Source: Candidatus Zixiibacteriota bacterium (GTDB lineage Bacteria > Zixibacteria > MSB-5A5 > GN15 > FEB-12). From it: a stretch of 64,000 nucleotides of DNA. The notes beneath the pieces are model-generated. The model was not told where the DNA came from and made no database searches. It saw nothing but the letters and a program-made list of their open reading frames with translations. The position numbers and the translations under genes are program-made. The stretch covers positions 83,888 through 147,887 of the forward strand of contig JACZXB010000005.1 of the NCBI GenBank assembly GCA_022571845.1, in the 5' to 3' direction. Shown here in pieces: positions 1 to 64,000 of this stretch (position 1 is the first letter of the stretch; each line of letters begins with the position of its first letter).

Positions 1-1
1 T

Positions 2-1885
2 ACTTTTCTCATTCTACTATTTGCAGCAGTTGCAGTAAGGACTGCCTGGCTTTGCGATGATGCTTTCATTTCTTTCCGCGTAGTGGATAATTTTGTAAAC
101 GGATATGGCTTGGTCTGGAATACTGGTGAACGAGTTCAAGTTTTTACTAATCCGCTTTGGGTACTGGTTATTTCTTTCCTATATTTTTTTACTAGTGAAA
201 TTTATTTTACCAGCATCTTCCTATCTATTCTTCTAACTATTATTTCGCTAATAATCATTTCGTTCAGACTATCAGGTTCTTTTTTGGCGATTATTCTGGC
301 TATTACCGTACTCACATTATCTAAAAGCTTTACTGATTATACGACATCCGGGCTGGAAAATCCTATGACCTACCTCCTGATAACGTTATTTTACTGGCAA
401 TTCTTAAAATCCCGAAACGTCTTTGCAGATTTCTTGAAGCTTTGTTTCATTGCTTCCCTAATGAGTCTGAATCGAATGGACACCGTTCTTTTTTGCATTC
501 CCGCCTTGACATACTCATTTTTGAAGATGCCTTGGAAGAAGGGAATTCATGCCGCGCTTATCGGTTTTTCCCCGTTTATTGTCTGGGAGCTATTTGCAGT
601 AATTTATTACGGCTTTGCCTTGCCAAACACGTTCTATGCGAAGTTACAAAACGGAGTCCCGGCTAGCGAGCTAATCGTACAAGGAATTGTTTACTATTTG
701 GATTCCCTAAATTTGGATCCAATAACTTTGTTAATGATTGGATTCGGAATAGTTACAGCGATTTATACTCGTCGTACCAAGGAAATATTTTTGGCGGCCG
801 GCTTAGTGCTATATTTACTTTATATAGTTAGAATCGGGGGCGACTTTATGAGCGGGCGTTTTTTCGCAGTTCCACTATTGGGTTCTGTAATGCTATTTGT
901 AGCGTCAGGATACATTCGCCATCGCAACCATTTTCTTATTTGTTTGGTTATCTTTATCTTGGTCGGAATTTCTGCCCCAAGATCTCCTTTATTTAGCGAT
1001 AAAAGATATGGACTTGACTTAAAGGAAGCACCAACCGCTCAGGGTATTGTAGACGAGCGCGCTTTCTATTACAGGAAAACCGGTTTACTACTAGTCGGGC
1101 TGAGAAACGGATTCGAAAATCACAGCTGGTATTCATCAGGTAGAATTTTCGCGGAAAGCGGATCAAAACTTAAGGAGATATATTCGGTCGGATTGTTTGG
1201 TTTTGCAGCAGGACCACACGTTCATATCATCGACCTCAATGGTATATGCGACCCACTACTGAGCCGGTTGCCCGCACAGTTTCTCGAACGATGGCGGATT
1301 GGTCACTTCGGGAGAATAAGTCCGAGAGGTTACTCCGAGTCGATTCTCAGCTCAAAGAACTTGATTCAAAATGAATTCCTTTCAGAATATTATGGCATAT
1401 TGCATAAAATAACGTCCGGCGATGTTTTTGAAGGAGAACGAATAGCAGCAATATGGAACTTCAATATCGGGCGATATGATCACCTGGTTCAAAAATATAT
1501 GAAGAGTCCATTAGTAGTTAACTACCGCGAAATAAATACGCCCAAAGCAACGGGTACGCTGTGGAATGATGAATCAAATATTGTTCTCGGGCCAAGCGGA
1601 TTAAAAATTGTATTGGATAGTGTCAGCCATAGTGAACTGATCGAAGTTAGCGTTGACAATAATGACATATACAGGATTCAATTGCTTCATGACAGCATTA
1701 TTGTATATGAAGGATTAATAAAAGCGTACAGAATCCCAGGAGGAGGACTGCGAATAGATACCATTGTAGTCGACCCCGAAGCAGCTTCATTAGGTTACAA
1801 CGTTCTCACGATACAAGCCGGTGATGGTGATGGCAAATTTAGCGTTGGCCACGTCAAAATTATCGATCAAAAAGATGTATTGTAA
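2..1885 (+). CDS. Polytopic membrane protein, putative GT-C-fold glycosyltransferase (ArnT/PMT/arabinofuranosyltransferase-like); 5' end lies outside the window
   Basis: The frame is open from nt 2 to the GTG at 83 (TFLILLFAAVAVRTAWLCDDAFISFRV...), so the listed start at 83 is a window-edge artefact. It has a W..DDAFISFR loop motif, many hydrophobic helices and a ~200-aa soluble C-terminal domain. Confidence 0.5.
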   Translation, partial: TFLILLFAAVAVRTAWLCDDAFISFRVVDNFVNGYGLVWNTGERVQVFTNPLWVLVISFLYFFTSEIYFTSIFLSILLTIISLIIISFRLSGSFLAIILAITVLTLSKSFTDYTTSGLENPMTYLLITLFYWQFLKSRNVFADFLKLCFIASLMSLNRMDTVLFCIPALTYSFLKMPWKKGIHAALIGFSPFIVWELFAVIYYGFALPNTFYAKLQNGVPASELIVQGIVYYLDSLNLDPITLLMIGFGIVTAIYTRRTKEIFLAAGLVLYLLYIVRIGGDFMSGRFFAVPLLGSVMLFVASGYIRHRNHFLICLVIFILVGISAPRSPLFSDKRYGLDLKEAPTAQGIVDERAFYYRKTGLLLVGLRNGFENHSWYSSGRIFAESGSKLKEIYSVGLFGFAAGPHVHIIDLNGICDPLLSRLPAQFLERWRIGHFGRISPRGYSESILSSKNLIQNEFLSEYYGILHKITSGDVFEGERIAAIWNFNIGRYDHLVQKYMKSPLVVNYREINTPKATGTLWNDESNIVLGPSGLKIVLDSVSHSELIEVSVDNNDIYRIQLLHDSIIVYEGLIKAYRIPGGGLRIDTIVVDPEAASLGYNVLTIQAGDGDGKFSVGHVKIIDQKDVL

Positions 1886-1887
1886 AG

Positions 1888-3003
1888 ATGTATTACGCCA
1901 CTAAGATTAACAGTACATTGCTAAGATATGAGAGAAAAATTGGAAGACATGGGACGGCTCTACTCGTCGCTATCTTACTTTTGATTCTGGCTGCCATATA
2001 TGTCAGGCCAGCGCTGGAAACGGTCACAATGGGGAGGGCATACTCTGCCTTATCTGTTGATCCGTTTAGCGAGGAACCGAATAATATTGGATACAGAATC
2101 CTGACTCCATTGATTAGTTATGCACTTGGCCTGAAAGGCGAACTGATAATAGTTACTAATCTTCTATTTGCCTGGACATTTTTGGCGGCAGTTTATCTCT
2201 ATATTAGAGCTTCTTATATCTCCGCTGCCGAAGCTGTTTTTGGGACTGCCGCCTTTACTTTTTCACTTGTTACTCTGACGACGATTTACTATGGCGGCTA
2301 TTGCGACTCTGCAACTTACTTAATAATTCTTGGAATGTGGATCTTGCGGTCAAATTCGAAAGTTTTTTATATTTTATTGTTTCTTGGACTGCTTAACCGC
2401 GAATCAATAATCTTTTTGCTGCCATGGTTCATTTTCTTAGGTTTTTCAGAAGCTGATAACAAACTTCGGACGGGGGCAAAAATGCTTTTGGGCTATGGAC
2501 TCGTATTTGTCCTCTACTACTTATTTAGAATGTGGGTGTCATCTTTCAGGCCAGTCGGGCTTGACTTTGAATACTATTTCGGACCAATATTAGAAAATCC
2601 TTTAGCGTACTTTAACAAGTCTTACGGCTATCAGGGACTGGGATATTTTACTGTCTTTAAGGCCACCTGGATTTTTGTATTTGCTGCTGCTCTATCTTTT
2701 TGGAATAAACGTATGACCAGACCATTGATAGAAATATTTTTGATTCTCTTTTTTGTCTGGACACAGATGTTTATCGCCTGGGATTCATCTCGAATGCTGA
2801 CATTGGCTTTTCCGGTGATGCTGATTTCACTATTGCATCTCTTTAAGACTAATCCATATAACTTTCGAAATTGGGGCTATCTGGTCTTATTTTTTAATCT
2901 AATTATTCCACAAATGTATACGGCTGCTCATATAATTGAATTCATGAGGTCAATTGCTTACATTTCGGTATCATTGTTCTTTGCAGTGGGAAATATATGG
3001 TGA
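1888..3003 (+). CDS. Polytopic integral membrane protein, function unknown
   Basis: 371-aa ORF with about 9-10 hydrophobic segments. It starts 3 nt after the upstream stop and overlaps the downstream start by 7 nt, which suggests an operon with the flanking GT-C-like genes. Confidence 0.5.
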   Translation: MYYATKINSTLLRYERKIGRHGTALLVAILLLILAAIYVRPALETVTMGRAYSALSVDPFSEEPNNIGYRILTPLISYALGLKGELIIVTNLLFAWTFLAAVYLYIRASYISAAEAVFGTAAFTFSLVTLTTIYYGGYCDSATYLIILGMWILRSNSKVFYILLFLGLLNRESIIFLLPWFIFLGFSEADNKLRTGAKMLLGYGLVFVLYYLFRMWVSSFRPVGLDFEYYFGPILENPLAYFNKSYGYQGLGYFTVFKATWIFVFAAALSFWNKRMTRPLIEIFLILFFVWTQMFIAWDSSRMLTLAFPVMLISLLHLFKTNPYNFRNWGYLVLFFNLIIPQMYTAAHIIEFMRSIAYISVSLFFAVGNIW

Positions 3004-5312
3004 GAAGATCGTTCATATTTAGAATATTATCAGAGATTTCGCTGGAAAGAATCTTTGGTATAGCTTACCTAATTTTTGGCGTTCTGCTATTATCATATTC
3101 GCATCCAACCAAAGCATCCAGTGAGGATTTGCTTATTACAGACCTGATGTGGCTCGATGCCTGGTCGCTGGCTTTTTTTCTGGCGCTAATAACGTATTGG
3201 AAATGTTCCTCCTCGAATTCCAACAAGTCCCTGGTTAGTTTGCTCTATTTGTCATTGTATCTGATTGTCGCCAACAATCTAATCTTAGATGGTACTGCTT
3301 ACTATTTATATGGTTACAGCGGGGATCAGAAATTCAGGCAGGCGATGGTGCTTAAGTTTATGACCTCTTTCTCACTTTCAGATTTCTATTACAAGGATTT
3401 GCCTGCTTTTTATCCGCCGTTGTACTATTACTTGCAAGCCATATTTGCCAGGATATTTTCGATCGAAGCCTACAAAATGGCGAAGATTGGACAGATTCTA
3501 ATCTTTGCTTTTTTCCCTATAATTTTATATTACTTCTGGCGTAAAATTGTTTCACCTATGCAGGCAGTAATTATCACCTTTCTGGCATTTCTATATTGCA
3601 ACTATAGCAACGCCAGTCAATTTTTTTCGCCTCATACATTTCTGGCCTACGCCTTGTTCATCCCCTGGTGGTTTATCTACGTTGAGCCGGTTAAAGCCCA
3701 GCAGAAAACAGCCAAGTATTACATAATCGGCGGGATTATTGGAGCACTGATTTTCTTAACCTACTTTTATGTATTTGCTATTGGATTCTTTTACATCCTG
3801 CTTAAGTTAATTTCCGAGAAGTGGCTCATGTCTAAAAGTCACATGAAATGGCCAGATATTAAGAACCCGGTTTATGTCCTGGGGCTAACTGCCATATTTA
3901 GTGCTGTCTATTGGCTACCACTCCTGATTTCGATAATGTCAAACGGCGCTGACCGAAGTCGCGGTGGCTGGTATCATATTGGCTATCCGGGCATTAGTTT
4001 TCAATTTTTACAGTTCTCATTAACTGGAATCGTATTACTTGCAGGAATCATTTATCTGCTCAGGCGCCTGAACAAACGTTTGAATCGCGGTCTGGCCTTA
4101 TTTGTGGCTAGTGTCATCATGTTTCACCTGGTCGGCTCTGTATCAGGCGCGTTGGGAGTTTCTCTCAACATTACTAAATCCACAAACATCTTTTTTGTTC
4201 AGCTGGCAGCACCGATAATTGGGTTGATGATAGCATCATTTTGCAGACGCGATAGAGTGGGCAGGAAAAAATCTATCATCTCATTCGCTGCAATGTGTGT
4301 TCTCCTGTTGCTTCTCCTAAATAATATTAATGGGATTGCAAAATCAGAAGGGGCAAAGAGAGCCAGAACTTCAGTGCCCACCTGGAATACTAACAGCCAA
4401 GAGATGAAAGATAGAAGCGGAGAGGTGTTCTTGCTGGGTGATCCGGCGGTTCCCTCATTTTATCCCGTCTATTCGTTTTTGAATACGAATGAACATTATG
4501 CTCATCCCGCGTCAAGATATTTCAGCAGATATTTATTTCTTAATCATTTACAGTTAATCAAAGACCCGTACTTGTTCAATATAGCTTTACGTTACAATAA
4601 ATTTGACAGGGTCGATTATTTTATGCCGTTTAAACGCGATGGCAAGTTTGTCTATCAGGCATCATTGAGCAATTATCCAAATAGGTCCTACCTGAAAAAT
4701 CTAAAATTCGATCTGTCGGTTGTTGCTGATTCCAATTTGTTTTCTAAGCAGCAGGGCGCGCATCTCTACAAAGTTAAAGATCCCAATGAGCCTGCTGGTA
4801 AATTCTCTATGTTTGAATCTATACAGAACAGGTTGGATAGTCTGAAGACTTTGACTACTCTCAGAGGCTTGATCAGCAACTTAAGCATTGAGGGGCAGCG
4901 ACTGGCAGAAAAGCGTTTGGGTGCAGACTGGTCACAGTGGACAGAAATGAGAATTCCAGAAAATGGACATAAGTATTCAGACAGCGTCACGATGATATCC
5001 GGATACATAGTAGAAGATAGTGATAGTCTATATTTCTTGTTTTCTTATTTATGCAGAGCGGACTTAAAAAAATCCTACAAGATTTATCTTCATATATTTG
5101 ATAGTACAGGAGTAATGCATAATTATGATTTTGTTCCGTCTATTTCCACAAGTAACTGGAAAAAGTGGGACGTATTAGTTTGTGGGCGGGCTGTTCCCAA
5201 AGCTCATGGTGATTTCGAATATTTTGCCGGGCTATTTTCTAAGGAATTCAAATTGGGGCAGCCACATAGAGGGTGGTGGCAGAGTTTACAATTACCAGCC
5301 GCCAGAGAATAA
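2997..5312 (+). CDS. Large polytopic membrane protein with soluble C-terminal domain, putative GT-C glycosyltransferase
   Basis: 771 aa. The N-terminal ~450 aa are strongly hydrophobic and include the loop DLPAFYPPLYYYL. The C-terminal ~300 aa are hydrophilic. Confidence 0.45.
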   Translation: MVRRSFIFRILSEISLERIFGIAYLIFGVLLLSYSHPTKASSEDLLITDLMWLDAWSLAFFLALITYWKCSSSNSNKSLVSLLYLSLYLIVANNLILDGTAYYLYGYSGDQKFRQAMVLKFMTSFSLSDFYYKDLPAFYPPLYYYLQAIFARIFSIEAYKMAKIGQILIFAFFPIILYYFWRKIVSPMQAVIITFLAFLYCNYSNASQFFSPHTFLAYALFIPWWFIYVEPVKAQQKTAKYYIIGGIIGALIFLTYFYVFAIGFFYILLKLISEKWLMSKSHMKWPDIKNPVYVLGLTAIFSAVYWLPLLISIMSNGADRSRGGWYHIGYPGISFQFLQFSLTGIVLLAGIIYLLRRLNKRLNRGLALFVASVIMFHLVGSVSGALGVSLNITKSTNIFFVQLAAPIIGLMIASFCRRDRVGRKKSIISFAAMCVLLLLLLNNINGIAKSEGAKRARTSVPTWNTNSQEMKDRSGEVFLLGDPAVPSFYPVYSFLNTNEHYAHPASRYFSRYLFLNHLQLIKDPYLFNIALRYNKFDRVDYFMPFKRDGKFVYQASLSNYPNRSYLKNLKFDLSVVADSNLFSKQQGAHLYKVKDPNEPAGKFSMFESIQNRLDSLKTLTTLRGLISNLSIEGQRLAEKRLGADWSQWTEMRIPENGHKYSDSVTMISGYIVEDSDSLYFLFSYLCRADLKKSYKIYLHIFDSTGVMHNYDFVPSISTSNWKKWDVLVCGRAVPKAHGDFEYFAGLFSKEFKLGQPHRGWWQSLQLPAARE

Positions 5313-5365
5313 ACTTTCTTGCTTTCGAGCTGTTTTGGGGATAGTTTGCAAACCTATTAAATGAT

Positions 5366-5449
5366 GCCGAAGTGGTGAAATTGGTATACGCGCTGCGTTC
5401 AGGGCGCAGTGTTCGCAAGGACATGGGGGTTCGAGTCCCCCCTTCGGCA
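5366..5449 (+). tRNA. tRNA-Leu (anticodon CAG), class II with long variable arm, no encoded CCA
   Basis: Cloverleaf read by eye: acceptor GCCGAAG/CTTCGGC; anticodon stem CTGCG/CGCAG with loop TTCAGGG; variable arm TGTTCGCAAGGACAT; T-arm GGGGG-TTCGAGT-CCCCC; discriminator A. Confidence 0.9.
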
Positions 5450-5459
5450 TTAGATTATT
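5436..5459. repeat. attL-type direct repeat (last 14 nt of tRNA-Leu plus 10 nt downstream)
   Basis: TCCCCCCTTCGGCATTAGATTATT is identical 24/24 to 30300-30323. Confidence 0.85.
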
Positions 5460-5481
5460 CTGACTTCCCCCATCTTATTGC

Positions 5482-5510
5482 TTGACAGTCCTTTAGATTC
5501 TCCATACATT
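5482..5510 (+). promoter_or_regulatory. Candidate sigma70-type promoter upstream of integrase
   Basis: TTGACA (5482-5487), 17-nt spacer, TACATT (5505-5510), about 50 nt upstream of the int ATG. Confidence 0.3.
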
Positions 5511-5522
5511 TCCGATATGATG

Positions 5523-5541
5523 CTTGTGACTAACTTGTGAC
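5523..5541 (+). repeat. Tandem CTTGTGAC repeat in 11-bp register, candidate integrase arm-type site
   Basis: CTTGTGAC occurs at 5523-5530 and 5534-5541. The same TTGTGAC core is repeated in the same 11-bp register near the other island end (30148-30168). Confidence 0.45.
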
Positions 5542-5558
5542 GAAAGAGTGTCTGGAAT

Positions 5559-6665
5559 ATGGGAATTGTTTATAAGAGAGGAAAGAATTGGTACATCGAT
5601 GTAATGTCGAAGGGAAGACGAATACGCAAACGCGTCGGTCCGTCGAAGAGAGTAGCCGAGCTTGCTCTCAAGGATGCCGAAGTCAAGATCGCGCGTGACC
5701 GATTTGGATTCAGCAAGAACGATATTACTCTTGATAAGATGTTCGAGCTATTTCTTGAATACTCGAAAACAAGCCATCGCCCTAAGACAACGGAACGATA
5801 TGGTAATGTCATTGACAACTTTCAAGGCTTTCTGCTTAGCGTAAAAAATGTATCGTACTTATCAGAAATAACAGTGCAGTTAATGGATCAGTACAAAGGC
5901 TATCGTAAGACGTCCAACGGAAATGGAGCTTCAGATCATGTTAAGGGAATGGTTGTAACAAATGGAACTAACGGTAAGGCGGCCAAAGCAAGAACGATTA
6001 ATTTTGAACTTGATACTCTTCGCTTGATTTTCAATCTGGCTATCAAGTGGAGCTATCTGACCGACAACCCTGTGAAGGGTGTAACAAGGCTGAAAGAGGA
6101 CGATTCTGGTACGCCAAGGTTCTTGACCAAAGCTGAGTGCAAACGATTTCTTGACGCCTGCCCGAAGTATCTTCAACCGATCTATTTCACTTTCCTGAAC
6201 ACAGGGATGAGAAAAGCTGAATTGGAATACCTGACCTGGGCAGATGTAGACTTCGACAGAAAAGTCATTCATGTTAGGGCAAAAGAAAGCTGGAATCCAA
6301 AGACAGGCGAACGCCAGATACCGATGAACAAAGAATTAGTCAAAGTCCTGACCGACCTCAAAAAGAGTGAAGGGGAAGTTAAGAGTAAAGATTACGTCTT
6401 CGAAATCACCCATTATTCAAATTCACATAACATGCTTCGCAATGAATTGATCAAAATCGCCAAAGCTGCTGAAATCGAAAACCTGACCAAGGTACATACT
6501 CTCCGTCATACTTTTGCCAGCCACTTAGTGATGAGTGGAGTGGACCTGCCAACTGTTTCTAAACTAATGGGACATACTGATATTGAAACAACTATGATCT
6601 ATGCACATCTGGCACCAGAACATCTGGCCGATGCGGTAAGTAAACTATCATTTTTAGAACCCTAA
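5559..6665 (+). CDS. int: Tyrosine recombinase / phage-type integrase
   Basis: 368 aa. The C-terminal catalytic region HTLRHTFASHLVMSGVDLPTVSKLMGHTDIETTMIYAHL carries the HxxR...Y signature. The gene sits directly next to the tRNA gene and the att repeat. Confidence 0.9.
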   Translation: MGIVYKRGKNWYIDVMSKGRRIRKRVGPSKRVAELALKDAEVKIARDRFGFSKNDITLDKMFELFLEYSKTSHRPKTTERYGNVIDNFQGFLLSVKNVSYLSEITVQLMDQYKGYRKTSNGNGASDHVKGMVVTNGTNGKAAKARTINFELDTLRLIFNLAIKWSYLTDNPVKGVTRLKEDDSGTPRFLTKAECKRFLDACPKYLQPIYFTFLNTGMRKAELEYLTWADVDFDRKVIHVRAKESWNPKTGERQIPMNKELVKVLTDLKKSEGEVKSKDYVFEITHYSNSHNMLRNELIKIAKAAEIENLTKVHTLRHTFASHLVMSGVDLPTVSKLMGHTDIETTMIYAHLAPEHLADAVSKLSFLEP

Positions 6666-6866
6666 GTCACCTATATTTATCTGTTGAGCATTTCGACCTT
6701 TTCGAACACTCTTATTCACCCACTTTTCTATATCCATGGATCTAAATCTAACCAACTTTCCGATCTTAACGTGTGGTATAAATCCCCGGTGAATCCACTG
6801 GTAGATAGTAGACTGCTGGACACATAGCAATCCAGCGACTTCTTCTGTTGTCAAAAGCTTATCCAT
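6654..6866 (-). CDS. xis: Excisionase-family / AlpA-like helix-turn-helix DNA-binding protein
   Basis: 70 aa; LLTTEEVAGLLCVQQSTIYQWIHRGFIPHVKIGKLVRF is the typical excisionase HTH pattern. Convergent with int. Confidence 0.7.
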   Translation of the reverse strand: MDKLLTTEEVAGLLCVQQSTIYQWIHRGFIPHVKIGKLVRFRSMDIEKWVNKSVRKGRNAQQINIGDLGF

Positions 6867-7234
6867 TGATCAGCACATACCCCACCGGGGGGAGAAAATC
6901 CGAACCAAATTTGTAATATGGAACCTTGCTTCGACAGAATTTACTTAGCCAATTTTTTGCAAAAATTTTTCGGAAATTAGGCGAAGGGCATAAGGAGAGC
7001 GGAGTATAACGCCACCCTCCCCGTTGGTTTATAGAATATAAGTACCAAACATGGCAAGAGATTTTACGCAATTGCCATTGCCATTTATTATTTTCCTTCC
7101 ATTCGAAAGTTCTCTTTATGTTTAACTTGGACAGTAATTTAAGAGAAGGGAAAGTTGGTAGTTGGTTAAAGGTTAATAGTATAAGGTTTAAAGTTAATAG
7201 TTCTAAGTTAAGAGCTAGGGATTTATTTATAGGT

Positions 7235-7705
7235 CTAAGTTTCATCAGAAACTCCAGTTGATGCTTCTATTATTCCCCTTACAACTGAATATTGCATAAA
7301 ATCTGGCATTATCTTATTCGTGTCTTGGTATCTTCTATGAGTATCTCGTACCAAGACTTTATACATTTTCTTTATGAATATCTTTTTACTCAGTCGCTCA
7401 CCCTTATAGAGGGTCCTCCCGAGGGCAAGTGACATTTGTTTATGAAGCTTGTGTCTTTCACGAAGTTTGTAGTTTGGCTTGGGGCAACACATAAACAATT
7501 CAGTTCCATCATATTCTCCGCCGCAAATCCTGAAATTCAAGTAGACTTTCCACGCCCCACCCTGGCTCTGCTTGATATTCATGTCGAAACAAACTGCGTC
7601 ATAAGTACCCAAAGGAATCCGGGGACGAGGTTCTTCGGCAACTACTTCTTCTCTTCGCTCTTTTTGATGACCCTTTTGCTTATATGGCTTTGAATTGTTC
7701 AACAT
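7235..7705 (-). CDS. Hypothetical island protein
   Basis: 156-aa ORF with a basic N-terminus and no motif I recognise. It overlaps the upstream gene by 7 nt. Confidence 0.4.
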   Translation of the reverse strand: MLNNSKPYKQKGHQKERREEVVAEEPRPRIPLGTYDAVCFDMNIKQSQGGAWKVYLNFRICGGEYDGTELFMCCPKPNYKLRERHKLHKQMSLALGRTLYKGERLSKKIFIKKMYKVLVRDTHRRYQDTNKIMPDFMQYSVVRGIIEASTGVSDET

Positions 7706-8055
7706 TTGCTTTTCTCCGCTGGGCGACGAAAAAGACTACTTAACGATATTTTACTCTGTGCCAATTTTTCATCGCTCACAGACGAATTCGATTCTTGTAA
7801 GTTGTTGTCTTTCAATACCGGTTTTGTATCAGGAATTTGGGTCAGTGACTCAAAATACTGGGTCAGAAGTTTAATTGCACGGTTGTAGCATATTTCAGGT
7901 ATTATCACATCGTATTCTCTGGTGCCATCTGGCATATGGTAAGTGCCACCGTAGCGAGCATCTTTCCATCTAATCATCTGTTTGTATATCTCTCGGGTAG
8001 GACAATGCACTTTATATTTGCCGTCGAAACATTTCCAAATATCTATTTCTGTCAA
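7699..8055 (-). CDS. Hypothetical island protein
   Basis: 118-aa ORF, first gene of a minus-strand pair diverging from the 1.3-kb non-coding region. Confidence 0.4.
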   Translation of the reverse strand: MTEIDIWKCFDGKYKVHCPTREIYKQMIRWKDARYGGTYHMPDGTREYDVIIPEICYNRAIKLLTQYFESLTQIPDTKPVLKDNNLQESNSSVSDEKLAQSKISLSSLFRRPAEKSKC

Positions 8056-9398
8056 AACGATTCTCCTTGAAATGAATACGGACAGCTAAATCCTTAGTTT
8101 TATTGATCTGCTTACCGTTGTTCTCACCTTCCTTATTTATTTCACAGAATCAATTAAATAGACGAAAATCCTTTTACAAATTTTTTTTGTATATTATCTT
8201 GATTTATTTTTTATTCTGTTGTGCCGCAAGCTTTTGCGGTGTCGCACTTTACAAAAGTAAAGTATGGTTTTTGGAAACTGGATAGACGTATCCATTCGCT
8301 ACGATTTGTAACGTTATGTAATTAAACGGGATATACTGGTCTAACTTGTCATTTACAAATAAACAGCAAACATCTCAACAAATTAAATTCATAACACAAA
8401 TGGAGGAAAGCACTTCGGTGAAAATCCTAAACGCCAGAACAAACAATGCCAATTATTGAATTTCTTAGACTAAATAAAACTAAGAACCAAATTCTGGACT
8501 CATCCAGAGAGAGAACAAGAAGATAGTAGCTTGGCGCAGTGTGCTAACAACAAATAATAGTAAGAAAAAATTGATGTGTGACATTCCAAATCAGACGTCA
8601 ATGTGAAATAACTATCTTGAGAGTAATTTGGTCTTCCCCCGTAATGCCATGTTATTCATTGAGTTAGCATGTCCAGGCTTGACAATGCGACAATTTATGA
8701 TTATATTATAATATAGATAGGTGGGGATAACGAAATGAGCCTGATTATTCTCAAAAAGAAGTCGAATCACCCGTTTTTTAGTCTAAAAACACCCCAAACA
8801 GTGGCGAAATTATACATTCAAACATATTCTTAAATTCTTTCTCTGCAAAGCGTTACGTGGACTATAAAGGCCAAATGACAGCCTATGCCTTGTCTCGTTT
8901 CGTCTCCTCAAGGACTCCGACCACCGTAATACATCTATAATAGAGAGAGTATCCCGCCTACTTAATCATCTTTCGACTTAACAAATTGTCTTAATTTGTT
9001 ATCTGAATAGAGTTATGTGACAATTTGGCTGACAAAGTGCAACGAATGTTGCAAATTTGCACCCCACCTGCCCCCCAGCTGTTACAGTGACCATCGCTAT
9101 GCTGTATATGAAGGGAAAGTATCCCATTCTATTTTTGTGTATGTATAGATATTTTCTGGCAAAATTTCAGAAATACCTAATCCCGCTTTTTCGTTGCGCA
9201 TCAGCAACTTACAGTACATATTAGGACTAATTGCATTCTCGGTTGCCGAAAACAGAGCATAAAAGCAAGGGGAAATAAATAATTAGCGACTCAAAGGATA
9301 AGAAGTTTCTTCCAGAATTCGAATTTCGTCCCGGTGACTTTCCTAAGTCGACTGATTTTGAGCCAATCGGGCTGATATTAGGGAATGGTTCTCCCGCT

Positions 9399-12300
9399 TT
9401 GGAAGTTCTTGTCTATTATACCGCAAAAAGGCCAAGAGCGGATGCGTTAAAGAAAGTCTGGAATGAGCGGCAAGGCGGCCGTGGAGTTCCTTTACTTGTA
9501 GTAGCGCTGCAAGAAAGTCTTTGCCATTTCTGCGGGCACACCGAGAAATTAGCAAATACAGCACATACTGATCTGCCTATCGAAAATATAGAACTGCTCT
9601 GCAGGGCGGCCTTACAACTTCCGAATCACCATTCTGTTGACAGATTCCTTCGTGAACACATTCGTGAATCAGATTCTCCAATCTTTGGCATTATTAACCA
9701 CGGATTACTAGCAACTTATGTAATACAACGAGGCAAAGAAGAAGTAGGTGAATCTGACTGGTCGACCGCATCTCGAAACGTCACAGAATTCTTTTCTAAG
9801 AAGAAACTATTTGATTCTACTGATCATCGCAAACTCCTAAACAATTTGGGATATACAATAGAATCGCTAAAGGGGCCTGCATATATTTTGACTTCTGATG
9901 ATTCACACTTGGCATTGGCTATATTGTTGGACCAAAACGAGTCTGCAGAACTGCCGTCCGGACGATTTGGGAATCAAACACCTATTTCCTCTGCATTGCA
10001 AATGGCTCAGACACACAATCTCGATTGGGTGATAGTTTGTCGGGGAAGTGAACTTCGCCTCTACCCCACACGAACCGGTGTTGGAGTTGGACAACGGGGA
10101 TTAACAGATACTTACCTTAGCCTTGATATCAATCTACTACCAGAGTCACGCCTTCCGTTTCTATGGCTGACAATGTCGGCAGAGGCATTGCGTCAAGATG
10201 GCTTTATATCAGAACTTCGTGCAAAATCTCACAGATTCGCCACCAACATAGGAAAGAGATTACGCGAACGTATTTACATCACTGTAATTCCAAAACTGGC
10301 GATGGCCATTGTCAAGGCACGTGGTTTGAAGAAACCAAGCACAGAAGACCTTGAACTAACCTATCAGATGGCGATGTTGGTTCTCTTTAGATTGTTGTTC
10401 ATTGCTTATGCTGAAGACCACGACCTGCTTCCGTACAGGTCAAACCCCGCCTATAAGGCTCGATCGCTCACACAAAAAGCGCGCGAACTCATTGAAGTTA
10501 TGCAGAAGAAGAGAGAGTTCGATACCGGCACCTCACATTGGGAAGAAGTCAATGGTCTTTGGGACGCCGTAAGAGCTGGTCATAAGGAGTGGGAAGTACC
10601 ACCATACGATGGCGGTTTGTTTGAAGAGGACAAGGAGAAACATCCTGCTGGTTATGAGCTTTCCGAGATTAAGCTTTCAAACAGGGACTTCGGTGTTGTC
10701 CTGACAAACGTACTTCTTGATCAAGATACACCTGAAGGATTAGGGCCGGTGGATTTCCGGTCTCTTGGGGTGAGAGAATTTGGGACCATCTATGAAGGTC
10801 TTTTAGAAAATGAATTATCTGTTGCCGAACAAAATCTGACAACTGATAAAAAAGGGCATTACAAACCAACTGATGATAAAAAGAAAATAGAAGTTCGTAA
10901 GAATGAAATATATCTTCACAACCGTTCCGGTGCGCGCAAATCGTCCGGCTCATATTACACTAAGAGTTTTGCCGTCGAGCATCTCTTAGACCATTCCCTG
11001 GAACCTGCTCTCGATGAACATTTGAAAAAAGTGGAAGCCTTAGCCAAGACAGACTCTACTAATGCAGGAAAGCAGTTGTTTGAATTCTATGTGGCGGATA
11101 TTGCCATGGGCTCCGGGCATTTTCTTATTGCCGCCATAGATAGAATAGAAAAGCGATTTATCACCTTTCTTGGACAAACACCACTAAAGTCGGTTGACGA
11201 TGAACTTGAAAAACTACGGGTTGCGGCCAAAAAAACGCTCGGTGAGGCGGCTGATGAACGACAGCTTGAGAAAAACCAGTTACTGCGTCGCTTGATAGCT
11301 CGTCGATGTATCTATGGTGTTGATTTGAATCCGCTGGCAGTAGAGCTGGCGAGACTTTCGGTGTGGATTCATACTTTTGTCCCTGGGCTGCCGCTTTCTT
11401 TTCTTGATCACAACTTGGTGTGTGGAAATTCGCTGGTTGGTATTGGTACGTTTGATGAGGCTATAGATGAATTGACAGAAGCTGGCGCCAATTATGGACT
11501 GTTTGATGACCCTGCAAAAAAGCTGTTGGAAGCTGCCTCAGATGACATTCGGACATTACGAGAGCTGCCAGACGCTGACATGAAGGACATCGATAGAGCT
11601 AAAGCAGCTATACGGCACATGGAGAAAGCATTGTCGGGTCTTAAAGCTATTTTTGACATATTGTCTGCCGCAAGGATTGATGACGAAATAGTAGAAAAAA
11701 TGGGGGCGGGTGCCGCCGGTCTTCTAACAAATTTGAAACAGCTTGATACTCTTTTTGGAAGTGCACTTCACAAAAAGGCGCGAGAAGTTCTTTCAGCTAT
11801 TCGACCCTTCCACTTTCCCATAGCATTTCCAGAAATATTCCTACGTCAAACTCCCGGATTCGACGTAATCATCGGAAATCCGCCGTGGGAGAAAACACAA
11901 GTGGAAGAAAACGAGTTTTGGTGTAGAAACTATCCTGGCTTCAAGGGATTACAGCAATCAGATCGAGAGAAACTTATGCTGATTTATAAAAAAGAAAGGC
12001 GCGATCTTGTAGAGAGACTTGAAGCCGAGCGCAAGGAAGCTGATTCAATTCGTCTAACGCTGATGACGGGACCTTTCCCTGGGATGGGCAGTGGCCACCC
12101 TGATCTCTACAAGGCATTTTGTTGGCGCTTCTGGCATTTGATAAGAAAAGAGTATGGATACATTGGAGTAGTTCTACCACGTTCTGCATGGGCCGGACAG
12201 GGTTTAGAAATATTTAGAAAAAAAATTATAAAAGACTGTCGAACTGTTTTCTTGACCACTTTAATAAATATGAATCATTGGGTTTTTCCAGAGGTTCATG

Positions 12301-13376
12301 GGCAATACGGAATAGTGCTAACGATTTTAGCGAGTTCACCAAGGAAAACCCAGCACGCTAATATTTCGCTTTTTGGCCCCTTTAGGAATTTTGAGAACTT
12401 CAAGAAGGGTGTTAAGAAAAAGCCTGTGACACTTAGCGGAAAAGATGTTCTTGACTGGACTGATTCAGCCCTACTTCCTTTACTTTCATCAAAGGAATCG
12501 GTCGAGGTTTTCCAGCAATTGAGGAAGGCACCACGTCTCGATTCTCAACTTGATGATTGGAGATGCAGGCCAGTTCAAGGAGATTTGAATGCAACAACGG
12601 GTAAGAAATATATGACATTTAGTGAAGTACGACTAAAACATTATTGGCCAGTTTATAAAGGCGAATCATTCGGAATCTGGAATCCCGATACAAGCATTTA
12701 CTACGCGTCGGTGGAGCCTAAAAAAATTGTTAAACACTTGCAGGAAAAGCGTAAAAGAGCTCATGGAAATTCCCGCTCCGCCTTTAGCGAGTTTTCGGAA
12801 AAGATGATAGAGGATGTAAGTACACTGACCTGTCTTTATCAACGAATTGCTTTTCGGGATGTTACGAACTCCATTGACAGTCGAACTGTTATTGCTTCCT
12901 TGGTTCCGCCAAATTTAGTCTTGACACACAAAGCACCTTACTTCTTATGGCCAAGAGGTGATGAATTGGATCAAGCTTTTCTTTTGGGAGTGTTGTGCTC
13001 ATTCCCACTCGACTGGTACGCAAGGCGTTTTGTGCAAACCACTCTAAATTTTCAAATTCTGTCTCCTTTTCCCGTTCCACATCCTGATAGGGCAAATACA
13101 CTTTGGAAACGGGTTGTAGCACTCGCTGGTCGCCTTGCTTGTCCTGACAAAAGATTTGCGGAATTCGCTAAGAAGGTTGGAGTTAAGTGCGGACCACTTA
13201 AAGCTGATGAAAAAGAAGATATGATACACGAATTGGACGCAGTGGTAGCACACTTATACGGACTAAATGAAAAACAAATAGTTCACATTTTTGAAACATT
13301 CCGCGTCGGCTACACTTACGAAGTTCGCATAAAAGAAACACTAAAATATTTCAAAGAGTGGAAAAAGAAGTTGTGA
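9399..13376 (+). CDS. Large Eco57I/PglX/DrmMI-like N6-adenine DNA methyltransferase with ~560-aa N-terminal extension and C-terminal specificity region
   Basis: Motif I is DIAMGSGHFLIAA (MGSGHFL = 11106-11126). The family-typical helical insert is CIYGVDLNPLAVELARLSVWIH...CGNSLVG. Motif IV is IIGNPPWEK (NPPW = 11877-11888). The start is uncertain: TTG 9399 is listed, but the frame is open back to 9279. Confidence 0.85.
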   Translation: MEVLVYYTAKRPRADALKKVWNERQGGRGVPLLVVALQESLCHFCGHTEKLANTAHTDLPIENIELLCRAALQLPNHHSVDRFLREHIRESDSPIFGIINHGLLATYVIQRGKEEVGESDWSTASRNVTEFFSKKKLFDSTDHRKLLNNLGYTIESLKGPAYILTSDDSHLALAILLDQNESAELPSGRFGNQTPISSALQMAQTHNLDWVIVCRGSELRLYPTRTGVGVGQRGLTDTYLSLDINLLPESRLPFLWLTMSAEALRQDGFISELRAKSHRFATNIGKRLRERIYITVIPKLAMAIVKARGLKKPSTEDLELTYQMAMLVLFRLLFIAYAEDHDLLPYRSNPAYKARSLTQKARELIEVMQKKREFDTGTSHWEEVNGLWDAVRAGHKEWEVPPYDGGLFEEDKEKHPAGYELSEIKLSNRDFGVVLTNVLLDQDTPEGLGPVDFRSLGVREFGTIYEGLLENELSVAEQNLTTDKKGHYKPTDDKKKIEVRKNEIYLHNRSGARKSSGSYYTKSFAVEHLLDHSLEPALDEHLKKVEALAKTDSTNAGKQLFEFYVADIAMGSGHFLIAAIDRIEKRFITFLGQTPLKSVDDELEKLRVAAKKTLGEAADERQLEKNQLLRRLIARRCIYGVDLNPLAVELARLSVWIHTFVPGLPLSFLDHNLVCGNSLVGIGTFDEAIDELTEAGANYGLFDDPAKKLLEAASDDIRTLRELPDADMKDIDRAKAAIRHMEKALSGLKAIFDILSAARIDDEIVEKMGAGAAGLLTNLKQLDTLFGSALHKKAREVLSAIRPFHFPIAFPEIFLRQTPGFDVIIGNPPWEKTQVEENEFWCRNYPGFKGLQQSDREKLMLIYKKERRDLVERLEAERKEADSIRLTLMTGPFPGMGSGHPDLYKAFCWRFWHLIRKEYGYIGVVLPRSAWAGQGLEIFRKKIIKDCRTVFLTTLINMNHWVFPEVHGQYGIVLTILASSPRKTQHANISLFGPFRNFENFKKGVKKKPVTLSGKDVLDWTDSALLPLLSSKESVEVFQQLRKAPRLDSQLDDWRCRPVQGDLNATTGKKYMTFSEVRLKHYWPVYKGESFGIWNPDTSIYYASVEPKKIVKHLQEKRKRAHGNSRSAFSEFSEKMIEDVSTLTCLYQRIAFRDVTNSIDSRTVIASLVPPNLVLTHKAPYFLWPRGDELDQAFLLGVLCSFPLDWYARRFVQTTLNFQILSPFPVPHPDRANTLWKRVVALAGRLACPDKRFAEFAKKVGVKCGPLKADEKEDMIHELDAVVAHLYGLNEKQIVHIFETFRVGYTYEVRIKETLKYFKEWKKKL

Positions 13377-13945
13377 TTGTTCGAAGTGACAGAGTAACTC
13401 CCGATAAACTTAAGTGGTACGACCGGTTTGGGCCTTATGCGTGGATATGTTATGAGGGGAAAGTCTTGAGAATGGATTATGATATACAGACCATCAATGA
13501 CGCGCATCGGCTACTAATTAGAAAAGAACATCACAATTTGATTAAGCTTCAGAAAGAGCCATTTACTTATGTAATGACCGGCTGTAAAGAGGACTGGATT
13601 AAGTATGGTCTTCAACCTGTCTATTTCTTGGTGGAAGATGTTAAAAAAGACAATAGGTGGTATCAACCAATTCGACAAATCGACCAGGCTTCTCAAAAAG
13701 AGCCATATTGGATTACTGAAGATATTGAGGAAGGAATAGAGCAATGTAGGCAAATAGTGGGATGTCCGAATTGCTGCCCCGATGAGAGACCATGGCCCCA
13801 AGCGGCTATTGCAGTACCGGTAAAAGGAATTGCAGAGCATTTTCTGGAAGCAGGGTGGGATAAGCTAATAGTTGATGAAGTTATATTGGACAAAGAAGTT
13901 GATTGGTTTAAGCAGGGCAGATTGCCCTTGGATAAAGAGAAATGA
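13358..13945 (+). CDS. Hypothetical 195-aa protein with Cys cluster (CRQIVGCPNCCP), coupled to the methyltransferase
   Basis: Its GTG start overlaps the MTase stop by 19 nt. No recognisable family. Confidence 0.45.
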   Translation: MEKEVVIVRSDRVTPDKLKWYDRFGPYAWICYEGKVLRMDYDIQTINDAHRLLIRKEHHNLIKLQKEPFTYVMTGCKEDWIKYGLQPVYFLVEDVKKDNRWYQPIRQIDQASQKEPYWITEDIEEGIEQCRQIVGCPNCCPDERPWPQAAIAVPVKGIAEHFLEAGWDKLIVDEVILDKEVDWFKQGRLPLDKEK

Positions 13946-14046
13946 GATATTGGTATCCAACTTGATATTGCATTTTGATATATCAAGATTAGATGGGGAC
14001 AACTTGATATTCCAAATTGGAACATCAAAATGTGAATTGAACAAAA

Positions 14047-17000
14047 ATGAGCAAACCGGAATTTGTTGACAACCGCGACGGCAACACGCTTGCCGAAGCT
14101 CTTCGTACCCATTTAGATTGGTTAGGTGAGACTTATGCCCAGCCGGTCGAGCTGTCTATCGCAACGGGATATTTCAATCCAGGCGGTTTTGCACAAATAG
14201 CAAATCATTTAGAGCGGATTTCTAAAGTGCGCTTATTGATTGGCGCCGAGCCGCTATCACCGCCTGCTATTCCCCGCCGAGACCCGATGAAAGACCCCCG
14301 GGGAGAAAAATTCGATCGCAAAATACTGGCTGACAAACTTCTCGAAGAAGAAAATGGAATTCGCAAAGACCGTGATTTGCTAGAGTTTGAACCAGAAGTA
14401 GATGCAACAGTTCGCCGATTATTGGAGTTTTTGAAATCTGGAAAAGTTGAAGTGCGTCGTTATGAGAGAGGTTTTCTTCATGGAAAAGCGTTTATCTTTT
14501 CTGATGATGAAGGGGTGTTGGCCGGTTCATCAAACTTTACGGCGGCTGGTCTTTTGTCAAATCTTGAACTAAATCTGGGCCACTATCAACCGGGTTTAGT
14601 CAAACGGGTAAAAGACTGGTTCGGTGATCTGTGGGTAGAATCAGTCCCGTATGACTTGGTCAGCATTTATGAGGCGCGCTATAAAGAATATGACCCGTAT
14701 CTAATTTATCTTCGAGTGCTATGGGAGCTTTATAAAGATGAAATGGAAGAAGAACGTCAGCCCAGCGGACGAATACCGCTAACTACTTTTCAAAATGACG
14801 GAATTAGCAGAGCTCAAAGAATTCTTGATAAATATGATGGCGTGATTATTGCCGACGGTGTTGGACTTGGTAAGACGTTTATTGCTGGTGAAATGATGCG
14901 AATAGTGCAGGACAACAGACAGAGGGTGTTACTGATTTCACCGGCAGCACTAAGGGACGGAACATGGAATAGATTTCAAATGAGAACACAACTGCGGTTC
15001 GAAAATCTATCATATGAGCAACTAGTTTTGGGTTCGGAGAGTTTTAAGCCAGATGAATACGAAATGGTAGTTATTGATGAAGCACAGGCATTTCGGAATC
15101 CGAATACTCAACGGGCACAGGCGCTCCGTAAATTATTGCAAGGCAAGCCTCCTAAGAAGTTAGTTCTAATGACAGCCACTCCAGTAAATAACTCGTTATG
15201 GGACTTGTATTATTTGATGACGTATTTCCTCAAACATGACGCGGTGTATGCGGACAAAGGAATCCGTTCGCTAAAACAAAGATTTACAGAAGCACAGAAG
15301 ATTGACCCATTTGATTTACGGCCGGATGTCCTTTTTGATGTTCTAGATCCGATAACAGTTCGGCGAACGCGTCAGTTTGTCCAAAAGTGGTATCCACACG
15401 AAACAATCACTTTACCAGACGGCACTCAGATTCCTGTACGTTTTCCTACCCCCCATGTTGGAAAAGTAGAATATAATCTTGAGAAAGTCTTACCCGAGAA
15501 CTTCTTTGAAGACTTTGCCGAAGCACTTGCACCGGAAAAAGGCGCTCCGGCTTTAACATTAGCACGATATCAACCATCCGCATATTTGAAAAAGGAAGAA
15601 ACGTTCGAGAGCGAAGTGGCATTAGTTGGACTGTTACGATCTGCACTACTCAAAAGATTCGAGTCTTCGGTTTATGCATTTGGTCGAACATCTGCAAAAA
15701 TGGCCAGAGCTAACGAAATGTTCTTAGCTGCTTTGGAAGAGGGATTTGTACCATCACCGCAAGCAATGGAAGAATTGCTTGAAACAGATTCTGATGAAGC
15801 GATAGAAGAACTGTTAATTGAATCAGGTTCAGAACCTGTTAAACTATATGAAGTTGATAGGTTGAAGGCTGATGTTACAAAAGATCGTGATTTATTACAG
15901 TCATACTTCAAAATTGCTGAGTCAGTCGTTCCTGAAAAGTCTCCCAAACTCAAACAGTTGGCTGAAACAATTGTAAAGATAATAAAACAGGCTGAAAGTG
16001 AAGCCGGAGGTAGTGAATATCCACGGGACAAAATTAAGGTCTTGATCTTTTCCTATTACGGGGATACAGTGAGATGGATTTACAATTACCTCTCAAAAAT
16101 GACCGAAACTGACCTACGCTTGGCACCATATCGAGGAAGAGTTGCAGCTATTGTAGGTGATAAAGCTCTGCAGGGAGGCTCTCGCGAATCAACAGTTTTT
16201 GGTTTTGCACCGGATACTACTGAGGCACCGCAACGATTTGCAGAAGATAAATTTGACATTCTTATTACAACTGATGTTTTGGCCGAAGGTATGAACCTGC
16301 AACAATGTCGTCACATTATAAACTTTGATTTGCCTTGGAACCCAATGCGACTGGTGCAACGTCACGGACGAATTGATCGCATTGGTAGCAAACACAAAAA
16401 TGTCTTTATAAAATGCTTCTTCCCCGACGTTAGATTGGATGACTTGCTTGCTTTAGAAATTCGCATTCGCAGCAAATTGGCCCGAGCAGCTGCCTCAATA
16501 GGAGTTGAATCGGAAGTAATCCCTGGTGGCACGATTGAAGAAGTAATCTTTACTGAAACGAAAGAACAAATTGAGGCATTGAAGAGTGGCGATGCTAATT
16601 TGTTCGAGCGTGGAGAAGAAATAGAGGGCGCTCATTCTGGCGAAGAATATCGTCAAGAATTACGAAAAGGGCTGGAAGATTTCGGTGATAATATTGTGAA
16701 TTTGCCCTGGGGAGTGGGGTCAGGCTTCAAGTACGGAATTCAACCTGGATGGTTCTTTTGTGCTTGTGTAGGCGATAAAATATTTTTGCGCTTCGTTCCG
16801 GAAGATAAACAAAATCCGATAGTGACTGACACTTTGGGATGTCTAAGGCACGTTGCTTGTGAGCGTACTACTCCTCGACACTTACCCGGAGTTAGTATCA
16901 AGAGTGCATACGAGGCCTGGAACAAAGCCCGTACTCATATCTTTCAAGAGTGGACAATGGCAACTGACCCCAAAAATTTACAACCTAAAATCCGGCCACT

Positions 17001-17286
17001 CTTTAGAAAAATGGCAGAACATATTCGTCAAAATCCGCCGGAAAACATAAATCAAAATCAAATAGAAGACACCGTTGATGCAATTTTGGCTCCCTGGGGA
17101 ATTCGTTATGAAAGAGAATTGCGACCTATAATGCAGGACGAGGCCAGTTCGGATGAAGAAAGGTCAAAGCAGATAATCGATAAGGTGGCCGAACTGGGGA
17201 TGTCCCCTTACGTTAAGCCGGAGCCCTTACCACTTATTGATGCAGATGAAGTGAAGTTGATTTGTTGGATGGGGATATTAAGCTGA
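14047..17286 (+). CDS. Phospholipase-D-family nuclease domain fused to an SNF2-family helicase
   Basis: HKD motif HGKAFIFSDDEGVLAGSSNFT (14479-14541). SNF2 motifs are ADGVGLGKT, VIDEAQAFRN (DEAQ = 15076-15087) and LMTATPVNNS. The C-terminal helicase motifs are TDVLAEGMNLQQC and LVQRHGRIDRIGS. Confidence 0.85.
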   Translation: MSKPEFVDNRDGNTLAEALRTHLDWLGETYAQPVELSIATGYFNPGGFAQIANHLERISKVRLLIGAEPLSPPAIPRRDPMKDPRGEKFDRKILADKLLEEENGIRKDRDLLEFEPEVDATVRRLLEFLKSGKVEVRRYERGFLHGKAFIFSDDEGVLAGSSNFTAAGLLSNLELNLGHYQPGLVKRVKDWFGDLWVESVPYDLVSIYEARYKEYDPYLIYLRVLWELYKDEMEEERQPSGRIPLTTFQNDGISRAQRILDKYDGVIIADGVGLGKTFIAGEMMRIVQDNRQRVLLISPAALRDGTWNRFQMRTQLRFENLSYEQLVLGSESFKPDEYEMVVIDEAQAFRNPNTQRAQALRKLLQGKPPKKLVLMTATPVNNSLWDLYYLMTYFLKHDAVYADKGIRSLKQRFTEAQKIDPFDLRPDVLFDVLDPITVRRTRQFVQKWYPHETITLPDGTQIPVRFPTPHVGKVEYNLEKVLPENFFEDFAEALAPEKGAPALTLARYQPSAYLKKEETFESEVALVGLLRSALLKRFESSVYAFGRTSAKMARANEMFLAALEEGFVPSPQAMEELLETDSDEAIEELLIESGSEPVKLYEVDRLKADVTKDRDLLQSYFKIAESVVPEKSPKLKQLAETIVKIIKQAESEAGGSEYPRDKIKVLIFSYYGDTVRWIYNYLSKMTETDLRLAPYRGRVAAIVGDKALQGGSRESTVFGFAPDTTEAPQRFAEDKFDILITTDVLAEGMNLQQCRHIINFDLPWNPMRLVQRHGRIDRIGSKHKNVFIKCFFPDVRLDDLLALEIRIRSKLARAAASIGVESEVIPGGTIEEVIFTETKEQIEALKSGDANLFERGEEIEGAHSGEEYRQELRKGLEDFGDNIVNLPWGVGSGFKYGIQPGWFFCACVGDKIFLRFVPEDKQNPIVTDTLGCLRHVACERTTPRHLPGVSIKSAYEAWNKARTHIFQEWTMATDPKNLQPKIRPLFRKMAEHIRQNPPENINQNQIEDTVDAILAPWGIRYERELRPIMQDEASSDEERSKQIIDKVAELGMSPYVKPEPLPLIDADEVKLICWMGILS

Positions 17287-17482
17287 AGTCGTTAGCGAGT
17301 GCTGCACCGAGTTGCCTTAGGGGCAATCAGGATACAGTGAATAAGGCTCTTAATCGCAAGAGTGTTGAAAGATTTGCAGCTAACTCTTCGAATTGGATGG
17401 AAAATAACCCAAATTCAATATTGACCTAATGTCTGGCGCATATTAACTTTAGGGCAATAATCCTATCAAAAAGAGGTAGAAA

Positions 17483-18208
17483 ATTAGGCAGCGTCTTTTA
17501 GTAAGTGTTAGAGCGAAAAACGATGCTCTGGAAGCAATCAAAGGAGGAGCCCAGATTATTGATGCCGAATATCCCGGGTCGGCCCTTGGCACTTGCTGGC
17601 CTGCGAATATTAGGGCTATTCGTAACCATACTCCAGCCGAGCTTCAGGTGAGTACGAATATTGGCGAAAAACAATTTGTCTGGAGTACTGCCGGTCAGGC
17701 GGCTGTTGGTGTAGCGTTTGCTGGAGCAAATATTATCAAGGTCGGTCTGGCTGAACTTAATAAGACGAAAGCTTTAAGAGTCATGAAAAATGTTACGCAC
17801 CAAGTCAATTACTTTTTCAAGGATAAACCGCCTGCTATGATTGCAACTTTCTTTGCTGATGAAGATCTGCGTAAATTCTTTGACCCAGTAGTAAACGGAG
17901 CAGAGGTTTCATCAAAGTCAAAAGCTAACGGGGTGCTCATAGATACATTCGATAAGAATTGTGGAAAAAGCCTTTTGGACTGGCTAAGTTTGAAAGAGAT
18001 CAAATCTTTTGTCAAAAACTGCCATACGCAAAATCAAGAAGCTTGGCTTGCGGGATCAATAACAAAAGCACAGATGCCAGGGTTGTGGAAAACAGGGGTA
18101 GATGTTATTTGTGTTAGAGGGGCCGCTTGTGAAAGTGGAATGGGTCGACAAGCGAAAGTAATCGCACGAAAAGTTAAAGCACTTATGAACATATTATCAG
18201 GAAATTAG
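17483..18208 (+). CDS. MfnB / DUF556-like (4-HFC-P synthase family) TIM-barrel protein, divergent, probable non-canonical ATT start
   Basis: The frame opens at 17480. The upstream part reads RLLVSVRAKNDALEAIKGGAQIIDAEYPGSALG, followed by VSTNIG, IIKVGL, VMKNVT, LIDTFDK, LAGSI and VRGAAC, which match my memory of the family. The first canonical start (GTG 17648) would delete the conserved N-terminus. AAGAGG (17471-17476) lies 6 nt before ATT 17483. Confidence 0.6.
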   Translation: MRQRLLVSVRAKNDALEAIKGGAQIIDAEYPGSALGTCWPANIRAIRNHTPAELQVSTNIGEKQFVWSTAGQAAVGVAFAGANIIKVGLAELNKTKALRVMKNVTHQVNYFFKDKPPAMIATFFADEDLRKFFDPVVNGAEVSSKSKANGVLIDTFDKNCGKSLLDWLSLKEIKSFVKNCHTQNQEAWLAGSITKAQMPGLWKTGVDVICVRGAACESGMGRQAKVIARKVKALMNILSGN

Positions 18209-18219
18209 GATAATTAGTG

Positions 18220-19542
18220 ATGCCCCTATACTTATCTAGAGTAAAAATTTCCAATATCAGGTGCTTCGAAAAACTCAATATTAATTTTCGCAAAAAAGAT
18301 GACCTTATACTCTGGACGACTTTGCTCGGAGACAATGCGACTGGCAAAACAACCTTATTGAAATGCATTGCGTTGGGTTTATGTGACGAATCCAGTGCAG
18401 CCGGATTGTTAAAGGAGTCTGAAGAAGGATACATTAGGAAAGATGAGGAATGGGCGACAATTTCAATTGAATTATGCTACAGCAAAGGTAGCAACAAGAC
18501 ATATCGGATAAATACGAGGATTGAGAAAATTCGAATGAAAGGGAAGGAAAAACAAACTTTCGAGAAACTTAGACAACGTACAATCCCTTTTAAAAATTTT
18601 CCATGGCATGACATTTTTGTATGCGCATATGGAATAGGTCGTGGAATATCGGGCACTGGAGATATTTCAGGTTATTACCCCATTAGCGCTGTCTATAATC
18701 TTTTCAACTATTTTGAGGGACTTCAGAACCCCGAATTAATTCTTCGACGCATAGATAAGAAAACAACCGTAAAGAGAATTCTTAAGGAAGTTAGTGAAAA
18801 AGCAATGCGAGCAGCTGGTATTGATCCAATCTCGATGGCTGGGGCAAAGGAAGGACTTAAAGTTAGCGGACAATGGGAAAGTGAGTTTCCGCTTAGAGAT
18901 GTTGCAGATGGAGTTAGGTCTTTTTTACAGTGGATTATTGATTTTATCGGTTGGGCACTTAGCTATGATAAGAAAATAGATAGACTCAAAATGATTCATG
19001 GAATTGTAATTGTAGATGCGTTAGAAGAGCACCTACACCCGGTTTGGCAACGATATGTTGTCAGTGATCTTAAGAAGGCATTTCCAAACGTCCAGTTCGT
19101 GATTTCTTCTCATTCACCACTAGTAGCTGCTGGTTCTTCTGATTTTGAGGATGCATTATTGGTAAATTTAGTACTCGAGCTTGGAAATAAAGTAGTAAGA
19201 AAATACATTAACCTTAAAAGCCTACATAATCTGCGACCTGATCAAATACTAAGGATCGCTTTCGGCCTGCCTGTGATCATTAGTCCCAAATCCCCCGATA
19301 GAATTTCACGTTTCATTGAACTTGCAACTAAAAAGAAGCCTAGCCCGTCTGAAAAGAAACAACTGGCAACGTTGAAGCAGAGTATTAAAAGTACATTTGA
19401 ATTTGAACACACAAATTACGAACAACAAGTGTACAACGCTCTAAACATTGTGCTTAAGAAGATCCTGAAAGAGGAACCATCGGAAATTCACAAATTGATA
19501 GAGCAAAAAACTCTTTATAAGTTATTTAGGGGGGGCGATTAA
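18220..19542 (+). CDS. AAA/ABC-type ATPase, Septu PtuA-like
   Basis: N-terminus LSRVKISNIRCFEKL; Walker A GDNATGKT (18328-18351); Walker B IVIVDALEEHLHP. An HNH gene follows immediately. Confidence 0.65.
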   Translation: MPLYLSRVKISNIRCFEKLNINFRKKDDLILWTTLLGDNATGKTTLLKCIALGLCDESSAAGLLKESEEGYIRKDEEWATISIELCYSKGSNKTYRINTRIEKIRMKGKEKQTFEKLRQRTIPFKNFPWHDIFVCAYGIGRGISGTGDISGYYPISAVYNLFNYFEGLQNPELILRRIDKKTTVKRILKEVSEKAMRAAGIDPISMAGAKEGLKVSGQWESEFPLRDVADGVRSFLQWIIDFIGWALSYDKKIDRLKMIHGIVIVDALEEHLHPVWQRYVVSDLKKAFPNVQFVISSHSPLVAAGSSDFEDALLVNLVLELGNKVVRKYINLKSLHNLRPDQILRIAFGLPVIISPKSPDRISRFIELATKKKPSPSEKKQLATLKQSIKSTFEFEHTNYEQQVYNALNIVLKKILKEEPSEIHKLIEQKTLYKLFRGGD

Positions 19543-19544
19543 TA

Positions 19545-20321
19545 ATGCGGAAAATAGTATTTGATGAACCAACTCATGCAAAGTGGATAAAATGGCGTAA
19601 AGATTGTGAAACGGCTTCCAGGAAAATAGTTGATGAGTTTAAACGAAGTAAAAAGTTTGAAATCAATAACAAACTATACAAGAGACAAAAATCTGAATAC
19701 TATAAGGAAGATGGAGCATTTTTCGGAAAATGTGCATATTGTGAAGCTAAACTAAAATCCAAACCAAGTTTAGACCACTACCGTCCAAAGAAGGCCGTCG
19801 CCGATGAAAACGGGAATCAATTAAAACACCCGGGGTATTATTGGTTAGTATATTCCTGGGATAATTTACTGCCTTCCTGCGCATCATGTAACGAGGGTGC
19901 AAAGTTTAAGGGTGTAAGTGTCGGAAAACAGGACAAATTTCCCGTTAGAAACATTCGCGCGAGAAGACCAGGAGATGAGGTTAAAGAAAAGCCACTGATA
20001 CTGAATCCGACCATTGATGACCCTGCAAAGCATCTTGAATGGAGTTCAGACAAAGGGAAAATGATGATTGGAAAAACTAAAGAAGGTAAAATTACTATTA
20101 AAATTTTATGGGGTGAATCACAAGACATAATAAAGGAAGAATGGGAAACGGCTTACAATGATGTGCTTGCAAGGTTATTTGGTTTTCTTTTTTCAGGAAA
20201 GGCAAACTGGCGACAAGAAAGACAAAAGTTTACTGATGGAATAATAAGTGGTAAAGCTGAATATTCGTTTGTTCGAAGAGCGGCATTGAGGGACGTGAAA
20301 GATTTCAGTATTGAACCATGA
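19545..20321 (+). CDS. HNH endonuclease, Septu PtuB-like
   Basis: CAYCE...LDHYRPK...WDNLLPSCASCN is an HNH Cys/His pattern. The gene starts 2 nt after the ATPase stop. Confidence 0.65.
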   Translation: MRKIVFDEPTHAKWIKWRKDCETASRKIVDEFKRSKKFEINNKLYKRQKSEYYKEDGAFFGKCAYCEAKLKSKPSLDHYRPKKAVADENGNQLKHPGYYWLVYSWDNLLPSCASCNEGAKFKGVSVGKQDKFPVRNIRARRPGDEVKEKPLILNPTIDDPAKHLEWSSDKGKMMIGKTKEGKITIKILWGESQDIIKEEWETAYNDVLARLFGFLFSGKANWRQERQKFTDGIISGKAEYSFVRRAALRDVKDFSIEP

Positions 20322-20345
20322 ATTGAAAAGGATTTATTTTAATAC

Positions 20346-21539
20346 GTGTTTGAAAAATTAAGAGAGTCGACTCCTTGCTACATTGTAAGCGAGCAAAAAC
20401 TGCGAACAAAGTTTACAATGCTCAAGACTATGTCGCAGCTTAAGGACTTTTCGTTTATTTTCCCGCTGAAACCAGTTGCAATCCCAGTCGTGCTTAATCT
20501 ATTGAAAGAAGTTGTTTCTGGCTTTTCGGTTAGTTCTTTAAATGAGTCCATTCTGGTCAGGAAGTTATTCCATGCTGAAATTCCTGTATTCTTGACTTCT
20601 CCGGCAATGAAAAGTGAGGAAGTCGATAGGCTCGCTAATCTGTGTGACCATATAAGCTTTAACTCCCTCGGACAATTAGCAAGGTTTGGTTCAGTGTTCG
20701 CGAGACGATGTAAATTAGGACTTAGGGTTAATCCGGGCTTATCTTTTGTAAAAGACAAAAGATATAATCCTTGCAGAAAGTATTCAAAGCTAGGTGTCAC
20801 GCTTGACGAACTTAATGAGTTAGTTCAGATGAAATCCGATGAATTAAAACAAATCTCTGGCATTTCCTTCCATAATAATTGTGAGTCAGATGATTTTGCT
20901 GATTTATTAGAAACTATACATATTCTAAATGAAAGAATTCCTGCAGTGCTGCAGTCAATAAATTGGATAAATATTGGCGGCGGTTACTCTATATCGAAAA
21001 AGACTAATTGGGATCCCTTTCTGAAGGGCATTCGAATTTTAAAAGAGAAGTATAACTTGAAAATCTACTTTGAGCCGGGTAAGGGCATTATAGGAGATAC
21101 AATTCAATTGATTTCATCTGTCCAGGATATAATAGCAAGAAAAGATAAGCTAATCGCAATTTTGGATACCTCTGTCAATCACATGCCTGAAGTTTTCGAA
21201 TATCAATATCGGCCATCTGTCTTGCATAGTAACACGAAGGGTAAACATAGATATATTCTTGCAGGCGCATCTTGCCTTGCCGGTGATATTTTCGGAGAAT
21301 ACTCATTTGATAAGCAATTGGAAATTGGGTCAAAGATTGTCTTTGAAGACATGGGTGCATATACTCTCGTAAAGGCACATATGTTTAATGGAATCAATTT
21401 ACCTACTATTTATTTGTTGAGTATGGATGGTGAATTGGAATTAATAAGAGAATATGATTACGAGGACTTCTTGTCCAGATGTGGAGCCAAAAAGCATGAT
21501 ACTATACGAAAAGTCGCTTACGATATCAAAGCCAGTTAA
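20346..21539 (+). CDS. nspC: Carboxy(nor)spermidine decarboxylase-like PLP enzyme (fold-type III)
   Basis: TPCYIVSEQKLR N-terminus, NIGGGY, FEPGKGIIGD, LAGASCLAGDIFGEY, and the C-terminal FEDMGAYTLVKAHMFNGINLPTIY. Confidence 0.7.
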   Translation: MFEKLRESTPCYIVSEQKLRTKFTMLKTMSQLKDFSFIFPLKPVAIPVVLNLLKEVVSGFSVSSLNESILVRKLFHAEIPVFLTSPAMKSEEVDRLANLCDHISFNSLGQLARFGSVFARRCKLGLRVNPGLSFVKDKRYNPCRKYSKLGVTLDELNELVQMKSDELKQISGISFHNNCESDDFADLLETIHILNERIPAVLQSINWINIGGGYSISKKTNWDPFLKGIRILKEKYNLKIYFEPGKGIIGDTIQLISSVQDIIARKDKLIAILDTSVNHMPEVFEYQYRPSVLHSNTKGKHRYILAGASCLAGDIFGEYSFDKQLEIGSKIVFEDMGAYTLVKAHMFNGINLPTIYLLSMDGELELIREYDYEDFLSRCGAKKHDTIRKVAYDIKAS

Positions 21540-22893
21540 TAAACGGAATCTTCTACAGACATTCACGGATAGGATTTTATCTCAGCTCCCTGATGGTGAG
21601 ATTCCTGTTAGATGTGTTGTTACCGAATCAAACGATGCCGAATGGAAATGCGAACTTGGCGTTATGGCCGAATTTTCTGATCGATACATCCTAAATTATG
21701 ATTTTATTTTTAAGTTCAGGAAGCGTCAATATGAGAATTGTGACGCTTTTAATATAGTGCTTATTGTGCCTACTGGAATAGATGCAGAAATAGGGGGGGA
21801 TGCTGGGGATGCCGGACCGGTGGCGAGGCTTTTGGCTGGTAGTTGCGACAATCTGATAACACATCCAAACGTTGTCAACGCTTCGGACATAAACGAATTG
21901 CCAGATAACGGGCTATACGTTGAAGGAAGCGTATTGACCCGGCTCTTGATGGGTTCAGTTGGGCTGCAAAAGGTAAGGTCAAATAGAGTATTGGTGGTTT
22001 TGGATAAGCACGAGGACAAGTTCTTTTATGAAGCTGCCGTCAATTCTGTTTCAGCAGCCAGGTCAAACCTCGGGCTGAATTGTCCTTCGGTCGTACTGAT
22101 GGACGAAAAGATTTCGATGCAGTCATTATATTCCAATTCTGGGAGGGCAGTTGGCAGTATAACCCACTTAGAACGGCTTTGCGATTTACTCAATACTCAC
22201 AGAAGTCAATTTGACGCTGTCGCGCTATCTTCAGTAATCCAAGTTCCCCCAGAGTGCCATGCAGATTATTTCATTACCGAGATGATTAATCCTTGGGGTG
22301 GAGTGGAGGCAATGCTAACCCACACATTATCCAGCTTATTCAATGTGCCGACAGCCCACTCTCCTATGCTGGAAAACAGAGAAATACTAAATCTTGAAGT
22401 GGGAATAGTAGACCCAAGGAAGTCAGCAGAAGCGATTTCAACGACCTTTCTGCACTGTATTTTGAAAGGATTACACAAAAGTCCGAAAATAATTGAAAGC
22501 CCTCGATTAGATGGCGAGTCAGGTCTTTTGACTGTCGTTGACGTTTCGTGTATCGTAATACCTTACGGTTGTATTGGTTTACCGACTCTGGCAGCAATTG
22601 AACAGGGGATACCAGTCATAGCGGTAAAAGAAAATACGAATCGAATGAGAAACCGCCTCGAGGATTTGCCTTTTGAAAATGGCCAGCTCTATGTGGTTGA
22701 CAACTATCTGGAAGCAGTAGGTGTAATTCAGGCCATTAAGTCCGGGGTCGCTATCGATTCTGTTCGACGGCCAATGGAGCAGACGCAGGTTGTTGGGATT
22801 GAACAAAAGAAATCCACGAAATCGACTGCCATAAATTGCCGCCCTGCAGAAGAAAAGACCCAAATTGAGGAGTCAAAAAGATCAGCCGGTTGA
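21496..22893 (+). CDS. DUF3326-like protein (conserved, uncharacterised) with N-terminal extension
   Basis: LIVPTGIDAEIGGDAGDAGPVARLLAGSCDNLITHPNVVNASD...LYVEGS matches my recollection of the DUF3326 core. The start is ambiguous: ATG at 21454, 21496 or 21664. The first two overlap the nspC-like gene. Confidence 0.55.
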   Translation: MILYEKSLTISKPVNKRNLLQTFTDRILSQLPDGEIPVRCVVTESNDAEWKCELGVMAEFSDRYILNYDFIFKFRKRQYENCDAFNIVLIVPTGIDAEIGGDAGDAGPVARLLAGSCDNLITHPNVVNASDINELPDNGLYVEGSVLTRLLMGSVGLQKVRSNRVLVVLDKHEDKFFYEAAVNSVSAARSNLGLNCPSVVLMDEKISMQSLYSNSGRAVGSITHLERLCDLLNTHRSQFDAVALSSVIQVPPECHADYFITEMINPWGGVEAMLTHTLSSLFNVPTAHSPMLENREILNLEVGIVDPRKSAEAISTTFLHCILKGLHKSPKIIESPRLDGESGLLTVVDVSCIVIPYGCIGLPTLAAIEQGIPVIAVKENTNRMRNRLEDLPFENGQLYVVDNYLEAVGVIQAIKSGVAIDSVRRPMEQTQVVGIEQKKSTKSTAINCRPAEEKTQIEESKRSAG

Positions 22894-23030
22894 TTAGGGT
22901 AGAAACTATTCTCTCATGGGACCGGATAGATAATGTCTGAAATCCTTTGCCTCTCGGTGGGACTTGTTATTTCATCGGATAAACTCTTGGGGAGGAGTTA
23001 GAGAGTATTGAACGGTTGGAAAAAACCAGC

Positions 23031-23060
23031 TTGACAGCTGCATTTCCGTACCCCTATTTT
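23031..23060 (+). promoter_or_regulatory. Candidate sigma70-type promoter upstream of the binding-protein gene
   Basis: TTGACA (23031-23036), 18-nt spacer, TATTTT (23055-23060). Confidence 0.3.
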
Positions 23061-23074
23061 GTATAACTCATTGA

Positions 23075-24247
23075 ATGAAAATCAAATCAGAAAACGCGAG
23101 GAATAAAAAGATGACTTCTTTCATGTCCAGATTCTCAAAGTGTCTATCTGTTGTCGCCATAATTCTTGCATCATTTCTTATTCTTTTCCTCGGGTGTGGT
23201 AAGAAGGAAGAGGGGGTATTAAAGATAGGGGCGACTCTTCCGCTCAGTGGAGACGCTGCCGTATGGGGTAACAACACTAAAGATGGAATTGACCTCGCCG
23301 TAGAGGAGTTGAACGCGATTGGTGGTATAAAGGGAAGAACAGTTAAAGTAATTTATGAAGATACTGAAGCATTACCTGCAAAAGGAGTTAACGCCTATAA
23401 GAAGTTGACCAGTATCGATAAGGTTGAAGTAATTATCGATAACTCCGTTAGCAGTGTTACCCTGGCAATGGCGCCGATGGCTGAGAAGGATAGCGTAGTA
23501 ATTCTCGCAACTGGAGCAACTGCACCAAAGATTTCAGAAGCTGGTGAATTCATATTTCGTATTTGGAATTCCGACGCTTATGAAGGAGAATTTTCGGCTT
23601 CATTTGCCATTAATGATTTGGGGCTAAAGAAAGTAGCGATTCTTTACATTAATAATGACTACGGTATTGGGCTTGAAAAAGTATTCAATTCAAAGTTTAA
23701 TGAATTTGGCGGAGAAGTGGTGGAATCACAAAGTTTCGATCAAAGCGCTACTGACATGAGAACTCAATTAACAAAGATTAGCGCTTCCACACCAGACGTC
23801 CTCTATTTGGTTGGGTATCCCAAGGAAATACCGATTGCATTAAGACAAATCAAAGAATTAGGCATAAATATGCCCTTGATCGGAACGGTTGCAATGGAGG
23901 ACCCTCAGTTAATACAAAGTGCAGGGAACGCCGCTGAAGGATTAATGTATCCATTTCCAGTTGCTCCTTCAGGCGAGCATGTTAACCAGTTTAGAAACTC
24001 ATTTATGAACAAATATGGAAAAGAACCAGGTATCACGTGTGACGTCGGGTATGACGCAGTAAATATGATTGCCAAATCAATTCTGCTATCCGGTGGGGAC
24101 AGAGGCGAAGAGATACGTAAAGGTTTAAATATGATTGAAGACTATCCAGGAGTTTCTGGCATTATGACGTTTGATGAAAATGGTGATGTACAGAAGCCGA
24201 TGATGATGAAAGTGATAAAGAATGGCGCCTTCAACTGGCTTAACTAA
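23075..24247 (+). CDS. ABC transporter substrate-binding lipoprotein, Leu/Ile/Val-binding (type 1 periplasmic binding protein) family
   Basis: Signal peptide with lipobox LFLGCG, then KIGATLPLSGDAAVWG typical of LivJ/K-like proteins. The start could also be the ATG at 23111. Confidence 0.8.
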   Translation: MKIKSENARNKKMTSFMSRFSKCLSVVAIILASFLILFLGCGKKEEGVLKIGATLPLSGDAAVWGNNTKDGIDLAVEELNAIGGIKGRTVKVIYEDTEALPAKGVNAYKKLTSIDKVEVIIDNSVSSVTLAMAPMAEKDSVVILATGATAPKISEAGEFIFRIWNSDAYEGEFSASFAINDLGLKKVAILYINNDYGIGLEKVFNSKFNEFGGEVVESQSFDQSATDMRTQLTKISASTPDVLYLVGYPKEIPIALRQIKELGINMPLIGTVAMEDPQLIQSAGNAAEGLMYPFPVAPSGEHVNQFRNSFMNKYGKEPGITCDVGYDAVNMIAKSILLSGGDRGEEIRKGLNMIEDYPGVSGIMTFDENGDVQKPMMMKVIKNGAFNWLN

Positions 24248-24299
24248 AAATTCTAATACACCAACTAAAATAAGCAAGACTACACGTTTTAAAATTGCC

Positions 24300-25331
24300 A
24301 TGACTCAATTTAGTAAGTCTATTTTAAGGGTCATAATACATTTAAAGATTTTTTTTAAGAGAACATTTAGCTTTTGTTACATTCATTCGACTTTTAGATC
24401 TTTCGTCATTCCTGTATTCTTTGGTTTGGCTACTTTTGTAATTGGTCGGTTTATCTTTGATGATTTGATTGTAATTGTTTTGACGATTTTTGCCGTACTT
24501 CTGTCTCTCAAGTTCGTGCAATCATTAAGCGGTATAGTATTTAGAAAACATCTAAAACCGTATGTTACTCTATTGGACCGGTTACATCCAGTTACACAGA
24601 AGTTCGGGTCTGAGTTAACAGGGCGTTATATAAAATATTTTCGAGACAAGAAAGAAGAAAAGTTCATTAATCTAGATATTTTTGTTCGGAATCGTAAAAT
24701 ATGTTTACTGAACCTTCTAGAAGAACTTGAAGATGCAGGAATTTATTTGAAAGAGGACGAGTATGAATTATTGCTCAGTAGTACAAGCGCATTAGATCCG
24801 GGTACTTTTCTTGCAATTTGGGATACTGATCAAATAAAAATTACTGAATCAGTAGCCAAGACATATTTGAACTGTTTGGAAAAACAATACAAAACACAAT
24901 TGGAAAGAAACAAGCGAAGGATATTTGTTTTCAAAGATAAAAATGCGTACATGCAAACGATTAACCATAACGTTGACTGGCCACCTTTATTGAAAAAGCA
25001 CTTTTCTTCATTTGGATTCAAGAAAGTTCATTATTGCTATAAGAGTGATTTTAATAGGGTAATTGCTAGTCATCAGAACGCAACGAAGAAGGTCACGGAC
25101 TTTATTTTGTGCAGTTTATCAACTTTAGTAGGTCGATTTCGATGGCTCATAGGCGTGGGAGTCAATAAAGATGAAACGAAAAAAACCTATTTAGTTTCGG
25201 ATAGAGAAATTCGTTCGGAAATTGATTCCACATTTGCATTTTACAAGGACTTGCTGAAAGACTCAGATAAAAATAAGAGATATTTTTTACCCAATCATAA
25301 TGGAGGATACAATGGGTCAATTAATTATTAG
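24300..25331 (+). CDS. Hypothetical membrane-anchored protein
   Basis: Two N-terminal hydrophobic helices and a ~250-aa soluble domain with no recognised motif. The internal ATG at 24300 is preferred over 24222, which overlaps the upstream gene. Confidence 0.4.
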   Translation: MTQFSKSILRVIIHLKIFFKRTFSFCYIHSTFRSFVIPVFFGLATFVIGRFIFDDLIVIVLTIFAVLLSLKFVQSLSGIVFRKHLKPYVTLLDRLHPVTQKFGSELTGRYIKYFRDKKEEKFINLDIFVRNRKICLLNLLEELEDAGIYLKEDEYELLLSSTSALDPGTFLAIWDTDQIKITESVAKTYLNCLEKQYKTQLERNKRRIFVFKDKNAYMQTINHNVDWPPLLKKHFSSFGFKKVHYCYKSDFNRVIASHQNATKKVTDFILCSLSTLVGRFRWLIGVGVNKDETKKTYLVSDREIRSEIDSTFAFYKDLLKDSDKNKRYFLPNHNGGYNGSINY

Positions 25332-25488
25332 GTATACTAATTCGGAAAAAATAAAATCTGGTACACTTAATTTAAATCTAAAACTCAAGAAAAAGGAACA
25401 TGCATCAATTAAGGATGCTGACATTGAGGAAATTGTGCTAGATGGTAAGGCGTTTAAACCTATTAAAATTGTGGATCAGAAAAATTAG
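25312..25488 (+). CDS. Small hypothetical protein (58 aa)
   Basis: GGAGGA lies 4 nt before ATG 25312. Lys-rich; no family recognised. Confidence 0.3.
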   Translation: MGQLIIRYTNSEKIKSGTLNLNLKLKKKEHASIKDADIEEIVLDGKAFKPIKIVDQKN

Positions 25489-25512
25489 AATTTAAGTCGG
25501 CTATGTTAATTA

Positions 25513-26541
25513 ATGATAATAGCTAATTCGACAGTATCTGAGATTGAGTCTACGGGGAAAGAAATTGAAAAATTATTGGAAGAAAGGCTCAAACTTGAAT
25601 TGTCTGATTTTGAACAAGTTAAGAGTATCGCGCTTTTTGGGTTAAAAGATATCGGATTGAGATTAAGACCATTCTTTCTCAAAATTTCCTATACTGCTTC
25701 AGGCCGTAATTTTGATGATGTAAAAGCCCTGGCCTCCGCAGTCGAATTGATACAAATCTCTACATTGATTATTGATGACTTTCTAGATGATAGTCTATTG
25801 AGAAATCATCGGCCAAGTATATATTCAAAATGGGGCTCAAAGCAAGCTGTATGTTCCGGAACCTATTTATCATCTTACGCCTTAAATCTTTTTGTTCAAG
25901 AATTGAATAGTCGAAATAATTTTAAGAACCAGGGCGAGGTCTCATCTCTGCTCCTGAAATCACATTCGGATATTTATTTAGGGCAATTTATGGACATATC
26001 CATAGGATCAAACCCGGAATTCAATGAAAGTGAATATTTTGATTTAATTAAACTAACAACTGGTTCTTTTATTAGTGCTTCTTTAGAAATCGGTGCAATG
26101 TTATGGGGAGCTGATTCCACAGAACTTAATAGATTGAAAAAAATTGGATTAAATCTTGGATTGGCGTATCAAATGCGCGACGATGTACTAGATATAGTAG
26201 GTGAAACTGCTTACATGGGTAAACCTGCATTTAGGGATATTTACGAAAGAAAAATGAGGCTGCCAATAATTTTTGCTCTGAAGAATGCAATGCCGGATTT
26301 ATATAGCAAGATAATTCAATTATTATTAAAGAAGAGCAATTTGGTTGAAGAGGATATATTATTTATTTCTCGTACAATTATTTCTTCTGGTGCCATCGAA
26401 TATACCATCGAGAAAATCAAATATTATTGTAATAAGGCTATTGAAGAAATAGATGACTTGTCTGATCAGTTTTCAGAATGTTCTGAACACTTGCGTACAG
26501 TTGCTAATTTGATTTCTGATTTCGATACAGGAAATAGTTGA
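25513..26541 (+). CDS. Polyprenyl (geranylgeranyl/farnesyl) diphosphate synthase family
   Basis: First Asp-rich motif IIDDFLDDS and second Asp-rich motif MRDDVLDIVGE, at the spacing typical of trans-prenyltransferases. Confidence 0.8.
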   Translation: MIIANSTVSEIESTGKEIEKLLEERLKLELSDFEQVKSIALFGLKDIGLRLRPFFLKISYTASGRNFDDVKALASAVELIQISTLIIDDFLDDSLLRNHRPSIYSKWGSKQAVCSGTYLSSYALNLFVQELNSRNNFKNQGEVSSLLLKSHSDIYLGQFMDISIGSNPEFNESEYFDLIKLTTGSFISASLEIGAMLWGADSTELNRLKKIGLNLGLAYQMRDDVLDIVGETAYMGKPAFRDIYERKMRLPIIFALKNAMPDLYSKIIQLLLKKSNLVEEDILFISRTIISSGAIEYTIEKIKYYCNKAIEEIDDLSDQFSECSEHLRTVANLISDFDTGNS

Positions 26542-26548
26542 ACTTACT

Positions 26549-27423
26549 ATGTCGCAACTCCTCCTCAACGGCATAATCGCCGGCAGTATATATGCGCTAA
26601 TCGCGATTGGGTTTACGGTTATATACAAGACCGTGAAATTTTTTCATTTTGCGCATGGAGTAGTCTATACCACGGGGGCTTATCTGGCCTACACTTTGGT
26701 CATACAGTTCGGTGTTAACCCTATTGTAAGTTTTTTTTTGCCTCGACACTGACCGCCATACTCGGCGTTACAATTGACCGGCTGGTCTATCGTCCTCTTC
26801 GCAAGCGTAAAGCGGCCAACTTAGTTTATCTCATAGCCTCATTCGGGATTTTCATTTTTGTTCAAAATCTGCTTCAGCTCATTTATGGGGCACAGATTCT
26901 GACTCTACGCACCGGACCAGTTATAGAGGGACACCATATCCTCGGGGCGGTCATTACCGACATTCAGATTCTAATACTCATTGTCAGTTTAGTTTTCTTA
27001 GCAGCTTTGTGGCTTTTCATTCAACGCACCAGACTTGGAAAAGAGATGCGGGCAGTGGCCGATGACCCTATAGCTGCAAGAGTAGTCGGCATCTACCCAG
27101 AGAAAGTTATCTTTATGGCGTTTGCAATCGGTTCGGCACTTGCCGGTGCAGCGGGAATACTAATATCACTGGAAACCAACATTCAACCCACTATGGGCTT
27201 CAATGCAATTCTGAAAGGAATCATTGCATCAATTATAGGCGGAATCGGCAGTATCCCAGGGGCAGTGCTCGGCGGGTTCTTCCTGGGAATTGCAGAGAAT
27301 CTAGGTATCTGGAAAATCCAGGCCGGCTGGAAAGACAGCATTGCTTTTGCGATTCTGATAATCTTCCTCTTGTTTCGCCCGGGAGGAATTTTCGGTGTGC
27401 CAGTTGATAAGGAACGGATTTAG
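26549..27423 (+). pseudogene. livH: LivH-type branched-chain amino acid ABC permease, split by a 1-nt frameshift in a T9 run
   Basis: The frame-2 ORF 26549-26752 ends in TGA. The LivH-like sequence continues without stops in frame 1 from 26740 (ASTLTAILGVTIDRLVYRPLRKRK...) to 27423. The junction is the T9 homopolymer at 26731-26739; T10 would restore one ORF. Confidence 0.8.
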
Positions 27424-28292
27424 TGGAATACCTGATACACATTCTCGTCATAGCCGGCATCTATGTAATACTCGCCCAGAGTTTGAATCTTATTCTGGGC
27501 TACACCGGCCTGCCTGCCTTAGGCCACGGCGCCTTCTCCTGTGTGGGAGCCTATGTTTCTGCACTGCTTGCATTACAGTATGGATTGACTCCCTGGCTGG
27601 GACTAATTTTCGGAGCAGCAGCAGCAACTGTGTTGGGTTTCATGGTGGCAGTGCCGTGTCTGCGTTTAAAAGGTGATTACCTGGCGCTGGCGACACTAGG
27701 ATTTGCTGTCATTGTTTATTCAATAGCCAAGAACTGGGTCGATGTTACCAGAGGACCGTTGGGTTTGCCGGGGATACCGGGATTTTCTATTTTTGGATTC
27801 GAACTTTCATCAGTATGGCTCTATTTGGCTTTGGTAGCTCTCTTTGTTTGGTTGACGACGTTTCTTATCAGACGTGTAGTTGATTCACCTTTTGGCAGAA
27901 TTCTGCAAGGAATTCGAGAGGATGAAATTGTTACGGCTGCACTTGGCAAGGATGTTAATCGTCATAAAGTAATAGTTTTTATGATTGGCGCCTTCTTTGC
28001 AGGTATAGCCGGCAGCTTGTATGCTCATTACATCACTTTCATTGATCCATCAAGCTTTACGATTATGGAATCAATTACAATTCTATTGATGGTGGTTTTT
28101 GGAGGGATGGGTAGTCTTAAGGGGTCTTTCGTGGGTGCGGTTGTCTTGGTAGTACTTCCAGAGCTGCTTCGCTTTCTTGGACTCCCTAGTTCAATTGCGG
28201 CTCCACTCAGGCAGATGATTTACGGGTTATTATTGGTAGTCCTAATGTTGTATCGTCCACAAGGATTGTTAGGAAAGTTTAAACTCCAGTAA
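27423..28292 (+). CDS. livM: LivM-type ABC transporter permease
   Basis: 289 aa, polytopic; LNLILGYTGLPALGHGAF is typical of LivM. Confidence 0.8.
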   Translation: MEYLIHILVIAGIYVILAQSLNLILGYTGLPALGHGAFSCVGAYVSALLALQYGLTPWLGLIFGAAAATVLGFMVAVPCLRLKGDYLALATLGFAVIVYSIAKNWVDVTRGPLGLPGIPGFSIFGFELSSVWLYLALVALFVWLTTFLIRRVVDSPFGRILQGIREDEIVTAALGKDVNRHKVIVFMIGAFFAGIAGSLYAHYITFIDPSSFTIMESITILLMVVFGGMGSLKGSFVGAVVLVVLPELLRFLGLPSSIAAPLRQMIYGLLLVVLMLYRPQGLLGKFKLQ

Positions 28293-28298
28293 GCAATT

Positions 28299-29072
28299 AT
28301 GGCAATACTTGAAATAAAAAATGTTTCCAAGGACTTTGATGGCGTAAAAGCGCTTGATAACCTTTCCTTTGATTTAAGAGAAGACCAAATCACTGCTCTG
28401 GTAGGTCCTAATGGTGCGGGCAAGACAACTCTGTTTAACGTAATTACAGGATTTCAAGAGACTGATAGCGGGACAGTAGTTTACAAATCGGCACCGCTCA
28501 CTCATCTTGCTCCTCACAAGATTTCACGTATGGGAATAGCCAGGACATTCCAGAATATCCGTCTCTTTTCTCATTTGACGGTTCTTGAGAATTTGATGCT
28601 CGCCCGGAAGTATGAAACAGGTGAACGGCTTAGCTCGGCTCTTTTACGGAGTAGGAAGATGCTCAATGAAGAAAAGATAAATCAACAAAGAACGATTGAG
28701 CTTCTTGAGGAAGTTGGTTTGTCGCATAAAAAGGATGCTTTGGGAAACGAGTTGTCTCATGGGCAGAGAAGGTTGATAGAGTTTGCACGAGTCAAAGCTA
28801 TGGATGCTCAATTACTACTGTTGGATGAGCCGACTGCCGGCGTTTTTCCTGAAATGATTGCTGCTATTAAAAAAATGATATTGAATCTAAAAGAAATGGG
28901 AAAGACCGTCCTGTTCATTGAGCATGATATGAAGGTTGTAATGGATATTGCAGATCGAGTGATAGTGCTAAATCATGGGAAAGTTATCGCTGATGGTAGT
29001 CCTATGGAAATTCAGAATAATGAAGAAGTCATAACCGCATATCTCGGGAGGCGTCGAAACAATGTTTCTTGA
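28299..29072 (+). CDS. livG: LivG-type ABC transporter ATP-binding protein
   Basis: Walker A GPNGAGKTT, signature LSHGQRR, Walker B LLLLDEPTAG. Confidence 0.85.
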   Translation: MAILEIKNVSKDFDGVKALDNLSFDLREDQITALVGPNGAGKTTLFNVITGFQETDSGTVVYKSAPLTHLAPHKISRMGIARTFQNIRLFSHLTVLENLMLARKYETGERLSSALLRSRKMLNEEKINQQRTIELLEEVGLSHKKDALGNELSHGQRRLIEFARVKAMDAQLLLLDEPTAGVFPEMIAAIKKMILNLKEMGKTVLFIEHDMKVVMDIADRVIVLNHGKVIADGSPMEIQNNEEVITAYLGRRRNNVS

Positions 29073-29784
29073 GGTAAAAGACCTGACGGTTTATTACGGA
29101 GCCGTGAAAGCGATCGAGAAAGTTTCGTTTCAAGTTTCAAAGGGTGAAATTGTCGCCATGATCGGACCCAACGGAGCGGGTAAGTCCACGGCGCTGAAAG
29201 CCGTCTGTTCTATGCTTGATGCGTATGGAGGATCAATAATTGAAGGTACTTTGAAATACGATGGAATAAATATCATTGGACTGAGGACTGACCAGCTTGT
29301 GAGAAGAGGGGTAGGGATTGTTCCTGAAGGTCGCCGTGTTTTTCCAACCATGACAATAATAGAAAATCTGGAATTGGGTGTTTTTGCCTATAGTGGGAAA
29401 AATGGGGTGAAAGCACAATATGAGATGGTATTTGAGCTATTTCCTTTACTGAAAGAACGAAGACGTCAAAAGGCGGGTACTCTTTCGACTGGTGAACAAC
29501 AAATGCTGGCAATCGCAAGGGCTTTGATTGCCAAGCCAAAGCTTTTACTTGCGGATGAACCTTCACTTGGACTTTCACCTAATTACGTGGATTTAATTTT
29601 TGATAAGCTTTTGGAAATAAACCGAATGGGAACTACTATATTACTGGTAGAGCAAAATGCCAGAATGGCATTGGCGGTATCACAAAGAGCTTATGTTTTT
29701 TCGATTGGGAAAATTGAAACCGAAGGAATTTCAAGTGAACTGATGACAGATTCGAGAATAAAGAAAGTCTTTCTAGGCGGGTAA
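29062..29784 (+). CDS. livF: LivF-type ABC transporter ATP-binding protein
   Basis: Walker A GPNGAGKST, signature LSTGEQQ, Walker B LLLADEPSLGL. Confidence 0.85.
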   Translation: MFLEVKDLTVYYGAVKAIEKVSFQVSKGEIVAMIGPNGAGKSTALKAVCSMLDAYGGSIIEGTLKYDGINIIGLRTDQLVRRGVGIVPEGRRVFPTMTIIENLELGVFAYSGKNGVKAQYEMVFELFPLLKERRRQKAGTLSTGEQQMLAIARALIAKPKLLLADEPSLGLSPNYVDLIFDKLLEINRMGTTILLVEQNARMALAVSQRAYVFSIGKIETEGISSELMTDSRIKKVFLGG

Positions 29785-29855
29785 CTGAACGTTCCAAGTT
29801 ACATCCTTTTCTTAATAGGCAAAGATTGTAAGTAAATAATTGAGGAGGTTGGTTT

Positions 29856-30104
29856 ATCAAACCTAAAGAATTAGAAATACTGGTTGCGTTTTTGGATGGT
29901 TATATCGTTGGCAAACGCAGAGATTTTATTGACCCGGTGGAAGCAAATGATGTTCTAGCAAAAGTCAGCTTGCTGAATGATTCGCGCCACAGACCTGGAT
30001 TGCCGTTGAGGAATCTTCTGAGAGATCGGCTTCTACCTCATGCTTATCAGACAAAGGTGAAGGGGAGTCGCTGGAGAATTCCTTCGTCGAGGCCAATCAA
30101 GTAG
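29856..30104 (+). CDS. Small hypothetical protein at island end, start uncertain
   Basis: The frame is open from 29844. GGAGG (29844-29848) is followed by in-frame ATC at 29856. The listed TTG start is 29892. The C-terminus KGSRWRIP is reminiscent of excisionase-like HTH tails. Confidence 0.3.
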   Translation: MKPKELEILVAFLDGYIVGKRRDFIDPVEANDVLAKVSLLNDSRHRPGLPLRNLLRDRLLPHAYQTKVKGSRWRIPSSRPIK

Positions 30105-30147
30105 AGTACAATGTTACTCACACAAAATATCTGACTCCTTGCCCGGA

Positions 30148-30168
30148 TTTTGTGACCATTTTGTGACC
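30148..30168 (+). repeat. Tandem TTTTGTGACC repeat in 11-bp register, candidate integrase arm-type site
   Basis: TTTTGTGACC occurs at 30148-30157 and 30159-30168. It is followed by the partial inverted copy GGTCAAAA and an A-rich tract with GACAAAA repeats. Confidence 0.45.
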
Positions 30169-30299
30169 AACAATGGTCAAAACAGACAAAAAGAGACAAA
30201 ACCAAACAAAAGAATACGAAAAGACTAATTCATTGGTGGGGTTTGACTTGCGGTGTAATCACCTATCAATCAAGGGGTTGCAGGAAGTGGTCGACAGTA

Positions 30300-30323
30300 T
30301 CCCCCCTTCGGCATTAGATTATT
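30300..30323. repeat. attR-type direct repeat (copy of tRNA-Leu 3' end)
   Basis: TCCCCCCTTCGGCATTAGATTATT is identical to 5436-5459. Confidence 0.85.
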
Positions 30324-30510
30324 TCATAATCCAAAGTCATTTAGTAATATAATTTCTGGACATTTATTGATCTACAAGGCTTGTTTTGAGAGAAGTCGAA
30401 TAGAGGATAGATTTGAAAGCCGGTACTCTGCCCAGTACATCCGGCTGATGCAGTGAGCAAACCTATGCCCTATTAGAGAGAGATTATTTTGATAAAGCGA
30501 GGATGGCAGG

Positions 30511-30900
30511 TTAAGTTAACTTCTTGGACAGCGTAAGTCGCGGCTGTTGTCCAGAGTCGTGAAAAAGAGTATCATTGAGAAGATACTGAATAGTTTCTAT
30601 CTCTTTAAACTTCATATCAGTAATCTGAAAGCCGATATCGTAATTCTCTTTCGAACTTGTACTTTCACGGCACCATATACATTCAGCGTCAAAGGACAGA
30701 AAGCGTTTTCCTGCCACAGACTTAGGGAGATCAATTCTAAATTCATAGATGCCGCCGGCTTCCATACTCAGAACAGCTTGTATCATCATTCCTTTGGTGC
30801 TTAAATCAATCAATTTTCCGATGAATTCGCTGGTTTCTCTGTGATATACTCCAAAGAAATGGTCAGTCTGTTTTCTCGGGTCTTTTCTTCTTTCTTCCAT
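30511..30900 (-). CDS. PilZ-domain (c-di-GMP-binding) protein
   Basis: RRKDPRK (RxxxR) and DLSTKGMMIQ (DxSxxG) motifs at the correct spacing. Confidence 0.7.
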   Translation of the reverse strand: MEERRKDPRKQTDHFFGVYHRETSEFIGKLIDLSTKGMMIQAVLSMEAGGIYEFRIDLPKSVAGKRFLSFDAECIWCRESTSSKENYDIGFQITDMKFKEIETIQYLLNDTLFHDSGQQPRLTLSKKLT

Positions 30901-31195
30901 ATCCGTATCACTCTATATCTTGCAGTACTTTCAGCACTTCCAGCAAGATCGTTTCTCTAATCAAATGAAAAGTGCGCTGCAAATTCAGGTCACTTCTATA
31001 TTATTGAGTTATCGGTTATTTATGTTGATAGCTTGAGCAGCCTGAAACTAAGGCCATGATAGAAAAGGGCGGATATTAATATGCCAAAAAGCGAAAAAAA
31101 CCGGCCAGTATTAAATATTATAGGTAACAATTTTAGGAGGTGAAAATGGGGCCTGGGAGGCCAACCCGGTTTTCAAATATCTTTTATACTTAAAG

Positions 31196-31615
31196 TTAAC
31201 TGGCAGGATTAACAGTAATACTGCCGGTCATGGACGAGTGTATTCCGCAGTGGTAAGGGAATGTGCCACTTGTTGTTAGGAAAACTTCGTAGGTTTGAAA
31301 AATATCCAGGTTCTGGGAACTAGAGAATGTTCCATTGTTCCATACGACGCGATGAAAATCGTTAGCAGTATTTGTCCATACTACTTTGTCGCCAATCTGA
31401 ATCGAGAGGGTTTGCGGGCTGAAGGCAAAATTAGATATATCTACTTTATATATAGTGAAGTTGTTTGATGTAATCATGCCGTTACCTCCGTTGTTGCCGG
31501 AAGAGCAACTCAAAAGACTGACGACAGAAATAACAACAATGGCGGAAAGTGCTAAATTGAGAGTTTTTCGCATAATGCCGTTTATTGAGAAAAATAAGGT
31601 ACTGAGTATTTCCAT
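31196..31615 (-). CDS. Cupredoxin / plastocyanin-family blue copper protein, secreted
   Basis: Signal peptide with LLSCSS lipobox-like site. Copper ligands FH...YHCGIHSSM (His, Cys-x2-His-x2-Met). Confidence 0.7.
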   Translation of the reverse strand: MEILSTLFFSINGIMRKTLNLALSAIVVISVVSLLSCSSGNNGGNGMITSNNFTIYKVDISNFAFSPQTLSIQIGDKVVWTNTANDFHRVVWNNGTFSSSQNLDIFQTYEVFLTTSGTFPYHCGIHSSMTGSITVNPAS

Positions 31616-31795
31616 ATCCTTAGATATCGGAAAATACTAGCAAATAAATTACTGACTCTTAACACGAAATCTCCCATTTAAGGGTTCCAGAAGCACAATT
31701 TGTCCCTTTTGATGGTCATATTTCAGAGGTTTAATTCCTGACGCCTCGCATCCAGACAGTTAATTGAAATTGCCCTCGCCCCAAGACCACCGGAG

Positions 31796-32920
31796 TCAGC
31801 TTCTATACGATTGATAGCCACCAATTACTCCACGTTTGGAGAAGACGATCTGCCACAGTTGATTTCTGCGGGCCCGAAATGAACCGGCGGTGGAGAGAAG
31901 AAAGTATTTCCACATTCGAAAGAATCGGTCATCATAGTTTCGCTTTATAGAGTCCCAGCTCCGCTCAAAGTTTTCGTACCAGGCCATCAGCGTTTTGTCG
32001 TAGTCGGCTCCGAAATTGTGCCAGTCTTCCATCACGAACAGATTCTCGATTGCCTTCCCGAGCTGTTTTGTGGAGGGGAGCATGCTGCCGGGGAAAATGT
32101 ATTTTCCCGTCCAGGGATCGGTGACGGTCACAGAACGAATTTCGCCGATAGTCTGCAGGAGAAAGAGGCCATCGTCGTCGAGACATCTATGGGCGACTTT
32201 CATGAAGGTACGATAGTTCTTGTAACCGATATGTTCAATCATGCCGATGGCGACAACGCGGTCGAACCGTTCGTTGAGCTTCCGGAAATCAGAAAGTCGA
32301 AACTCGACCGGTAATCCCTGGCACAGTTCTTGGCCCAGCGCCACCTGCTCTTTCGAAACTGTAACGCCAACAACCGACACGCCATGATTCTCGGTGGCAT
32401 ATTTGCCAAAGCCTCCCCAGCCGCAGCCAATATCAAGCACTCGCATGCCCGGTTTGAGTTCAAGTTTGCGACAGATGAGTTCCAGCTTATTGATTTGAGC
32501 TTGTTCGAGAGAAGCGGCGTCGCGCCAATAGCCGCAAGTGTAGAGCATGAGAGGGTCGAGCATTTTCTGAAAGAGGTCGTTTCCCAGACTGTAGTGGGCT
32601 CCGACATCTTTTTGTGCCCGTCTCTTATTCTGGCGATTGAATACGGCCGCCAACGCTATCGGCCAGAGAATCGACCAGTTCCTTCTGACAACATCCTGCA
32701 GTCCGGACCGGAGAAGTTTGCAAATCAAGGTATCGATCTCCTCGCAATCCCACCAGCCGTCCATATATGATTCTCCGAGACCAAGTTCGGCCTCGCCTAC
32801 GGCGCGTTTGTAGAACCTGTTATCGTGAACCTGGATATCCCACCGATTATTGCCGTTGATTCGGATATCGGTATGCTCGAGTAACTTCCTTACGGCCGTC
32901 TCAAGACTGCTCGCTCTCAT
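31796..32920 (-). CDS. cfa: Cyclopropane-fatty-acyl-phospholipid synthase
   Basis: SAM motif VLDIGCGWGG, FDRVVAIGMIEHIG, and the family-typical N-terminus and C-terminus. Confidence 0.85.
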   Translation of the reverse strand: MRASSLETAVRKLLEHTDIRINGNNRWDIQVHDNRFYKRAVGEAELGLGESYMDGWWDCEEIDTLICKLLRSGLQDVVRRNWSILWPIALAAVFNRQNKRRAQKDVGAHYSLGNDLFQKMLDPLMLYTCGYWRDAASLEQAQINKLELICRKLELKPGMRVLDIGCGWGGFGKYATENHGVSVVGVTVSKEQVALGQELCQGLPVEFRLSDFRKLNERFDRVVAIGMIEHIGYKNYRTFMKVAHRCLDDDGLFLLQTIGEIRSVTVTDPWTGKYIFPGSMLPSTKQLGKAIENLFVMEDWHNFGADYDKTLMAWYENFERSWDSIKRNYDDRFFRMWKYFLLSTAGSFRARRNQLWQIVFSKRGVIGGYQSYRS

Positions 32921-33252
32921 CTCACTCCCACGTTTTCAGTTATACGTCAAACAATTCGGATAGGGTGTTATGAAAACTAAGACGCAGTTTGTCTCATGTC
33001 AATGGCCATATACAAACAAATCTAAATCAGGGCGAAAAGATACTTCTGGAAATCCAGGTCAGATAAGTAAGAGAATCCGCTCCGGCTTGGCAGGCCGAAG
33101 CGGATAACAACAGTTCACATTATTTAGAACTGTTCTAAAGCCCGATCGCCGACACCAAAGGTCCTTGGAGTAACAAATGTCTTGACACGAATGGATACAG
33201 AGCTAATATAAAAATGTGATATAATAAGCGATGAGAGGTCAGGAGGTTTTCG

Positions 33253-33687
33253 ATGATGGTACGATTGGAGCATGCAAACATTTGCGTCAAAAACATTGAC
33301 TTGATGATTGGTTTTTTAGAAACGGCCTTTCCCGAATTCCGAGTTCGTGGAAAAGGTTTAAGTCAAGATGGAACAATTAAGTGGCTACATATTGGTACTG
33401 ATGACACTTATATTGCCTTACAACAGGCCGAAAAAAATGCTGTCTCAGATTGGACTCCGAATTCCGGTAAGCCAGGAGTGAATCACCTTGCTTACGAAGT
33501 GGATGAAATTGACTCTCTGCGAAATCGTCTAATCTCAAAAGGATTCAAAGAGTTAACAGTTGTCGACTCACATCCACACAGAAAACGTGTTTATTTCAAC
33601 GACCCCGAGGGCAATGACTGGGAATTTATTCAGTACTTCTCAGAGATTCCCGCAGAGAGAAACGACTATGATATACCTGATTCATAA
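33253..33687 (+). CDS. VOC (glyoxalase/bleomycin-resistance/dioxygenase) family protein
   Basis: The pattern HANICVKN...HLAYEVD...FNDPEGNDWEF is typical of VOC metal-binding folds. Confidence 0.6.
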   Translation: MMVRLEHANICVKNIDLMIGFLETAFPEFRVRGKGLSQDGTIKWLHIGTDDTYIALQQAEKNAVSDWTPNSGKPGVNHLAYEVDEIDSLRNRLISKGFKELTVVDSHPHRKRVYFNDPEGNDWEFIQYFSEIPAERNDYDIPDS

Positions 33688-33814
33688 AATTTAAGGGAAA
33701 TTCTGAGACAAATTTCTCGCCAAACTTATTCAACCCACATCTGACTAGGCGAGAATGGCTATAGGACTAACTCAAAAAGTGGTAGAACTAATGGGGGCTG
33801 GTCAGTTCGTGTGG

Positions 33815-34165
33815 CTACGTTTCGTTTACAATATTGTAACCAGATGCAATCCAAGCCTCAATGCCACCGTCCAGAACCATGACCTTTTGGAATCCTTTTT
33901 CAATGTACTGTGCCGCCAGACCGACGGCACTGGCATCGCCATGTCAGCCTCAGTAAAAGACGATCTCAGCGTCCATCTGAAGTTGAGGGATTTTCGACTC
34001 CAATTCATTTAGGGAAATGGCACCCTCCAGATGAGAGGCGTCAAACTTTTCTTGGGAATATGCACAGACCAACAGAGTCGAATTACCTTTGCCCAGCTTT
34101 TCATACACTAGCTGAACGTTTATGCGAGCGGGTTGAGACATTTCTTCCTCCTCTATCTTGTTCAT
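33815..34165 (-). CDS. Single-domain rhodanese with two in-frame TGA codons at the active-site loop (candidate selenoprotein, alternatively a pseudogene)
   Basis: The minus strand reads ...LLVCAYSQEKFDASHLEGAISLNEL...DAEIVFY-TGA-G-TGA-HGDASAVGLAAQYIEKGFQKVMVLDGGIEAWIASGYNIVNET-TAG. The TGA codons are at 33950-33952 and 33944-33946. The same frame stays open and rhodanese-like for 43 further codons. Confidence 0.55.
33910..33930 (-). promoter_or_regulatory. SECIS-like hairpin downstream of the in-frame TGA codons
   Basis: The RNA GUGCCGUC-GGUCU-GGCGGCAC forms an 8-bp stem (one G.U pair) with a GGUCU apical loop. The stem starts 13 nt after the second UGA and 19 nt after the first. From memory, the loop resembles the GGUC apical loop of the E. 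coli fdhF SECIS. Confidence 0.45.
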
Positions 34166-34474
34166 TGGCGATTCACAGTCTTGCCACCATATGCTTTACA
34201 ACTTGTCTGGTTATCGAGGGCAGTAAATGTCGTTTGTATGTCATCAAAACAAGTGTATTAAACATCGCCAGAATCTAAGACTCAGTTTATCTCATTACAA
34301 GGGAATTAGAAAGTGCGACAACCCCTCTATGATAACCTCTTGTGATTTAATTAGTTAGATAATGGCGGAGCGCGACTGACAGCTCTATCCATGCTTAGGA
34401 AAACACCATAGTAAATTTAACTAATGCTAATCTATAGGGTCTAAGCAATTAGGCCATATTTATAATTCTGACAG

Positions 34475-35863
34475 TTATGATTTAATTGACTTTAGGCCTA
34501 CCTCAATCTCTTTCATGGTAATTCTTCGTTCATGCTTATCAGGCTGCAGCATTCGAATAATCATTGGACGAAATTCATTAGGTAATTCTTGCGCAACTTT
34601 TTGTGGTTCAATTTTTTGGATCTGATTTAGAATGTTTAATACATTTTTGCCGGAAATGACATTCTTCCCAATTAACATTTCCGTAATGAGCAATCCGAAT
34701 GAAAATACGTCACTTTCAAAAGTGGGAAATTCCCCTCTTGTCTGTTCTGGCGACATGTAGCCGGGAGTCCCCATAAGTGTCCCCGTTTTTATCCCATTTT
34801 GTGTTAATGTTGCACTATCCTCCTCGTTCAACTGCCTACGTTGAGAAAGTCCAAAATCTACGATTTTGACTTTATCGTTATCAGTTAAGATTATGTTGGA
34901 AGGTTTCAAATCACCGTGTACAATTTTCTTATTGTGAGCCGCATGAAGGCCGCTTGCAACTTTAGATCCGATCTTTGCTGCTTTGAATGGAGATAAGGGA
35001 CCTTCTCTTAGCTGCTCTTTCAGTGTTTTGCCGGGCAAATATTCCATTACAATTATTGGGAATCCCTCACTGTCTTCAATGTGAAAAACTGTACATATAT
35101 TGGGGTGGCTAAGAGCTGCCGATAACTTTGCTTCATTTGTGATAGATGTCTGTTGTTTGTTAGAGAGACGTAGAATCTTGAGCGCTACATTTCGTTCAAG
35201 TAAACGATCGTATGCTTTATAAACGGTAGCAAACCCTCCTCTACCCACTACCTCTTCAATGCTATAATTAGCAATAACCATACCAGGCTTTAGTTCCACT
35301 GCGCAGTTGATCGCTGAATCACCCGGCGACCAGTTTTCAGCACAAAGCCCGCCTGTTTGCAATGCATTTAAAATGCGAAGTATTTCCTCAATACGTCGTC
35401 CTACGTTCAAATTATGAATTGATTGATACTGTATTACGGAATTAGGGTCGATAATAAATACGCCACGGAGAGCAAGTTTCTGAGTATCTCCGAAAACGTG
35501 GTATAATTTGGAAACTCTAAAGTCCACATCACTGCCTAACGGGAATTTGAGTGCACTTATCCCGCCGTGTTCGATCGGTGTCTTTACCCAGCGATCATGA
35601 CTCTCCATTGTATCTGTACTAATCGCAAGTATATCTGCATTTGCTTTTGAAAACTCCTCGTATTTGTTATTGAAGGCAGTAAGTTCAGTTGGACAAATCA
35701 GTGAAAAATCTTGCGGGTAGAACACAAGCACCAACCAGCGACCACGATAGTCGCTTAGCTTGAATTTACATCTCGTTTCGCCAGCATTGCAGGTACAGAA
35801 TATTTCAAAGTCTGGAGCAATTCGACCTACTAAAGTTGATGATAGTTGTGATGTCTCGGCCAT
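34475..35863 (-). CDS. Typical 2-Cys peroxiredoxin (AhpC/TSA) fused to a Hanks-type Ser/Thr protein kinase
   Basis: N-terminal FYPQDFSLICPTEL (peroxidatic Cys) and GGLCAENWSPGD (resolving Cys). The kinase domain has VALKIL, HGDLKPSNIIL, DFGLS and GTPGYMSPE. Confidence 0.8.
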   Translation of the reverse strand: MAETSQLSSTLVGRIAPDFEIFCTCNAGETRCKFKLSDYRGRWLVLVFYPQDFSLICPTELTAFNNKYEEFSKANADILAISTDTMESHDRWVKTPIEHGGISALKFPLGSDVDFRVSKLYHVFGDTQKLALRGVFIIDPNSVIQYQSIHNLNVGRRIEEILRILNALQTGGLCAENWSPGDSAINCAVELKPGMVIANYSIEEVVGRGGFATVYKAYDRLLERNVALKILRLSNKQQTSITNEAKLSAALSHPNICTVFHIEDSEGFPIIVMEYLPGKTLKEQLREGPLSPFKAAKIGSKVASGLHAAHNKKIVHGDLKPSNIILTDNDKVKIVDFGLSQRRQLNEEDSATLTQNGIKTGTLMGTPGYMSPEQTRGEFPTFESDVFSFGLLITEMLIGKNVISGKNVLNILNQIQKIEPQKVAQELPNEFRPMIIRMLQPDKHERRITMKEIEVGLKSIKS

Positions 35864-36029
35864 TCTTTATCTCAATAAAGGTCAATATATTAACTAGAAA
35901 CTACGTAAAAAATAGTATTCTCAATTATAGATTATTACATTCTTTAAATCAAGAAAATTATATAAAATCTCAATTAGAAAGCTTAGCTATTCACTCCGGC
36001 AGCTGCTGTTTCTAAAAGGCAGCAGTTCT

Positions 36030-37055
36030 CTAAAGCTCAATCAGAACTTTCCCAATATGCTTTTGTGATTCGAGATATTTGTAAGCCTCGACGGTTTTAT
36101 CAAACGGAAAAAGCTTATCTATCCAGGGTTGGAGTTGATTTTTTTCGCAGAATCTGGCCAGTGTGTTTAGTTCTTCGGTCGACTCCATGAATATACCGCG
36201 CAGAGAAATTTGTTTAGTAATAACATCAAAAAGTTTGAATTTACTATAAGTGTCATCGAGAATCCCTATGACCCCAATACGGGCACTGTAGTTACAGGCC
36301 TTAATCGAACGCGCCAACGTTTCACCCCCGGCAATCTCCACTACCACATCAACACCGGCACCAGCTGTGATATCGCGAACTTGCCTGGGCCAGTCTTCAT
36401 TTCGGTAATCTACTATATGCTTGATTCCAAGTCTTTCTTTGACAAGCTTTGCTTTTTGGTCGCTGGAAGTAGTCAGAATAACTTTGGCTCCTGCTAGCTG
36501 GGCAATCTGTGCTCCGAAGATAGAAACGCCGCCGGTGCCATGTACAAGCAGCCATTCACCTGGCTGAACATTACCATGTGTCATGACGGCTGCCCAGGCG
36601 GTCAGGCCGGCGATGGTCAGAGTGGAGCCTTCTTCAAATGACATATGCTCAGGCAATTTGACCAGCGCCGAGGCGGGATAGACTAACTTTTCGATTAAGA
36701 CGCCATCAACACCAAGACCGCCGACAAACTTGCGAATCTTTTCAGAATTCATTTTGCCTGAGAGCCAGGTGTGAAACGAGGAGTTGATTACTTTATTACC
36801 GGGTTTCAAGTTAGTTACTTTTGAGCCGGTCTCAAGAACCGTTCCTGACATATCGGAGCAGGCGATAATCGCTGGGTCGTAGGCGCCGCCGTAAAGGCCT
36901 TTGGCAACCAGCAAGTCGCGGTAGTTGAGCGAGACTGCTCTAACTTCTACTAAAACATCATTATCAGAGAGAGCAGCTGGTTCAGGTTTTTCTACCAGCG
37001 CCAGATTATCAATACCCTGGCCGTCCGTTACGATGCATTGCAGCTTATTGTTCAT
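36030..37055 (-). CDS. NAD(P)H:quinone oxidoreductase / zinc-type alcohol dehydrogenase-like (MDR family)
   Basis: VRAVSLNYRDLLVAKGLYGG and the nucleotide-binding LVHGTGGVSIFGAQIAQLAGAKVI. Confidence 0.75.
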   Translation of the reverse strand: MNNKLQCIVTDGQGIDNLALVEKPEPAALSDNDVLVEVRAVSLNYRDLLVAKGLYGGAYDPAIIACSDMSGTVLETGSKVTNLKPGNKVINSSFHTWLSGKMNSEKIRKFVGGLGVDGVLIEKLVYPASALVKLPEHMSFEEGSTLTIAGLTAWAAVMTHGNVQPGEWLLVHGTGGVSIFGAQIAQLAGAKVILTTSSDQKAKLVKERLGIKHIVDYRNEDWPRQVRDITAGAGVDVVVEIAGGETLARSIKACNYSARIGVIGILDDTYSKFKLFDVITKQISLRGIFMESTEELNTLARFCEKNQLQPWIDKLFPFDKTVEAYKYLESQKHIGKVLIEL

Positions 37056-37060
37056 AGTTT

Positions 37061-38086
37061 TTAGAGATTTCTATTTTCGCTTTGCCCGGAGATTTGTATG
37101 ACCGAGTGGCTTTCCAAGTGCGTCTTACGAAAAAAATTTACTCGGCTTTCGACATCGTTACTGCTCTTGACATCTTCCATCATCACCCGCAGTTCTTTGG
37201 CGCCGTCAAATCCGGTGGCGTAAGCCCGGAGATGCTTAATCATGACGGCAAAATTCCTTTTACTTTCAAATACTCTTTCATAAAGCCGGCTATGTTCTAT
37301 CATAGCGCTGAGTCTCTGCTCGGCAGTTATGCTTTCTCTTGTTTTGCTGCGATCAAATAGCCAGGGGAAGCCATAGATTGCTCTGGCCATCATGACGCCG
37401 TCGATTCCGGTTTGTTCTATCATTTTGTCGGCCTGCTCGAGATCATCCAAATCTCCGTTAGCTAGTAGCAGCGTTTCAGTTTGCCGGGCCAGCTCTACAG
37501 CTTCGTGAACAGTTTCCCAATGAGCCTCGACCTTTGACATCTCTTTTTTTGTGCGCAGGTGCAATGTTATAGCAGCCAGATTTGTTTCCAGAAGATGCTC
37601 GACCCATTCCGCTATGGTAATCGAGTTGTAGCCGATACGGGTTTTGACCGAGACCGGCAGTTCCCCGGCGCCTTCAATAGCAGCAGCTATTATTTCTTTG
37701 CCCAGTTCAGGAGTATTAATCAGCGCCGCCCCTGAACCGGTTTTGGTAACAGTTTTGACGGGGCAGCCCATATTAATATCAATGCCGTCAAATTTTAATT
37801 CCTGTGCGAACAAGGCAGACCTGTAAAAGTTCTCCGGCTTTTCGCCAAAGAGCTGAATGACAATCGGTCGTTCTATCTCGTCGTAAAGAAGATATTTCAT
37901 CAGATTCGGCCGACCGGCAGAGCAGAGACCGTCGCAGGAAACAAATTCGGTAAACATAACATCCGGCTTGCCATATTTGGCAATCATATAACGAAAGGCA
38001 GCATCGGTAACATCGGCCATGGGAGCCATAGCGTAGATCGGCTTTTCAATTTTATTCCAGAATCCTTTTATGACTTTTTTCTTCAT
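37061..38086 (-). CDS. tRNA-dihydrouridine synthase
   Basis: MAPMADVTDAAFR, GIDINMGCP, and a TIM-barrel plus helical C-terminal layout. Confidence 0.85.
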   Translation of the reverse strand: MKKKVIKGFWNKIEKPIYAMAPMADVTDAAFRYMIAKYGKPDVMFTEFVSCDGLCSAGRPNLMKYLLYDEIERPIVIQLFGEKPENFYRSALFAQELKFDGIDINMGCPVKTVTKTGSGAALINTPELGKEIIAAAIEGAGELPVSVKTRIGYNSITIAEWVEHLLETNLAAITLHLRTKKEMSKVEAHWETVHEAVELARQTETLLLANGDLDDLEQADKMIEQTGIDGVMMARAIYGFPWLFDRSKTRESITAEQRLSAMIEHSRLYERVFESKRNFAVMIKHLRAYATGFDGAKELRVMMEDVKSSNDVESRVNFFRKTHLESHSVIQISGQSENRNL

Positions 38087-38138
38087 GGCAGATGAGAATA
38101 TAACAGATTTTTGAGTAGAAAGAAAAAAAGAGAGTGAA

Positions 38139-39005
38139 TTAGAACATCAGCCGGATCGAAAACAACTGTCTGACAGGCTGCGGCTGAGCACCTGACAGAG
38201 GGGGCGTATAGTCGTTAAAGGAATAAAACAGTTCGGCCATCAAGATTCCAGCCGCTGCCCCAACTATAATGTCAGTAGGGAAATGCTTGTAAGCATGTAT
38301 TCTCGTCCAGCCCACAAAAGTTGCCCAGCTGAAAGCTGTGGCAGGAGATAACCAGCTGTATTTATCGTACTCTGCAACGGTCATTTCGTTTCTCATGATT
38401 GCGCGGATTCTCTTGTTTAAAAATGTCATGGCAAAAAAAGCGCTTGAAGCATGACCTGAAAAGAAAGAATTATGGTCATAGGCATGGTCGATATTGGTTC
38501 TCAGACCGGCCAGCTCCGGCTCAAGGCAGGGCAGCGGTCTCGGACGAGCTACAATGCCTTTGGCCAGATCGGTTATTCCTTTAGTGGCAATCAGCCCGGC
38601 GCTATAAAGAAAGAGATTCTGAACTGCCAGTTTCCCTTGTTTATCAGCCTGCGGCCACTTTGAGTCGGCAGCGAACATAATCAGCGCCGCCGACACGGGC
38701 GTTACAGCCGAGCCGAATTCGCTGTCTAAGAAATTCGACTTGTCGGCGCTGCAGTCTCCTCCCAAAAAGCGCTGAAGTTTAAGATCGAACAGAATTGGGC
38801 CGTTTATTAGCGGAGTTTTACTGCTGTCCAGTCTCTTAACGTGATGTCCAAGTACAAAGATACCAATGGTGCTGGCTGTAATAATGCCGGCGTCTTCGGC
38901 TGAAAGAAATCCTTCCGCCTGCGACATAGCAGGCAGACCAAGACAGAAGCATAATATAGTAGCAAGTTTTCTAATGGGCATGCTCGTAAATTGATAGCTT
39001 ATCAT
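38139..39005 (-). CDS. PAP2-family (acid phosphatase / lipid phosphatase) membrane protein
   Basis: Tripartite motif KGIVARPRP ... SGHAS ... RIHAYKHFPTD. Confidence 0.65.
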   Translation of the reverse strand: MISYQFTSMPIRKLATILCFCLGLPAMSQAEGFLSAEDAGIITASTIGIFVLGHHVKRLDSSKTPLINGPILFDLKLQRFLGGDCSADKSNFLDSEFGSAVTPVSAALIMFAADSKWPQADKQGKLAVQNLFLYSAGLIATKGITDLAKGIVARPRPLPCLEPELAGLRTNIDHAYDHNSFFSGHASSAFFAMTFLNKRIRAIMRNEMTVAEYDKYSWLSPATAFSWATFVGWTRIHAYKHFPTDIIVGAAAGILMAELFYSFNDYTPPLSGAQPQPVRQLFSIRLMF

Positions 39006-39041
39006 AGATACTAATACAATTAAATTTTTCTGAATTTGTTC

Positions 39042-40313
39042 CTATAGTTTTCTCAAAAGTGCATCATGGTAGTCAATTTCAAGGGAGTCCAGGGCACGGA
39101 AAAAATGCCCGATTGTCTTAAAGTAATCGTTTGAGCGCTCAGCGACGTCTTCGCGGATAGTGGCGGTAATGTTAGAATAAAAATAATGCCCGGATTGGGT
39201 ATTTACTTCGACTATTTTGGGTGCACCATCGTTTTCAATAAAAAACGCTCCGGCTGTTAAAATGGGTTCTCCGACAAACAGAAAGGCATGGTTGGCACGA
39301 GCCGGTTTCTGGCCGGTCTCAGCTTCGATTCTTTTTACTTCTTCTCTTAAGAGCTCACGGCCGAAGCGGACTTTGCCTGACATACCAACCGCAAAGAAAT
39401 ATTCAGCTGATTTGAGTGTATCAAAAACTTCTTTAGTCAAAGTTCGCATATAGTCCATCTGGCCGCCACGTCTGATAAATTTTCTGAACTCTTCCTGCAA
39501 AAGTGGAAATTCTTTATTTGGATAGGCTATGTCCGGGGCTTCTGATTTTAGTCTTTCCAGACCGGACTTAGTTGGCACAAATGCCAAAATTTCTGACAGC
39601 TTTGAAGTTACAATTTCAGCGTGAGATTTGAGATAATCTTTATAGTTTTGGTAGCCAGCTATAACATAATCCGGTGCCGGAGCATAGAGATCGAAACTTT
39701 CTTCTAAGCCAAAATCGACAGCTTTCGGTTCGGCAGCGTCAAGATTGCCTTTGTCGATTTCATTAAGATAGTTTGAGACGGCTACTGTATATTTGCCCAG
39801 ATTAGAAGAACTATCCAAAATATCTTTGTTGCCTAGATGTTGCTTTGCCCAAATGAGAAAGCGTAACTGTTGCAAAGTTATATATTGTACAATGTTCTCA
39901 TGTCCGTCTTTTGTAATAGATATTAAAGCGCCTCTATAACCTGTCAAATAGTCATTTTTCGAATTTTCTAAATTGTCAGATAGCACCTTGAAATCAGAAT
40001 CAGCGATTGCTGAAATACCGATTACGATATCTTCAAGACTGTTAAGACTCGGACAGATAACTCGGACAGAACTATATAAAGGGAAGAACTTGCTGGTAGC
40101 CGAAAGATTAGCATCTAATGGACCGGTAACAATGAAGCCTTCTTCTTCTGTTTGTGAGCTTCGTATTTCGGCTTGAAGCTCAACATTCTGTAATTCAACA
40201 TATTTTTGAAACAGCTCACCTTCAATCGGGTCTTTGGTGCCAGCCCAAAGCGAGGCGCAGGCTAACAGCCAAAAGAGAAACAACGACGCTAAAGTTTTAT
40301 TTAGTCTAAACAT
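39042..40313 (-). CDS. Secreted hypothetical protein
   Basis: N-terminal signal peptide (LFLFWLLACASLWAG). No recognised domain. Tightly packed with neighbouring envelope genes. Confidence 0.45.
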   Translation of the reverse strand: MFRLNKTLASLFLFWLLACASLWAGTKDPIEGELFQKYVELQNVELQAEIRSSQTEEEGFIVTGPLDANLSATSKFFPLYSSVRVICPSLNSLEDIVIGISAIADSDFKVLSDNLENSKNDYLTGYRGALISITKDGHENIVQYITLQQLRFLIWAKQHLGNKDILDSSSNLGKYTVAVSNYLNEIDKGNLDAAEPKAVDFGLEESFDLYAPAPDYVIAGYQNYKDYLKSHAEIVTSKLSEILAFVPTKSGLERLKSEAPDIAYPNKEFPLLQEEFRKFIRRGGQMDYMRTLTKEVFDTLKSAEYFFAVGMSGKVRFGRELLREEVKRIEAETGQKPARANHAFLFVGEPILTAGAFFIENDGAPKIVEVNTQSGHYFYSNITATIREDVAERSNDYFKTIGHFFRALDSLEIDYHDALLRKL

Positions 40314-40327
40314 ATCGTCCTTGTACT

Positions 40328-42064
40328 TTAGCTGCGGTGTTCAATGCCAACCAATTGGAAGCTTTTCGTATCAGGATGGTACCAGAGCCATAATGCAGTA
40401 TGTTTACTCCAGTAAGAATCACTACGCCTGGTCGAAATCAAAATCTCGTAAAGATGGCTGTCAGAGTTTTCGATCTTTGGAGCCCGATAGCTTTCGGCCA
40501 GCGTTTTGACATCTTCAGCAGAAATGACAAACTGACTGCCGCCGAATTCTGGCGACTCAAGCTGCTTCACATGTTTGTATCTGACCGTATATTTATACTG
40601 TGTCTCTTCTTCAAGTTCAAAGCCATGCCTGACTGCCAGGTCTGCGAAGTTGATGATAATTGCACCGTCGCTGTTAGCAAAATCAAACTCGTCTAACGGG
40701 TTTACTTTACTAAACCAATGACGGCCAATTTTCTGCTGACGCTCCAAAAGTGTTTTGAGTAGATACTTCTCTGCCTGAGGATCAGAATATTTGCCGGCTC
40801 TTATCAGAGCTTTTAAGTCTTCTTCATCAAATGACATTATAATTTTAGCAGCCCAGAAAGCATCGGCGTAGGTCATTTCTTCAAAGGCCGGGTTGGGAAC
40901 TATCGGGTCGAACTTATGCGGCTGAAAAATCTGAGATTCAAAATAACCAATTGAGCGATATTCAACCCCGCCGCCGCTTTCCCATGACCATGTCTTCAGT
41001 CCCAGTGTCAGAGTGGAGACCAGCATATCTCGTAGGTCAACAAAGTTGGCGTAGCCTTTGATAGCCGGCTTGGGACCGTCGCCGTCGGCGCCAAAGGTAG
41101 AGCCAAAATCTATCAAATAATGTTTCAGAAAATGCCTGCCGTCTTCTTCAATATAAGTATCAAGTGTATTCTGGTCTTTGGTGTCATAGTGATTTACAAA
41201 TGATGCAAAAACATATAGTGCGCGAAGTTCCCGCCGGTTCTGATGGTTGCACCAGTCGTTGGGGTCATCGCGACGTTTGCCTGAGTAACTGAATGGACCT
41301 TTGATTTTTCCTTCTATAATTTTTGAGGCCAGCGAGCGGATAGTGCCGTTTTCTTCTCTTTCTACATCGCTTAATATCTTATCAAGATCAGCCCGGGTAA
41401 ATTCTCGTTTAACTCCGTCATCTTTTATGGTAGCTCCCGGCTTAATCTTTAGATTCTCCGAACGCCAGTAGACAATCGTCTCTTCGGGCACGTTGTAACC
41501 ACAGGCATGAAAATATCGCGAAGCCATGGCCGCAGCAGCAGTTGACATCTCAGGATAACCTTTTGGATCAAATTTTATGATATACTGGTCACCTCTGGAA
41601 TCTTTTATCCAGAACCCCGGGGTGGCGCCGCCAACTTTTGGGCGGAATACTTCCCAGGCTGCCGCAGTATCCGGGCCGTCACCAATTACCGGGCCTTGAA
41701 ATATCTCCTCAGGTGAAAGTTCAAATAGCCCATGCCGGTTGGTAAACCAGGTGGAGTTAGGAACTTCGTCAAAACTGTTGATGTTATGCGACTCTTTTCT
41801 GTTGGAGGATAATATCCTCAAACTCCTTTCAACATCAATACTCTGCCTTACCTGATCAAAAGCAGAACGTTTAATCGATGTCCAGGCCAGACCGGGGTCG
41901 CGTCCTTCTGGTTCCGGAATGTCCTTGCGGTCGGCGTCTTTCCAGAATGGCATATCAGGTGTGATAGTTCTTCTGGCAGCGCAGCCGGAAAGTATTGACA
42001 AATGCAAAAGCAAAAGTGCTGTTGCAATTATCAGCTGGCGAAACTTATCTCTCTTTTTCATCAT
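40328..42064 (-). CDS. Lipoprotein with protein-kinase-like catalytic-loop motifs
   Basis: Lipobox LSILSGC. NHYDTKDQNTL resembles the HxDxKxxN catalytic loop, and YLIDFGSTFG resembles the DFG motif. Confidence 0.4.
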   Translation of the reverse strand: MMKKRDKFRQLIIATALLLLHLSILSGCAARRTITPDMPFWKDADRKDIPEPEGRDPGLAWTSIKRSAFDQVRQSIDVERSLRILSSNRKESHNINSFDEVPNSTWFTNRHGLFELSPEEIFQGPVIGDGPDTAAAWEVFRPKVGGATPGFWIKDSRGDQYIIKFDPKGYPEMSTAAAAMASRYFHACGYNVPEETIVYWRSENLKIKPGATIKDDGVKREFTRADLDKILSDVEREENGTIRSLASKIIEGKIKGPFSYSGKRRDDPNDWCNHQNRRELRALYVFASFVNHYDTKDQNTLDTYIEEDGRHFLKHYLIDFGSTFGADGDGPKPAIKGYANFVDLRDMLVSTLTLGLKTWSWESGGGVEYRSIGYFESQIFQPHKFDPIVPNPAFEEMTYADAFWAAKIIMSFDEEDLKALIRAGKYSDPQAEKYLLKTLLERQQKIGRHWFSKVNPLDEFDFANSDGAIIINFADLAVRHGFELEEETQYKYTVRYKHVKQLESPEFGGSQFVISAEDVKTLAESYRAPKIENSDSHLYEILISTRRSDSYWSKHTALWLWYHPDTKSFQLVGIEHRS

Positions 42065-42072
42065 ATTTTCCT

Positions 42073-43377
42073 TTAGAACGAATCGCTGAATTGAATTCTG
42101 AATCTGGTTTCTTCTTCACTTTTGGCCGCATAAAAACTCAAAATCAGGTTGTCAATCTCCCAGACTCTAAGCCCGCCACCGTAAGAATATTTCCAATCGT
42201 GCCATTTGAAATGGTCTGTTAAGCTAATGAAGACCCGGGCTTCATCGAGAAATACAAAGGCATCAATCTTTTTCCAAATGGGGTATCTGTATTCGGCTGA
42301 GATTAGGGCCAGGTCGTTATCCACAAAGCGGAGCCTGGTATAACCTCGTAATGTTTCGGCGCCGCCTAAAGAAGGCAATAAGTAGAACGGCATAACCTGT
42401 GTTTTGTCTCCCAAGTCAGTTGAAAGCGCCATTACACGAACCGCCAGGGCTCGTTTCTTGAAAATGTGGAAATACTGGCGGACATCTACTGTTATCGAAG
42501 TGTACTTAAAATTGTCGTTATCTTCAGTACTGGCATAATAGACGACAGAAATTATTTCTCTGCCGCCTGCGGTGGGCTGTCCTTTGTCATTGCGCCAGTC
42601 GTGGTCGATGGTGCCTCCGAATGATGCCAGTCTGGTATTGCGTGTTTCAGAAAGGCTTAATTTATATATCTGCCTGATTGAATCGATATCACCAACAAGA
42701 TTGGGGTCTTCGCCATCGGAAATATTGTAAGCATCGTAACCGACTCTCAAGTCTATTACAATGTTTGAACGAGCCTGCCATAAGACACTTGAAGAAAGAT
42801 GCGAATGCTCGGGATTATAATTGGTCTCTCTGTCTCTCGAACTCAAATGACCGCTGCCAAAATAGCTCTCCCAGGGTCGTTGAGTATATTGACCAAGCAA
42901 GGTTATGCTTAACTTTTCTCCCATAAACTTGGGGGTTTTGTATCTGATTTTGAAACTCTGGTAATCGTTAACAGATAACGAAAATTTAATCTTAAGCCGT
43001 TCTTCGACTGTAAACACATCCTTAGATGTAAAAGCCAGACCAAACTCTGCTCCCGAATTTCCACCGGCTCCAATGATGGGGTAGAAGCCCCAGACTCTGT
43101 CAATATTACCGGCTAAGGCGGCGATTTGGGCAGCAAGATGTCCGGCGTAAAGATCGTCTATGACGACTTGTGAAAAACCTGTAAAAATGTCAAGCGGTAC
43201 GTTAATTACAAACTGTGGAATAGTCCAGAGCGCCTGTCCGAAGCCTTTCTTTTCCGGGTAGGGCTCTCTTTCTTTGGTTGTATCAGGCGGCTGCGATGCG
43301 AACACGTTCGCGCTGAAAAGTAGCAACAGCGCTAAAACAAGCATCAGTTGTGATAGCAGTTTTATACTTTTTAACAT
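42073..43377 (-). CDS. Omp85/BamA-type outer-membrane beta-barrel (bacterial surface antigen family)
   Basis: Signal peptide, GGAETLRGYTRLRFVDNDLALISAEYRYPIW, and a C-terminal aromatic terminus ...QFSDSF. Confidence 0.55.
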   Translation of the reverse strand: MLKSIKLLSQLMLVLALLLLFSANVFASQPPDTTKEREPYPEKKGFGQALWTIPQFVINVPLDIFTGFSQVVIDDLYAGHLAAQIAALAGNIDRVWGFYPIIGAGGNSGAEFGLAFTSKDVFTVEERLKIKFSLSVNDYQSFKIRYKTPKFMGEKLSITLLGQYTQRPWESYFGSGHLSSRDRETNYNPEHSHLSSSVLWQARSNIVIDLRVGYDAYNISDGEDPNLVGDIDSIRQIYKLSLSETRNTRLASFGGTIDHDWRNDKGQPTAGGREIISVVYYASTEDNDNFKYTSITVDVRQYFHIFKKRALAVRVMALSTDLGDKTQVMPFYLLPSLGGAETLRGYTRLRFVDNDLALISAEYRYPIWKKIDAFVFLDEARVFISLTDHFKWHDWKYSYGGGLRVWEIDNLILSFYAAKSEEETRFRIQFSDSF

Positions 43378-43509
43378 TGGCGGATTTTTCCTTTGTAGTG
43401 GGATTAGAACCTAAGCAATTATAAAGGCGTAGCAGCCTGATGTCAATCCGATTTTGGATCGACTAAAAGTAAGCTTGTACTCTCGAAAAGGGGTGCTTTG
43501 AATATTAAA

Positions 43510-43583
<74 letters not shown>

Positions 43584-43657
43584 ATTTTAGAAACTGAAAA
43601 TTATAGGGCAGACATAGACCGGGTCAAGATAATTCTGTAAATATATGTAAATAGAAG

Positions 43658-44665
43658 CTACTTGCTCATCAGCATCCAGATGAACAGCAGCACGATGATG
43701 CAGAAACCGGCAAAAATCGCGAGAATTACCTTTTTGTCAGGAGTTTTTTTTTCTGCTGGCGACTTATCATCCATTTCAGCTATTTCCTGCCGCTTGGTAT
43801 TTATTTTCTGCAGCCAGAGGTCTTCGATTTTCAACAGTTCCGGGCTTTCTGCAGATACGGTAAATGTCTCGCATTCCTCGATTGGAGATTCCTCGACCTT
43901 TTCGATTTCAATTACCGCTACTGTAACATTGTCCATGCCGCCGCGATCATTGGCCATTTTTATTAGCAGGTCAGGAATTTTCTCAATATTGCCTTCAGCT
44001 CGTTTTATAACATCAAAAATTTCGTCATTATCGGCAAATCCGCAGAGGCCGTCGGAGCAAAGCATAAATTTGTCGCCGGCTTTGACTTTTAGAAGCCGGT
44101 AGTCAACCTCGACATCATGTCTGACTCCAAGCGCCCGTGTAATTACATTTTTGCCAACAGAAACGTCGGCTTCTGACAAATCTATTCTCTGGCTATCCTG
44201 CATTTCCTGCACCCAGGAGTGATCGGTAGTAAGCTGCACCAGTTGCCTATCTTCAATCTTGTAAGCTCTGCTATCGCCGACATGTGCGATAGACATATAG
44301 TCGGCCTCAAGCGACAGAGCCACGACGGTAGTTCCCATTCCTGAGAGAGCGCTGTCAGTCTGTGCCCGGTTGTAAATTTCCCGGTTGGCCAGGCGAATTG
44401 ATTTTACCAGGATTGTTCCGGTGTCAGGGACAGTACGCCCGAATGCCAACGTTTCATCTTCTACGAGTTCTCTTTGAAAATGGCTGAAAGATGTGCTTAT
44501 GATTTCAGCTGCCGTCATTGAGGCAACTTCGCCGGCCGCATGACCACCCATGCCGTCACAAACCGCAAAGACATTATTCTGAGGATCCAGCTGCAGATAA
44601 TCTTCATTGCCGGTACGTACCAAGCCGATGTCTGTTTTACCAACAGCTTTACAAACAAGTGACAT
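43658..44665 (-). CDS. PP2C-family Ser/Thr phosphatase with C-terminal membrane anchor
   Basis: NEDY, DGMGGHAAGEVAS, LCSDGL and GGMDNVTV motifs, with a hydrophobic C-terminal helix. Confidence 0.85.
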   Translation of the reverse strand: MSLVCKAVGKTDIGLVRTGNEDYLQLDPQNNVFAVCDGMGGHAAGEVASMTAAEIISTSFSHFQRELVEDETLAFGRTVPDTGTILVKSIRLANREIYNRAQTDSALSGMGTTVVALSLEADYMSIAHVGDSRAYKIEDRQLVQLTTDHSWVQEMQDSQRIDLSEADVSVGKNVITRALGVRHDVEVDYRLLKVKAGDKFMLCSDGLCGFADNDEIFDVIKRAEGNIEKIPDLLIKMANDRGGMDNVTVAVIEIEKVEESPIEECETFTVSAESPELLKIEDLWLQKINTKRQEIAEMDDKSPAEKKTPDKKVILAIFAGFCIIVLLFIWMLMSK

Positions 44666-44783
44666 TATATTTTAGTCCAGGACGCAATTAAAAATGTTAC
44701 AACCTATCTAGACTTAATTTCAAAAACAAAAAATCTGGCAACCAGATTTTTTTAATATCGGAATCCGGCTTGATTTACACAAC

Positions 44784-44814
44784 AAGAAAAAGCCCCACTT
44801 TTGATGGGGCTTTT
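44784..44814 (-). terminator. Rho-independent terminator downstream of the 44840-45850 gene
   Basis: The minus-strand RNA AAAAGCCCCA-UCAAAAG-UGGGGCUUUUUCUU is a GC-rich stem followed by a U tract. Confidence 0.75.
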
Positions 44815-44839
44815 AAATAATCTATTGTACTATGCCAAA

Positions 44840-45850
44840 TTATTTGACGAGCATCATCTTTTTGGATTCAGAATGAGTCTCAGTCAGCATCCGGTAGAAA
44901 TATATACCACTCGCTAATAATGAGCCATCAAATTGGTAGATATACTCACCCGCTCCCTTGTTACCCAAGTCAATAGACTCAATCTCACGCCCCAAAATGT
45001 CATATATCTGAAGCTGCACATCAGTTCTGAATGGAAGCGAATAAGCGATATTGGTAGTAGGGTTAAACGGATTAGGGTAGTTCTGCTCCAGGACAAACCT
45101 TGAAGGCAAAATACCGTCTATTTCATCATCAATTCCGACTGTAATTGAAGGTTGCAAGTTAAATGAACTGTCGATATGCTGTGATGTATCAAGATAAGAG
45201 AAGACCGAATAAGATATGAAATCGTCAGGGGGATCACCCGGCCAAAGGGGCACAAAAATATCAAAGTATACATAAGCAGTATCACTCGGCTCAGCATAGA
45301 CAAAATTAGCCTGTGGCTCAATTATCCAGCCTTTGGTCGAAACTGCATTTATGCCGTAAAAATCCAATCCGTCACCGTCATTTCTAATCCCAACCCGGAC
45401 TCTGACCCAGAAGTTATAGCCGACAAGGGTATCATTGGGGTAGGAAACCCCTGTAACAGCTATCAGAGTCGAATTAGCTGAAAGGGAGACTTTTTTTACA
45501 GCTTTTTCAATCCAGGTGGCATCTCCGGAGTCAACCGTGGCCGCCCGGCCATTAATAGTAAAGCTGATAAGTTCACCAGGGTCGGCCCCTTCATCTAAAC
45601 CCGGAGTCTCAGGGTCATCGCCGTATGTCGACAAAAACCCATATTTGCCGGCAGCAAGGACTGTATCTTTGCCGATGGAAACTCCGTTTGAGTCAAACGC
45701 TTCAATTATGGAGCCAACCGAAACAGGTTGACCATCAAAGGTGGTAGAAGAGTCAAAAAATGTGCAAAACTCCGGCTGTGACTGGGCAGGCGAAGCGGCA
45801 ATTATCGTGATTACCGCTGCCAAAACCGCTATTTTGAGTCTATTTGTCAT
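44840..45850 (-). CDS. Secreted protein with T9SS-type C-terminal sorting domain
   Basis: Signal peptide, and C-terminal LEQNYPNPFNPTTNIAYSLP...GIYFYRM...KKMMLVK typical of Por/T9SS type A CTDs. Confidence 0.7.
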   Translation of the reverse strand: MTNRLKIAVLAAVITIIAASPAQSQPEFCTFFDSSTTFDGQPVSVGSIIEAFDSNGVSIGKDTVLAAGKYGFLSTYGDDPETPGLDEGADPGELISFTINGRAATVDSGDATWIEKAVKKVSLSANSTLIAVTGVSYPNDTLVGYNFWVRVRVGIRNDGDGLDFYGINAVSTKGWIIEPQANFVYAEPSDTAYVYFDIFVPLWPGDPPDDFISYSVFSYLDTSQHIDSSFNLQPSITVGIDDEIDGILPSRFVLEQNYPNPFNPTTNIAYSLPFRTDVQLQIYDILGREIESIDLGNKGAGEYIYQFDGSLLASGIYFYRMLTETHSESKKMMLVK

Positions 45851-45900
45851 AATTACTTACTTGTGCTGCAAAATTCGAGCCGTTTTTGCTTCTATTTCTC

Positions 45901-48900
45901 TTATTTCAGTAAAGTCATTTTCTTAGTTTCAATCTGCCTATTATCAGCAGTCAATCTGTATAGATAAATTCCAGAGGCCGCTGTTTCGCCGCTCAATGTC
46001 CGGCCGTCCCAAATCACCTTAGTTTCGCCGGCATCGGCCATGCCGTCAAAAGGAATTGCCACTACCTGACCTAAGAGATTGAATATTTCAATCCTGGCCT
46101 GGCCTGCAGCCGGCAGGCTGAAGTTTATGGTAGTAGATGGGTTAAACGGATTGGGGTAGTTCTGAGACAGAGAGTAACTGCCCGGAAGATTATCATCAGG
46201 GCTGCCGCCTGTGGTCAGGGCTGCTACTTCAATCAAAGCGCCCTGATCAGTCCAGCTGAATTCTTCGCGGGTTCTCTCGCCATCTATTTCAAGGAAGAAA
46301 ACATCACCTTTACTGATTCCGGTCACCTGCTCACCAAAGAGGTCGGCGTAGACCGGCATAAATCCAAACTGGCCGTGCTCGGAAAGCTCAAAATGACCGA
46401 TTTTTATGCCATCGGCTGAACGAGCGATAACAATTGCTCCGGCCGATACGGTCAGATTATCTAAAGTAAGATTGTAAGAGTAGAGGTTGACCCAGCTTCT
46501 GGTCGGCTCAACAACTTTCTCTACAGTCTTGGCTGAGGCCAAGAGGTTTTCAATATCGTATTCAGGTGCCGCCAGGCCTCCTGCTGCCGGATAAGTTAGC
46601 ACGTCGCTAGTGCTGACTTTGAGCCAGTAGCCGAGACATGTCATCATTTCGGTCAGAGTATTAAAGACAGGATCTACTCCTGGTTTATAGATAAACGGAG
46701 CTTCATCGTAAGTATAGGCTATCTCAAGGCTGCCAAGTGAAGCCAAAGCTGAGTCTGTAGGCAGCGTATCGTTTGGCAGATAGCTGACCAGATTCCAGCC
46801 TGAGTTAAGCAGGATTGGGGTATCCTGATCCACCGGTACACCACTTATTTCTAATGTAAAGGGAATATAACAAACCTGTGCGGGACCAGAAGTATCTATC
46901 TTAATCCAATAACCGCTTAGGTGATCAACGGTATGAAGTGTGTTAAAAATATCCATACCCGGTACATAAGTCAATCCACCCTGTTCAAAGCCAAGTACAA
47001 CCCCTATACAGCCAAGCGAAGCAAGAACATCTTCAATATCATCCGAATCAGTATTCAAATTCCAGCTGACCAAATTCCAGCCAGGATTCAAAGTACATTC
47101 AAGCGTCAGCCGTTCGCCTCCGGCCAGACAGACACGGACAGTGTCATATTCAGCTGGATAGATGGTATTGCCATCGGCTAAGGCTGCGACGCCATTTATA
47201 AAGAATCTGATATTATCACCGGTAGTGGCACCTTCGTCTTCGCTAGAGCCGGTAGAATCTCTATAGACCGGCATAAATCTGTAGACGCCGGGGTCTGTTA
47301 CAAACTGACGACCGCAAATGTTGCCCTGCGGGTCCTGAGCTTCTACAATGGCACCAACCGGCAGAGGTGAGCCGAAAAGTGTGTTGACATCGCAGAAATA
47401 ATCAACCCACTGGTCAACCGGCGTAATCGCCTCGACCGGGTAGAGAATTATCATGACTCCGATTTTACCAGAGTTGACGGTAGTATCGTTGGGATAGCAG
47501 GCGCCGTTAAAAGTAGTGGAATCCGAACTGCCTTTATAGGCATAAAGGTCAAAACTGCCCAGGAAAAAATCAGTAAAAGCAAAAGCTCCGTTGCCGTTGG
47601 TGGTGGTAGTCATGGTAGGACCGCTGCTCGGATAATCCGGCCAGAGTTCAACCGTTGCACCGGCTATACCAACCGTATCGGGGCTTATAATATATCCACA
47701 GACAAAAGATTCGGTTATATCGACTATGATATTTCCACCGCCACCGGGGATGACCGGGAGGATATTCTGTTGCCCTTCACCACCACCGCAATCTCTCAGG
47801 AAAAAAGTTGAGGGATGAGCAGTATCAGCTTTGGCAAATGATATCACAGGAGTTACGCCATAAACTCCGAGTGGCGTAAAGCAGTCGATAGAAAAGAAAA
47901 GATTTCCAAGTGCATAATTTGCCGGGGCTATCGGCGGGCCATCGCTTACCTGGGCGCTTATGAAAACGTTGTTATTGATATTATCGATGTCTACATTTTT
48001 GATAGCTAGGCCACTTAATGCTTCGTCAAATATGAACGAATCAAGGACTATTGAACTACCACCATCCCAGTCTATGGGAATGATTATACCATAGACATCG
48101 CAACTGTTTGTAATTGTAAGCGGAACAGCTATCTGTTGTCCCGGGACTGCCGGAACCGTAGCAACTACCAGAGTGTCACCTTCGCTGCCCGGATCTTTGT
48201 CTTCAACTGTTATGGTAAATGATTCACTGACTGTATCTTTTCCGTCGGAAGCGTGGGCAGTAAGGGGATAGACTCCGGCCTGGTTGAAGTTTGGCGTAAA
48301 TCTGAACTGACCGTTGCCATTGCCGCTATCTATAAAAGTCATATTGTCTTCCAACGTTGCGACTGACAGATAAAGAGTATCGCCGTCGGCATCTGAGGCA
48401 CTAACGCCAATTATTAAAGTTTCACCTTCAAAAATTGTTGTATCTGCGATCGCATCCAGTACCGGCGGAGTGTTTGGCTTTTCAAGAATTTCCAGAGAGA
48501 CAATTATAATCACCGGAGAGTTAAAAGCCGTATCAGCAGAGACAACGATGGTGTCAGCGTAGGTGCCGGGAGGTAATGAATCGAGATTTGTAGTATCAGC
48601 AACTACCAAGAAATTATCTGGTGCTGTGCCGGATGATTTGCTGGTGTTAAACCAGAAGCTGCTTTCTGATACTGTATAAGGCCAAATTCCCCCGGCGCTG
48701 TCTGATACTGAGACAGAAACCGGATCAAAAGCCGCACCGCCATCGGTCACTGTAAGATTGATGCTGGTCGGGCTGACTTCCAAAAGGATCGGCGCTGCCG
48801 TGATTTCCAGAATTACTACAGCGAAAATTGGGGAATTGTTGGCGTCGCCGGATGAAATTGTTATGTCACTGTAGTAGACACCCACTGGCAAAGCTGTCAA

Positions 48901-51504
48901 ATCTGAATCAGGAAAGATACGCAGGTAATCCGGGGTAATGCCATCTTGTTGTGAAGTATGTAACCATATAGAGGTATCAGACGCAGAATATGAAATATTA
49001 AAGGCGCCCGTCTCAGTAACTAGAAAAGAGTCAGGAGCTGGATTAGCTCCGGCATGCACCGCTGACCAAAAAATAGTATCCGGAGCTACGGCCAAAAACT
49101 TATCGGCACGAATGACTTCCAAACTTACATACTCATAAATTGGTGAATTATTGGCGGCAGCGGAAGATACCATGACTGAGTCAAAATATGTGCCGGGTGC
49201 CAGGCCTGATATGTCTATAGAAACATCTACGGCTTCAGGAGTTGTTCCACCTGTTTTGTTAAGAGAGAGCCAGCTAATGTTTTCTGTCAAGGCAAAAGAA
49301 ATGTTAAAGGCTCCGGTCTCACTAACTGTGAAAGACTGGTCGGAAGGGTTGGCACCGCCTTCGACAGCACTGAAAGAAAGAGTGTCAGGGTCTAAGGCAA
49401 GAGATTTGTCGGCTGAGAAAACTTCCAAGCTGACGTACTCATAAATAGGAGAATTACTGGCAGCACCTGATGATACTTGCACAGAGTCAAAATATGTTCC
49501 GGGAGAAAGACCGGATATGTCTACCGAAGCAGTTACATCTTCGGTAGTTGTGCCACCGGATTTGTCTAGCGATAACCAAAGTGAGCTTTCTGAAACGGAA
49601 AAGGCGATGTTAAATCCGCCTGTCTCGCTGACCGTGAATACCTGGTCGTCAGGGTTCAAGCCGGCTTCAACAGCACTAAATGAAAGTGTGTCAGGATTGA
49701 CTGCCAGAAATTTAGGAGCTGAGCTGACCACCAAACTTACATATTCATAAATGGGTGAGTTATTGGCAGCACCAGAAGATATCATGACAGAGTCAAGATA
49801 AGCACCGGGGGCGAGACCAGATATGTTTACCGAAACGGTTACATCTTCGGTAGTTGTGCCACCGGATTTGTCTAGCGACAGCCAAAGTGAGCTTTCTGAC
49901 ACAGTAAAAGCAATGTTAAATGCTCCGGTTTCACTGACTGTGAATGACTGGTCAGCAGGATTTACTCCGGCTTCAACCGCACTAAATGAAAGTGTGCCAG
50001 GACTTACAGCCAAAAACTTGTCGGCTGTAGCGACTACCAAACTTACATATTCAAAAATGGGAGAGTTATTGGCTTCGCCCGAAGACACCATCACCGAATC
50101 AAAATAAGCACCGGGAGCGAGACCAGATATGTTTACCGAAACGGTTACATCTTCGGTAGTTGTGCCACCGGATTTGTTAAGCGAAAGCCAAAGTGAGCTT
50201 TCTGAAACAGAAAAAGCTATGTTAAATTCACCTGTCTCACTAACAGTAAATGATTGGTCAGCAGGATTTGCTCCGGCTTCAACCGCACTAAATGAAAGTG
50301 TGTCAGGGCTTACTGCCAGAAACTTGTTAACCATCAATACAACCAATTTAGCGTATACATAAATAGGGGAATTGGCAGCATCACCAGAAGATACCTGCAC
50401 AGAGTCAAAGTAAGTGCCGGGGGCGAGACCGGTTATATCTGCCGATGCAATTACGGACTCATCAGTAGTACCACCTGTTTTGTTTAGAGATAACCAGGTA
50501 GAACTCTCCGAAAGACTAAAGTTAATGTTAAAGGCGCCAGTTTCACTAACTAAGAATGAAACGGGTGGAGGATTAGCTCCTGATTCTAACGCGGTAAACA
50601 ATAATGTGTCGGGGCTAACGGCCAGGAATTTTTCGACCGCATTCACTTGCAGCGAAACAAAAATGTACTGTGGTGAATTGTCAGCTTCGCCGGAGACAAC
50701 TGCGATAGAATCAAAGTAATTTCCGGGGGCAAGACCTGAGATGTTATAGGTTACCACCAGTTCATCCGGGGTGGTACCTGAAAGAGGGGAAACAGACGCC
50801 CATGAAATTGTTTCGGTGACGCTGAATCCAATGTTAGCGCCGCCAGCTTCGGTAACATCTACCGTATCAGGACTCGGATTTGCGCCGCCTTCAACGGCTG
50901 TACCAGAAACAGAGTCGGGCGAAACAATAAGGTCAATTGTTGGGACAGGGGCATTCGGGTCGGTTATTTTCAAAGCGCCGGTCCAGTTTGGTATATATGT
51001 TATTTGGACACCATTTATGAATTGAAAAGCACTGGCGTCGTTAAATTCCAGAGAATCTATGTTTATTTCATCGGAAGTAGTCCAGTTTGATAGCGTAAAG
51101 TAATAAGTAGCCCAGTGCCTTCTTGTGGCGTCACCCGGAAAGAGGGAGAAAATAGCTATACCACCAAATAAAGCTCTTTGATTAGCATTAGTTACTGCAA
51201 TATCATTGTCTTCGAATAAAAACGGTCCAATCCCAAATCCGTTATCGGCCAGTGGGGTAGCAACAGCGCTGTCCATCTGAAGGTTTGAATTATCCCAGCT
51301 GAAGCCCATAGTAGCAGCAAACAGCTCAGCATCATTATATACCCAAAGTTGAACTGCAACATTGAGCTGGTTAGCATTGGCATCGGGATTAAGCGAAACC
51401 ACCAGACTTATAGTGTCCGGTGTGCCTGCATCCTGGGCAAATGCCGGAACAGCAAAAAGCGCCAAAAAGAGTAACGTCAGAAATGTTTTTTTCAATTGCA
51501 TCAA
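45901..51504 (-). CDS. Giant (1867 aa) secreted multidomain surface protein: BACON-like tandem repeats, cadherin-like and cohesin-like modules, T9SS C-terminal sorting domain
   Basis: Signal peptide; eight ~102-aa repeats (KFLAVSPDTLSFSAVEAGANP...SWLSL.K.GGTT...ISGLAPGTYFDSV.VSSG.ANNSPIYEYVSL); PPVLDAIADTTIFEGETL...SASDADGD; C-terminal SQNYPNPFNPSTTINFSLP...GIYLYRL. Confidence 0.8.
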   Translation of the reverse strand: MMQLKKTFLTLLFLALFAVPAFAQDAGTPDTISLVVSLNPDANANQLNVAVQLWVYNDAELFAATMGFSWDNSNLQMDSAVATPLADNGFGIGPFLFEDNDIAVTNANQRALFGGIAIFSLFPGDATRRHWATYYFTLSNWTTSDEINIDSLEFNDASAFQFINGVQITYIPNWTGALKITDPNAPVPTIDLIVSPDSVSGTAVEGGANPSPDTVDVTEAGGANIGFSVTETISWASVSPLSGTTPDELVVTYNISGLAPGNYFDSIAVVSGEADNSPQYIFVSLQVNAVEKFLAVSPDTLLFTALESGANPPPVSFLVSETGAFNINFSLSESSTWLSLNKTGGTTDESVIASADITGLAPGTYFDSVQVSSGDAANSPIYVYAKLVVLMVNKFLAVSPDTLSFSAVEAGANPADQSFTVSETGEFNIAFSVSESSLWLSLNKSGGTTTEDVTVSVNISGLAPGAYFDSVMVSSGEANNSPIFEYVSLVVATADKFLAVSPGTLSFSAVEAGVNPADQSFTVSETGAFNIAFTVSESSLWLSLDKSGGTTTEDVTVSVNISGLAPGAYLDSVMISSGAANNSPIYEYVSLVVSSAPKFLAVNPDTLSFSAVEAGLNPDDQVFTVSETGGFNIAFSVSESSLWLSLDKSGGTTTEDVTASVDISGLSPGTYFDSVQVSSGAASNSPIYEYVSLEVFSADKSLALDPDTLSFSAVEGGANPSDQSFTVSETGAFNISFALTENISWLSLNKTGGTTPEAVDVSIDISGLAPGTYFDSVMVSSAAANNSPIYEYVSLEVIRADKFLAVAPDTIFWSAVHAGANPAPDSFLVTETGAFNISYSASDTSIWLHTSQQDGITPDYLRIFPDSDLTALPVGVYYSDITISSGDANNSPIFAVVILEITAAPILLEVSPTSINLTVTDGGAAFDPVSVSVSDSAGGIWPYTVSESSFWFNTSKSSGTAPDNFLVVADTTNLDSLPPGTYADTIVVSADTAFNSPVIIIVSLEILEKPNTPPVLDAIADTTIFEGETLIIGVSASDADGDTLYLSVATLEDNMTFIDSGNGNGQFRFTPNFNQAGVYPLTAHASDGKDTVSESFTITVEDKDPGSEGDTLVVATVPAVPGQQIAVPLTITNSCDVYGIIIPIDWDGGSSIVLDSFIFDEALSGLAIKNVDIDNINNNVFISAQVSDGPPIAPANYALGNLFFSIDCFTPLGVYGVTPVISFAKADTAHPSTFFLRDCGGGEGQQNILPVIPGGGGNIIVDITESFVCGYIISPDTVGIAGATVELWPDYPSSGPTMTTTTNGNGAFAFTDFFLGSFDLYAYKGSSDSTTFNGACYPNDTTVNSGKIGVMIILYPVEAITPVDQWVDYFCDVNTLFGSPLPVGAIVEAQDPQGNICGRQFVTDPGVYRFMPVYRDSTGSSEDEGATTGDNIRFFINGVAALADGNTIYPAEYDTVRVCLAGGERLTLECTLNPGWNLVSWNLNTDSDDIEDVLASLGCIGVVLGFEQGGLTYVPGMDIFNTLHTVDHLSGYWIKIDTSGPAQVCYIPFTLEISGVPVDQDTPILLNSGWNLVSYLPNDTLPTDSALASLGSLEIAYTYDEAPFIYKPGVDPVFNTLTEMMTCLGYWLKVSTSDVLTYPAAGGLAAPEYDIENLLASAKTVEKVVEPTRSWVNLYSYNLTLDNLTVSAGAIVIARSADGIKIGHFELSEHGQFGFMPVYADLFGEQVTGISKGDVFFLEIDGERTREEFSWTDQGALIEVAALTTGGSPDDNLPGSYSLSQNYPNPFNPSTTINFSLPAAGQARIEIFNLLGQVVAIPFDGMADAGETKVIWDGRTLSGETAASGIYLYRLTADNRQIETKKMTLLK
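48481..50940 (-). repeat. In-frame coding tandem repeats, 8 units of ~306 nt (102 aa)
   Basis: The K-F-L-A-V unit starts fall at aa 292, 394, 496, 598, 700 and 802, an exact 102-aa period. The central units are near-identical. Confidence 0.85.
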
Positions 51505-51808
51505 ATTATCTCCTGATTCTCAATCTGTTTATATCTATGAAACTATTTGCAATATTTAGTGGCAACTTTGTTGCGCCAAAAATCTCAGGTCCTCACTTTT
51601 GAAAAATTCTAACTACTAATTCTTGGACTTTCAATTTTTAGCAATATTTGATTTTTAAGTCATCCTTAAATCTAAAGAAAAGTACTAATGGAGACGTCTT
51701 AATTACTTAAATCACAAGAACTTCAATATTCCTGTGGACGCCCCAAATATAAGACCAGACGCTCAAAAGTCAAGAATGTTCAAGCTCCTGCGCAAAAATT
51801 GCTCACCT

Positions 51809-52186
51809 TTATTTCTTGGTTTCTTTTCTATCTCGTATCCAAAGCAAAAACAAGACCATAATGGCACCAAGCAGGTCAGCGATCAAATCAGGGAGTTCGG
51901 AAACTCGATTTGGCACGAATTTTTGGTAATATTCGTCTCCCAGAGCAAATAATCCGACCAATAGAAATGATATCAAAAGAGCTCTTTCGGAAAGAGCTTT
52001 ATTCGCTAAATGACTGATAGACCTGAATATCAAGAGCGCAAAAATGGAGTATTCCAGGAAATGAATTATCTTATCAAGCTGATACTCCCCCAGAAAGGGA
52101 GATTTTAAACCCGATATTGATGAAGCCGTAATAATTAGCAGGGCATATAGAATTGGTGGTAAATGATACTTTGCGAATATTTTCAA
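51809..52186 (-). CDS. VanZ-family membrane protein
   Basis: LDKIIHFLEYSIF and GDEYYQKFVPNRVSELPDLIADLLGA. Confidence 0.6.
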   Translation of the reverse strand: MKIFAKYHLPPILYALLIITASSISGLKSPFLGEYQLDKIIHFLEYSIFALLIFRSISHLANKALSERALLISFLLVGLFALGDEYYQKFVPNRVSELPDLIADLLGAIMVLFLLWIRDRKETKK

Positions 52187-52369
52187 TCTGCTGTCTGTAA
52201 TCTCATGCCCTTTCGCTTCAATTTTTCCGGTTGCCTGTTACCTATCTTAAAAATGGACTTAAATCGCTGTCAATTAAAATTGCTTCGTTTTGCATAGTTC
52301 TTAGTTCTAATTATTGAATCAGAATTTAATTCTATCAAACGACTTGCGCTACAGTTATAATTACTTGAA

Positions 52370-53749
52370 GTGAGTTTCTACGAAAAAGTAAGACATTTGA
52401 TAACTGACAATAATCTATTATCAGCCAAAGACTCCGTTCTGATTGCACTATCAGGCGGGCCGGACTCTGTCGCCTTGCTTCATATTTTGACAAGGCTTAA
52501 AAAGAGTCTGAGGCTGAACTTAAATGCAATTTACATTAACCATGGGCTGAGACCCCGTGCGGCGGCAAAAGAAGAGCTGTTTTGCACTGCTCTGTGTCAG
52601 AAATATGATGTCAAATTTCGCCTAGTCGCGGTCGATATCAAAGCGCTTTCAGCTGGCTCAAAGAAAGGTATCGAGGAAGTTGCCAGAGATTTTCGCTACG
52701 AGCAGTTTGAAAAATCAGCTGCGGAGTTAGATTGCAACAAGATTGCCCTTGGTCATCACTTTGATGACCGTGTCGAGACAATTCTGTTCAGATTCATGCG
52801 AGGAACTGGTCCGACCGGACTCAAAGGTATTCCAGTTTCCAGAGGTAAGATTATCAGACCGCTTTTTAATCTGACCAAGCAGGAGATTCTCGACTATCTC
52901 AAAAAAAATAACCTGAAATATTGCATCGATAAATCTAACAGCAAGACAGAATTCAGACGCAACTATATCCGCAACCGGCTGCTTCCGGAAATCAGGGCGA
53001 AGCTGAATCCGGCCGTAGACAGAGGCATAATTTCATTGAGCGAAATCATCTCCGAAGAAGAGTTTTATCTCGAAAATATTGCAGGTAAGGCCTACCTCAA
53101 GTGTGTGACAAGATCTCCTGGCGGTAAGTTAGTGCTTGCATCAGACCGCTTTGCGGGTTATGATTTATGGGTACAGCGTCGCGTCATAAGGCGTTGTATT
53201 GCAGAAGTTTCGAAAACCTGGCTGACTCCCTCAAAAGAAGTAATCGGGCGGGTTATCGAAGTGGCAGCTGGCAAGAAAAAGGCGGTTTCAGTTCCCGGAA
53301 ATTTACAGTGCCATAGATTCGGTCAGGAGCTTTATTTCTACCCAAAGGCACGTCTGACATTTCAAGAAAGGCTTGTAATTGGCTCAAAGTGCAAAATTGA
53401 AGTATTGGGAGCGACTCTATCGGCTAAATTGTTAAAGCAAGGCAATCAATCTCTTTTGAAAAAACGCCAATCTCCGAATGTGATTGTTGATTTTGGCAAA
53501 GTCAGACCCCCATTATTGGTCAGAAACATAAGAGCTGGCGACAGGTTTTGCCCGCTGGGCTTAAAAGGCAGCAAAAAAGTCAGTGATTACTTGGTAGATA
53601 GAAAAGTCAGCAGACCCTTAAGAGACGAAGTGCCGGTGGTGACAGACAGAAGGGGTATTATCTGGCTGGTCGGATACGAGATTGATGAGCGAGTCAAGAT
53701 GGACACAACAACAACGGAGAGACTGAAAATTGGAATCAGATATTCTTGA
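52370..53749 (+). CDS. tilS: tRNA(Ile)-lysidine synthase
   Basis: PP-loop LSGGPDS, HHFDDRVETILFR, and the conserved tilS-hpt-ftsH synteny. Confidence 0.85.
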   Translation: MSFYEKVRHLITDNNLLSAKDSVLIALSGGPDSVALLHILTRLKKSLRLNLNAIYINHGLRPRAAAKEELFCTALCQKYDVKFRLVAVDIKALSAGSKKGIEEVARDFRYEQFEKSAAELDCNKIALGHHFDDRVETILFRFMRGTGPTGLKGIPVSRGKIIRPLFNLTKQEILDYLKKNNLKYCIDKSNSKTEFRRNYIRNRLLPEIRAKLNPAVDRGIISLSEIISEEEFYLENIAGKAYLKCVTRSPGGKLVLASDRFAGYDLWVQRRVIRRCIAEVSKTWLTPSKEVIGRVIEVAAGKKKAVSVPGNLQCHRFGQELYFYPKARLTFQERLVIGSKCKIEVLGATLSAKLLKQGNQSLLKKRQSPNVIVDFGKVRPPLLVRNIRAGDRFCPLGLKGSKKVSDYLVDRKVSRPLRDEVPVVTDRRGIIWLVGYEIDERVKMDTTTTERLKIGIRYS

Positions 53750-54284
53750 AAAGAAAATTAAGCTTCCTTTTGAACTTCTGATTGATCAGGAGAAAATTCA
53801 AAAGAGGGTTGCAGAAATGGCCGAAGAAATAACCCGCGAGTACAGCGATAAGATGCCCGTATTTGTGGGTGTGCTCAAGGGCTGCTTAATTTTCATGGCC
53901 GATTTGATAAGGCAGCTTAATTTCCCTCTGGAAATAGAGTTTATCTCAGCAGCTTCATATCGAAAGGGGACCGACTCCGCTGATTACCTGGTACTGGGGG
54001 GAGCCTCGACAACCGAGCTAAAAGACAGACACGTTATAATAATCGAGGGTATAATAGACAGCGGACGCACTGCCGAGGCTATCCTGTCTCACTTAAAACT
54101 GATGGAACCAGCTTCGTTAGAGCTTGTTACATTGTTGGACAAACCCGGCAGTCATCGCAACCGCCTGGACATAAAGCAGATAGGATTTTCTATCGGCAAT
54201 GAATTTGTAATTGGATACGGACTTGATAATACTCAAAAATTTCGAAACCTTCCTTACATTGGCAGAGTATTAGATGACAAGTAG
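53730..54284 (+). CDS. hpt: Hypoxanthine phosphoribosyltransferase
   Basis: PRPP motif VIIIEGIIDSGRT, and FVIGYGLD near the C-terminus. Confidence 0.85.
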   Translation: MESDILEKKIKLPFELLIDQEKIQKRVAEMAEEITREYSDKMPVFVGVLKGCLIFMADLIRQLNFPLEIEFISAASYRKGTDSADYLVLGGASTTELKDRHVIIIEGIIDSGRTAEAILSHLKLMEPASLELVTLLDKPGSHRNRLDIKQIGFSIGNEFVIGYGLDNTQKFRNLPYIGRVLDDK

Positions 54285-54321
54285 ACTTTATATTTATGGC
54301 AACTGACCGAATGGAGTATTA

Positions 54322-56274
54322 GTGCAGAATCCCAAATTACCGCCTCCTGTTAAAAAAGGGCGTGACCAAAAAGACGAAAAATCAGACGGCCAGATGAACT
54401 GGCGTGGTGCCGGAAAATCTCTGATATTTTGGGTCGCTCTGATACTGATTGTAATTGTAGCCTTTAGCTATTTTCAAGGCGTAACCTCAGATGAAGCCGA
54501 AATCAGTTACACCGAGTTTCTGACCCAGCTCGAAAATGACAACGTCATCGAGGTCTCTTTTACAGATAGAAACATAAACGGCAAATTAGTGAATCCGGCA
54601 ACATTTGCCTCTTCTGAATCCACCAAATCGTTTAGTCGTTTCAAAACTCTGATTCCCTTTCCGGACATAAACTACGACCTGATAAACCGCCTTGAAGCCA
54701 AAAATGTGGCCATCAAAGTCAAAGAAAGAACGCCCGACCTCTTTTCGGTTCTGCTCACCCTGGCACCCTGGATTTTGATAATTTTCATCTGGCTCTTTTT
54801 TATCCGTCAGATGCAGTCTGGCGGCGGCCCGCGCGGGCTATTCTCTTTTGGTAAGAGCAAAGCCAAACTCTTAACCGACGAACGCCCGAAAGTAACTTTC
54901 AGTGATGTAGCCGGAGCAGACGAAGCCAAAGAAGAGCTGCATGAAATTATAGAATTTTTGAGTGAGCCGGGTAAGTTTCAAAAACTTGGCGGTAAAATCC
55001 CCAAAGGCGCTCTGCTCTTAGGCCCTCCGGGAACCGGTAAAACTTTGCTTGCTCGGGCTGTTGCCGGCGAAGCCGACGTTCCCTTTTTCTCGATGTCCGG
55101 TTCGGACTTTGTAGAAATGTTTGTTGGTGTCGGCGCCAGCCGGGTGCGTGACCTCTTTGAACAGGGCAAGAAAAACGCTCCCTGCATAATTTTTATAGAT
55201 GAAATTGATGCTGTCGGGCGTCACCGCGGCGCCGGACTTGGCGGCGGTCACGATGAACGTGAACAGACGCTTAATCAGCTGCTGGTAGAAATGGACGGCT
55301 TTGAATCCAACGAAGGCGTCATACTAATCGCTGCCACCAACCGTCCCGATGTCCTGGACCCGGCTCTCTTAAGACCCGGCAGGTTTGACCGTCAGATAGT
55401 TGTACCTATCCCTGATGTGAAAGGCAGAGAGGGTATTCTCAAGGTGCATGTGCGCAAAGTCAAACTGGCAGATAATATAGACTTAAAAGTTCTGGCCCGC
55501 GGCACACCCGGCTTGTCCGGCGCAGATCTGGCCAATATGGTTAACGAAGCGGCGCTCTTGGCTGCCCGCCGCAACAAAGATGCTGTTTCAATGGATGAAT
55601 TTGAAGAAGCCAAAGATAAAGTACTGATGGGCACGGCCCGCAAATCGCTGGTAATAACAGACGAAGAGAAAAAGTTTATCGCTTATCACGAAGCCGGTCA
55701 TACCCTGGTCGCTAAGTCTTTGCCCAAAGCTGACCCGATTCACAAAGTGACGATTATCCCCAGGGGAATGTCGCTGGGTGTGACACAATCGCTGCCGGTC
55801 GATGAACGCCATACCTATTCCAGGGATTATCTGGAAACAACTTTAGCTGTGTTTATGGGTGGTCGTGTAGCCGAGCTTCAGGTTTTTAACCAGCTGGCCA
55901 CCGGCGCCGGCGACGATTTAGAGCGCGCCACCAAACTTGCCCGCAAAATGGTCTGCAACTGGGGCATGTCGGACGAGCTTGGCCCGGTGACTTTTGGCAA
56001 GGCCGAAGAGCTTATATTTTTGGGACGGGAAATCCAGCGCCCCAAAGAGTTTTCCGAAGCCACCTCTGAAACAATCGACAAAGAAATTAAGAAGTTTATC
56101 GAAAAGGCAGAAACTGTTGCTGCCGATATTATAGCCAAGAATATAGACAAGCTTCACGCTCTGGCCGCAGCGCTTTTGGAGCGCGAGATTATCGATAGTA
56201 AGGAAGTCGACGAGATTATCGGCAGATCATCAGGCGACCCCGAAAAAGCCAAAGAACCGGTCAAGACTACGTAA
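54322..56274 (+). CDS. ftsH: ATP-dependent zinc metalloprotease FtsH
   Basis: [28 protein letters not shown], zinc motif HEAGH, and two N-terminal TM helices. Confidence 0.95.
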
Positions 56275-56285
56275 CAATTTATTAC

Positions 56286-57356
56286 TTACTCAGAAACCAC
56301 CGGAGGTGCAACGCCTCCGTTTGTAGTGTGCAGGATTAATCCGTTATTTCCTACGGCCCAGCCGACATCAGAACTTACAAATGCTGCGTCGCGCAATCTT
56401 GAATGAGAATTCCCGTATTGTTTTGTCCAGGATAGCCCCCCGTCCGATGAACGCTGAATATACAAGTCACCCACTACGAATATACTAGTTCGATCATTGA
56501 AAAAGACTTTACCTGACACCATTGTACCGCCTATACTCCTGTAAATAAGAGACCAGTTTTGTCCTGCATTTGAAGTTTCAAAGACCTTATCATACGTATT
56601 TGTGCGCCCATCAAATGTTTCGTAACTGGTAGACACTATCAGTCCATATTCTTCATTAAGAAAAGACATGCCCCAGATTAATTCTGTAGGGGTCTCCGAC
56701 AATACTGTCCAGCTTGACCCGCCATCATTTGATGAAATGACTTTGCCCAAATCGAATACGGCAAGTCCGTTTCTCTCGTCGACAATAGTTAAGTTACTTA
56801 ACCTTTCAATATTACCAATAGTGTCCTTAATCCAGTGCTGACCTCCATCCGTTGTTCTTAAAAAAACAGAATTATACCACCCGGCAATCCATCCAATTTG
56901 ACTATCCAAGAAGGTGACATCTAATAATCTTGAGGACGTACGACTGTTTTGAGTAACCCATTTTTTGCCACCGTCATTTGTATACAAGATGGTCCCATTA
57001 TATCCAACAGCCCAGCCTTTCAGATTATCAATGAAATCCACGTCCCACAGAGTAATGTTGGTGCCGCTCTGTTGCTCATACCAGTTTGCACCCCCATTTT
57101 TTGTGCAAAGAATTACGCCATTTCCACCTACCACCCAGCCAGTAAGGCTGTCGATAAAATCGACTGAAGAGAGGCCATTTTCTACTGGAGAATTTTGTTT
57201 CACCCAACCTATAGCCTCGGGCGACGGACCGAGCGGATTGTCATCTGAGCAGGCCAGACCAAGTAAAAGGCAAGTGATAAATATCAATCTTGTTAGATAC
57301 GAAATCATTCCAAAAGTACCATTTCCCCTTCTTGGACTGTTCCTTCTTCTACTCAA
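56286..57356 (-). CDS. BNR/Asp-box repeat beta-propeller lipoprotein (Ycf48-like)
   Basis: Lipobox LGLAC and six SxDxGxxW-type boxes (TKNGGANW, TNDGGKKW, TTDGGQHW, SNDGGSSW, SNAGQNW, SSDGGLSW). Confidence 0.6.
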   Translation of the reverse strand: MSRRRNSPRRGNGTFGMISYLTRLIFITCLLLGLACSDDNPLGPSPEAIGWVKQNSPVENGLSSVDFIDSLTGWVVGGNGVILCTKNGGANWYEQQSGTNITLWDVDFIDNLKGWAVGYNGTILYTNDGGKKWVTQNSRTSSRLLDVTFLDSQIGWIAGWYNSVFLRTTDGGQHWIKDTIGNIERLSNLTIVDERNGLAVFDLGKVISSNDGGSSWTVLSETPTELIWGMSFLNEEYGLIVSTSYETFDGRTNTYDKVFETSNAGQNWSLIYRSIGGTMVSGKVFFNDRTSIFVVGDLYIQRSSDGGLSWTKQYGNSHSRLRDAAFVSSDVGWAVGNNGLILHTTNGGVAPPVVSE

Positions 57357-57492
57357 AGAATTGTGGACTACACTTAGAATGTAGCAGTCAGCGTGACAAT
57401 GGAATTATAGCATTTACCGGCGAATTGTCAATACTTATTGGTTTCTACTTTCTATTGCCTTTGGGCGTTGGAACCGATAATTTAGAACAGTC

Positions 57493-58374
57493 ATGCAGAA
57501 GCAAGTTCTAAACAGGCCCGAAGAAATCAAAGCCGTTATCCCCTTTGGTGATGGCCGTGAATTGCCTTTTAACCGCCCCTTAGTGATGGGGGTACTTAAT
57601 GTTACGCCCGATTCTTTCTCCGACGGCGGTAAATACGCCAAGCCCAGAACAGCTGCCCGTCGGGCGACGGAAATGATCAAGCAGGGGGCAAATATAATTG
57701 ATATCGGCGGTGAACCGCCCCGCCCCGGGGCAGAGCCGATAGACGCCGAGACCGAAATCGAGCGGGTTATTCCAGTTATAGAGTCAATCCGCAAAAAATC
57801 AGATATCCCTATCTCTATTGATACTTATAAAGCAAGAGTGGCCGAAATAGCCATCTCTGCCGGAGCGGATATTGTCAACGACATCTCGGCTCTGCAGTTT
57901 GACCAGGCCATGGCCGATGTGGTGGCAATTTGTAAAGTTCCGGTAGTGCTGATGCATATGCAGGGCAATCCCGGCCAGATGCAACAAGACCCGCATTATG
58001 ACGATTGTGTAGGCGAAATTCGGCAGTTTTTCCGGGACAGGATTGAGTTCTGCAAACTCGCCGGAATAGATAAATCGAAAATTATTCTGGATCCCGGCAT
58101 TGGTTTTGGCAAACGGCTTTTTGACAACACTGAGATTTTGGCTAACCTGGAGACTTTCAAAAGTTTTTCGCTGCCTATTATGATTGGTGTTTCCAGAAAA
58201 TCGTTTATCGGAATGATAAATCCGACTGATTCAAAGGCTGCAAATCGCATTGGCGGTTCGATTGCCGCAGCCTTGCTGGCAATTCAAAATGGCGCCAATA
58301 TTGTCAGAGTTCACGATGTAGCCGAGACGGTTGAGGCCATCAAAGTAATAAAGGCGATAAGAGTAGAAATATGA
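57493..58374 (+). CDS. folP: Dihydropteroate synthase
   Basis: VMGVLNVTPDSFSDGG, IIDIGGE, DPGIGFGK. Confidence 0.9.
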   Translation: MQKQVLNRPEEIKAVIPFGDGRELPFNRPLVMGVLNVTPDSFSDGGKYAKPRTAARRATEMIKQGANIIDIGGEPPRPGAEPIDAETEIERVIPVIESIRKKSDIPISIDTYKARVAEIAISAGADIVNDISALQFDQAMADVVAICKVPVVLMHMQGNPGQMQQDPHYDDCVGEIRQFFRDRIEFCKLAGIDKSKIILDPGIGFGKRLFDNTEILANLETFKSFSLPIMIGVSRKSFIGMINPTDSKAANRIGGSIAAALLAIQNGANIVRVHDVAETVEAIKVIKAIRVEI

Positions 58375-59129
58375 CCCTTTTTCAGTACGAGTTCATAGAG
58401 TTTGGGCTGAAGGATCTTCTCGATGTCCTGATAGTTTCATTCATCTTTTACCAGTTGTTGAAACTGACCAAAGGTACCCGTTCATCGCAGATTATTGTCG
58501 GCCTGTTTCTGATTTTTTGCGTGGCGTTCTTTTCATACTGGTTTCAGCTTGAGGGCCTGACCTGGCTGTTTTCAAATCTGGCCACGTTCGGTCTGATTGT
58601 ATTGGTAGTCGTTTTCCAGCCGGAACTGAGGGGGATGCTGGCGCAGTTTGGTCAGAGCCGTTTTTTGAGACGCTTTGTACAGCTTGAGCAGCGGCGCTCA
58701 ATTATAGAAATAACTCGAGCGGTGATGCGCTTGTCGGAGTTAAACAACGGAGCCTTGATAGTAATCGAACGTCAGACCGGGCTTCGCAATTTTTCCGAAA
58801 CCGGCAAAGAAATAGAAGCGGAAATTTCATCTGAAATGCTGGTCACGCTTTTTACGCCCTATACTCCGCTGCACGATGGCGCTGTCATTGTCTCTGGCGA
58901 AAAGATAGTAGCCGCGGCGGCGTCACTGCCCTTGACCACCAATCCGCGTTACCGCAAACTGTTCGGCATGCGCCATAAAGCGGCGGTGGGGGTGACCGAA
59001 GTCTCCGATGCCGTAGTGGTAATCGTATCTGAGGAGACCGGCAAGATTTCTATAGCGCACGAAGGTAATCTCGATTTTGACATTGCTCTTGACGAATTCA
59101 AAGAAAAACTGACCGAAAAGCTGAAGTGA
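58371..59129 (+). CDS. cdaA: Diadenylate cyclase (membrane-anchored CdaA type)
   Basis: Three N-terminal TM helices and a DAC domain with GALIVIER, LHDGAVIV and GMRHKAAVGVTE. Confidence 0.85.
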   Translation: MTLFQYEFIEFGLKDLLDVLIVSFIFYQLLKLTKGTRSSQIIVGLFLIFCVAFFSYWFQLEGLTWLFSNLATFGLIVLVVVFQPELRGMLAQFGQSRFLRRFVQLEQRRSIIEITRAVMRLSELNNGALIVIERQTGLRNFSETGKEIEAEISSEMLVTLFTPYTPLHDGAVIVSGEKIVAAAASLPLTTNPRYRKLFGMRHKAAVGVTEVSDAVVVIVSEETGKISIAHEGNLDFDIALDEFKEKLTEKLK

Positions 59130-59188
59130 GTGATCAGACAGAAACCTGCCACGAATGGTTGCTGCCGCGAGAGTAGGGACAAATCGAT

Positions 59189-59539
59189 ATGGGTACAGTT
59201 TTACAAGTAGGATATTCAATGTTTTCAAAAATACTAGTTGTAATTGGAGCTGTTTCGCTTTTTATGGGTCTAATAATTCTTGTCCCTGAATGGTACCTTC
59301 AAGCTAATTATAAACTATTATTGGTTATTGGACTGCCAATTCTTGTATTGTTCGCCGCTTCAGTAATTTCTTTAATTAGATATCGATTAACAATTGACAA
59401 TTTGTTTATCGAGCTAAGGGATATCAGAACTAGGAGGATTTATTTTTTGGACATTAAAAGCTTAAGAATAGATGAAGGTTCGGTAATACTTAAATCAGGG
59501 GACACTAGTATAGAAATAGGTGGCAGTATATCGAACTGA
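59189..59539 (+). CDS. Two-TM membrane protein with bacterial PH-like domain; the ORF may continue through TGA to 59647
   Basis: Two hydrophobic helices, then RYRLTIDNLFIELRD...ILKSGDTSIEIGGSISN. After the TGA at 59537 the frame stays open for 35 codons (KQVLDEIFSRVRKLSNIHIDGDKKVIEKYFGGREE). Confidence 0.45.
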   Translation: MGTVLQVGYSMFSKILVVIGAVSLFMGLIILVPEWYLQANYKLLLVIGLPILVLFAASVISLIRYRLTIDNLFIELRDIRTRRIYFLDIKSLRIDEGSVILKSGDTSIEIGGSISN

Positions 59540-59793
59540 AAGCAAGTACTAGACGAGATTTTCTCTAGGGTTCGCAAATTGTCCAATATTCACATTGATG
59601 GCGATAAAAAAGTAATAGAAAAATATTTTGGGGGAAGAGAAGAATAAGGACAGGCTTCCTGCCTTGAGATGGACTCCAATTTCGACTCACGAATCCAGAT
59701 TGCTTCGTTCCCGCCGAGGCGGGTCCTCGCAATGACGGCTTTGTGATTCTTAATTGACACCAGCCTCAATTCCATCTACTTTGTCTCCCCAAT

Positions 59794-61626
59794 ATGACAA
59801 AGCATATTAGAAATTTTTCGATAATCGCCCATATCGATCACGGCAAATCAACTCTGGCCGACAGGTTCCTGGAAATTACTGACACTCTGCCCGAACGTCA
59901 GATGAAAGAACAGGTGCTTGATTCGATGGATCTGGAGCGTGAGCGGGGCATAACTATCAAAGCCCACGCTATCCGGCTCGATTACAAGGACAAAGATGGC
60001 CAGAAATATATCCTGAACCTGATAGACACCCCTGGTCATGTCGATTTTACCTACGAAGTCAGCCGTTCCTTAGCGGCCTGCGAAGGGGCGATATTAGTGG
60101 TCGATGCTTCACAGGGGATAGAGGCGCAGACAATTACCAACTTATATCTGGCTCTCGATGGCGACTTAGATATTCTGCCGGTAGTAAATAAAATTGACCT
60201 GCCCCATGCCAAACCGGACGAAGTGGCACAAGAAGTCGCCGAGCTATTGGGTTGCGATGAGTCCGAAGTTCTGCGCTGCTCGGCCAAAAGCGGCCAGGGC
60301 ATTAGCGAAATTCTCGAAGCTATTATCAGCCGGATTCCGGCCCCAACAGGCGACCCTGAAGCGCCACTTCAGGCGATGGTTTTCGACTCAATTTTTGATA
60401 CCTATCGCGGCGCCATGCCCTTTGTCAAAATAGTAAACGGCACCATCCGCAAAGATGACAAAGTTAAATTTATGTCGACCAATGCCGCTTATGATATCGA
60501 TGAAGTAGGCTATCTGCGTTTGTCAAACGTACCTCTTGAAAAACTTTCGGCAGGTATGGTCGGTTATATTTTTGCCTCAATCAAAGAGTTAGAGCATACC
60601 AAAATCGGCGACACTATAACTCATATCAAACGTCCTGCCGCTAAGCCGCTCCCTGGATTTGTGGCGGTTAAGCCGATGGTTTTTTCGGGGTTATATCCGG
60701 CTGTCGCCGAAGATTTCAGCCGGCTGCGTGAATCACTCGAAAGGCTGACCTTAAACGATTCATCGCTGACATTTACGCCGGAGTCGTCCGAAGCGCTCGG
60801 GTTTGGGTTTCGGGTCGGGTTTTTGGGGCTGCTGCATATGGAGATTATTACCGAAAGGCTGGCGCGCGAGTACGGCCAGACGATTATAAATACTGTTCCC
60901 AATGTCGAGTATCGGGTGCACAAAGATATATCCGGCCGCGTGGCAAAAAAAGGCAGCGCGGTTAAAGCCGAAGTAGTTTCAGTTTTTAATCCGGCTCAGA
61001 TGCCGCCGCCGGGGGAGATTGGTCATATTGAAGAACCGTTTGTCGATGCCCAGATAGTTGTGCCGGGGGATTATGTCGGTTCGATTATGAAACTTGCCAC
61101 CGAACGACGCGGCGAATACAAAACCACCGAGTATCTTTCGCCGACGCGGGCAACTATTTCATACGCCTTTCCGCTATCGGAGATAATTTTTGATTTTTAC
61201 GACAAACTGAAATCTGTCTCACGGGGCTATGCCTCGTTTGATTACGGCATTCCCTATTATAAGCGTTCCAATCTGGTTAAGCTCGATATTTTGGTGAACG
61301 GCGACCCGCTCGATGCTCTTTCGGTCATTATCCACCGCGACAAAGCTTATCACTGGGGTGTGGCTCTGAACGAAAAGCTGCGCACTCTGATACCGCGCCA
61401 GATGTTCGAGGTGGTCATACAGGCTGCTATCGGTGGGCGGATTATCAGCCGCGCCACGGTTAAACCTCTGCGCAAACAGGTTACGGCCAAGTGCTATGGC
61501 GGCGATATCACCCGCAAACGCAAACTCTGGGATAAGCAAAAAGAGGGCAAAAAGAAGATGAAACAGTTCGGCAAAGTCGAAATCCCCCAGGAAGCCTTCT
61601 TAGCCGCGCTGAAGGTAGGGGAGTAG
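59794..61626 (+). CDS. lepA: Translation elongation factor 4 (LepA)
   Basis: [33 protein letters not shown], and the LepA-specific C-terminal domain. Confidence 0.95.
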
Positions 61627-61723
61627 AATCATTCGACATATTAAAAGCCAATTGTTATATTAAATAAGTCAATTTTAAATACCAAATTCTTGGTGTTTGT
61701 AAGATTGTAATCGGAGCAATGTC

Positions 61724-62458
61724 TTGAATCAACATGAAGCAGTAATAAAAGTTATGGAAGAAAACGGTGGCTATGCGACTTTTAAGTACCTTTACGAAAA
61801 GAGTCTTAAGGTTAAAGGGTCGACATGGAAAACTAAAACCCCGTATGCAAGTATAAGGCGCATAGTTCAAGATGAACGCTTTTTCTTCAAAATAAGACCG
61901 GGTCTTTGGGCGCTGAAAAGCCAACGTGTAATACTAAAGCGCAAATTTAAGTTTGAAGATTCAACGAAACGTGAAGAGAATAGATTCACGCATTCTTTTT
62001 ATCAGGGGCTGTTAGTTGAAATAGGAAATCTAAATAATCTCGATACCTACGTTCCCAATCAGGACAAAAATAAATTTTTTCTTAGCAAGAGATTGAGCGA
62101 CGTTGTCACACTTCGTCAGATTTATCAATTCACAAATTATCAAACCGTAGCTCGAAGTGCTAAGACTATAGATGTCATCTGGTTCAATTCCAGAAAATTT
62201 CCATCATCCATGTTTGAGGTCGAATATACTACAAGTATGGAGAATTCTTTGGTGAAATTTGTGGAACTTCAAGACTTTAATACGAAATTCCGTATAGTTT
62301 GCGATGAATCAAGGAGAAGGTATTTCGAAGATAAAATCTCCAGATCTGCGTTCCAAAGTATTAGAGATAGAGTAGATTTTTGGAATTTTGATTATGTGTC
62401 TGAACTTCATTCATACAAAGCGAAGCTTAATCGATTGGAGAAAGGTGTGAAGAAATGA
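61724..62458 (+). CDS. Hypothetical protein: N-terminal winged-helix (Mrr_N/HARE-HTH-like) plus possible PD-(D/E)xK-like C-terminal domain
   Basis: GGYATFKYLYEK...TPYASIRRIVQDERFFFKIRPGLWALKS resembles wHTH modules of restriction-related proteins. IDVIWFNSRKFPSSMFEVEYTTSMENSLVKF resembles a nuclease-core pattern. Confidence 0.4.
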   Translation: MNQHEAVIKVMEENGGYATFKYLYEKSLKVKGSTWKTKTPYASIRRIVQDERFFFKIRPGLWALKSQRVILKRKFKFEDSTKREENRFTHSFYQGLLVEIGNLNNLDTYVPNQDKNKFFLSKRLSDVVTLRQIYQFTNYQTVARSAKTIDVIWFNSRKFPSSMFEVEYTTSMENSLVKFVELQDFNTKFRIVCDESRRRYFEDKISRSAFQSIRDRVDFWNFDYVSELHSYKAKLNRLEKGVKK

Positions 62459-62709
62459 AATCATTTATCTTTTTGACGAACGAAGGTAATACATATCAAC
62501 CCGGTTCAAAAAGCATTGAACCAGATATAGAAAATATGCAAGTGATTGGTATTGCTAAGGGTAGCAACTCCGATGATGCATTTAAGAACCTCACAATTGA
62601 GCACAACTATTTATTCGAGACTAGATTCAATGATATTTTCTCGTACGAATTATCACCAAATTATGATAGACTACTCAAACACTATTATCTACAAAGCCAA
62701 TTAGATTAA
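62455..62709 (+). CDS. Small hypothetical protein (84 aa), overlapping the previous gene by 4 nt
   Basis: ATGA overlap with the upstream stop. No recognised motif. Confidence 0.35.
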   Translation: MKSFIFLTNEGNTYQPGSKSIEPDIENMQVIGIAKGSNSDDAFKNLTIEHNYLFETRFNDIFSYELSPNYDRLLKHYYLQSQLD

Positions 62710-62772
62710 ATTCAAAAGTAATTTTGAAACCAACCGATAAAGTACAAGTAAAAGGTGTTGAGTTTATTTAGT

Positions 62773-63999
62773 ATGACTATTAGAACAATTACATTTTATA
62801 TAATCTTCGTTTTAGCTCTTACTTCAATGAGTAATGCCGCCTCGCTCTATATCCCGATGAACAAGTCCCAGGCCGATCATCTCAAGGCCTATGGGGTGGT
62901 CTTCAAAGCTCTCGAAATGGGCAAAAAGGCCCAGTGGCTGCTTAACTACGAGGGTGGCTCGTTCTTAATAGACTATTCACCGGCGGTAGCTAATCTCTGT
63001 CTTTTGATGGGTGTCACCAGTGAAAAAATTACGTCCGGGCAGGAAGCTGATATTTTCCGCCGAATCGAAGTCGAAAATATGGAGCGGGTCGAACTTCAAA
63101 AGGCGCCGTCTATGGCTGTCTATTCGCCGCCAACGATGCAGCCCTGGGATGACGCTGTTACCCTGGCTTTGACATATGCCGAAATAGAATATGATGTCAT
63201 CTGGGATGAAGAAGTTCTGTCGGGCGCACTTGAAGAATACGACTGGGTGCACTGCCACCACGAGGATTTCAGCGGGCAGTATGGGAAATTCTACGGGGCC
63301 TTTCGCGGGCAGCTCTGGTATCAGGCCGATGTCAAAACCAATGAAGAAATGGCTGCCAAACTTGGCTACAGCAAAGTCTCCCATATGAAACGAGACGTGG
63401 CCCTGACAGTTTACGAATATGTCCGCCGCGGCGGGTTTTTGTTTTCGATGTGTTCGGCTCCGGAAACTTTTGATATGGCTTTAGCCGCAGCCGAAATTGA
63501 TATAGTGCCGCGCGAGTTCGACGGCGACCCGGTCGACCCCGGCGCTCAGGAAAATCTTAACTTTTCAAGAACATTTGCCTTTGAGAATTTTGAGGTCTCG
63601 TTCGACCCGATGGTATACCGTCGTTCCAATATTGATACTTACCCCGACCGGATGATTCGTTTCCCGCGCCGGGATGATGATTTTTTCTATCTCTTCGATT
63701 TTGCCGCCAAACTTGACCCGGTCCCCACCATGCTGGTGCAGAATCACACTAACACCGTCGATGGTTTTATGGGACAGACGACCGGATTTAAAAAGTCGTT
63801 TCTCAAAAAACATGTCATGATACTGGGACAGCCGGATAACTATGATGAGGTGCGTTACATCCACGGCAATCTCGGGCGGGGAACTTTTACCTTCATGTCC
63901 GGCCATGACCCCGAAGATTACCGCCACATGATCCACGACCCGCCGACCGATTTAAACCTGCACAAAAACAGTCCGGGCTATAGGCTGATACTCAATAAT
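62773..63999 (+). CDS. Secreted conserved hypothetical protein, 3' end outside window
   Basis: My own translation from ATG 62773 is open to the window end (MTIRTITFYIIFVLALTSMSNA signal peptide ... WLLNYEGGSFLI ...). It is absent from the ORF track because no stop is reached. Confidence 0.6.
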   Translation, partial: MTIRTITFYIIFVLALTSMSNAASLYIPMNKSQADHLKAYGVVFKALEMGKKAQWLLNYEGGSFLIDYSPAVANLCLLMGVTSEKITSGQEADIFRRIEVENMERVELQKAPSMAVYSPPTMQPWDDAVTLALTYAEIEYDVIWDEEVLSGALEEYDWVHCHHEDFSGQYGKFYGAFRGQLWYQADVKTNEEMAAKLGYSKVSHMKRDVALTVYEYVRRGGFLFSMCSAPETFDMALAAAEIDIVPREFDGDPVDPGAQENLNFSRTFAFENFEVSFDPMVYRRSNIDTYPDRMIRFPRRDDDFFYLFDFAAKLDPVPTMLVQNHTNTVDGFMGQTTGFKKSFLKKHVMILGQPDNYDEVRYIHGNLGRGTFTFMSGHDPEDYRHMIHDPPTDLNLHKNSPGYRLILNN

Positions 64000-64000
64000 G

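Follow-up and report, generated by a model that had tools for sequence, protein, structure and literature searches.

Three genes lie in tandem in a 64,000-nucleotide stretch of DNA from Candidatus Zixiibacteriota bacterium (GCA_022571845.1; JACZXB010000005.1:83888-147887; hereafter, the window), encoding, respectively, a giant N6-adenine DNA methyltransferase, a small cysteine-containing protein, and a fusion of a phospholipase D (PLD) nuclease domain with an SNF2 helicase. Which of these genes belong together, and do they represent a known defense system? The original prediction, made from the sequence alone, described them as a three-gene modification-plus-translocating-nuclease module, either a stripped-down variant of DISARM or a novel system akin to restriction-modification (RM). 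Comparison of orthologous loci identifies a widespread conserved unit of two genes, the methylase and the PLD-SNF2 protein, that occur in the same order in every orthologous locus sampled.

Gene content and genomic context of the locus

Direct reading of the translations bore out the three predicted open reading frames (ORFs) and every motif quoted for them. These genes and all features described below are encoded on the plus strand. A tRNA-Leu gene (5365-5450) and a tyrosine integrase gene (5559-6665) form the upstream edge of a mobile/defense island; a search for an att repeat around this edge found none. Downstream of the three genes are Septu-like ptuA (18217-19542; PADLOC, 184 bits) and ptuB (19545-20321; PADLOC, 139 bits), and the same two neighbors are present in the orthologous locus L001. 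In other loci, the methylase and PLD-SNF2 genes are flanked by genes for a transposase, a recombinase, DndB, Mrr_N, and an SLFN-type helicase.

The methylase is a giant gamma-class enzyme

In the NCBI annotation, the methylase starts at TTG 9399, the first canonical start codon, which yields a 1325 amino acid (aa) protein (9399..13376). The frame is open from 9279, where the module had been predicted to begin, and this upstream start (9279..13376, 1365 aa) appears to be the better choice because residues 8-40 are retained in distant orthologs (F10, L11, R17, G31, L32, G35, and G37) and are modeled at a pLDDT of about 89. The upstream start region contains no ATG, GTG, or TTG, and therefore, initiation probably occurs at ATA/ATT (9279/9282), which are preceded by a Shine-Dalgarno-like GGGG run.

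The catalytic core (11097..11888) shows the motif order of Eco57I-type methylases, with motif I (DIAMGSGHFL, nt 11097-11126) preceding motif IV (NPPW, nt 11877-11888). Both motifs are invariant across 33 homologs, out of 1277 detected at E<=1e-30, and together with a Pfam match to Eco57I (68 bits), they bear out the predicted assignment to the Eco57I-like N6-adenine methyltransferases. The PADLOC profile PDLC03620 (REase_MTase_IIG) matches the methylase over its full length with 958 bits (E 1.7e-288; residues 57-1362 aligned with profile positions 57-1373 of 1378), and TIGR02987 matches residues 858-1270, so that the methylase and the specificity region are joined in one chain, as in type IIG enzymes.

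The N-terminal region (9279..10260) is predicted to adopt restriction endonuclease-like folds. Its AF2 model (pLDDT 89) yielded only weak Foldseek matches (best E 0.046), mostly to PD-(D/E)xK folds, including those of Hjc, RecU, SPARDA, BpuSI, and HsdR; no solved type IIG structure was detectable by sequence comparison, including profile searches. In agreement with the prediction that the methylase lacks an intact PD-(D/E)xK triad, no conserved D/E/K triad was found across 17 orthologs. The strand on which the ExK motif would be expected carries conserved A212 and A214, and E221, invariant among the closer homologs, is lost in L019, L020, L022, and L028. On the basis of residue conservation and this weak fold search, rather than a residue-level structural superposition, the endonuclease-like region is probably catalytically dead.

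The PLD-SNF2 protein combines a nuclease domain with a motor

The PLD-SNF2 gene (14047..17286, 1079 aa) is separated from the small ORF by a 101-nt spacer. The predicted fusion is confirmed by Pfam, which identifies PLDc_2 followed by SNF2-rel_dom and Helicase_C, and by the translation, in which all the expected motifs are found. The nuclease domain (residues 36-196; 14152..14634) contains a single HKD motif (HGK...GSSN, nt 14479-14535), whose residues H145, K147, G160, S161, S162, and N163 are invariant in the alignment, and residues 127-295 match SauUSI (7clg) by sequence. The SNF2 ATPase core (14779..16446; GLGKT, DEAQ, TATP, and QRHGRIDR) has invariant motifs I, II, III, and VI, and matches the PDB profiles of RapA, the Sulfolobus SNF2 protein 1z63, and ISWI. 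The motor belongs to the SNF2 family (PF00176); the ResIII model barely exceeds its cut-off (22.9 vs 22.5 bits). A conserved C-terminal domain (16447..17283), with invariant C905, C932, C938, and H992, matched nothing in Pfam or PDB searches. Homologs are abundant (3118 at E<=1e-20), and more than 100 clusters align over the full length at 56-97% identity.

The methylase and PLD-SNF2 genes form a conserved pair

Upstream sequence is available for 21 genome loci with a full-length PLD-SNF2 relative, and in every one of them, a full-length methylase ortholog is located directly upstream on the same strand; sampling from the methylase side, a PLD-SNF2 gene was found downstream in three of three loci. 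The paired loci come from many bacterial phyla, haloarchaeal and actinobacterial plasmids, and a Nitrosopumilaceae archaeon. On a Halorubrum plasmid, the upstream protein aligns over its full length at 42% identity, and a Rhodococcus plasmid has the same gene order, with the upstream protein judged by size and position only. Among the top 120 methylase clusters, 30 have a longest contig of exactly the same length as that of a top-120 PLD-SNF2 cluster. In the compact loci L004, L017, L019, L021, L023, and L040, an overlap of 1-8 nt translationally couples the methylase and PLD-SNF2 genes. The flanks of 22 orthologous loci contain no conserved third gene.

What lies between the two genes varies. 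In nine orthologous loci, this slot contains nothing, and both core proteins are full-length and co-linear with those of the window; in others, it holds unrelated cargo (ImmA with DUF4411, Uma2, DUF5131, DUF4760, or Mrr_N). The prediction of a three-gene unit is thus not sustained: the slot is empty or occupied by unrelated genes in most orthologous loci, co-occurrence is strict for the pair, and the trio recurs only within a narrow clade.

In the window, the slot is occupied by the small gene. The predicted 195 aa ORF, overlapping the methylase by 19 nt, does exist when counted from GTG 13358 (13358..13945), but every homolog begins with MI(V/A)RSD at a position corresponding to GTG 13373, which therefore appears to be the actual start, resulting in a 190 aa protein (13373..13945) and a 4-nt GTGA start/stop overlap with the methylase gene. 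Of the cysteine cluster originally proposed for the stretch CRQIVGCPNCCP, only the CPxC dyad (C131/C134) is invariant in the family. Whereas profile searches place the methylase in REase_MTase_IIG and resolve the PLD-SNF2 protein into Pfam domains, the small protein matched no Pfam, PADLOC, NCBIfam, or PHROG model. Its family is tiny, with three homologs in 5.8 billion proteins and five clusters in 1.84 billion representatives, all within the subclade of the window. Wherever the contig shows the neighbors, namely, in the window, L001, L002, L003, L092, and L095, the gene lies between the methylase and PLD-SNF2 genes, with the exception of the distant member P0251, found in a different context. 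Because in other lineages the slot is empty or holds unrelated cargo, the CPxC gene is a lineage-specific passenger or accessory occupant and not a core component; its product might serve as a regulator, a sensor, or a second-line factor. Given that it is retained within the operon even at 38-42% identity, it could be functionally required in its own clade.

The divergence of these loci is mosaic. A hypervariable cassette (11400..14050), which consists of the C-terminal (specificity) half of the methylase, the small gene, and the spacer, is only 47-70% identical in DNA sequence to the corresponding regions of L001, L002, and L003, whereas the flanking N-terminal half of the methylase and the PLD-SNF2 gene are 85-99% identical; protein identity profiles agree with this pattern. 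Conserved arms around a diverged methylase C-terminal half are the signature of a specificity swap, and L011 contains a tandem duplicate of the methylase C-terminal module.

Comparison with known systems

With regard to overall organization, the closest analogies are with Type III (Mod and Res, e.g., EcoP15I) and Type ISP (LlaGI/LlaBIII) systems, in which, as here, a specificity-bearing methylase is accompanied by a nuclease linked to an ATP-driven SF2 motor. Like Type III, the pair is a two-gene, translationally coupled operon with rapidly diverging specificity modules. The components are different: the motor is of the SNF2 family rather than the Res or ISP type, a single-HKD PLD domain at the N terminus takes the place of a PD-(D/E)xK or Mrr nuclease, and, instead of a beta-class Mod, there is a 1365 aa gamma-class, Eco57I-like methylase with dead-looking endonuclease folds. 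No Res helicase with a C-terminal PD-(D/E)xK domain accompanied by a beta-class Mod was found, and the functions are divided between two ORFs, unlike the single polypeptide of Type ISP. The methylase itself resembles type IIG enzymes (the Eco57I/MmeI/BpuSI class) in carrying, within a single polypeptide, an N-terminal endonuclease-like region, a gamma-class N6-adenine methylase, and a specificity region at the C terminus, but differs in the lack of conserved nuclease catalytic residues and in its invariable pairing with PLD-SNF2 in the loci examined.

Class 1 DISARM (DrmA, DrmB, DrmC, DrmD, and DrmMI) shares with this locus an adenine methylase, an SNF2 helicase, a PLD nuclease, and a defense island setting, but here, DrmA and DrmB (DUF1998), which define the class, are missing, and PLD and SNF2 reside in one protein. 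Neither DrmA, DrmB, nor DUF1998 was matched among the scanned neighbors and large ORFs of the window, and none is a conserved neighbor in 22 orthologous loci. At the family level, DrmD and DrmMI are missing as well: NCBIfam DrmD matches residues 518-874 only (151.8 bits; cut-off, 610), and PADLOC DrmMI matches only the methylase core (539-873; 254 bits, compared to 958 for the type IIG profile). DrmC (NF038319) reaches 17.9 bits, far below its cut-off of 133, and the PLD domain, rather than standing alone, is part of the SNF2 protein. The DISARM label is therefore an analogy only. The predicted misfit with both DISARM and BREX holds, given that PglZ and BrxC were not matched in the scanned window ORFs, nor were they conserved neighbors; PglX models score 18-26 bits, compared to cut-offs of 400-900.

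The Hma/Type-2 BREX-related (BR) systems, which are centered on DUF499, likewise combine an N6-methylase with a Swi2/Snf2 effector carrying an N-terminal HKD nuclease, the arrangement found here, and the Hma operon has been reported to contain an internal hotspot for inserted defense genes (PMC12839542; PMC11232893). Their definition includes a DUF499 AAA+ ATPase and a stand-alone DUF3780 gene (PMC12839542), neither of which was detected in Pfam scans of the window ORFs and of the slot and flank genes of related loci, and the PADLOC HmaA match is only 74 bits. Assignment to DISARM, BREX, or Hma/BR was accordingly rejected, with no DrmA/DrmB, PglZ/BrxC, DUF499, or DUF3780 found in the ORFs and related loci scanned.

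The same pairing with variable specificity is seen in Cj0031-like type IIG genes, which have PLD (cd09178)+SNF genes as neighbors and reportedly undergo programmed inversions (Milman et al. 2023, PMC9881135, Table 3); that study mentions the pair in passing and not as a system. These methylases belong to a different family (TaqI_C, about 1150-1200 aa), the gene order is the opposite, as in L026 and L029, and their PLD-SNF2 partners share only 26-28% identity with that of the window. SauUSI, a type IV enzyme with PLD nuclease, SF2 helicase, and reader domains, shares the N-terminal single-HKD nuclease fused to an ATP-dependent motor, and by analogy, cutting by the PLD-SNF2 protein would require dimerization. 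SauUSI differs in that it acts on its own: it depends on modification, carries a DNA reader, and has no methylase partner. The literature searched offered no name for the methylase/PLD-SNF2 pair, and in line with the original prediction, no named system was found.

Discussion

The prediction of a modification-plus-translocating-nuclease module is supported, and we consider it probable that the locus encodes a two-component, ATP-dependent defense module of a Type III/ISP-like RM kind. One point against this reading is that the best PADLOC profile is type IIG, a label that implies a self-contained restriction enzyme. Should the methylase be such a self-sufficient enzyme, the adjacent PLD-SNF2 gene would serve defense separately, perhaps as a modification-dependent type IV nuclease resembling SauUSI or as a back-up effector. 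The full-length 958-bit match, the endonuclease-like N-terminal fold, the invariance of E221 in closer homologs, and the ability of the PLD-helicase SauUSI to work alone all fit this alternative, which we nevertheless regard as unlikely: the genes co-occur strictly in one orientation, with 1-8 nt overlaps, across many phyla; the D/E/K triad is not conserved family-wide, E221 itself being lost in four loci; and Pfam, PADLOC, and NCBIfam searches revealed no recognizable modified-base reader in PLD-SNF2. There is also a small chance that, in this clade, the system is an obligate three-component one, with the CPxC protein acting as an adaptor, a sensor, or a metal- or redox-dependent switch linking the methylase with PLD-SNF2. 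All family members with visible neighbors save P0251 lie between the two genes, the GTGA overlap couples the start of the small gene to the methylase stop, and the small protein of L001 is only 64% identical next to a 97% identical PLD-SNF2, as in arms-race interfaces. However, the slot-empty loci encode full-length, co-linear core proteins, other loci hold unrelated genes, P0251 occurs in another context, and the L003 copy of the small gene, at 92% identity, adjoins a specificity half at only 51-65%, so that the two have not co-adapted.

The remaining alternatives appear still less plausible. It is quite improbable that this is a BREX, DISARM, or BR-type system with DrmA/DrmB, the DUF499 ATPase, or PglZ encoded elsewhere, or that SNF2 remodeling blocks phage replication without cutting. 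Type-2 BR does pair an HKD-Swi2/Snf2 helicase with an N6-methylase (PMC12839542), and there are partial matches to DrmD, DrmMI, BrxHI/II, HmaA, and DpdE models, but these cover generic cores only and fall far below the cut-offs (DrmD, 152 vs 610; PglX, 26 vs 400), no defining component was matched among the scanned subset of window ORFs, and 22 loci lack a conserved flanking gene. The possibility that the SNF2 proteins of BREX and DISARM work without DNA cleavage counts against the two-component reading; the invariant HKD catalytic residues argue for cleavage. Least probable of all is a role outside immunity, whether in phase-variable epigenetic regulation or as a selfish addiction module stabilizing the carrier mobile element. 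RM systems can behave as addiction modules, the pair is found on mobile elements and plasmids, and its specificity modules may be variable or duplicated. For RM systems, though, addiction and defense are compatible, and the invariant nuclease and motor motifs along with the neighboring defense genes fit restriction.

For the favored two-component module, we infer from sequence a division of labor in which the C-terminal half of the methylase would recognize the target, its N-terminal endonuclease-like folds would be devoid of catalytic residues, and PLD-SNF2 would provide the nuclease and double-stranded DNA translocase in trans, with the CPxC protein occupying the recombination-prone slot between the two genes. 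The methylase would mark its recognition motif in host DNA; on incoming DNA, this same subunit would bind unmethylated sites and recruit or license the SNF2 motor. ATP-driven translocation would bring together two single-HKD domains, resulting in DNA cleavage; a single PLD active site takes two HKD motifs, a requirement known from Nuc, BfiI, and SauUSI. HKD endoDNases in ATP-dependent RM-like systems have been discussed previously (PMC12839542), and nucleases that combine PLD with an SF2 motor are an established precedent, with SauUSI as the matched example.

A conserved pair of genes

The locus described in the original prediction as a three-gene, DISARM-like or novel restriction-modification (RM)-like module is real and more general than predicted, yet the unit is two genes. 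The giant gamma-class N6-adenine methyltransferase (methylase) and the fusion of an HKD nuclease with an SNF2 motor (PLD-SNF2) stand as its core; the small gene between them is cargo, its position being empty or otherwise filled elsewhere. One genome per species was scanned with an alignment of the PLD-SNF2 family, and each locus was checked by tblastn. The family comprises 3118 homologues at E<=1e-20 and more than 100 full-length clusters at 56-97% identity. Wherever a full-length PLD-SNF2 orthologue and upstream sequence were both present, a full-length methylase orthologue lay immediately upstream on the same strand (21 of 21 loci, from Longimicrobiales, Acidimicrobiales, Vicinamibacteria, Bryobacterales, Gammaproteobacteria, Chloroflexota/Dehalococcoidia, Actinomycetes and one Nitrosopumilaceae archaeon). 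In the reverse check, PLD-SNF2 was found downstream of all three methylase orthologues sampled, and for 30 of the top 120 methylase clusters the longest contig was exactly as long as that of a top-120 PLD-SNF2 cluster. Co-occurrence in other genomes thus holds for the pair (21/21 and 3/3 loci), and the trio occurs only inside the window's own subclade, because elsewhere the intervening position is empty or holds unrelated genes and the family of the small protein is tiny.

The pair is also carried by the Halorubrum lacusprofundi plasmid pHLAC01, where the upstream protein aligned over its full length at 42% identity, and a Rhodococcus plasmid shows the same gene order, the upstream gene being judged by size and position only. 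A megablast search of plasmids with the module DNA gave no match. Occasional recombinases aside, no conserved flanking gene was found across 22 loci.

More distant PLD-SNF2 proteins, with 26-28% identity to that of the window, have as partner an Eco57I/TaqI_C methylase of another kind. Pairing between PLD-SNF2 and type IIG-like methylases is therefore a widely shared theme, one mentioned only in passing in the literature (PMC9881135). Two distant pairs (L026, 9968-16803; L029, 9974-16564) have the reversed gene order, and in a third (L044, 9920-19396) the two genes converge, flanking a NucS_C-like gene. These arrangements mark further unnamed variants of the theme.

Gene boundaries and initiation

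All three predicted open reading frames (ORFs) exist, and the motifs quoted for them are present in their translations. They are co-directional: the methylase at 9399..13376 (1325 aa when read from its first canonical start, in a frame open from 9279), the small gene at 13358..13945 (195 aa) and PLD-SNF2 at 14047..17286 (1079 aa). Pfam recognizes Eco57I in the methylase and PLDc_2, SNF2-rel_dom and Helicase_C in PLD-SNF2; the small protein has no Pfam match.

The methylase and the small gene overlap, as predicted, although by 4 nt (GTGA) with a GTG start at 13373, not by 19 nt. This GTG is most likely the true start of the small gene, because all homologues of its product begin with MI(V/A)RSD, aligning with that codon. 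The methylase, in turn, almost certainly starts near 9279 and not at TTG 9399, which is the first ATG, GTG or TTG of the frame and the start of the corresponding NCBI protein, P0124. Residues 8-40, encoded upstream of that TTG, remain conserved even in orthologues of as little as 42% identity, and their modelled pLDDT is about 89. No canonical start codon is present near 9279 in the window. A TAA at 9276-9278, with AAGGGG just before, is followed by ATA ATT opening the frame, and the ATA-ATT behind a GGGG run is kept in two of the closest relatives (L001 and L002), a pattern that suggests initiation at a non-canonical ATT or ATA codon.

Domain anatomy of the core proteins

The methylase has invariant motifs I (DIAMGSGHFL) and IV (NPPW). 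The first 560 residues gave a confident model (pLDDT 89, pTM 0.83). A Foldseek search of this model against PDB produced no significant match; the weak top matches were mostly to PD-(D/E)xK folds (Hjc, RecU, the SPARDA nuclease domain, BpuSI and HsdR). A PDB sequence search with the methylase, as a single sequence and as a profile, detected no relative. The original prediction that the methylase has no intact PD-(D/E)xK triad is supported, with no acidic/lysine triad conserved across 17 orthologues. Residue A212 never varies and A214 hardly does; our analysis places both on the strand that would bear ExK in a PD-(D/E)xK fold. E221 is lost in more distant members. From the weak matches, the lack of a conserved triad and the A212/A214 positions, we therefore infer that the N-terminal region is a degenerate endonuclease fold.

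PLD-SNF2 contains one HKD motif, with H145, K147 and GSSN160-163 invariant, and all its SNF2 ATPase motifs are invariant as well. Judging by PLD nucleases such as Nuc, BfiI and SauUSI, a protein with a single HKD motif has to pair with a second copy to build one active site. The nearest solved relatives of the motor are RapA, the Sulfolobus SNF2 protein and ISWI, and that of the PLD-to-motor junction is SauUSI. Strong conservation marks the C-terminal domain (16447-17283, about 280 aa), in which C905, C932, C938 and H992 are invariant; no Pfam or PDB family matched this domain, which is a candidate for metal binding or for docking of the methylase.

Exchange of the specificity half

DNA-level comparison with L001, L002 and L003, the window's closest relatives, revealed a mosaic. 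Identity is 85-99% over the N-terminal half of the methylase (9100-11400), falls to 47-70% over its C-terminal half, the small gene and the spacer (about 11500-14050), and is 90-97% over PLD-SNF2 (14100-17700); protein identity profiles are consistent with this. The breakpoints differ between relatives, since the small gene of L003 has 92% identity and the adjoining methylase half only 51-65%. Cassette exchange of this kind is typical of RM specificity domains, and the swapped halves predict many new m6A motifs. In L011 (6065-7616), the C-terminal module of the methylase (about 270 aa) is present in two tandem copies, and in L006, L008, L009 and L018 it lies in a separate frame or ORF. The duplicated and split modules may represent specificity shufflons or phase variation, or else frameshift errors in long-read metagenome-assembled genomes. 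For type IIG genes that neighbour PLD and SNF genes, PMC9881135 reports programmed inversions.

A variable slot and the CPxC protein

In nine loci (L004, L005, L014, L016, L017, L019, L021, L023 and L040), the methylase and PLD-SNF2 genes abut or overlap, the overlap being 1-8 nt in six of them. Elsewhere the slot between the two genes holds DUF4760 (L015), a Uma2 nuclease (L020), DUF5131 (L022), Mrr_N with a 70-aa ORF (L086), or genes of no assigned family, namely four small ones in L089 and one of 142 aa in L090. An ImmA/IrrE peptidase (Peptidase_M78) and DUF4411 fill it in L010 (8282-9992) and L018 (8210-9998), a pair inserted independently in two distant bacteria and conceivably a cargo module, regulatory or toxin-like, that targets the slot. 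Hma, a related operon, is reported to contain an insertion hotspot (PMC11232893).

The family of the window's small protein is represented by three homologues among 5.8 billion proteins and by five clusters among 1.84 billion representatives. As far as contigs reach, its members lie between, after or before the methylase and PLD-SNF2 genes, with the exception of the distant P0251, which is found in another gene context. A CPxC dyad is the sole invariant element, and the AF2 model (pLDDT 35) is unusable. The protein was also considered as an Fe-S protein following a phmmer match, CxxxxxCxxxCP-like, to the Fe-S subunit of succinate dehydrogenase (E 2.8e-5); the idea was dropped, C130 and C76 not being conserved and the E value rising to 0.5 with a 7-sequence family profile.

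Genomic neighbourhood

Upstream of the module (5365-8055), the order is tRNA-Leu(CAG), a tyrosine integrase gene and then three short ORFs on the minus strand, one of which has a weak SSB-like match in PHROG. The stretch resembles the border of an integrated element; a search of the 64 kb for an att-type direct repeat matching the 3' end of tRNA-Leu found none. The following 1.2 kb or so (8056-9278) is AT-rich and lacks ORFs longer than 60 aa, and only its last ~180 bp are conserved (about 85%) in L001 and L002. Rfam, promoter and terminator scans of this region and of the spacers gave nothing beyond chance. Downstream of the module lie an mfnB-like (4-HFC-P synthase) gene and, between it and an ornithine/DAP decarboxylase-like gene, a Septu-like PtuA/PtuB pair (18217-20321; 14614-16663 in L001), which forms a second defence system adjoining the module. 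L001 has the same downstream genes, with a serine recombinase upstream instead. The window also encodes FtsH, LepA and, on the minus strand (45901-51504), a 1867-aa protein with BACON repeats, Ig/cadherin-like domains and a T9SS C-terminal sorting signal. These genes mark the host as a bacterium, probably a member of the FCB group; a methanogenic archaeon, first suggested by the mfnB-like gene and GC content, was rejected on their account.

Relationship to known systems and interpretation

The pair is widespread, poorly annotated and unnamed: no named system of methylase plus PLD-SNF2 appeared in the literature searched, most subscription-journal papers lying outside it. RefSeq names for the plasmid pair are 'hypothetical protein' and 'helicase-related protein'. 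The best match for PLD-SNF2 in the PADLOC profile library is C3a139 (the 'HKD+Snf2' model), which was rejected as a named system, being merely a candidate cluster of type III CRISPR accessories (PMC6546367). The methylase matches the PADLOC type IIG profile (PDLC03620) over its full length, so automated tools probably call the locus "RM type IIG", ignoring the partner.

We consider it probable that the pair is an ATP-dependent RM system split over two proteins. Underpinning this reading are the observed strict pairing, translational coupling, intact catalytic motifs, a methylase without a conserved nuclease triad, swapping of the specificity half, and a mobile and defence context; defence function, protein-protein interaction, recognition mode and cleavage geometry are inferred. 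The methylase would mark self DNA and recognize the target sequence, PLD-SNF2 would translocate and cleave in trans, and DNA would be cut when two HKD domains meet. The working logic would be similar to that of Type III (Mod+Res) and Type ISP systems, here with an SNF2 motor and a PLD nuclease. More tentatively, and at somewhat less than even odds, the pair may constitute a distinct, very widespread and unnamed class of ATP-dependent RM system, in which a type IIG-like methylase has lost its nuclease and SNF2-PLD cuts, the gene junction is a docking slot for exchangeable accessory genes, and the CPxC protein is a new clade-specific regulator or phage sensor.

The alternatives appear less plausible. 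An obligate three-part system in the window's clade would accord with the small gene's presence there, set against the nine empty slots elsewhere, and we regard it as unlikely; much the same can be said of a true type IIG enzyme whose PLD-SNF2 neighbour acts independently, a reading that has the full-length profile match on its side and the strict pairing and lack of a conserved triad against it. That the pair belongs to a BREX-, DISARM- or BR-like system whose other parts are encoded elsewhere, or to one working without DNA cleavage, seems quite improbable. In keeping with the absence of DISARM core genes and BREX genes noted in the original prediction, the module is neither DISARM nor BREX: no DrmA/DrmB, PglZ/BrxC or DUF499-like proteins were found among the window ORFs scanned, which were part of all ORFs, and the DrmD, DrmMI and DrmC models scored far below cut-offs. 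Hma, or Type-2 BR, is defined by a DUF499 ATPase and DUF3780 (PMC12839542); unlike it, the window and the related loci scanned yielded neither. A non-immune role is the least probable reading of all.

If the methylase and PLD-SNF2 do form one system, many loci would be mis-annotated and a common restriction architecture would be absent from defence catalogues. An SNF2 motor and a PLD nuclease would then be doing the job of Res or HsdR, and the pair would reduce the methylase/SNF2/PLD logic common to DISARM and BREX-related systems to a minimal model of two proteins, with the variable slot as a naturally occurring screen for genes that have accessory or back-up roles in defence.

Follow-up and report, generated by a model that had tools for sequence, protein, structure and literature searches.

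A homologue of a cofactor-synthesis enzyme lacking the Schiff-base lysine in a putative five-gene operon with a Septu-type PtuA/PtuB pair on a bacterial mobile island

Introduction

The closest described counterpart of the locus studied here is Septu (PtuA/PtuB), which reportedly goes back to the work of Doron et al. in 2018. As in Septu, an AAA_15/AAA_21 ATPase gene is followed at once by an HNH nuclease gene, the matches to the PADLOC models PtuA and PtuB are strong, and the genes lie in a defence island; the difference is that this PtuA belongs to a subclade with a D-A type Walker B motif. Retron-Septu, the type I-A retron Ec78/Eco7, is listed by PADLOC as 'Septu type II'. In that system, PtuAB is the effector pair and has an additional, non-nuclease module attached to it (PMC8565338, PMC12819146), and this also applies to PtuAB at our locus, but the extra module consists of three enzyme genes here and of a reverse transcriptase and an ncRNA in retron-Septu. 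Pfam detected no reverse transcriptase domain in the genes neighbouring PtuAB, and a search of the upstream spacer for an msr/msd-type RNA gave no Rfam match and no unusually stable RNA.

The gene preceding PtuA is homologous to MfnB (MJ1099, PDB 4RC1/4U9P, PF04476) in full-length sequence and fold and keeps Asp25, Lys85, Asp151, and Lys155, but it differs from MfnB in carrying an invariant Glu in place of Lys27, the Schiff-base residue of MfnB (PMC6604932), and in belonging to mobile defence islands in bacteria that are not methanogens. Downstream of PtuB, an nspC-like PLP decarboxylase gene lies beside a gene for a second enzyme, as in the alternative polyamine pathway of CASDH/CANSDH and NspC, but there is no saccharopine-dehydrogenase-type CASDH in the sequence analysed, and a DUF3326 gene takes its place. 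The pairing of a DUF3326 protein with a decarboxylase domain is shared with PavA (decarboxylase) and PavB (DUF3326), which are implicated in pavettamine biosynthesis (bioRxiv 10.64898/2026.06.12.731819). Unlike in polyamine pathways, pyruvoyl-type AdoMet_dc or PS-decarboxylase-like enzymes can take the place of the decarboxylase, and the decarboxylase-DUF3326 pair is either tied to PtuAB or found on phages.

QatABCD and type IV CBASS are precedents in which a homologue of an enzyme for cofactor or nucleobase synthesis, here a QueC-like protein, has come to share an operon with an ATPase and a nuclease (PMC13376578, PMC13434339). Our operon likewise combines a cofactor-enzyme homologue with an ATPase and a nuclease; QueC, however, is a fixed member of one system, whereas the MfnB-like gene of the Glu27 clade is shared among many. 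Similarities also exist to nucleotide-centric conflict modules (Thoeris and CBASS; TIR and NDT/DrHyd-type N-glycosidases), as the Glu clade is found beside NDT-like, ThsB-like TIR, SMODS, SAVED, and NucC genes, but the operon described here contains neither a TIR nor an NDT gene. To our knowledge, no signalling system with an MfnB-like barrel has been described.

Results

The window, that is, the whole stretch of DNA analysed, comprises 64,000 nt of Candidatus Zixiibacteriota bacterium GCA_022571845.1 (contig JACZXB010000005.1, 83,888-147,887, forward strand), and all coordinates are positions within it (Table 1). The operon lies inside an island of about 24.9 kb that is integrated at a tRNA-Leu gene, encodes an integrase, and is bounded by 24-nt att repeats, which bears out the mobile-island setting proposed in an earlier sequence-only reading of this DNA. 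The separate defence block adjoining the operon is common only to the close relatives L001 and L181 and is not shared by other loci with MfnB-like genes.

Table 1 Features of the island and of the putative operon, in window coordinates
Feature	Position	Strand	Basis
tRNA-Leu(CAG)	5365..5450	+	ARAGORN; the island's left attachment site lies at its 3' end
attL, left copy of a 24-nt perfect direct repeat, TCCCCCCTTCGGCATTAGATTATT	5436..5459	.	exact-match search and alignment
Tyrosine integrase of the island	5559..6665	+	Pfam Phage_integrase 3e-33
Separate adjoining defence block	9399..17286	+	Pfam, PADLOC, NCBIfam
Eco57I/PglX-like methyltransferase of the block	9399-13376	+	
195-aa protein of the block	13358-13945	+	
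HKD(PLD)+SNF2 helicase of the block	14047-17286	+	
Shine-Dalgarno-like AAAGAGG	17470..17476	+	read from the sequence; ends 6 nt before the ATT start
MfnB-like TIM-barrel gene, 'Glu27' clade, 241 aa, probable ATT start	17483..18208	+	Pfam, PDB, AF2 model
IIDAEYP motif, Glu in place of the MfnB Schiff-base Lys27	17555..17575	+	alignment to MJ1099 IIDVKNP
Hypervariable segment (3' end of MfnB-like gene, PtuA, PtuB, 5' half of decarboxylase gene)	18118..20932	.	blastn against L001
PtuA ATPase	18220..19542	+	PADLOC PtuA 1e-54; Pfam AAA_21, AAA_15, AAA_23
PtuB HNH nuclease	19545..20321	+	PADLOC PtuB 7e-41
nspC-like PLP-dependent decarboxylase, Orn/DAP/Arg decarboxylase fold	20346..21539	+	Pfam PF02784, PF00278
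DUF3326 protein, 465 aa	21496..22893	+	Pfam PF11805 1.5e-93
attR, right-hand copy of the 24-nt repeat, end of the island	30300..30323	.	same repeat search

The MfnB-like gene, PtuA, and PtuB are arranged head to tail on the + strand (17483-20321), as the sequence-only reading had stated, and the MfnB-like gene indeed ends just before the ATPase gene, its stop codon (18206-18208) being followed by a GTG at 18217 after 8 nt and by an ATG at 18220, the PtuA start of the public annotation, after 11 nt. The tight packing runs on, unseen by that reading, into the genes at 20346-21539 and 21496-22893. The region 17483-22893 appears to be a single tightly packed operon of five genes encoding the MfnB-like protein, PtuA, PtuB, the nspC-like decarboxylase, and the DUF3326 protein, with successive intergenic gaps of 8-11, 2, 24, and -44 nt, PtuB following immediately after PtuA in the same orientation and the DUF3326 gene overlapping the end of the decarboxylase gene. 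No + strand terminator was found from 17287 to 22893, the junction between the MfnB-like gene and PtuA included, and a promoter-like match just before PtuA (18186-18214, 9/12) is at chance level. At the loci L002 and L032, the MfnB-like gene comes first in the same five-gene row and faces a divergent neighbour; with the gene in this promoter-proximal position, PtuAB would be transcribed through it.

Membership of the first protein in the MfnB/DUF556 family, which had been proposed from motifs, was confirmed by Pfam PF04476 (E 1.6e-46, profile positions 1-227 of 228), by PDB 4RC1, the MJ1099/MfnB structure (E 4e-31, 35% identity), and by an AF2 model (pLDDT 93.8) with a TM score of 0.90 to 4RC1. 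The alignment to MJ1099 also corroborates the suspected replacement of the catalytic Lys by Glu, and the motifs IKVGL (17735-17749) and LIDTFDK (17936-17956) are retained as described. The other essential MfnB residues, Asp25, Lys85, and Asp151, are all present, and so is Lys155. The protein scores 151 bits with the NCBIfam model NF002573 (cut-off 341) and 130 bits with NF002575 (cut-off 304), in both cases less than half of the equivalog cut-off. As Glu invariably replaces the Schiff-base Lys, we infer that the protein cannot be a 4-HFC-P synthase, and no methanofuran genes were recognised among the annotated part of the neighbours at 105 loci.

Ahead of a GTG at 17648 (codon 56), the open reading frame contains no ATG, GTG, or TTG, which the sequence-only reading had not seen, and the public annotation gives only 186 aa from this GTG (P0002). 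An in-frame stop lies upstream at 17477-79, and the ATT at 17483, 6 nt after GAGG, occupies the site where relatives have ATG. AUU is a known, though weak, bacterial start codon, for example in infC, and with this non-canonical start, expression of the gene may be low. All 241 codons are intact, every residue invariant in the clade is present, and the gene is under purifying selection, with a dN/dS of 0.065 against L001.

The Septu PtuA/PtuB architecture proposed from the sequence was likewise upheld, as PtuA carries a Walker A motif (GDNATGKT, 18328-18351), PtuB contains CAYC at 19731, DH at 19770-19790, and CASCN at 19878-19892, and both have strong PADLOC matches. The Walker B motif of PtuA is IVIVDALEE (19003-19029), in which Ala takes the position of the catalytic Glu found in most relatives. 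All 25 PtuA homologues from the loci have D-E, and among the nearest 120 database homologues D-E occurs in 96 and D-A in 14, both closest ones included. With D-A instead of D-E, canonical ATP hydrolysis is doubtful. In comparison with the sister island L001, blastn homology ends at 18117 and restarts at 20933; identity is 31% for PtuA and 33% for PtuB, and 83-97% for the flanking HKD+SNF2 helicase, the MfnB-like gene, and DUF3326. The segment has been exchanged by recombination relative to L001, and the breakpoints of this PtuAB swap fall inside the MfnB-like and decarboxylase genes.

The decarboxylase scores below the cut-off of the NCBIfam nspC model TIGR01047 (329 versus 409 bits), and its partner gene in the window is DUF3326, not CASDH. 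In the loci examined, DUF3326 was always paired with a decarboxylase; its relatives across phyla share 60-65% identity, and a fold search gave no informative match. When close DUF3326 homologues were sampled blindly, PtuAB was adjacent in three of four cases. AdoMet_dc and DUF3326 occur together in 52 of 68 viral loci, next to terminase, portal, and tail genes, and DUF3326 with a PS-decarboxylase-like gene in another 8; an MfnB-like gene, also searched for, is absent from the viral contigs.

We defined a four-gene cassette as PtuA, PtuB/HNH, a decarboxylase (nspC-like or AdoMet_dc), and a long-form DUF3326 in one cluster. The window agrees with this definition at 18220-22893, and the cassette was also found at L001, L002, L014, L016, L023, L026, L029, L030, L032, L063, L090, L095, L097, L098, L106, L109, L111, L112, L182, and L183, with an AdoMet_dc-type enzyme replacing the nspC-like one in some of them. 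All 16 PtuA-linked loci with enough flanking sequence carry DUF3326 and a decarboxylase of the PLP or AdoMet_dc type, although gene orders and strands are rearranged and the decarboxylases are non-homologous, and the unit therefore has five genes and not three. With unrelated flanks, this set of five turns up again in different phyla and orders. PtuA-PtuB-decarboxylase-DUF3326 is common without an MfnB-like gene, as at L109, L112, L182, and L183, and most of the four-gene cassettes sampled by starting from PtuA or DUF3326 lack this gene; L181, a close relative of the window island, keeps the cassette with its MfnB-like gene cut to 59 codons. In our comparison, the four-gene set is a widespread Septu subtype, and the MfnB-like gene is a facultative fifth gene. 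In the searchable literature, we found no description of the four-gene cassette or of the five-gene configuration with an MfnB-like gene.

D25, E27, K85, D151, and K155 are invariant in 106/106 Glu-clade sequences, whereas 104 of 121 representatives of the MfnB family are of the canonical D-K-K-D-K type, and the replacement of Lys by Glu at position 27 is thus a clade feature and not local degeneration. The genome-context survey, which relied on crude ORF calls and drew its contexts largely from metagenome contigs, often short ones, showed linkage to PtuA/PtuB in 28 of 105 MfnB-like loci, in three separate subclades and in co-directional as well as divergent arrangements. PtuA is found at most three genes away from the MfnB-like gene in 22/87 dereplicated lineages, an association far beyond chance, and the recurrence beside PtuA/PtuB for which the sequence-only reading had called is thereby established. 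Recognised defence-type neighbours lie within three genes in 61/87 lineages, and three quarters of the clade adjoin systems other than Septu, such as CBASS, Lamassu, and nucleoside-deoxyribosyltransferase-like (NDT-like) genes; the neighbour families include LmuB, HerA, GmrSD, CHAT, DUF6119, TIR/ThsB, SMODS, SAVED, E2, NucC, SduA, and OLD. An NDT-like gene is adjacent in 14/87 lineages. The gene often overlaps the start or stop of its partner (-4, -1, and -16 nt), and the partner type follows the MfnB-like phylogeny. The Glu clade presents itself as a compact, strongly conserved, and promiscuous defence-island gene, usually on the same strand as its partner, with gaps of 0-60 nt.

Discussion

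The interpretation we favour, with somewhat better than even confidence, is a five-gene operon in which the PtuAB effector is set by the product of the decarboxylase and DUF3326 proteins and the MfnB-like protein is a general metabolic accessory, the roles of these three proteins being deduced from genomic context. By analogy with Septu and retron-Septu, PtuAB would be an ATPase-licensed HNH nuclease effector. The decarboxylase and the DUF3326 protein may jointly produce an amine-type (polyamine-like) compound or attach a modification of this type, which would decide whether PtuAB fires, either because self is protected or because the nuclease is kept silent, and phages may carry the pair to supply the compound or modification themselves. 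The MfnB-like protein retains the three remaining catalytic residues and the phosphate-binding barrel and may transform triose, ribose, or deoxyribose phosphate, substrates proposed because N-glycosidase-type partners (NDT-like and TIR), the most frequent enzymatic ones, release such sugars; the crystal structure of MJ1099 was obtained with PRPP. Its general role would be to boost or condition, by metabolic means, whichever immune system lies beside it, and it would not be a Septu-specific subunit.

Dispensability in L181 and absence from most sampled four-gene cassettes mean that the MfnB-like gene could also be an independent neighbour. According to this alternative, which we consider possible but doubtful, the Glu-clade gene forms a small defence or stress module of its own, with or without an NDT-like gene, and its adjacency to PtuA reflects island packing and co-transfer. 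Its very many different neighbours agree with this, as do pairs of MfnB-like and NDT genes recurring behind unrelated genes (c25, c14, DUF6119) and one large subclade that is divergent from PtuA and followed by its own NDT-like gene. The unterminated 8-11-nt gap to PtuA, the promoter-proximal position in L002 and L032, PtuA adjacency in three subclades, and the common start/stop overlaps with partners argue for a closer bond, and in our sample, the MfnB-like gene stands only beside Septu of the DUF3326 type, never beside plain two-gene Septu. Tight packing and recurrent adjacency could also suggest the three-gene Septu variant that the sequence-only reading had put forward as possible, taken here as obligate, with the repurposed enzyme as specific third subunit or sensor of PtuAB. 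We regard it as very improbable, and it is already contradicted by the comparative data, namely the constant presence of decarboxylase and DUF3326, the occurrence of the same PtuAB subfamily without an MfnB-like gene, the natural truncation in L181, and the many Glu-clade genes adjoining other systems. What remains of that proposal is an enzyme of the MfnB family that has lost its catalytic Lys and is repeatedly linked to PtuAB; the coupling is not Septu-specific.

Two further readings were considered. If it were a decaying pseudogene without a start codon, with only PtuAB and the downstream genes functional, the late first canonical start, the short public annotation, and the truncated sister copy would be explained, but we find this very improbable given the intact reading frame, the low dN/dS, and the fact that ATT and AAAGAGG are kept in three diverged islands (window, L001, L181) where other members have ATG, AUU being usable as a start. 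The family names of the MfnB-like and nspC-like genes, the metabolic-enzyme-like conservation of DUF3326, and the polyamine link of the decarboxylase-DUF3326 pair could also indicate ordinary housekeeping genes for methanofuran/methanopterin-type cofactor and polyamine synthesis, between which a Septu pair was inserted by chance. This is extremely unlikely, as the whole set lies inside an integrase- and att-bounded island and recurs with unrelated flanks, the Schiff-base Lys is missing and scores fall far under the MfnB cut-off, defence genes surround most Glu-clade lineages, and PtuAB accompanied most blindly sampled DUF3326 homologues.

The presence of a look-alike of a cofactor enzyme, devoid of the key catalytic Lys, beside many bacterial immune systems suggests an undescribed, metabolism-linked layer of immunity. 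We tentatively entertain a joint reading in which Glu27 barrels are a portable metabolic immune accessory and decarboxylase/DUF3326-PtuAB is a restriction-modification-like Septu. If it is true, prokaryotic immunity would have in the Glu27 clade a new, portable part able to serve Septu, CBASS, Thoeris-like, Lamassu, HerA, and further systems, and the enzyme of this clade would have moved from Schiff-base to other chemistry, perhaps metal- or Lys85-based, turning triose or (deoxy)ribose phosphate released in the course of infection or by NDT/TIR-type partners into a signal, a toxin, or a depleted pool. In such a Septu, 'modification/licensing' would fall to decarboxylase and DUF3326, which would produce an amine-type mark or ligand, 'restriction' would fall to PtuAB, and phages would have captured the enzyme pair as counter-defence. 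One fusion of an NDT domain with an MfnB-like domain (P0115) was observed in the Glu clade.

Gene organization of the Septu locus

A sequence-only reading of this DNA had proposed a three-gene Septu variant, in which an MfnB/DUF556-like gene precedes the genes for the ATPase PtuA and the HNH nuclease PtuB. The three successive forward-strand ORFs were recovered in 17480-20321, the second matching PtuA (PADLOC E 1e-54, Walker A GDNATGKT) and the third PtuB (PADLOC E 7e-41, CAYC...DH...CASCN). Their tight spacing was also confirmed: the stop codon of the MfnB-like gene lies 8 nt before a GTG at 18217 and 11 nt before the ATG at 18220, and 2 nt separate PtuA from PtuB. The adjacency of the three genes therefore stands, but the unit is larger than proposed, since the downstream genes encoding a PLP decarboxylase and a DUF3326 protein belong to it as well, a decarboxylase and DUF3326 being present in all 16 PtuA-linked loci with sufficient flanking sequence. 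No terminator-like site was found on the forward strand within 17287-22893, and a promoter-like site (10/12) lies ahead of the next gene at 23075; apart from this absence of a forward-strand terminator, the promoter and terminator scans were at chance level and uninformative.

Features of the window and of the exchanged segment
Feature	Coordinates	Strand	Remarks
tRNA-Leu(CAG)	5365-5450		
Tyrosine integrase	5559-6665		After tRNA-Leu
24-nt perfect direct repeat	30300-30323 (second copy)		First copy: last 14 nt of tRNA-Leu and next 10 nt
Methyltransferase/HKD-SNF2 block	9399-17286		Separate three-gene block: Eco57I/PglX-like methyltransferase (1325 aa), 195-aa protein, HKD(PLD)+SNF2 helicase
MfnB-like gene	17483-18208	+	
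PtuA	18220-19542	+	
PtuA Walker B	19003-19029	+	
PtuB	19545-20321	+	
nspC-like PLP decarboxylase	20346-21539	+	Directly after PtuB; TIGR01047 329 bits (cut-off 409)
DUF3326 protein	21496-22893	+	PF11805 E 1.5e-93; 44-nt overlap with decarboxylase gene
ABC transporter and polyprenyl synthase	23075-29784		
Replaced segment, window	18118-20932		
Replaced segment, L001	8590-11360		Sister island
Compared segment, L181	6794-6970		Sister island with the 59-codon MfnB-like remnant
tRNA Arg-ACG	43509-43584	-	Outside the island
1867-aa ORF	45901-51504	-	Outside the island

Locus L002 repeats the five genes in identical order; there the MfnB-like protein is 70% identical, the flanks are wholly different, and the MfnB-like gene heads the row with a divergent neighbour opposite; this arrangement recurs in L029, L030 and L032. 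Other loci are rearranged. L016 reads PtuA-PtuB-decarboxylase-DUF3326-MfnBL-PtuA-PtuB (MfnBL, the MfnB-like gene), and in a large group the row DUF3326←decarboxylase←PtuB←PtuA diverges from MfnBL→. In many rearranged loci the PLP decarboxylase is swapped for a non-homologous pyruvoyl enzyme of the AdoMet_dc type (PF02675).

A reverse survey was made in which neighbourhoods were searched starting from DUF3326, a family of more than 5700 members with close homologs 60-65% identical across phyla, or from PtuA. Four loci (L109, L112, L182 and L183) carry the row PtuA-PtuB-decarboxylase-DUF3326 and lack an MfnB-like gene in the nearest 7-8 kb, and in L111 an NDT (nucleoside-2-deoxyribosyltransferase)-like gene takes its place beside the row. 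In L181, a third relative of the window island whose HKD-SNF2 helicase is 97% identical, homology to the window stops at 17663 within the MfnB-like gene, of which only the first 59 codons are left, and PtuA, PtuB, decarboxylase and DUF3326 are all intact. These rows and the L181 remnant therefore define a four-gene Septu core, to which the MfnB-like gene is an add-on. We regard it as rather unlikely that the MfnB-like gene is simply a neighbour independent of Septu. The reading that we favour, with moderate confidence, is a five-gene operon composed of the four-gene core and a promiscuous MfnB-like accessory.

No riboswitch or structured leader was detected upstream of the operon (the sole Rfam match, E 0.77, lies elsewhere, and spacer folding gave z -0.65 against shuffles). 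PADLOC and PHROGs hold no model for the MfnB-like, nspC-like or DUF3326 protein. The repeat that begins in the tRNA-Leu recurs 24.9 kb downstream and so bounds an integrated island of about 24.9 kb, which holds all the defence genes plus the ABC transporter and polyprenyl synthase; its second copy was found by an exact-word search, and a 25-nt tRNA query allowing up to 3 mismatches gave nothing. The DUF3326 protein of a close relative carries a Zixibacteria MAG annotation.

An MfnB-like protein without the Schiff-base lysine

The first ORF matches the whole Pfam profile PF04476 (4-HFC-P synthase, MfnB) with E 1.6e-46 and the solved structure of the reference enzyme MJ1099 (4RC1) with E 4e-31. 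Its AlphaFold model, built with 30 relatives, has a pLDDT of 93.8 and superposes on 4RC1 with a TM of 0.90. The HMMER alignment places IIDAEYP of the window over IIDVKNP of MJ1099, so that Lys27 is replaced by Glu, and IKVGL (Lys85) and LIDTFDK (Asp151, Lys155) are retained, both as the sequence-only reading had it. Lys27 is the Schiff-base lysine of MfnB (review, PMC6604932). In NCBIfam the window protein scores 151 bits, where the MfnB model requires 341. It is a member of the MfnB fold family, yet it is without the catalytic feature that defines the enzyme, and judging from this substitution the barrel should be unable to carry out Schiff-base chemistry at Lys27 as MfnB does.

A protein search returned hundreds of close relatives, and a scan of GTDB genomes and JGI metagenomes for the gene yielded 103 loci. 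All 106 sequences of the Glu clade (the window and 105 loci) carry D, E, K, D and K at the equivalents of MJ1099 D25, K27, K85, D151 and K155. When 1.84 billion cluster representatives were searched exhaustively, 2225 family members emerged, only 9 of them with E <= 1e-30; among the best 150, 104 of the 121 full-length representatives have the canonical D-K-K-D-K, and the Glu type forms a small group nearest the query. The Lys-to-Glu change is clade-defining.

The reading frame of the MfnB-like gene is open from 17480, right after a TAG at 17477-79. Because it contains no ATG, GTG or TTG before the GTG at 17648, the public annotation calls just 186 aa (P0002), leaving out 55 residues, among them the first β-strand and the DxE motif; all relatives conserve these residues. 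At the position of the relatives' ATG the window has an ATT (17483), with AAAGAGG 6 nt upstream, and this ATT and the Shine-Dalgarno-like sequence are identical in the two diverged sister islands, L001 and L181. Given these conserved features and a dN/dS of 0.065 between the window and L001, we read the gene as probably functional, with a weak AUU start, and not as a pseudogene. In the same comparison, dS over 17483-18115 is 0.98, several-fold above that of HKD-SNF2 (0.20) and DUF3326 (0.36); with dS raised in this way, the MfnB-like gene itself may have been swapped with a more distant allele.

Defence partners of the Glu clade

PtuA lies within three genes of the MfnB-like gene in 22 of 87 dereplicated lineages, and at least one recognised defence-type neighbour is present in 61 of the 87. 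Immediate neighbours mostly share the strand of the MfnB-like gene, at a median distance of 21-24 nt, and in several cases start and stop codons overlap. Among them are DUF6119, LmuB (Lamassu), HerA, GmrSD, a CHAT protease, ThsB-like TIR proteins, CBASS genes (SMODS, SAVED, E2, NucC), Shedu SduA, OLD nucleases, ResIII helicases and several unknown families. NDT-like proteins adjoin the MfnB-like gene in 14 of 87 lineages, and in the 410-aa protein P0115 an NDT-like domain and an MfnB-like barrel are fused. The flanking NDT-like proteins (L007, L012, L017, L022, L049, L055, L056, L065, L074, L078, L083, L088, L089 and L097) fall into two families of about 160 and 270 aa. L094 and L100 contain a 448-aa 'MfnB-like' ORF that probably arose from a crude ORF filter overlapping antisense PtuA, and it was excluded from the fusions.

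In a neighbour-joining tree, partner type follows the MfnB-like subclades, and PtuA-linked genes occur in three separate subclades, a pattern that indicates a stable linkage, with partners switched repeatedly. Neither IMG/VR viral contigs nor plasmids yielded a member of the clade; the plasmid matches were canonical MfnB only, about 30% identical. We have identified a compact clade of a cofactor-biosynthesis enzyme, with an invariant Glu, that occurs only in defence islands, linked or fused to immune proteins that cleave nucleotides, and there is a real chance that it constitutes a new kind of portable metabolic accessory to immunity.

An unannotated family of about 390 aa (c10), with no Pfam or PADLOC match, recurs beside the MfnB-like gene in L002, L014, L032, L043 and L061-L064, often between it and a divergent PtuA.

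Exchange of PtuAB alleles between sister islands

The window and L001 share about 86% DNA identity on either side of the PtuAB segment, and homology is lost from 18117, at the 3' end of the MfnB-like gene, to 20933, in the middle of the decarboxylase gene. Amino acid identities are 97% for HKD-SNF2, 83% for the MfnB-like protein, 31% for PtuA, 33% for PtuB, 55% for the decarboxylase and 93% for DUF3326. The PtuAB alleles have thus been exchanged, with the conserved enzyme genes as recombination anchors. Such swapping would be expected of a fast-evolving immune effector in a conserved frame. Across three sister islands, the PtuA-PtuB segment is replaced (31-53% identity), the breakpoints falling within the enzyme genes on either side. 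The islands represent a natural allelic series, with the MfnB-like gene intact, PtuAB swapped, or the MfnB-like gene shortened (L181).

The Walker B motif of the window PtuA is IVIVDALEE, with Ala instead of the catalytic Glu after Asp. D-A is also found in 14 of the 120 nearest PtuA homologs, including the two closest. The surveyed loci gave 25 PtuA sequences, every one with D-E. Members of this D-A subclade may bind ATP but hydrolyse it poorly or not at all.

The DUF3326-decarboxylase pair in phages

DUF3326 is encoded in 68 IMG/VR loci (L113-L180), amid terminase, portal, tail, DnaB and RecA genes and mostly in a short form that, compared with the Septu-linked one, lacks about 85 N-terminal residues. 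An AdoMet_dc gene lies directly upstream in 52 of the 68, and a phosphatidylserine-decarboxylase-like gene downstream in 8. That DUF3326 is partnered by three unrelated decarboxylase families argues for one putative two-step pathway, whose final step would decarboxylate an amino-acid-like carboxylate. Cultured-phage GenBank records and PHROGs gave no DUF3326 match. The AF2 model of DUF3326 (pLDDT 77.7) found nothing convincing in the PDB; the match was limited to a lumazine-synthase-like flavodoxin subdomain, with a whole-chain TM ≤ 0.3. In a few cases, ornithine cyclodeaminase adjoins the viral gene.

The sole functional lead for the pair in the searchable literature is PavA/PavB, which are implicated in the biosynthesis of the polyamine pavettamine (bioRxiv 10.64898/2026.06.12.731819). 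This preprint was also the only relevant DUF3326 item in our literature searches, which returned neither DUF3326 nor PF04476/DUF556/UPF0264/MfnB in defence, nor Septu coupled to polyamine-type enzymes; the matches to 'DUF556' were DUF5565 and an Imm49 table entry, and are not relevant.

Proposed function and significance

Septu is among the commonest bacterial defence systems. To our knowledge, the restraint and triggering of PtuAB are known for plain and retron-coupled forms only. We propose a model in which PtuAB would be the nuclease effector, and the decarboxylase and DUF3326 would make an amine-type ligand or modification by which it is licensed or restrained. The phage copies of the pair could meet a requirement of the phage itself, for its DNA or for polyamines, or else neutralise this subtype of Septu. 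The MfnB family structure was solved with PRPP bound, and the MfnB-like barrel probably retains the sugar-phosphate pocket; from this pocket and the N-glycosidase-type partners, we propose that the barrel would convert triose or pentose phosphate and so condition or boost the adjoining system.

The closest precedents are retron-Septu, where PtuAB is likewise coupled to a non-nuclease module, and QatABCD and type IV CBASS, each of which recruited a QueC-like biosynthetic enzyme. Here, a large Septu subtype is joined permanently to a decarboxylase and DUF3326, and the same pair is present in genuine phages, which points to a control layer based on a small molecule or modification and offers a ready-made, directly testable host-phage arms race. 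The Glu clade provides a function-discovery handle on PF04476 outside methanogens as well as on DUF3326.

A likely second defence block in the island

The methyltransferase/HKD-SNF2 block upstream of the operon, whose helicase matches PADLOC 'HKD+Snf2' (2.5e-63), is conserved in both L001 and L181; in L181 its middle gene encodes an ORF6N protein. The block probably represents a defence system in its own right.

Follow-up and report, generated by a model that had tools for sequence, protein, structure and literature searches.

A candidate double-selenocysteine rhodanese with a single SECIS-like hairpin in its coding sequence

A rhodanese-related sulfurtransferase with two selenocysteines (Sec) in one motif was described from the deltaproteobacterial symbionts of Olavius algarvensis, where 'a second Sec evolved... 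resulting in a UxU motif' (Zhang & Gladyshev 2007, NAR; PMC1976440). The portion of that paper that concerns the UxU form consists of one sentence and one figure, without an analysis of one SECIS serving two UGAs, and the form is missing from later selenoprotein family tables. Among curated families, NF041203 (rhodanese_LYCAU) comes closest. Its members have one rhodanese domain in which Sec follows the catalytic Cys at a distance of two residues, and the family is the best NCBIfam match for the protein studied here and for its CxC, CxU and UxU relatives.

Here we analyze a gene on the minus strand of a 64-kb stretch of DNA, the whole of which we refer to as the window. The gene shares with the 2007 form its motif type, its superfamily and the bioinformatic criteria that apply to it (conserved TGA, Cys homologues and a bSECIS), and it comes from a different bacterium, probably of the FCB group judging by T9SS sorting domains encoded in the window. 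An earlier note on this DNA had proposed a candidate double-Sec rhodanese with a SECIS-like hairpin, and this proposal is supported by the conservation of the TGAs, the Cys homologues, the pattern of selection and the fit to the bSECIS consensus.

A rhodanese frame that continues through two TGA codons

The predicted gene and its landmarks are as follows.

33815..34141, minus strand: predicted CDS of a single-domain rhodanese selenoprotein, 108 codons plus TAG
34147..34151, minus strand: GGAGG, Shine-Dalgarno-like, 5 nt 5' of the ATG at 34141
33950..33952, minus strand: first in-frame TGA (UGA1), codon 64, predicted Sec, where rhodanese loops canonically carry the catalytic Cys
33947..33949, minus strand: GGC, Gly65, the variable 'x' of the C/U-x-C/U motif, between both TGAs
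33944..33946, minus strand: second in-frame TGA (UGA2), codon 66, predicted Sec, in place of the second Cys of CxC
33815..33817, minus strand: TAG, the true stop, with the frame open from both TGAs to this codon

The minus-strand codons read GAG ATC GTC TTT TAC TGA GGC TGA CAT GGC GAT..., and the frame runs on after DAEIVFY and TGA-GGC-TGA without a frameshift, exactly as the earlier note had read it. With both TGAs taken as Sec, the predicted product is MSQPARINVQ...EIVFY-U-G-U-HGDASAVGLAAQYIEKGF...NIVNET. Pfam Rhodanese (PF00581) matches residues 11-99 of this product (E = 7e-13, 49.3 bits against a cutoff of 22.2) over profile positions 4-101 of 102, an alignment that needs read-through of both TGAs and that bears out the claim that the downstream frame encodes the C-terminal half of a rhodanese domain. 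The C-terminal end (...VV[NT]xT, then the stop) is kept in 10 of 13 close sequences. The start codon is likely the ATG at 34141 (MSQP...) rather than the upstream in-frame ATG at 34165, from which the ORF had earlier been drawn, because all homologues start MSQP or MSEP; the GGAGG also lies just upstream of the former. A scan for promoters and terminators returned nothing beyond shuffle expectation.

Two other interpretations of the frame were rejected. A split protein made in two pieces finds no in-frame start after UGA2 before Met88, and the fold needs a continuous strand-loop-helix. An arsenate-reductase/Cdc25-type CX5R loop would require an Arg at +6, which is present from neither Sec.

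The TGAs fall within the catalytic Cys loop, as had been claimed for them. The first aligns with the catalytic Cys of 6mxv (fYCG) and 3gk5 (viC-aHGnrSA), and about 50 Cys-form clusters have Cys in this column without exception. Cys homologues carry C-x-C across the two TGA positions: about 33 related 50%-identity clusters have Cys at both, about 15 have Cx(other), and further clusters appear as CxW or WxW from code-4 gene calls or are truncated at these codons. At the DNA level the W is TGA in L001, L002 and L015. Our set of related loci comprised 13 distinct close sequences and the distant, ~45%-identical L015, which reads U-A-U. Codon 64 is TGA in 12 of the 13 close sequences and TGC in L003 (TGC-GGC-TGA, that is, C-G-U), codon 66 is TGA in all 13, and L015 has TGA at both. 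The second TGA lies at +2 from the first in all 13 sequences, the same place as the Sec of the CxU (LYCAU) form. Between them, codon 65 is GGC, GGT or GCC in the close clade and GCG (Ala) in L015; the 'x' residue of the Cys forms is likewise variable (A, G, S, T, R, H or D). Selenoprotein genes are recognized by a conserved TGA, Cys homologues, a bSECIS and Sec machinery (Zhang, Fomenko & Gladyshev; PMC1088965). Here the TGA is conserved across the 13 distinct close sequences and L015, and Cys homologues align to the TGA at both positions.

Public annotation ends the gene at the first TGA (P0169 for the window gene, whose record holds the first 63 aa only, and P0005-P0011), as would be the case if the gene were a pseudogene, or the TGAs sequencing or assembly errors, and the real product a 63-aa fragment. 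However, the frame is open through both codons in 15 related loci from independent metagenome assemblies. Both TGAs occur in 14 of the 15, from independent samples and assemblers, as TGA-x-TGA, and the remaining locus has TGC-GGC-TGA. The 13 distinct close sequences contain no indels and no extra stops. Their dN/dS is 0.14-0.62 downstream of the TGAs and 0.05-0.46 upstream, at pS up to ~0.6, values which indicate that the frame past the TGAs is under purifying selection. Moreover, the downstream part completes the rhodanese fold, whereas a product of 63 aa would be missing half of the domain, along with the active-site loop. Since 15 loci keep the frame and downstream dN/dS matches upstream, the gene is not a pseudogene and the TGAs are not sequencing errors; this extremely improbable explanation is effectively refuted, and by all comparative indications the gene is intact and evidently translated past both TGAs.

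A peptide-pattern search of genome and metagenome collections matched 25 and 41 stretches, none of them confirmed; the degenerate DNA pattern GARATHGTNTTYTAYTGNGGNTGNCAYGG gave one metagenome match (L004), and a search of 185,579 species-representative genomes with it gave no match; and tblastn of a Cys-form relative against plasmids gave no match.

The database proteins P0001-P0004 and P0021 read 'FYWGWHGD' or 'FYWAWP' through the loop, which would agree with a reassigned code in which TGA stands for Trp or Gly and the loop is W-G-W or G-G-G. This reading is effectively refuted by stop-codon usage, and we give it next to no weight: TGA terminates 13 of the 38 long ORFs in the window, so the genetic code is not reassigned, a point on which the earlier note, which had called global TGA recoding unlikely, was right. 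Table-11 ORFs also tile the window densely, the code-4 call for L015 overruns a natural TGA stop into 75 non-homologous residues, and homologues have Cys, not Trp, at both columns, with TGC in L003. In public data the gene appears only as a 63-aa stub or as a code-4 artefact with Trp at the active site, and because it is recorded in these two ways, the UxU/CxU rhodanese clade is invisible to standard pipelines. It also falls below the cutoff of the single curated model, NF041203.

The candidate bSECIS hairpin

A short hairpin follows the second TGA.

33912..33928, minus strand: conserved bSECIS-like hairpin, 6-bp stem GCCGUC/GGCGGC and 5-nt loop GGUCU

The earlier note had described an 8-bp stem with a GGUCU loop, 13 nt past the second TGA. 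The window RNA does fold in this way (GUGCCGUC-GGUCU-GGCGGCAC, 33930-33910, starting 13 nt after the second TGA), but conservation is limited to the inner 6 bp (33928-33923 with 33917-33912), and pair 24-42, in the outer part of the 8-bp stem, forms in just 2 of 12 sequences. RNAalifold supports the conserved hairpin, and within the inner stem 72 of 72 cells of the alignment are paired.

Across all 13 sequences the stem has 6-8 bp and the loop 5 nt, shortened to 3 nt in L002 and L006 by an additional A-U pair; the loop variants GGUCU, GGUCA and AGUUU all fit N1-G-[G|U]-N-N2. The stem base lies 13-15 nt beyond UGA2, or 19-21 nt beyond UGA1, and the loop starts 21-22 nt after UGA2 and 27-28 nt after UGA1 in every sequence (21 and 27 nt in the window; 21 nt from UGA2 in L015). 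The bSECIS rules call for a loop of 3-9 nt, an upper stem of 4-16 bp and a distance of 16-37 nt (PMC13188914, Fig. [quoted passage not shown] All four rules hold for both UGAs in 13 of 13 sequences, with free energies from -7.5 kcal/mol (L004, borderline) to -13.2 kcal/mol (window); the likening of the hairpin to bacterial SECIS elements in general is supported for both codons. As background, 39 of the 2,464 TGA triplets in the window (1.6%) pass the same rules, 0.3% at the strength of this hairpin, which is the top-ranked SECIS-like site in the window. Folding energy by itself does not single the hairpin out (z = -0.94 in a 61-nt context); its significance comes from position, rule fit and comparative data.

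The comparative data point to selection at the RNA level, which seems visible in the substitutions that the stem has accepted. At two synonymous third positions there is a series from C-G to U·G (L004) to U-A (L015), three further changes in the stem are from U·G to C-G, and the distant U-A-U homologue L015 carries a compensatory C-G to U-A change. When the segment is recoded synonymously, a rule-conforming hairpin survives in only 7-13% of cases. GCG, at 14% the rarest Ala codon, never changes inside the stem, whereas the next Ala codon, outside it, varies among A, C and T. Covariation is thin, with one fully compensatory pair in the conserved stem and an observed level that 20 of 500 shuffles reach, and four of the six stem pairs are fixed by the conserved peptide A-V-G-x-A-A. 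Rfam, searched at the gathering threshold and at E <= 10, gave no relevant family, just a spurious lncRNA match. A second hairpin enclosing UGA2, suggested by RNAalifold, was rejected as weak, partly broken in three sequences and situated inside the ribosome when UGA1 is decoded.

Proposed decoding of the two UGAs

We consider it probable that the locus is an intact U-G-U rhodanese gene in which both UGAs specify Sec through SelB and the single hairpin within the coding sequence. The active-site loop Sec64-Gly-Sec66 would then be a selenium version of the C-x-C loop of its relatives. Both UGAs would be decoded by SelB·GTP·Sec-tRNASec, with SelB recruited to one hairpin whose loop lies 21 nt (UGA2) and 27 nt (UGA1) away, both within the 16-37 nt of known bacterial SECIS. 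Because its stem base lies at least 15 nt past UGA2, the hairpin should be folded outside the ribosome while each UGA is in the A site, and the folded hairpin would permit two successive SelB deliveries two codons apart. In the protein, Sec64 would occupy the position of the canonical persulfide-carrying Cys, and Sec66 a second, probably resolving, position, which is also where the known CxU form has its Sec. Together the two Sec residues could act as a vicinal diselenol/diselenide, or as a selenenyl-sulfide with substrate, forming a redox or chalcogen-transfer centre. The Sec identity of the UGA-encoded residues, the sharing of the hairpin, the diselenide chemistry and the enzymatic function are components of this reading that we infer. 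A likely evolutionary path leads from CxC through CxU to UxU.

An alternative that we regard as unlikely is that the hairpin directs efficient Sec insertion at UGA2 (the CxU position) alone, UGA1 being recent or leaky and either poorly decoded or subject to near-cognate read-through; translation would then mostly end at codon 64, or the site would be a selenium-dependent attenuator. CxU does seem ancestral, given that the curated NF041203 is 'LYCAU' and that L003 and several clusters are CxU-like, and the spacing between hairpin and UGA2 is a constant 21-22 nt, distant L015 included. The distance from UGA to SECIS is also reportedly tightly constrained in E. coli, and for this reason the service of two UGAs 6 nt apart by one hairpin is not self-evident and its efficiency may be low. 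Against a recent or leaky UGA1, however, the first TGA is found in all but one of the close sequences, independently in the L015 clade and probably in three more WxW clusters. UGA1 sits on the invariant catalytic Cys, so that a residue other than Cys or Sec, or termination at codon 64, would inactivate the enzyme, and its 27-nt spacing is within the consensus.

The UGAs might also be recoded, with or without dependence on the SECIS, to Cys or another residue, for example by a tRNASec-like, Cys-accepting tRNA of the kind that Mukai et al. are reported to have found in some bacteria. The homologous positions are Cys, and no tRNA-Sec, selA, selB or selD was found in the 64-kb window by ARAGORN, Rfam or NCBIfam/Pfam searches of its 38 long ORFs. 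Such systems are rare, however, the hairpin fits the ordinary SelB-type bSECIS consensus, the nearest curated or published relatives are treated as selenoproteins, and the data carry no specific sign of Cys; we consider this explanation very unlikely. In the same window, a SelB-sized 610-aa GTPase (59794-61626) was identified by NCBIfam/Pfam as LepA and set aside, and we saw no convincing second selenoprotein gene, other TGA-interrupted gene or other SECIS-like site. Like the lack of Sec-decoding genes in the window, the lack of a second selenoprotein gene there speaks against the double-Sec reading.

Beyond the double-Sec reading itself, we lean slightly towards a wider proposal. A 17-nt hairpin would program two Sec two codons apart, at 27 and then 21 nt, to give a diselenide-capable rhodanese loop; this arrangement may have arisen or persisted in at least two, probably five, divergent CxC-rhodanese clusters; and the ASAVGxAA-coding segment may be a latent, pre-adapted SECIS that eases the change from Cys to Sec at either position. 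If true, the SelB of these bacteria tolerates a 6-nt shift in UGA-SECIS geometry and has to reload the same hairpin within two translocation steps. The locus is a compact natural test case for two little-examined matters, namely how strictly SelB/SECIS geometry fixes the decoded codon and whether a single hairpin can serve UGAs 6 nt apart.

Comparison with known selenoproteins and rhodaneses

The window protein scores 50.9 bits against NF041203 over residues 34-104, far short of the cutoff of 115, and is thus no member of the family by NCBI's measure. L003, with C-G-U, shows the arrangement of that family, whereas the window clade has Sec also at the catalytic position (UxU) and an FY-U-G-U-HGD loop in place of LY-C-A-U. 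GlpE/PspE-type sulfurtransferases (E. coli GlpE, PDB 1gmx; NF001195) have the same fold and a length of ~108 aa and align end to end, the catalytic Cys column of GlpE coinciding with the first TGA, although NF001195 matches weakly, with 41.5 bits where its cutoff is 102. GlpE itself has a single Cys in a C-Y-H-G-N-S-S loop and no Sec; the window loop is one residue longer, with Cys/Sec at +2. TsoB (NF045694, UxxxxU), which is Rhodanese/DsbD fusion-like, resembles the window protein in having two nearby Sec and a rhodanese domain but differs in being a 572-aa fusion with UxxxxU spacing, and its model gives a marginal 20 bits for P0073 and no match for the window protein. Two nearby Sec are also catalogued in other bacterial proteins, namely FmdB-family UxxU, MbdU and ArsM/DUF2284.

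The minimal SECIS of E. coli fdhF lies ~11 nt from the UGA and has a bulged U and a GU in the loop, whereas in the window element 13-15 nt separate the stem base from UGA2 and 19-21 nt separate it from UGA1. With fdhF and the bSECIS consensus (Zhang & Gladyshev 2005, via PMC13188914), the window element shares its place as a coding-region hairpin just past the UGA and a small apical loop with G and then G/U, GGUCU conforming to the consensus pattern. It is not homologous in sequence to the fdhF element, its predicted fold has no bulged U, and it is presumed, as a single element, to serve two UGAs; the hairpin resembles the general bSECIS consensus more closely than fdhF specifically. For function alone, a comparison can be drawn with SelL, said by Shchedrina et al. 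in 2007 to comprise UxxU diselenide-forming selenoproteins of aquatic eukaryotes, which likewise have two Sec in one diselenide-capable redox motif. SelL is non-homologous, being eukaryotic with a thioredoxin fold and a 3'-UTR SECIS.

Vicinal diselenol/diselenide centres are rare in nature, and a Sec-x-Sec loop on a rhodanese would be one of them; it would bear on how sulfur and selenium are trafficked and on efforts to design low-potential redox catalysts. The earlier note had held that a U-x-U served by one SECIS would be unusual, which overstates its novelty, since the UxU rhodanese form was described in 2007 (PMC1976440) and other bacterial double selenoproteins are catalogued (PMC13188914). 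The present locus does not overturn current understanding, and it extends the family noted in 2007.

A rhodanese frame that continues through two TGA codons

We found that the rhodanese gene reads through TGA-GGC-TGA as the earlier note had described, with a hairpin that also folds downstream. The features, all on the minus strand, are as follows.

34165, more likely 34141, to 33817-33815, minus: rhodanese frame, ATG to TAG
Frame in reading order, minus: ...MDAEIVFY, TGA 33952-33950 (UGA1, codon 64), GGC, TGA 33946-33944 (UGA2, codon 66), HGDASAVGLAAQYIEKGFQKVMVLDGGIEAWIASGYNIVNET, TAG
33930-33910, minus: predicted hairpin fold, GUGCCGUC-GGUCU-GGCGGCAC

The start previously placed at 34165 was moved to ATG 34141, since a GGAGG (34151-34147) precedes this codon and every homologue begins with MSQP or MSEP. 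With both TGAs read through, the product is 108 residues long and matches Pfam rhodanese PF00581 end to end (49.3 bits versus a cutoff of 22.2). In the public record the protein is present solely as P0169, a 63-aa stub whose sequence is identical to the N-terminal part encoded in the window.

Across 5.8 billion proteins searched, we found only 11 close relatives. Four are 116-aa proteins bearing ‘FYWGWHGD’, and the remainder are 63-71-aa fragments terminating ...EIVFY, plus one terminating ...FYCG; in related metagenomic loci L001 and L002, the ‘W’ residues are TGA in the DNA, translated under genetic code 4. We then compared 14 close loci whose samples and assemblers were independent of one another. 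The frame was open across both positions and on to the conserved C-terminus in all 14; codon 66 was TGA in 13/13 distinct sequences and codon 64 in 12/13, the exception being L003 (TGC-GGC-TGA). By Nei-Gojobori-type counts, dN/dS was 0.14-0.62 over the 41 codons 3′ of the TGAs and 0.05-0.46 over the 63 codons 5′ of them, with synonymous divergence of up to about 0.6 and no indels or additional stops in the compared sequences. At the level of sequence, the intact frame and selection therefore show a gene that is intact and translated past both TGAs, its C-terminal half being under purifying selection. The frame kept in 14 loci and the downstream dN/dS likewise rule out a sequencing error or a pseudogene. 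A pattern scan of 185,579 species-representative genomes did not find the family.

Two loci have altered 3′ ends: L003 enters a C10 homopolymer (540-600) and reads ...EQGSRYDPPPPQV*, and L009 extends 3′ of the rhodanese C-terminus to ...AEKPRALPQSRHPK*. Either assembly artefacts or genuine variation at the C-terminus may explain them.

The gene directly upstream of the rhodanese, at 34475-35863 (minus), encodes an N-terminal 2-Cys peroxiredoxin, whose best NCBIfam peroxiredoxin match is the PrxU model, under cutoff, fused to a C-terminal Ser/Thr protein kinase; fusion and rhodanese may form a redox-sensing module. A kinase gene precedes the rhodanese of L001 as well, which means that close relatives share this neighbourhood. 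A convergent VOC/glyoxalase-family gene (33253-33687, plus) recurs in L010 and L011, and kinase-rhodanese-glyoxalase synteny is kept within the clade except in L005 and L007.

Cysteine at the two TGA positions and the genetic code

When 1.84 billion cluster representatives were searched exhaustively with HMMER, the close clade formed one 50%-identity cluster, and its closest outside relatives (40-50% identity) were single-domain rhodaneses of the form LLVCAY...EIIFY-C-x-C-P...GGVxAWKxAGY.

Motifs at the two positions among the top 150 HMMER matches, aligned to the query
C-x-C: about 33 clusters (CGC, CAC, CSC, CTC, CRC, CHC, CDC)
C-x-(S/T/D/G): about 15 clusters
C-x-W: 4 clusters (P0030, P0070, P0073, P0076)
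W-x-W: 4 further clusters (P0021, P0032, P0138, P0159)
Truncated at the two motif codons: 2 clusters (P0100, P0151)

One distant W-x-W case checked in DNA, L015 (P0021, about 45% identical), reads TGA-GCG-TGA. The first TGA aligns with the canonical catalytic Cys of solved structures 6mxv (‘fYCG’) and 3gk5 (‘viC-aHGnrSA’); the second lies +2 residues from the first, in a loop that exceeds that of GlpE by one residue. Alignment to Cys homologues puts Cys at both TGAs, in the catalytic loop where the earlier note had located them, and together with the structure alignment makes both positions classic Sec/Cys pairs. The motif distribution, with CxC common, CxU and UxU each in several clusters and L003 as a CxU form within the UxU clade, suggests an evolutionary path from CxC through CxU to UxU with occasional reversion.

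A reassigned code, earlier judged unlikely, is ruled out: TGA terminates 13 of the 38 window ORFs of at least 150 aa (TAA 17, TAG 8), so the organism uses the standard code. Code-4 gene calls show Sec as Trp in ‘FYWGWHGD’, ‘FYWAWP’ and ‘FYCAWP’ (P0001-P0004, P0021 (L015 640-1182), P0032, P0138, P0159, P0030, P0070, P0073, P0076), and the L015 call passes the true TGA stop, gaining about 75 spurious residues. This artefact is systematic in public protein collections and could be mined for selenoproteins.

The SECIS-like hairpin

The bSECIS consensus, as presented in PMC13188914 (Fig. 2 legend), has a loop of 3-9 nt and a stem of 4-16 bp; that source also gives a G within the first two loop positions (N1-G-[G/U]-N-N2), a UGA-to-loop distance of 16-37 nt and a free energy of <= -7.5 kcal/mol. 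When these rules were coded computationally, both UGAs passed with one same hairpin in 13/13 distinct sequences, at spacings of 21-22 nt (UGA2) and 27-28 nt (UGA1) and energies of -7.5 to -13.2 kcal/mol. As background, 39 of 2,464 window TGA triplets (1.6%) pass, 0.3% at the strength of the window hairpin, and when window TGAs are restricted to those that follow 40 or more open codons, the rhodanese TGA ranks first.

In isolation the hairpin was unremarkable versus shuffles (z = -0.94), and its significance therefore had to come from comparison. The 8-bp hairpin first proposed does fold with a GGUCU loop, but conservation is confined to its inner 6 bp, GCCGUC/GGCGGC (33928-33923 pairing with 33917-33912); the outer pair 24-42 forms in just 2 of 12 sequences. 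We asked whether the stem is more than a by-product of coding A-V-G-L-A-A. Codon positions one and two determine four of its six pairs, and the remaining two are wobble-wobble. All 72 inner-stem cells are paired across the 12 aligned sequences. The third pair, made up of two synonymous sites, shows a compensatory series: C-G in 10 sequences, U·G in L004 and U-A in L015. The fifth changed from U·G to C-G three times; 20 of 500 shuffles reached the observed covariation, which we regard as real but thin evidence. Synonymous recodings drawn from the window's own codon usage gave a rule-conforming hairpin in only 7-13% of cases, 6-9% at the same place. The stem relies on an invariant GCG at codon 76, GCG being the least used Ala codon here (14%); the following Ala codon lies just beyond the stem and differs among sequences (A/C/T).

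RNAalifold also returned a second, weaker hairpin, GCUG-A-CAU-GGCG-AUG-C-CAGY (33929-33949, minus; alignment A3 columns 5-24), which encloses UGA2 directly upstream of the SECIS-like hairpin; its pair-preserving changes are one-sided only, and two cells are broken.

Proposed decoding, window content and known selenoproteins

Conserved TGAs, Sec/Cys pairs and a rule-fitting hairpin support the reading of a rhodanese with two Sec codons, and we consider it quite probable that both UGAs encode Sec. SelB·GTP·Sec-tRNASec on the hairpin would deliver Sec at UGA1 and again at UGA2, two codons further on. From UGA1 and UGA2 the base of the stem is 21 and 15 nt 3′, respectively, so the hairpin should stay outside the ribosome mRNA channel both times, available to a second SelB complex. 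Sec64 would replace the persulfide-carrying nucleophile and Sec66 the second Cys, the position occupied by Sec in CxU proteins, giving a vicinal diselenol/diselenide or mixed Se-S centre that might serve sulfur/selenium transfer or thiol-type redox chemistry.

Neither SelA, SelB nor SelD was found in the 64-kb window, nor was a second selenoprotein gene evident there; the SelB-sized ORF at 59794-61626 is LepA. The only window tRNAs are tRNA-Leu and tRNA-Arg, with no further Rfam match in the window. T9SS C-terminal sorting domains occur in two adjacent proteins (44840-45850 and 45901-51504, both minus), which suggests an FCB-group (Bacteroidota-like) bacterium; one of the two is a giant of 1,867 aa that contains BACON, Ig-like and cadherin-like repeats. 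The stretch 5365-19542 (plus) looks like an integrated defence island.

5365-5450, plus: tRNA-Leu
5559-6665, plus: tyrosine integrase
9399-13376, plus: Eco57I-like restriction-modification methylase, 1,325 aa
14047-17286, plus: PLD-nuclease + SNF2 helicase protein, 1,079 aa
18217-19542, plus: PtuA-like ATPase

Unexpectedly beside these defence-like genes, a 186-aa ORF (17648-18208, plus) matches MfnB, the (5-formylfuran-3-yl)methyl phosphate synthase of methanofuran biosynthesis, below cutoff and with the match starting only at profile position 55; the ORF has either lost its N-terminal part or been given the wrong start.

A ‘UxU’ rhodanese-related sulfurtransferase has been published (PMC1976440), and within the literature searched no other paper pairs ‘UxU’ with selenocysteine in bacteria. 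Later reviews give five rhodanese selenoprotein forms (UxxS, UxxG, CxU (= NF041203), UxxG and UxxxxU TsoB), from which UxU is missing, and further bacterial double selenoproteins are catalogued in PMC13188914. Because UxU is published and other double selenoproteins are catalogued, a double-Sec rhodanese is an already known kind, and calling two Sec codons with one SECIS unusual overstated the novelty. NF041203 ‘rhodanese_LYCAU’, the NCBIfam model of CxU rhodanese selenoproteins, is the NCBIfam model that scores highest with the window protein and with its relatives. The window protein reaches 50.9 bits, far under the 115-bit cutoff, and so is related to this family without belonging to it. 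Comparison of its sequences places the clade as a new, unannotated candidate double-Sec rhodanese, and its comparative support is better than what had been published before.
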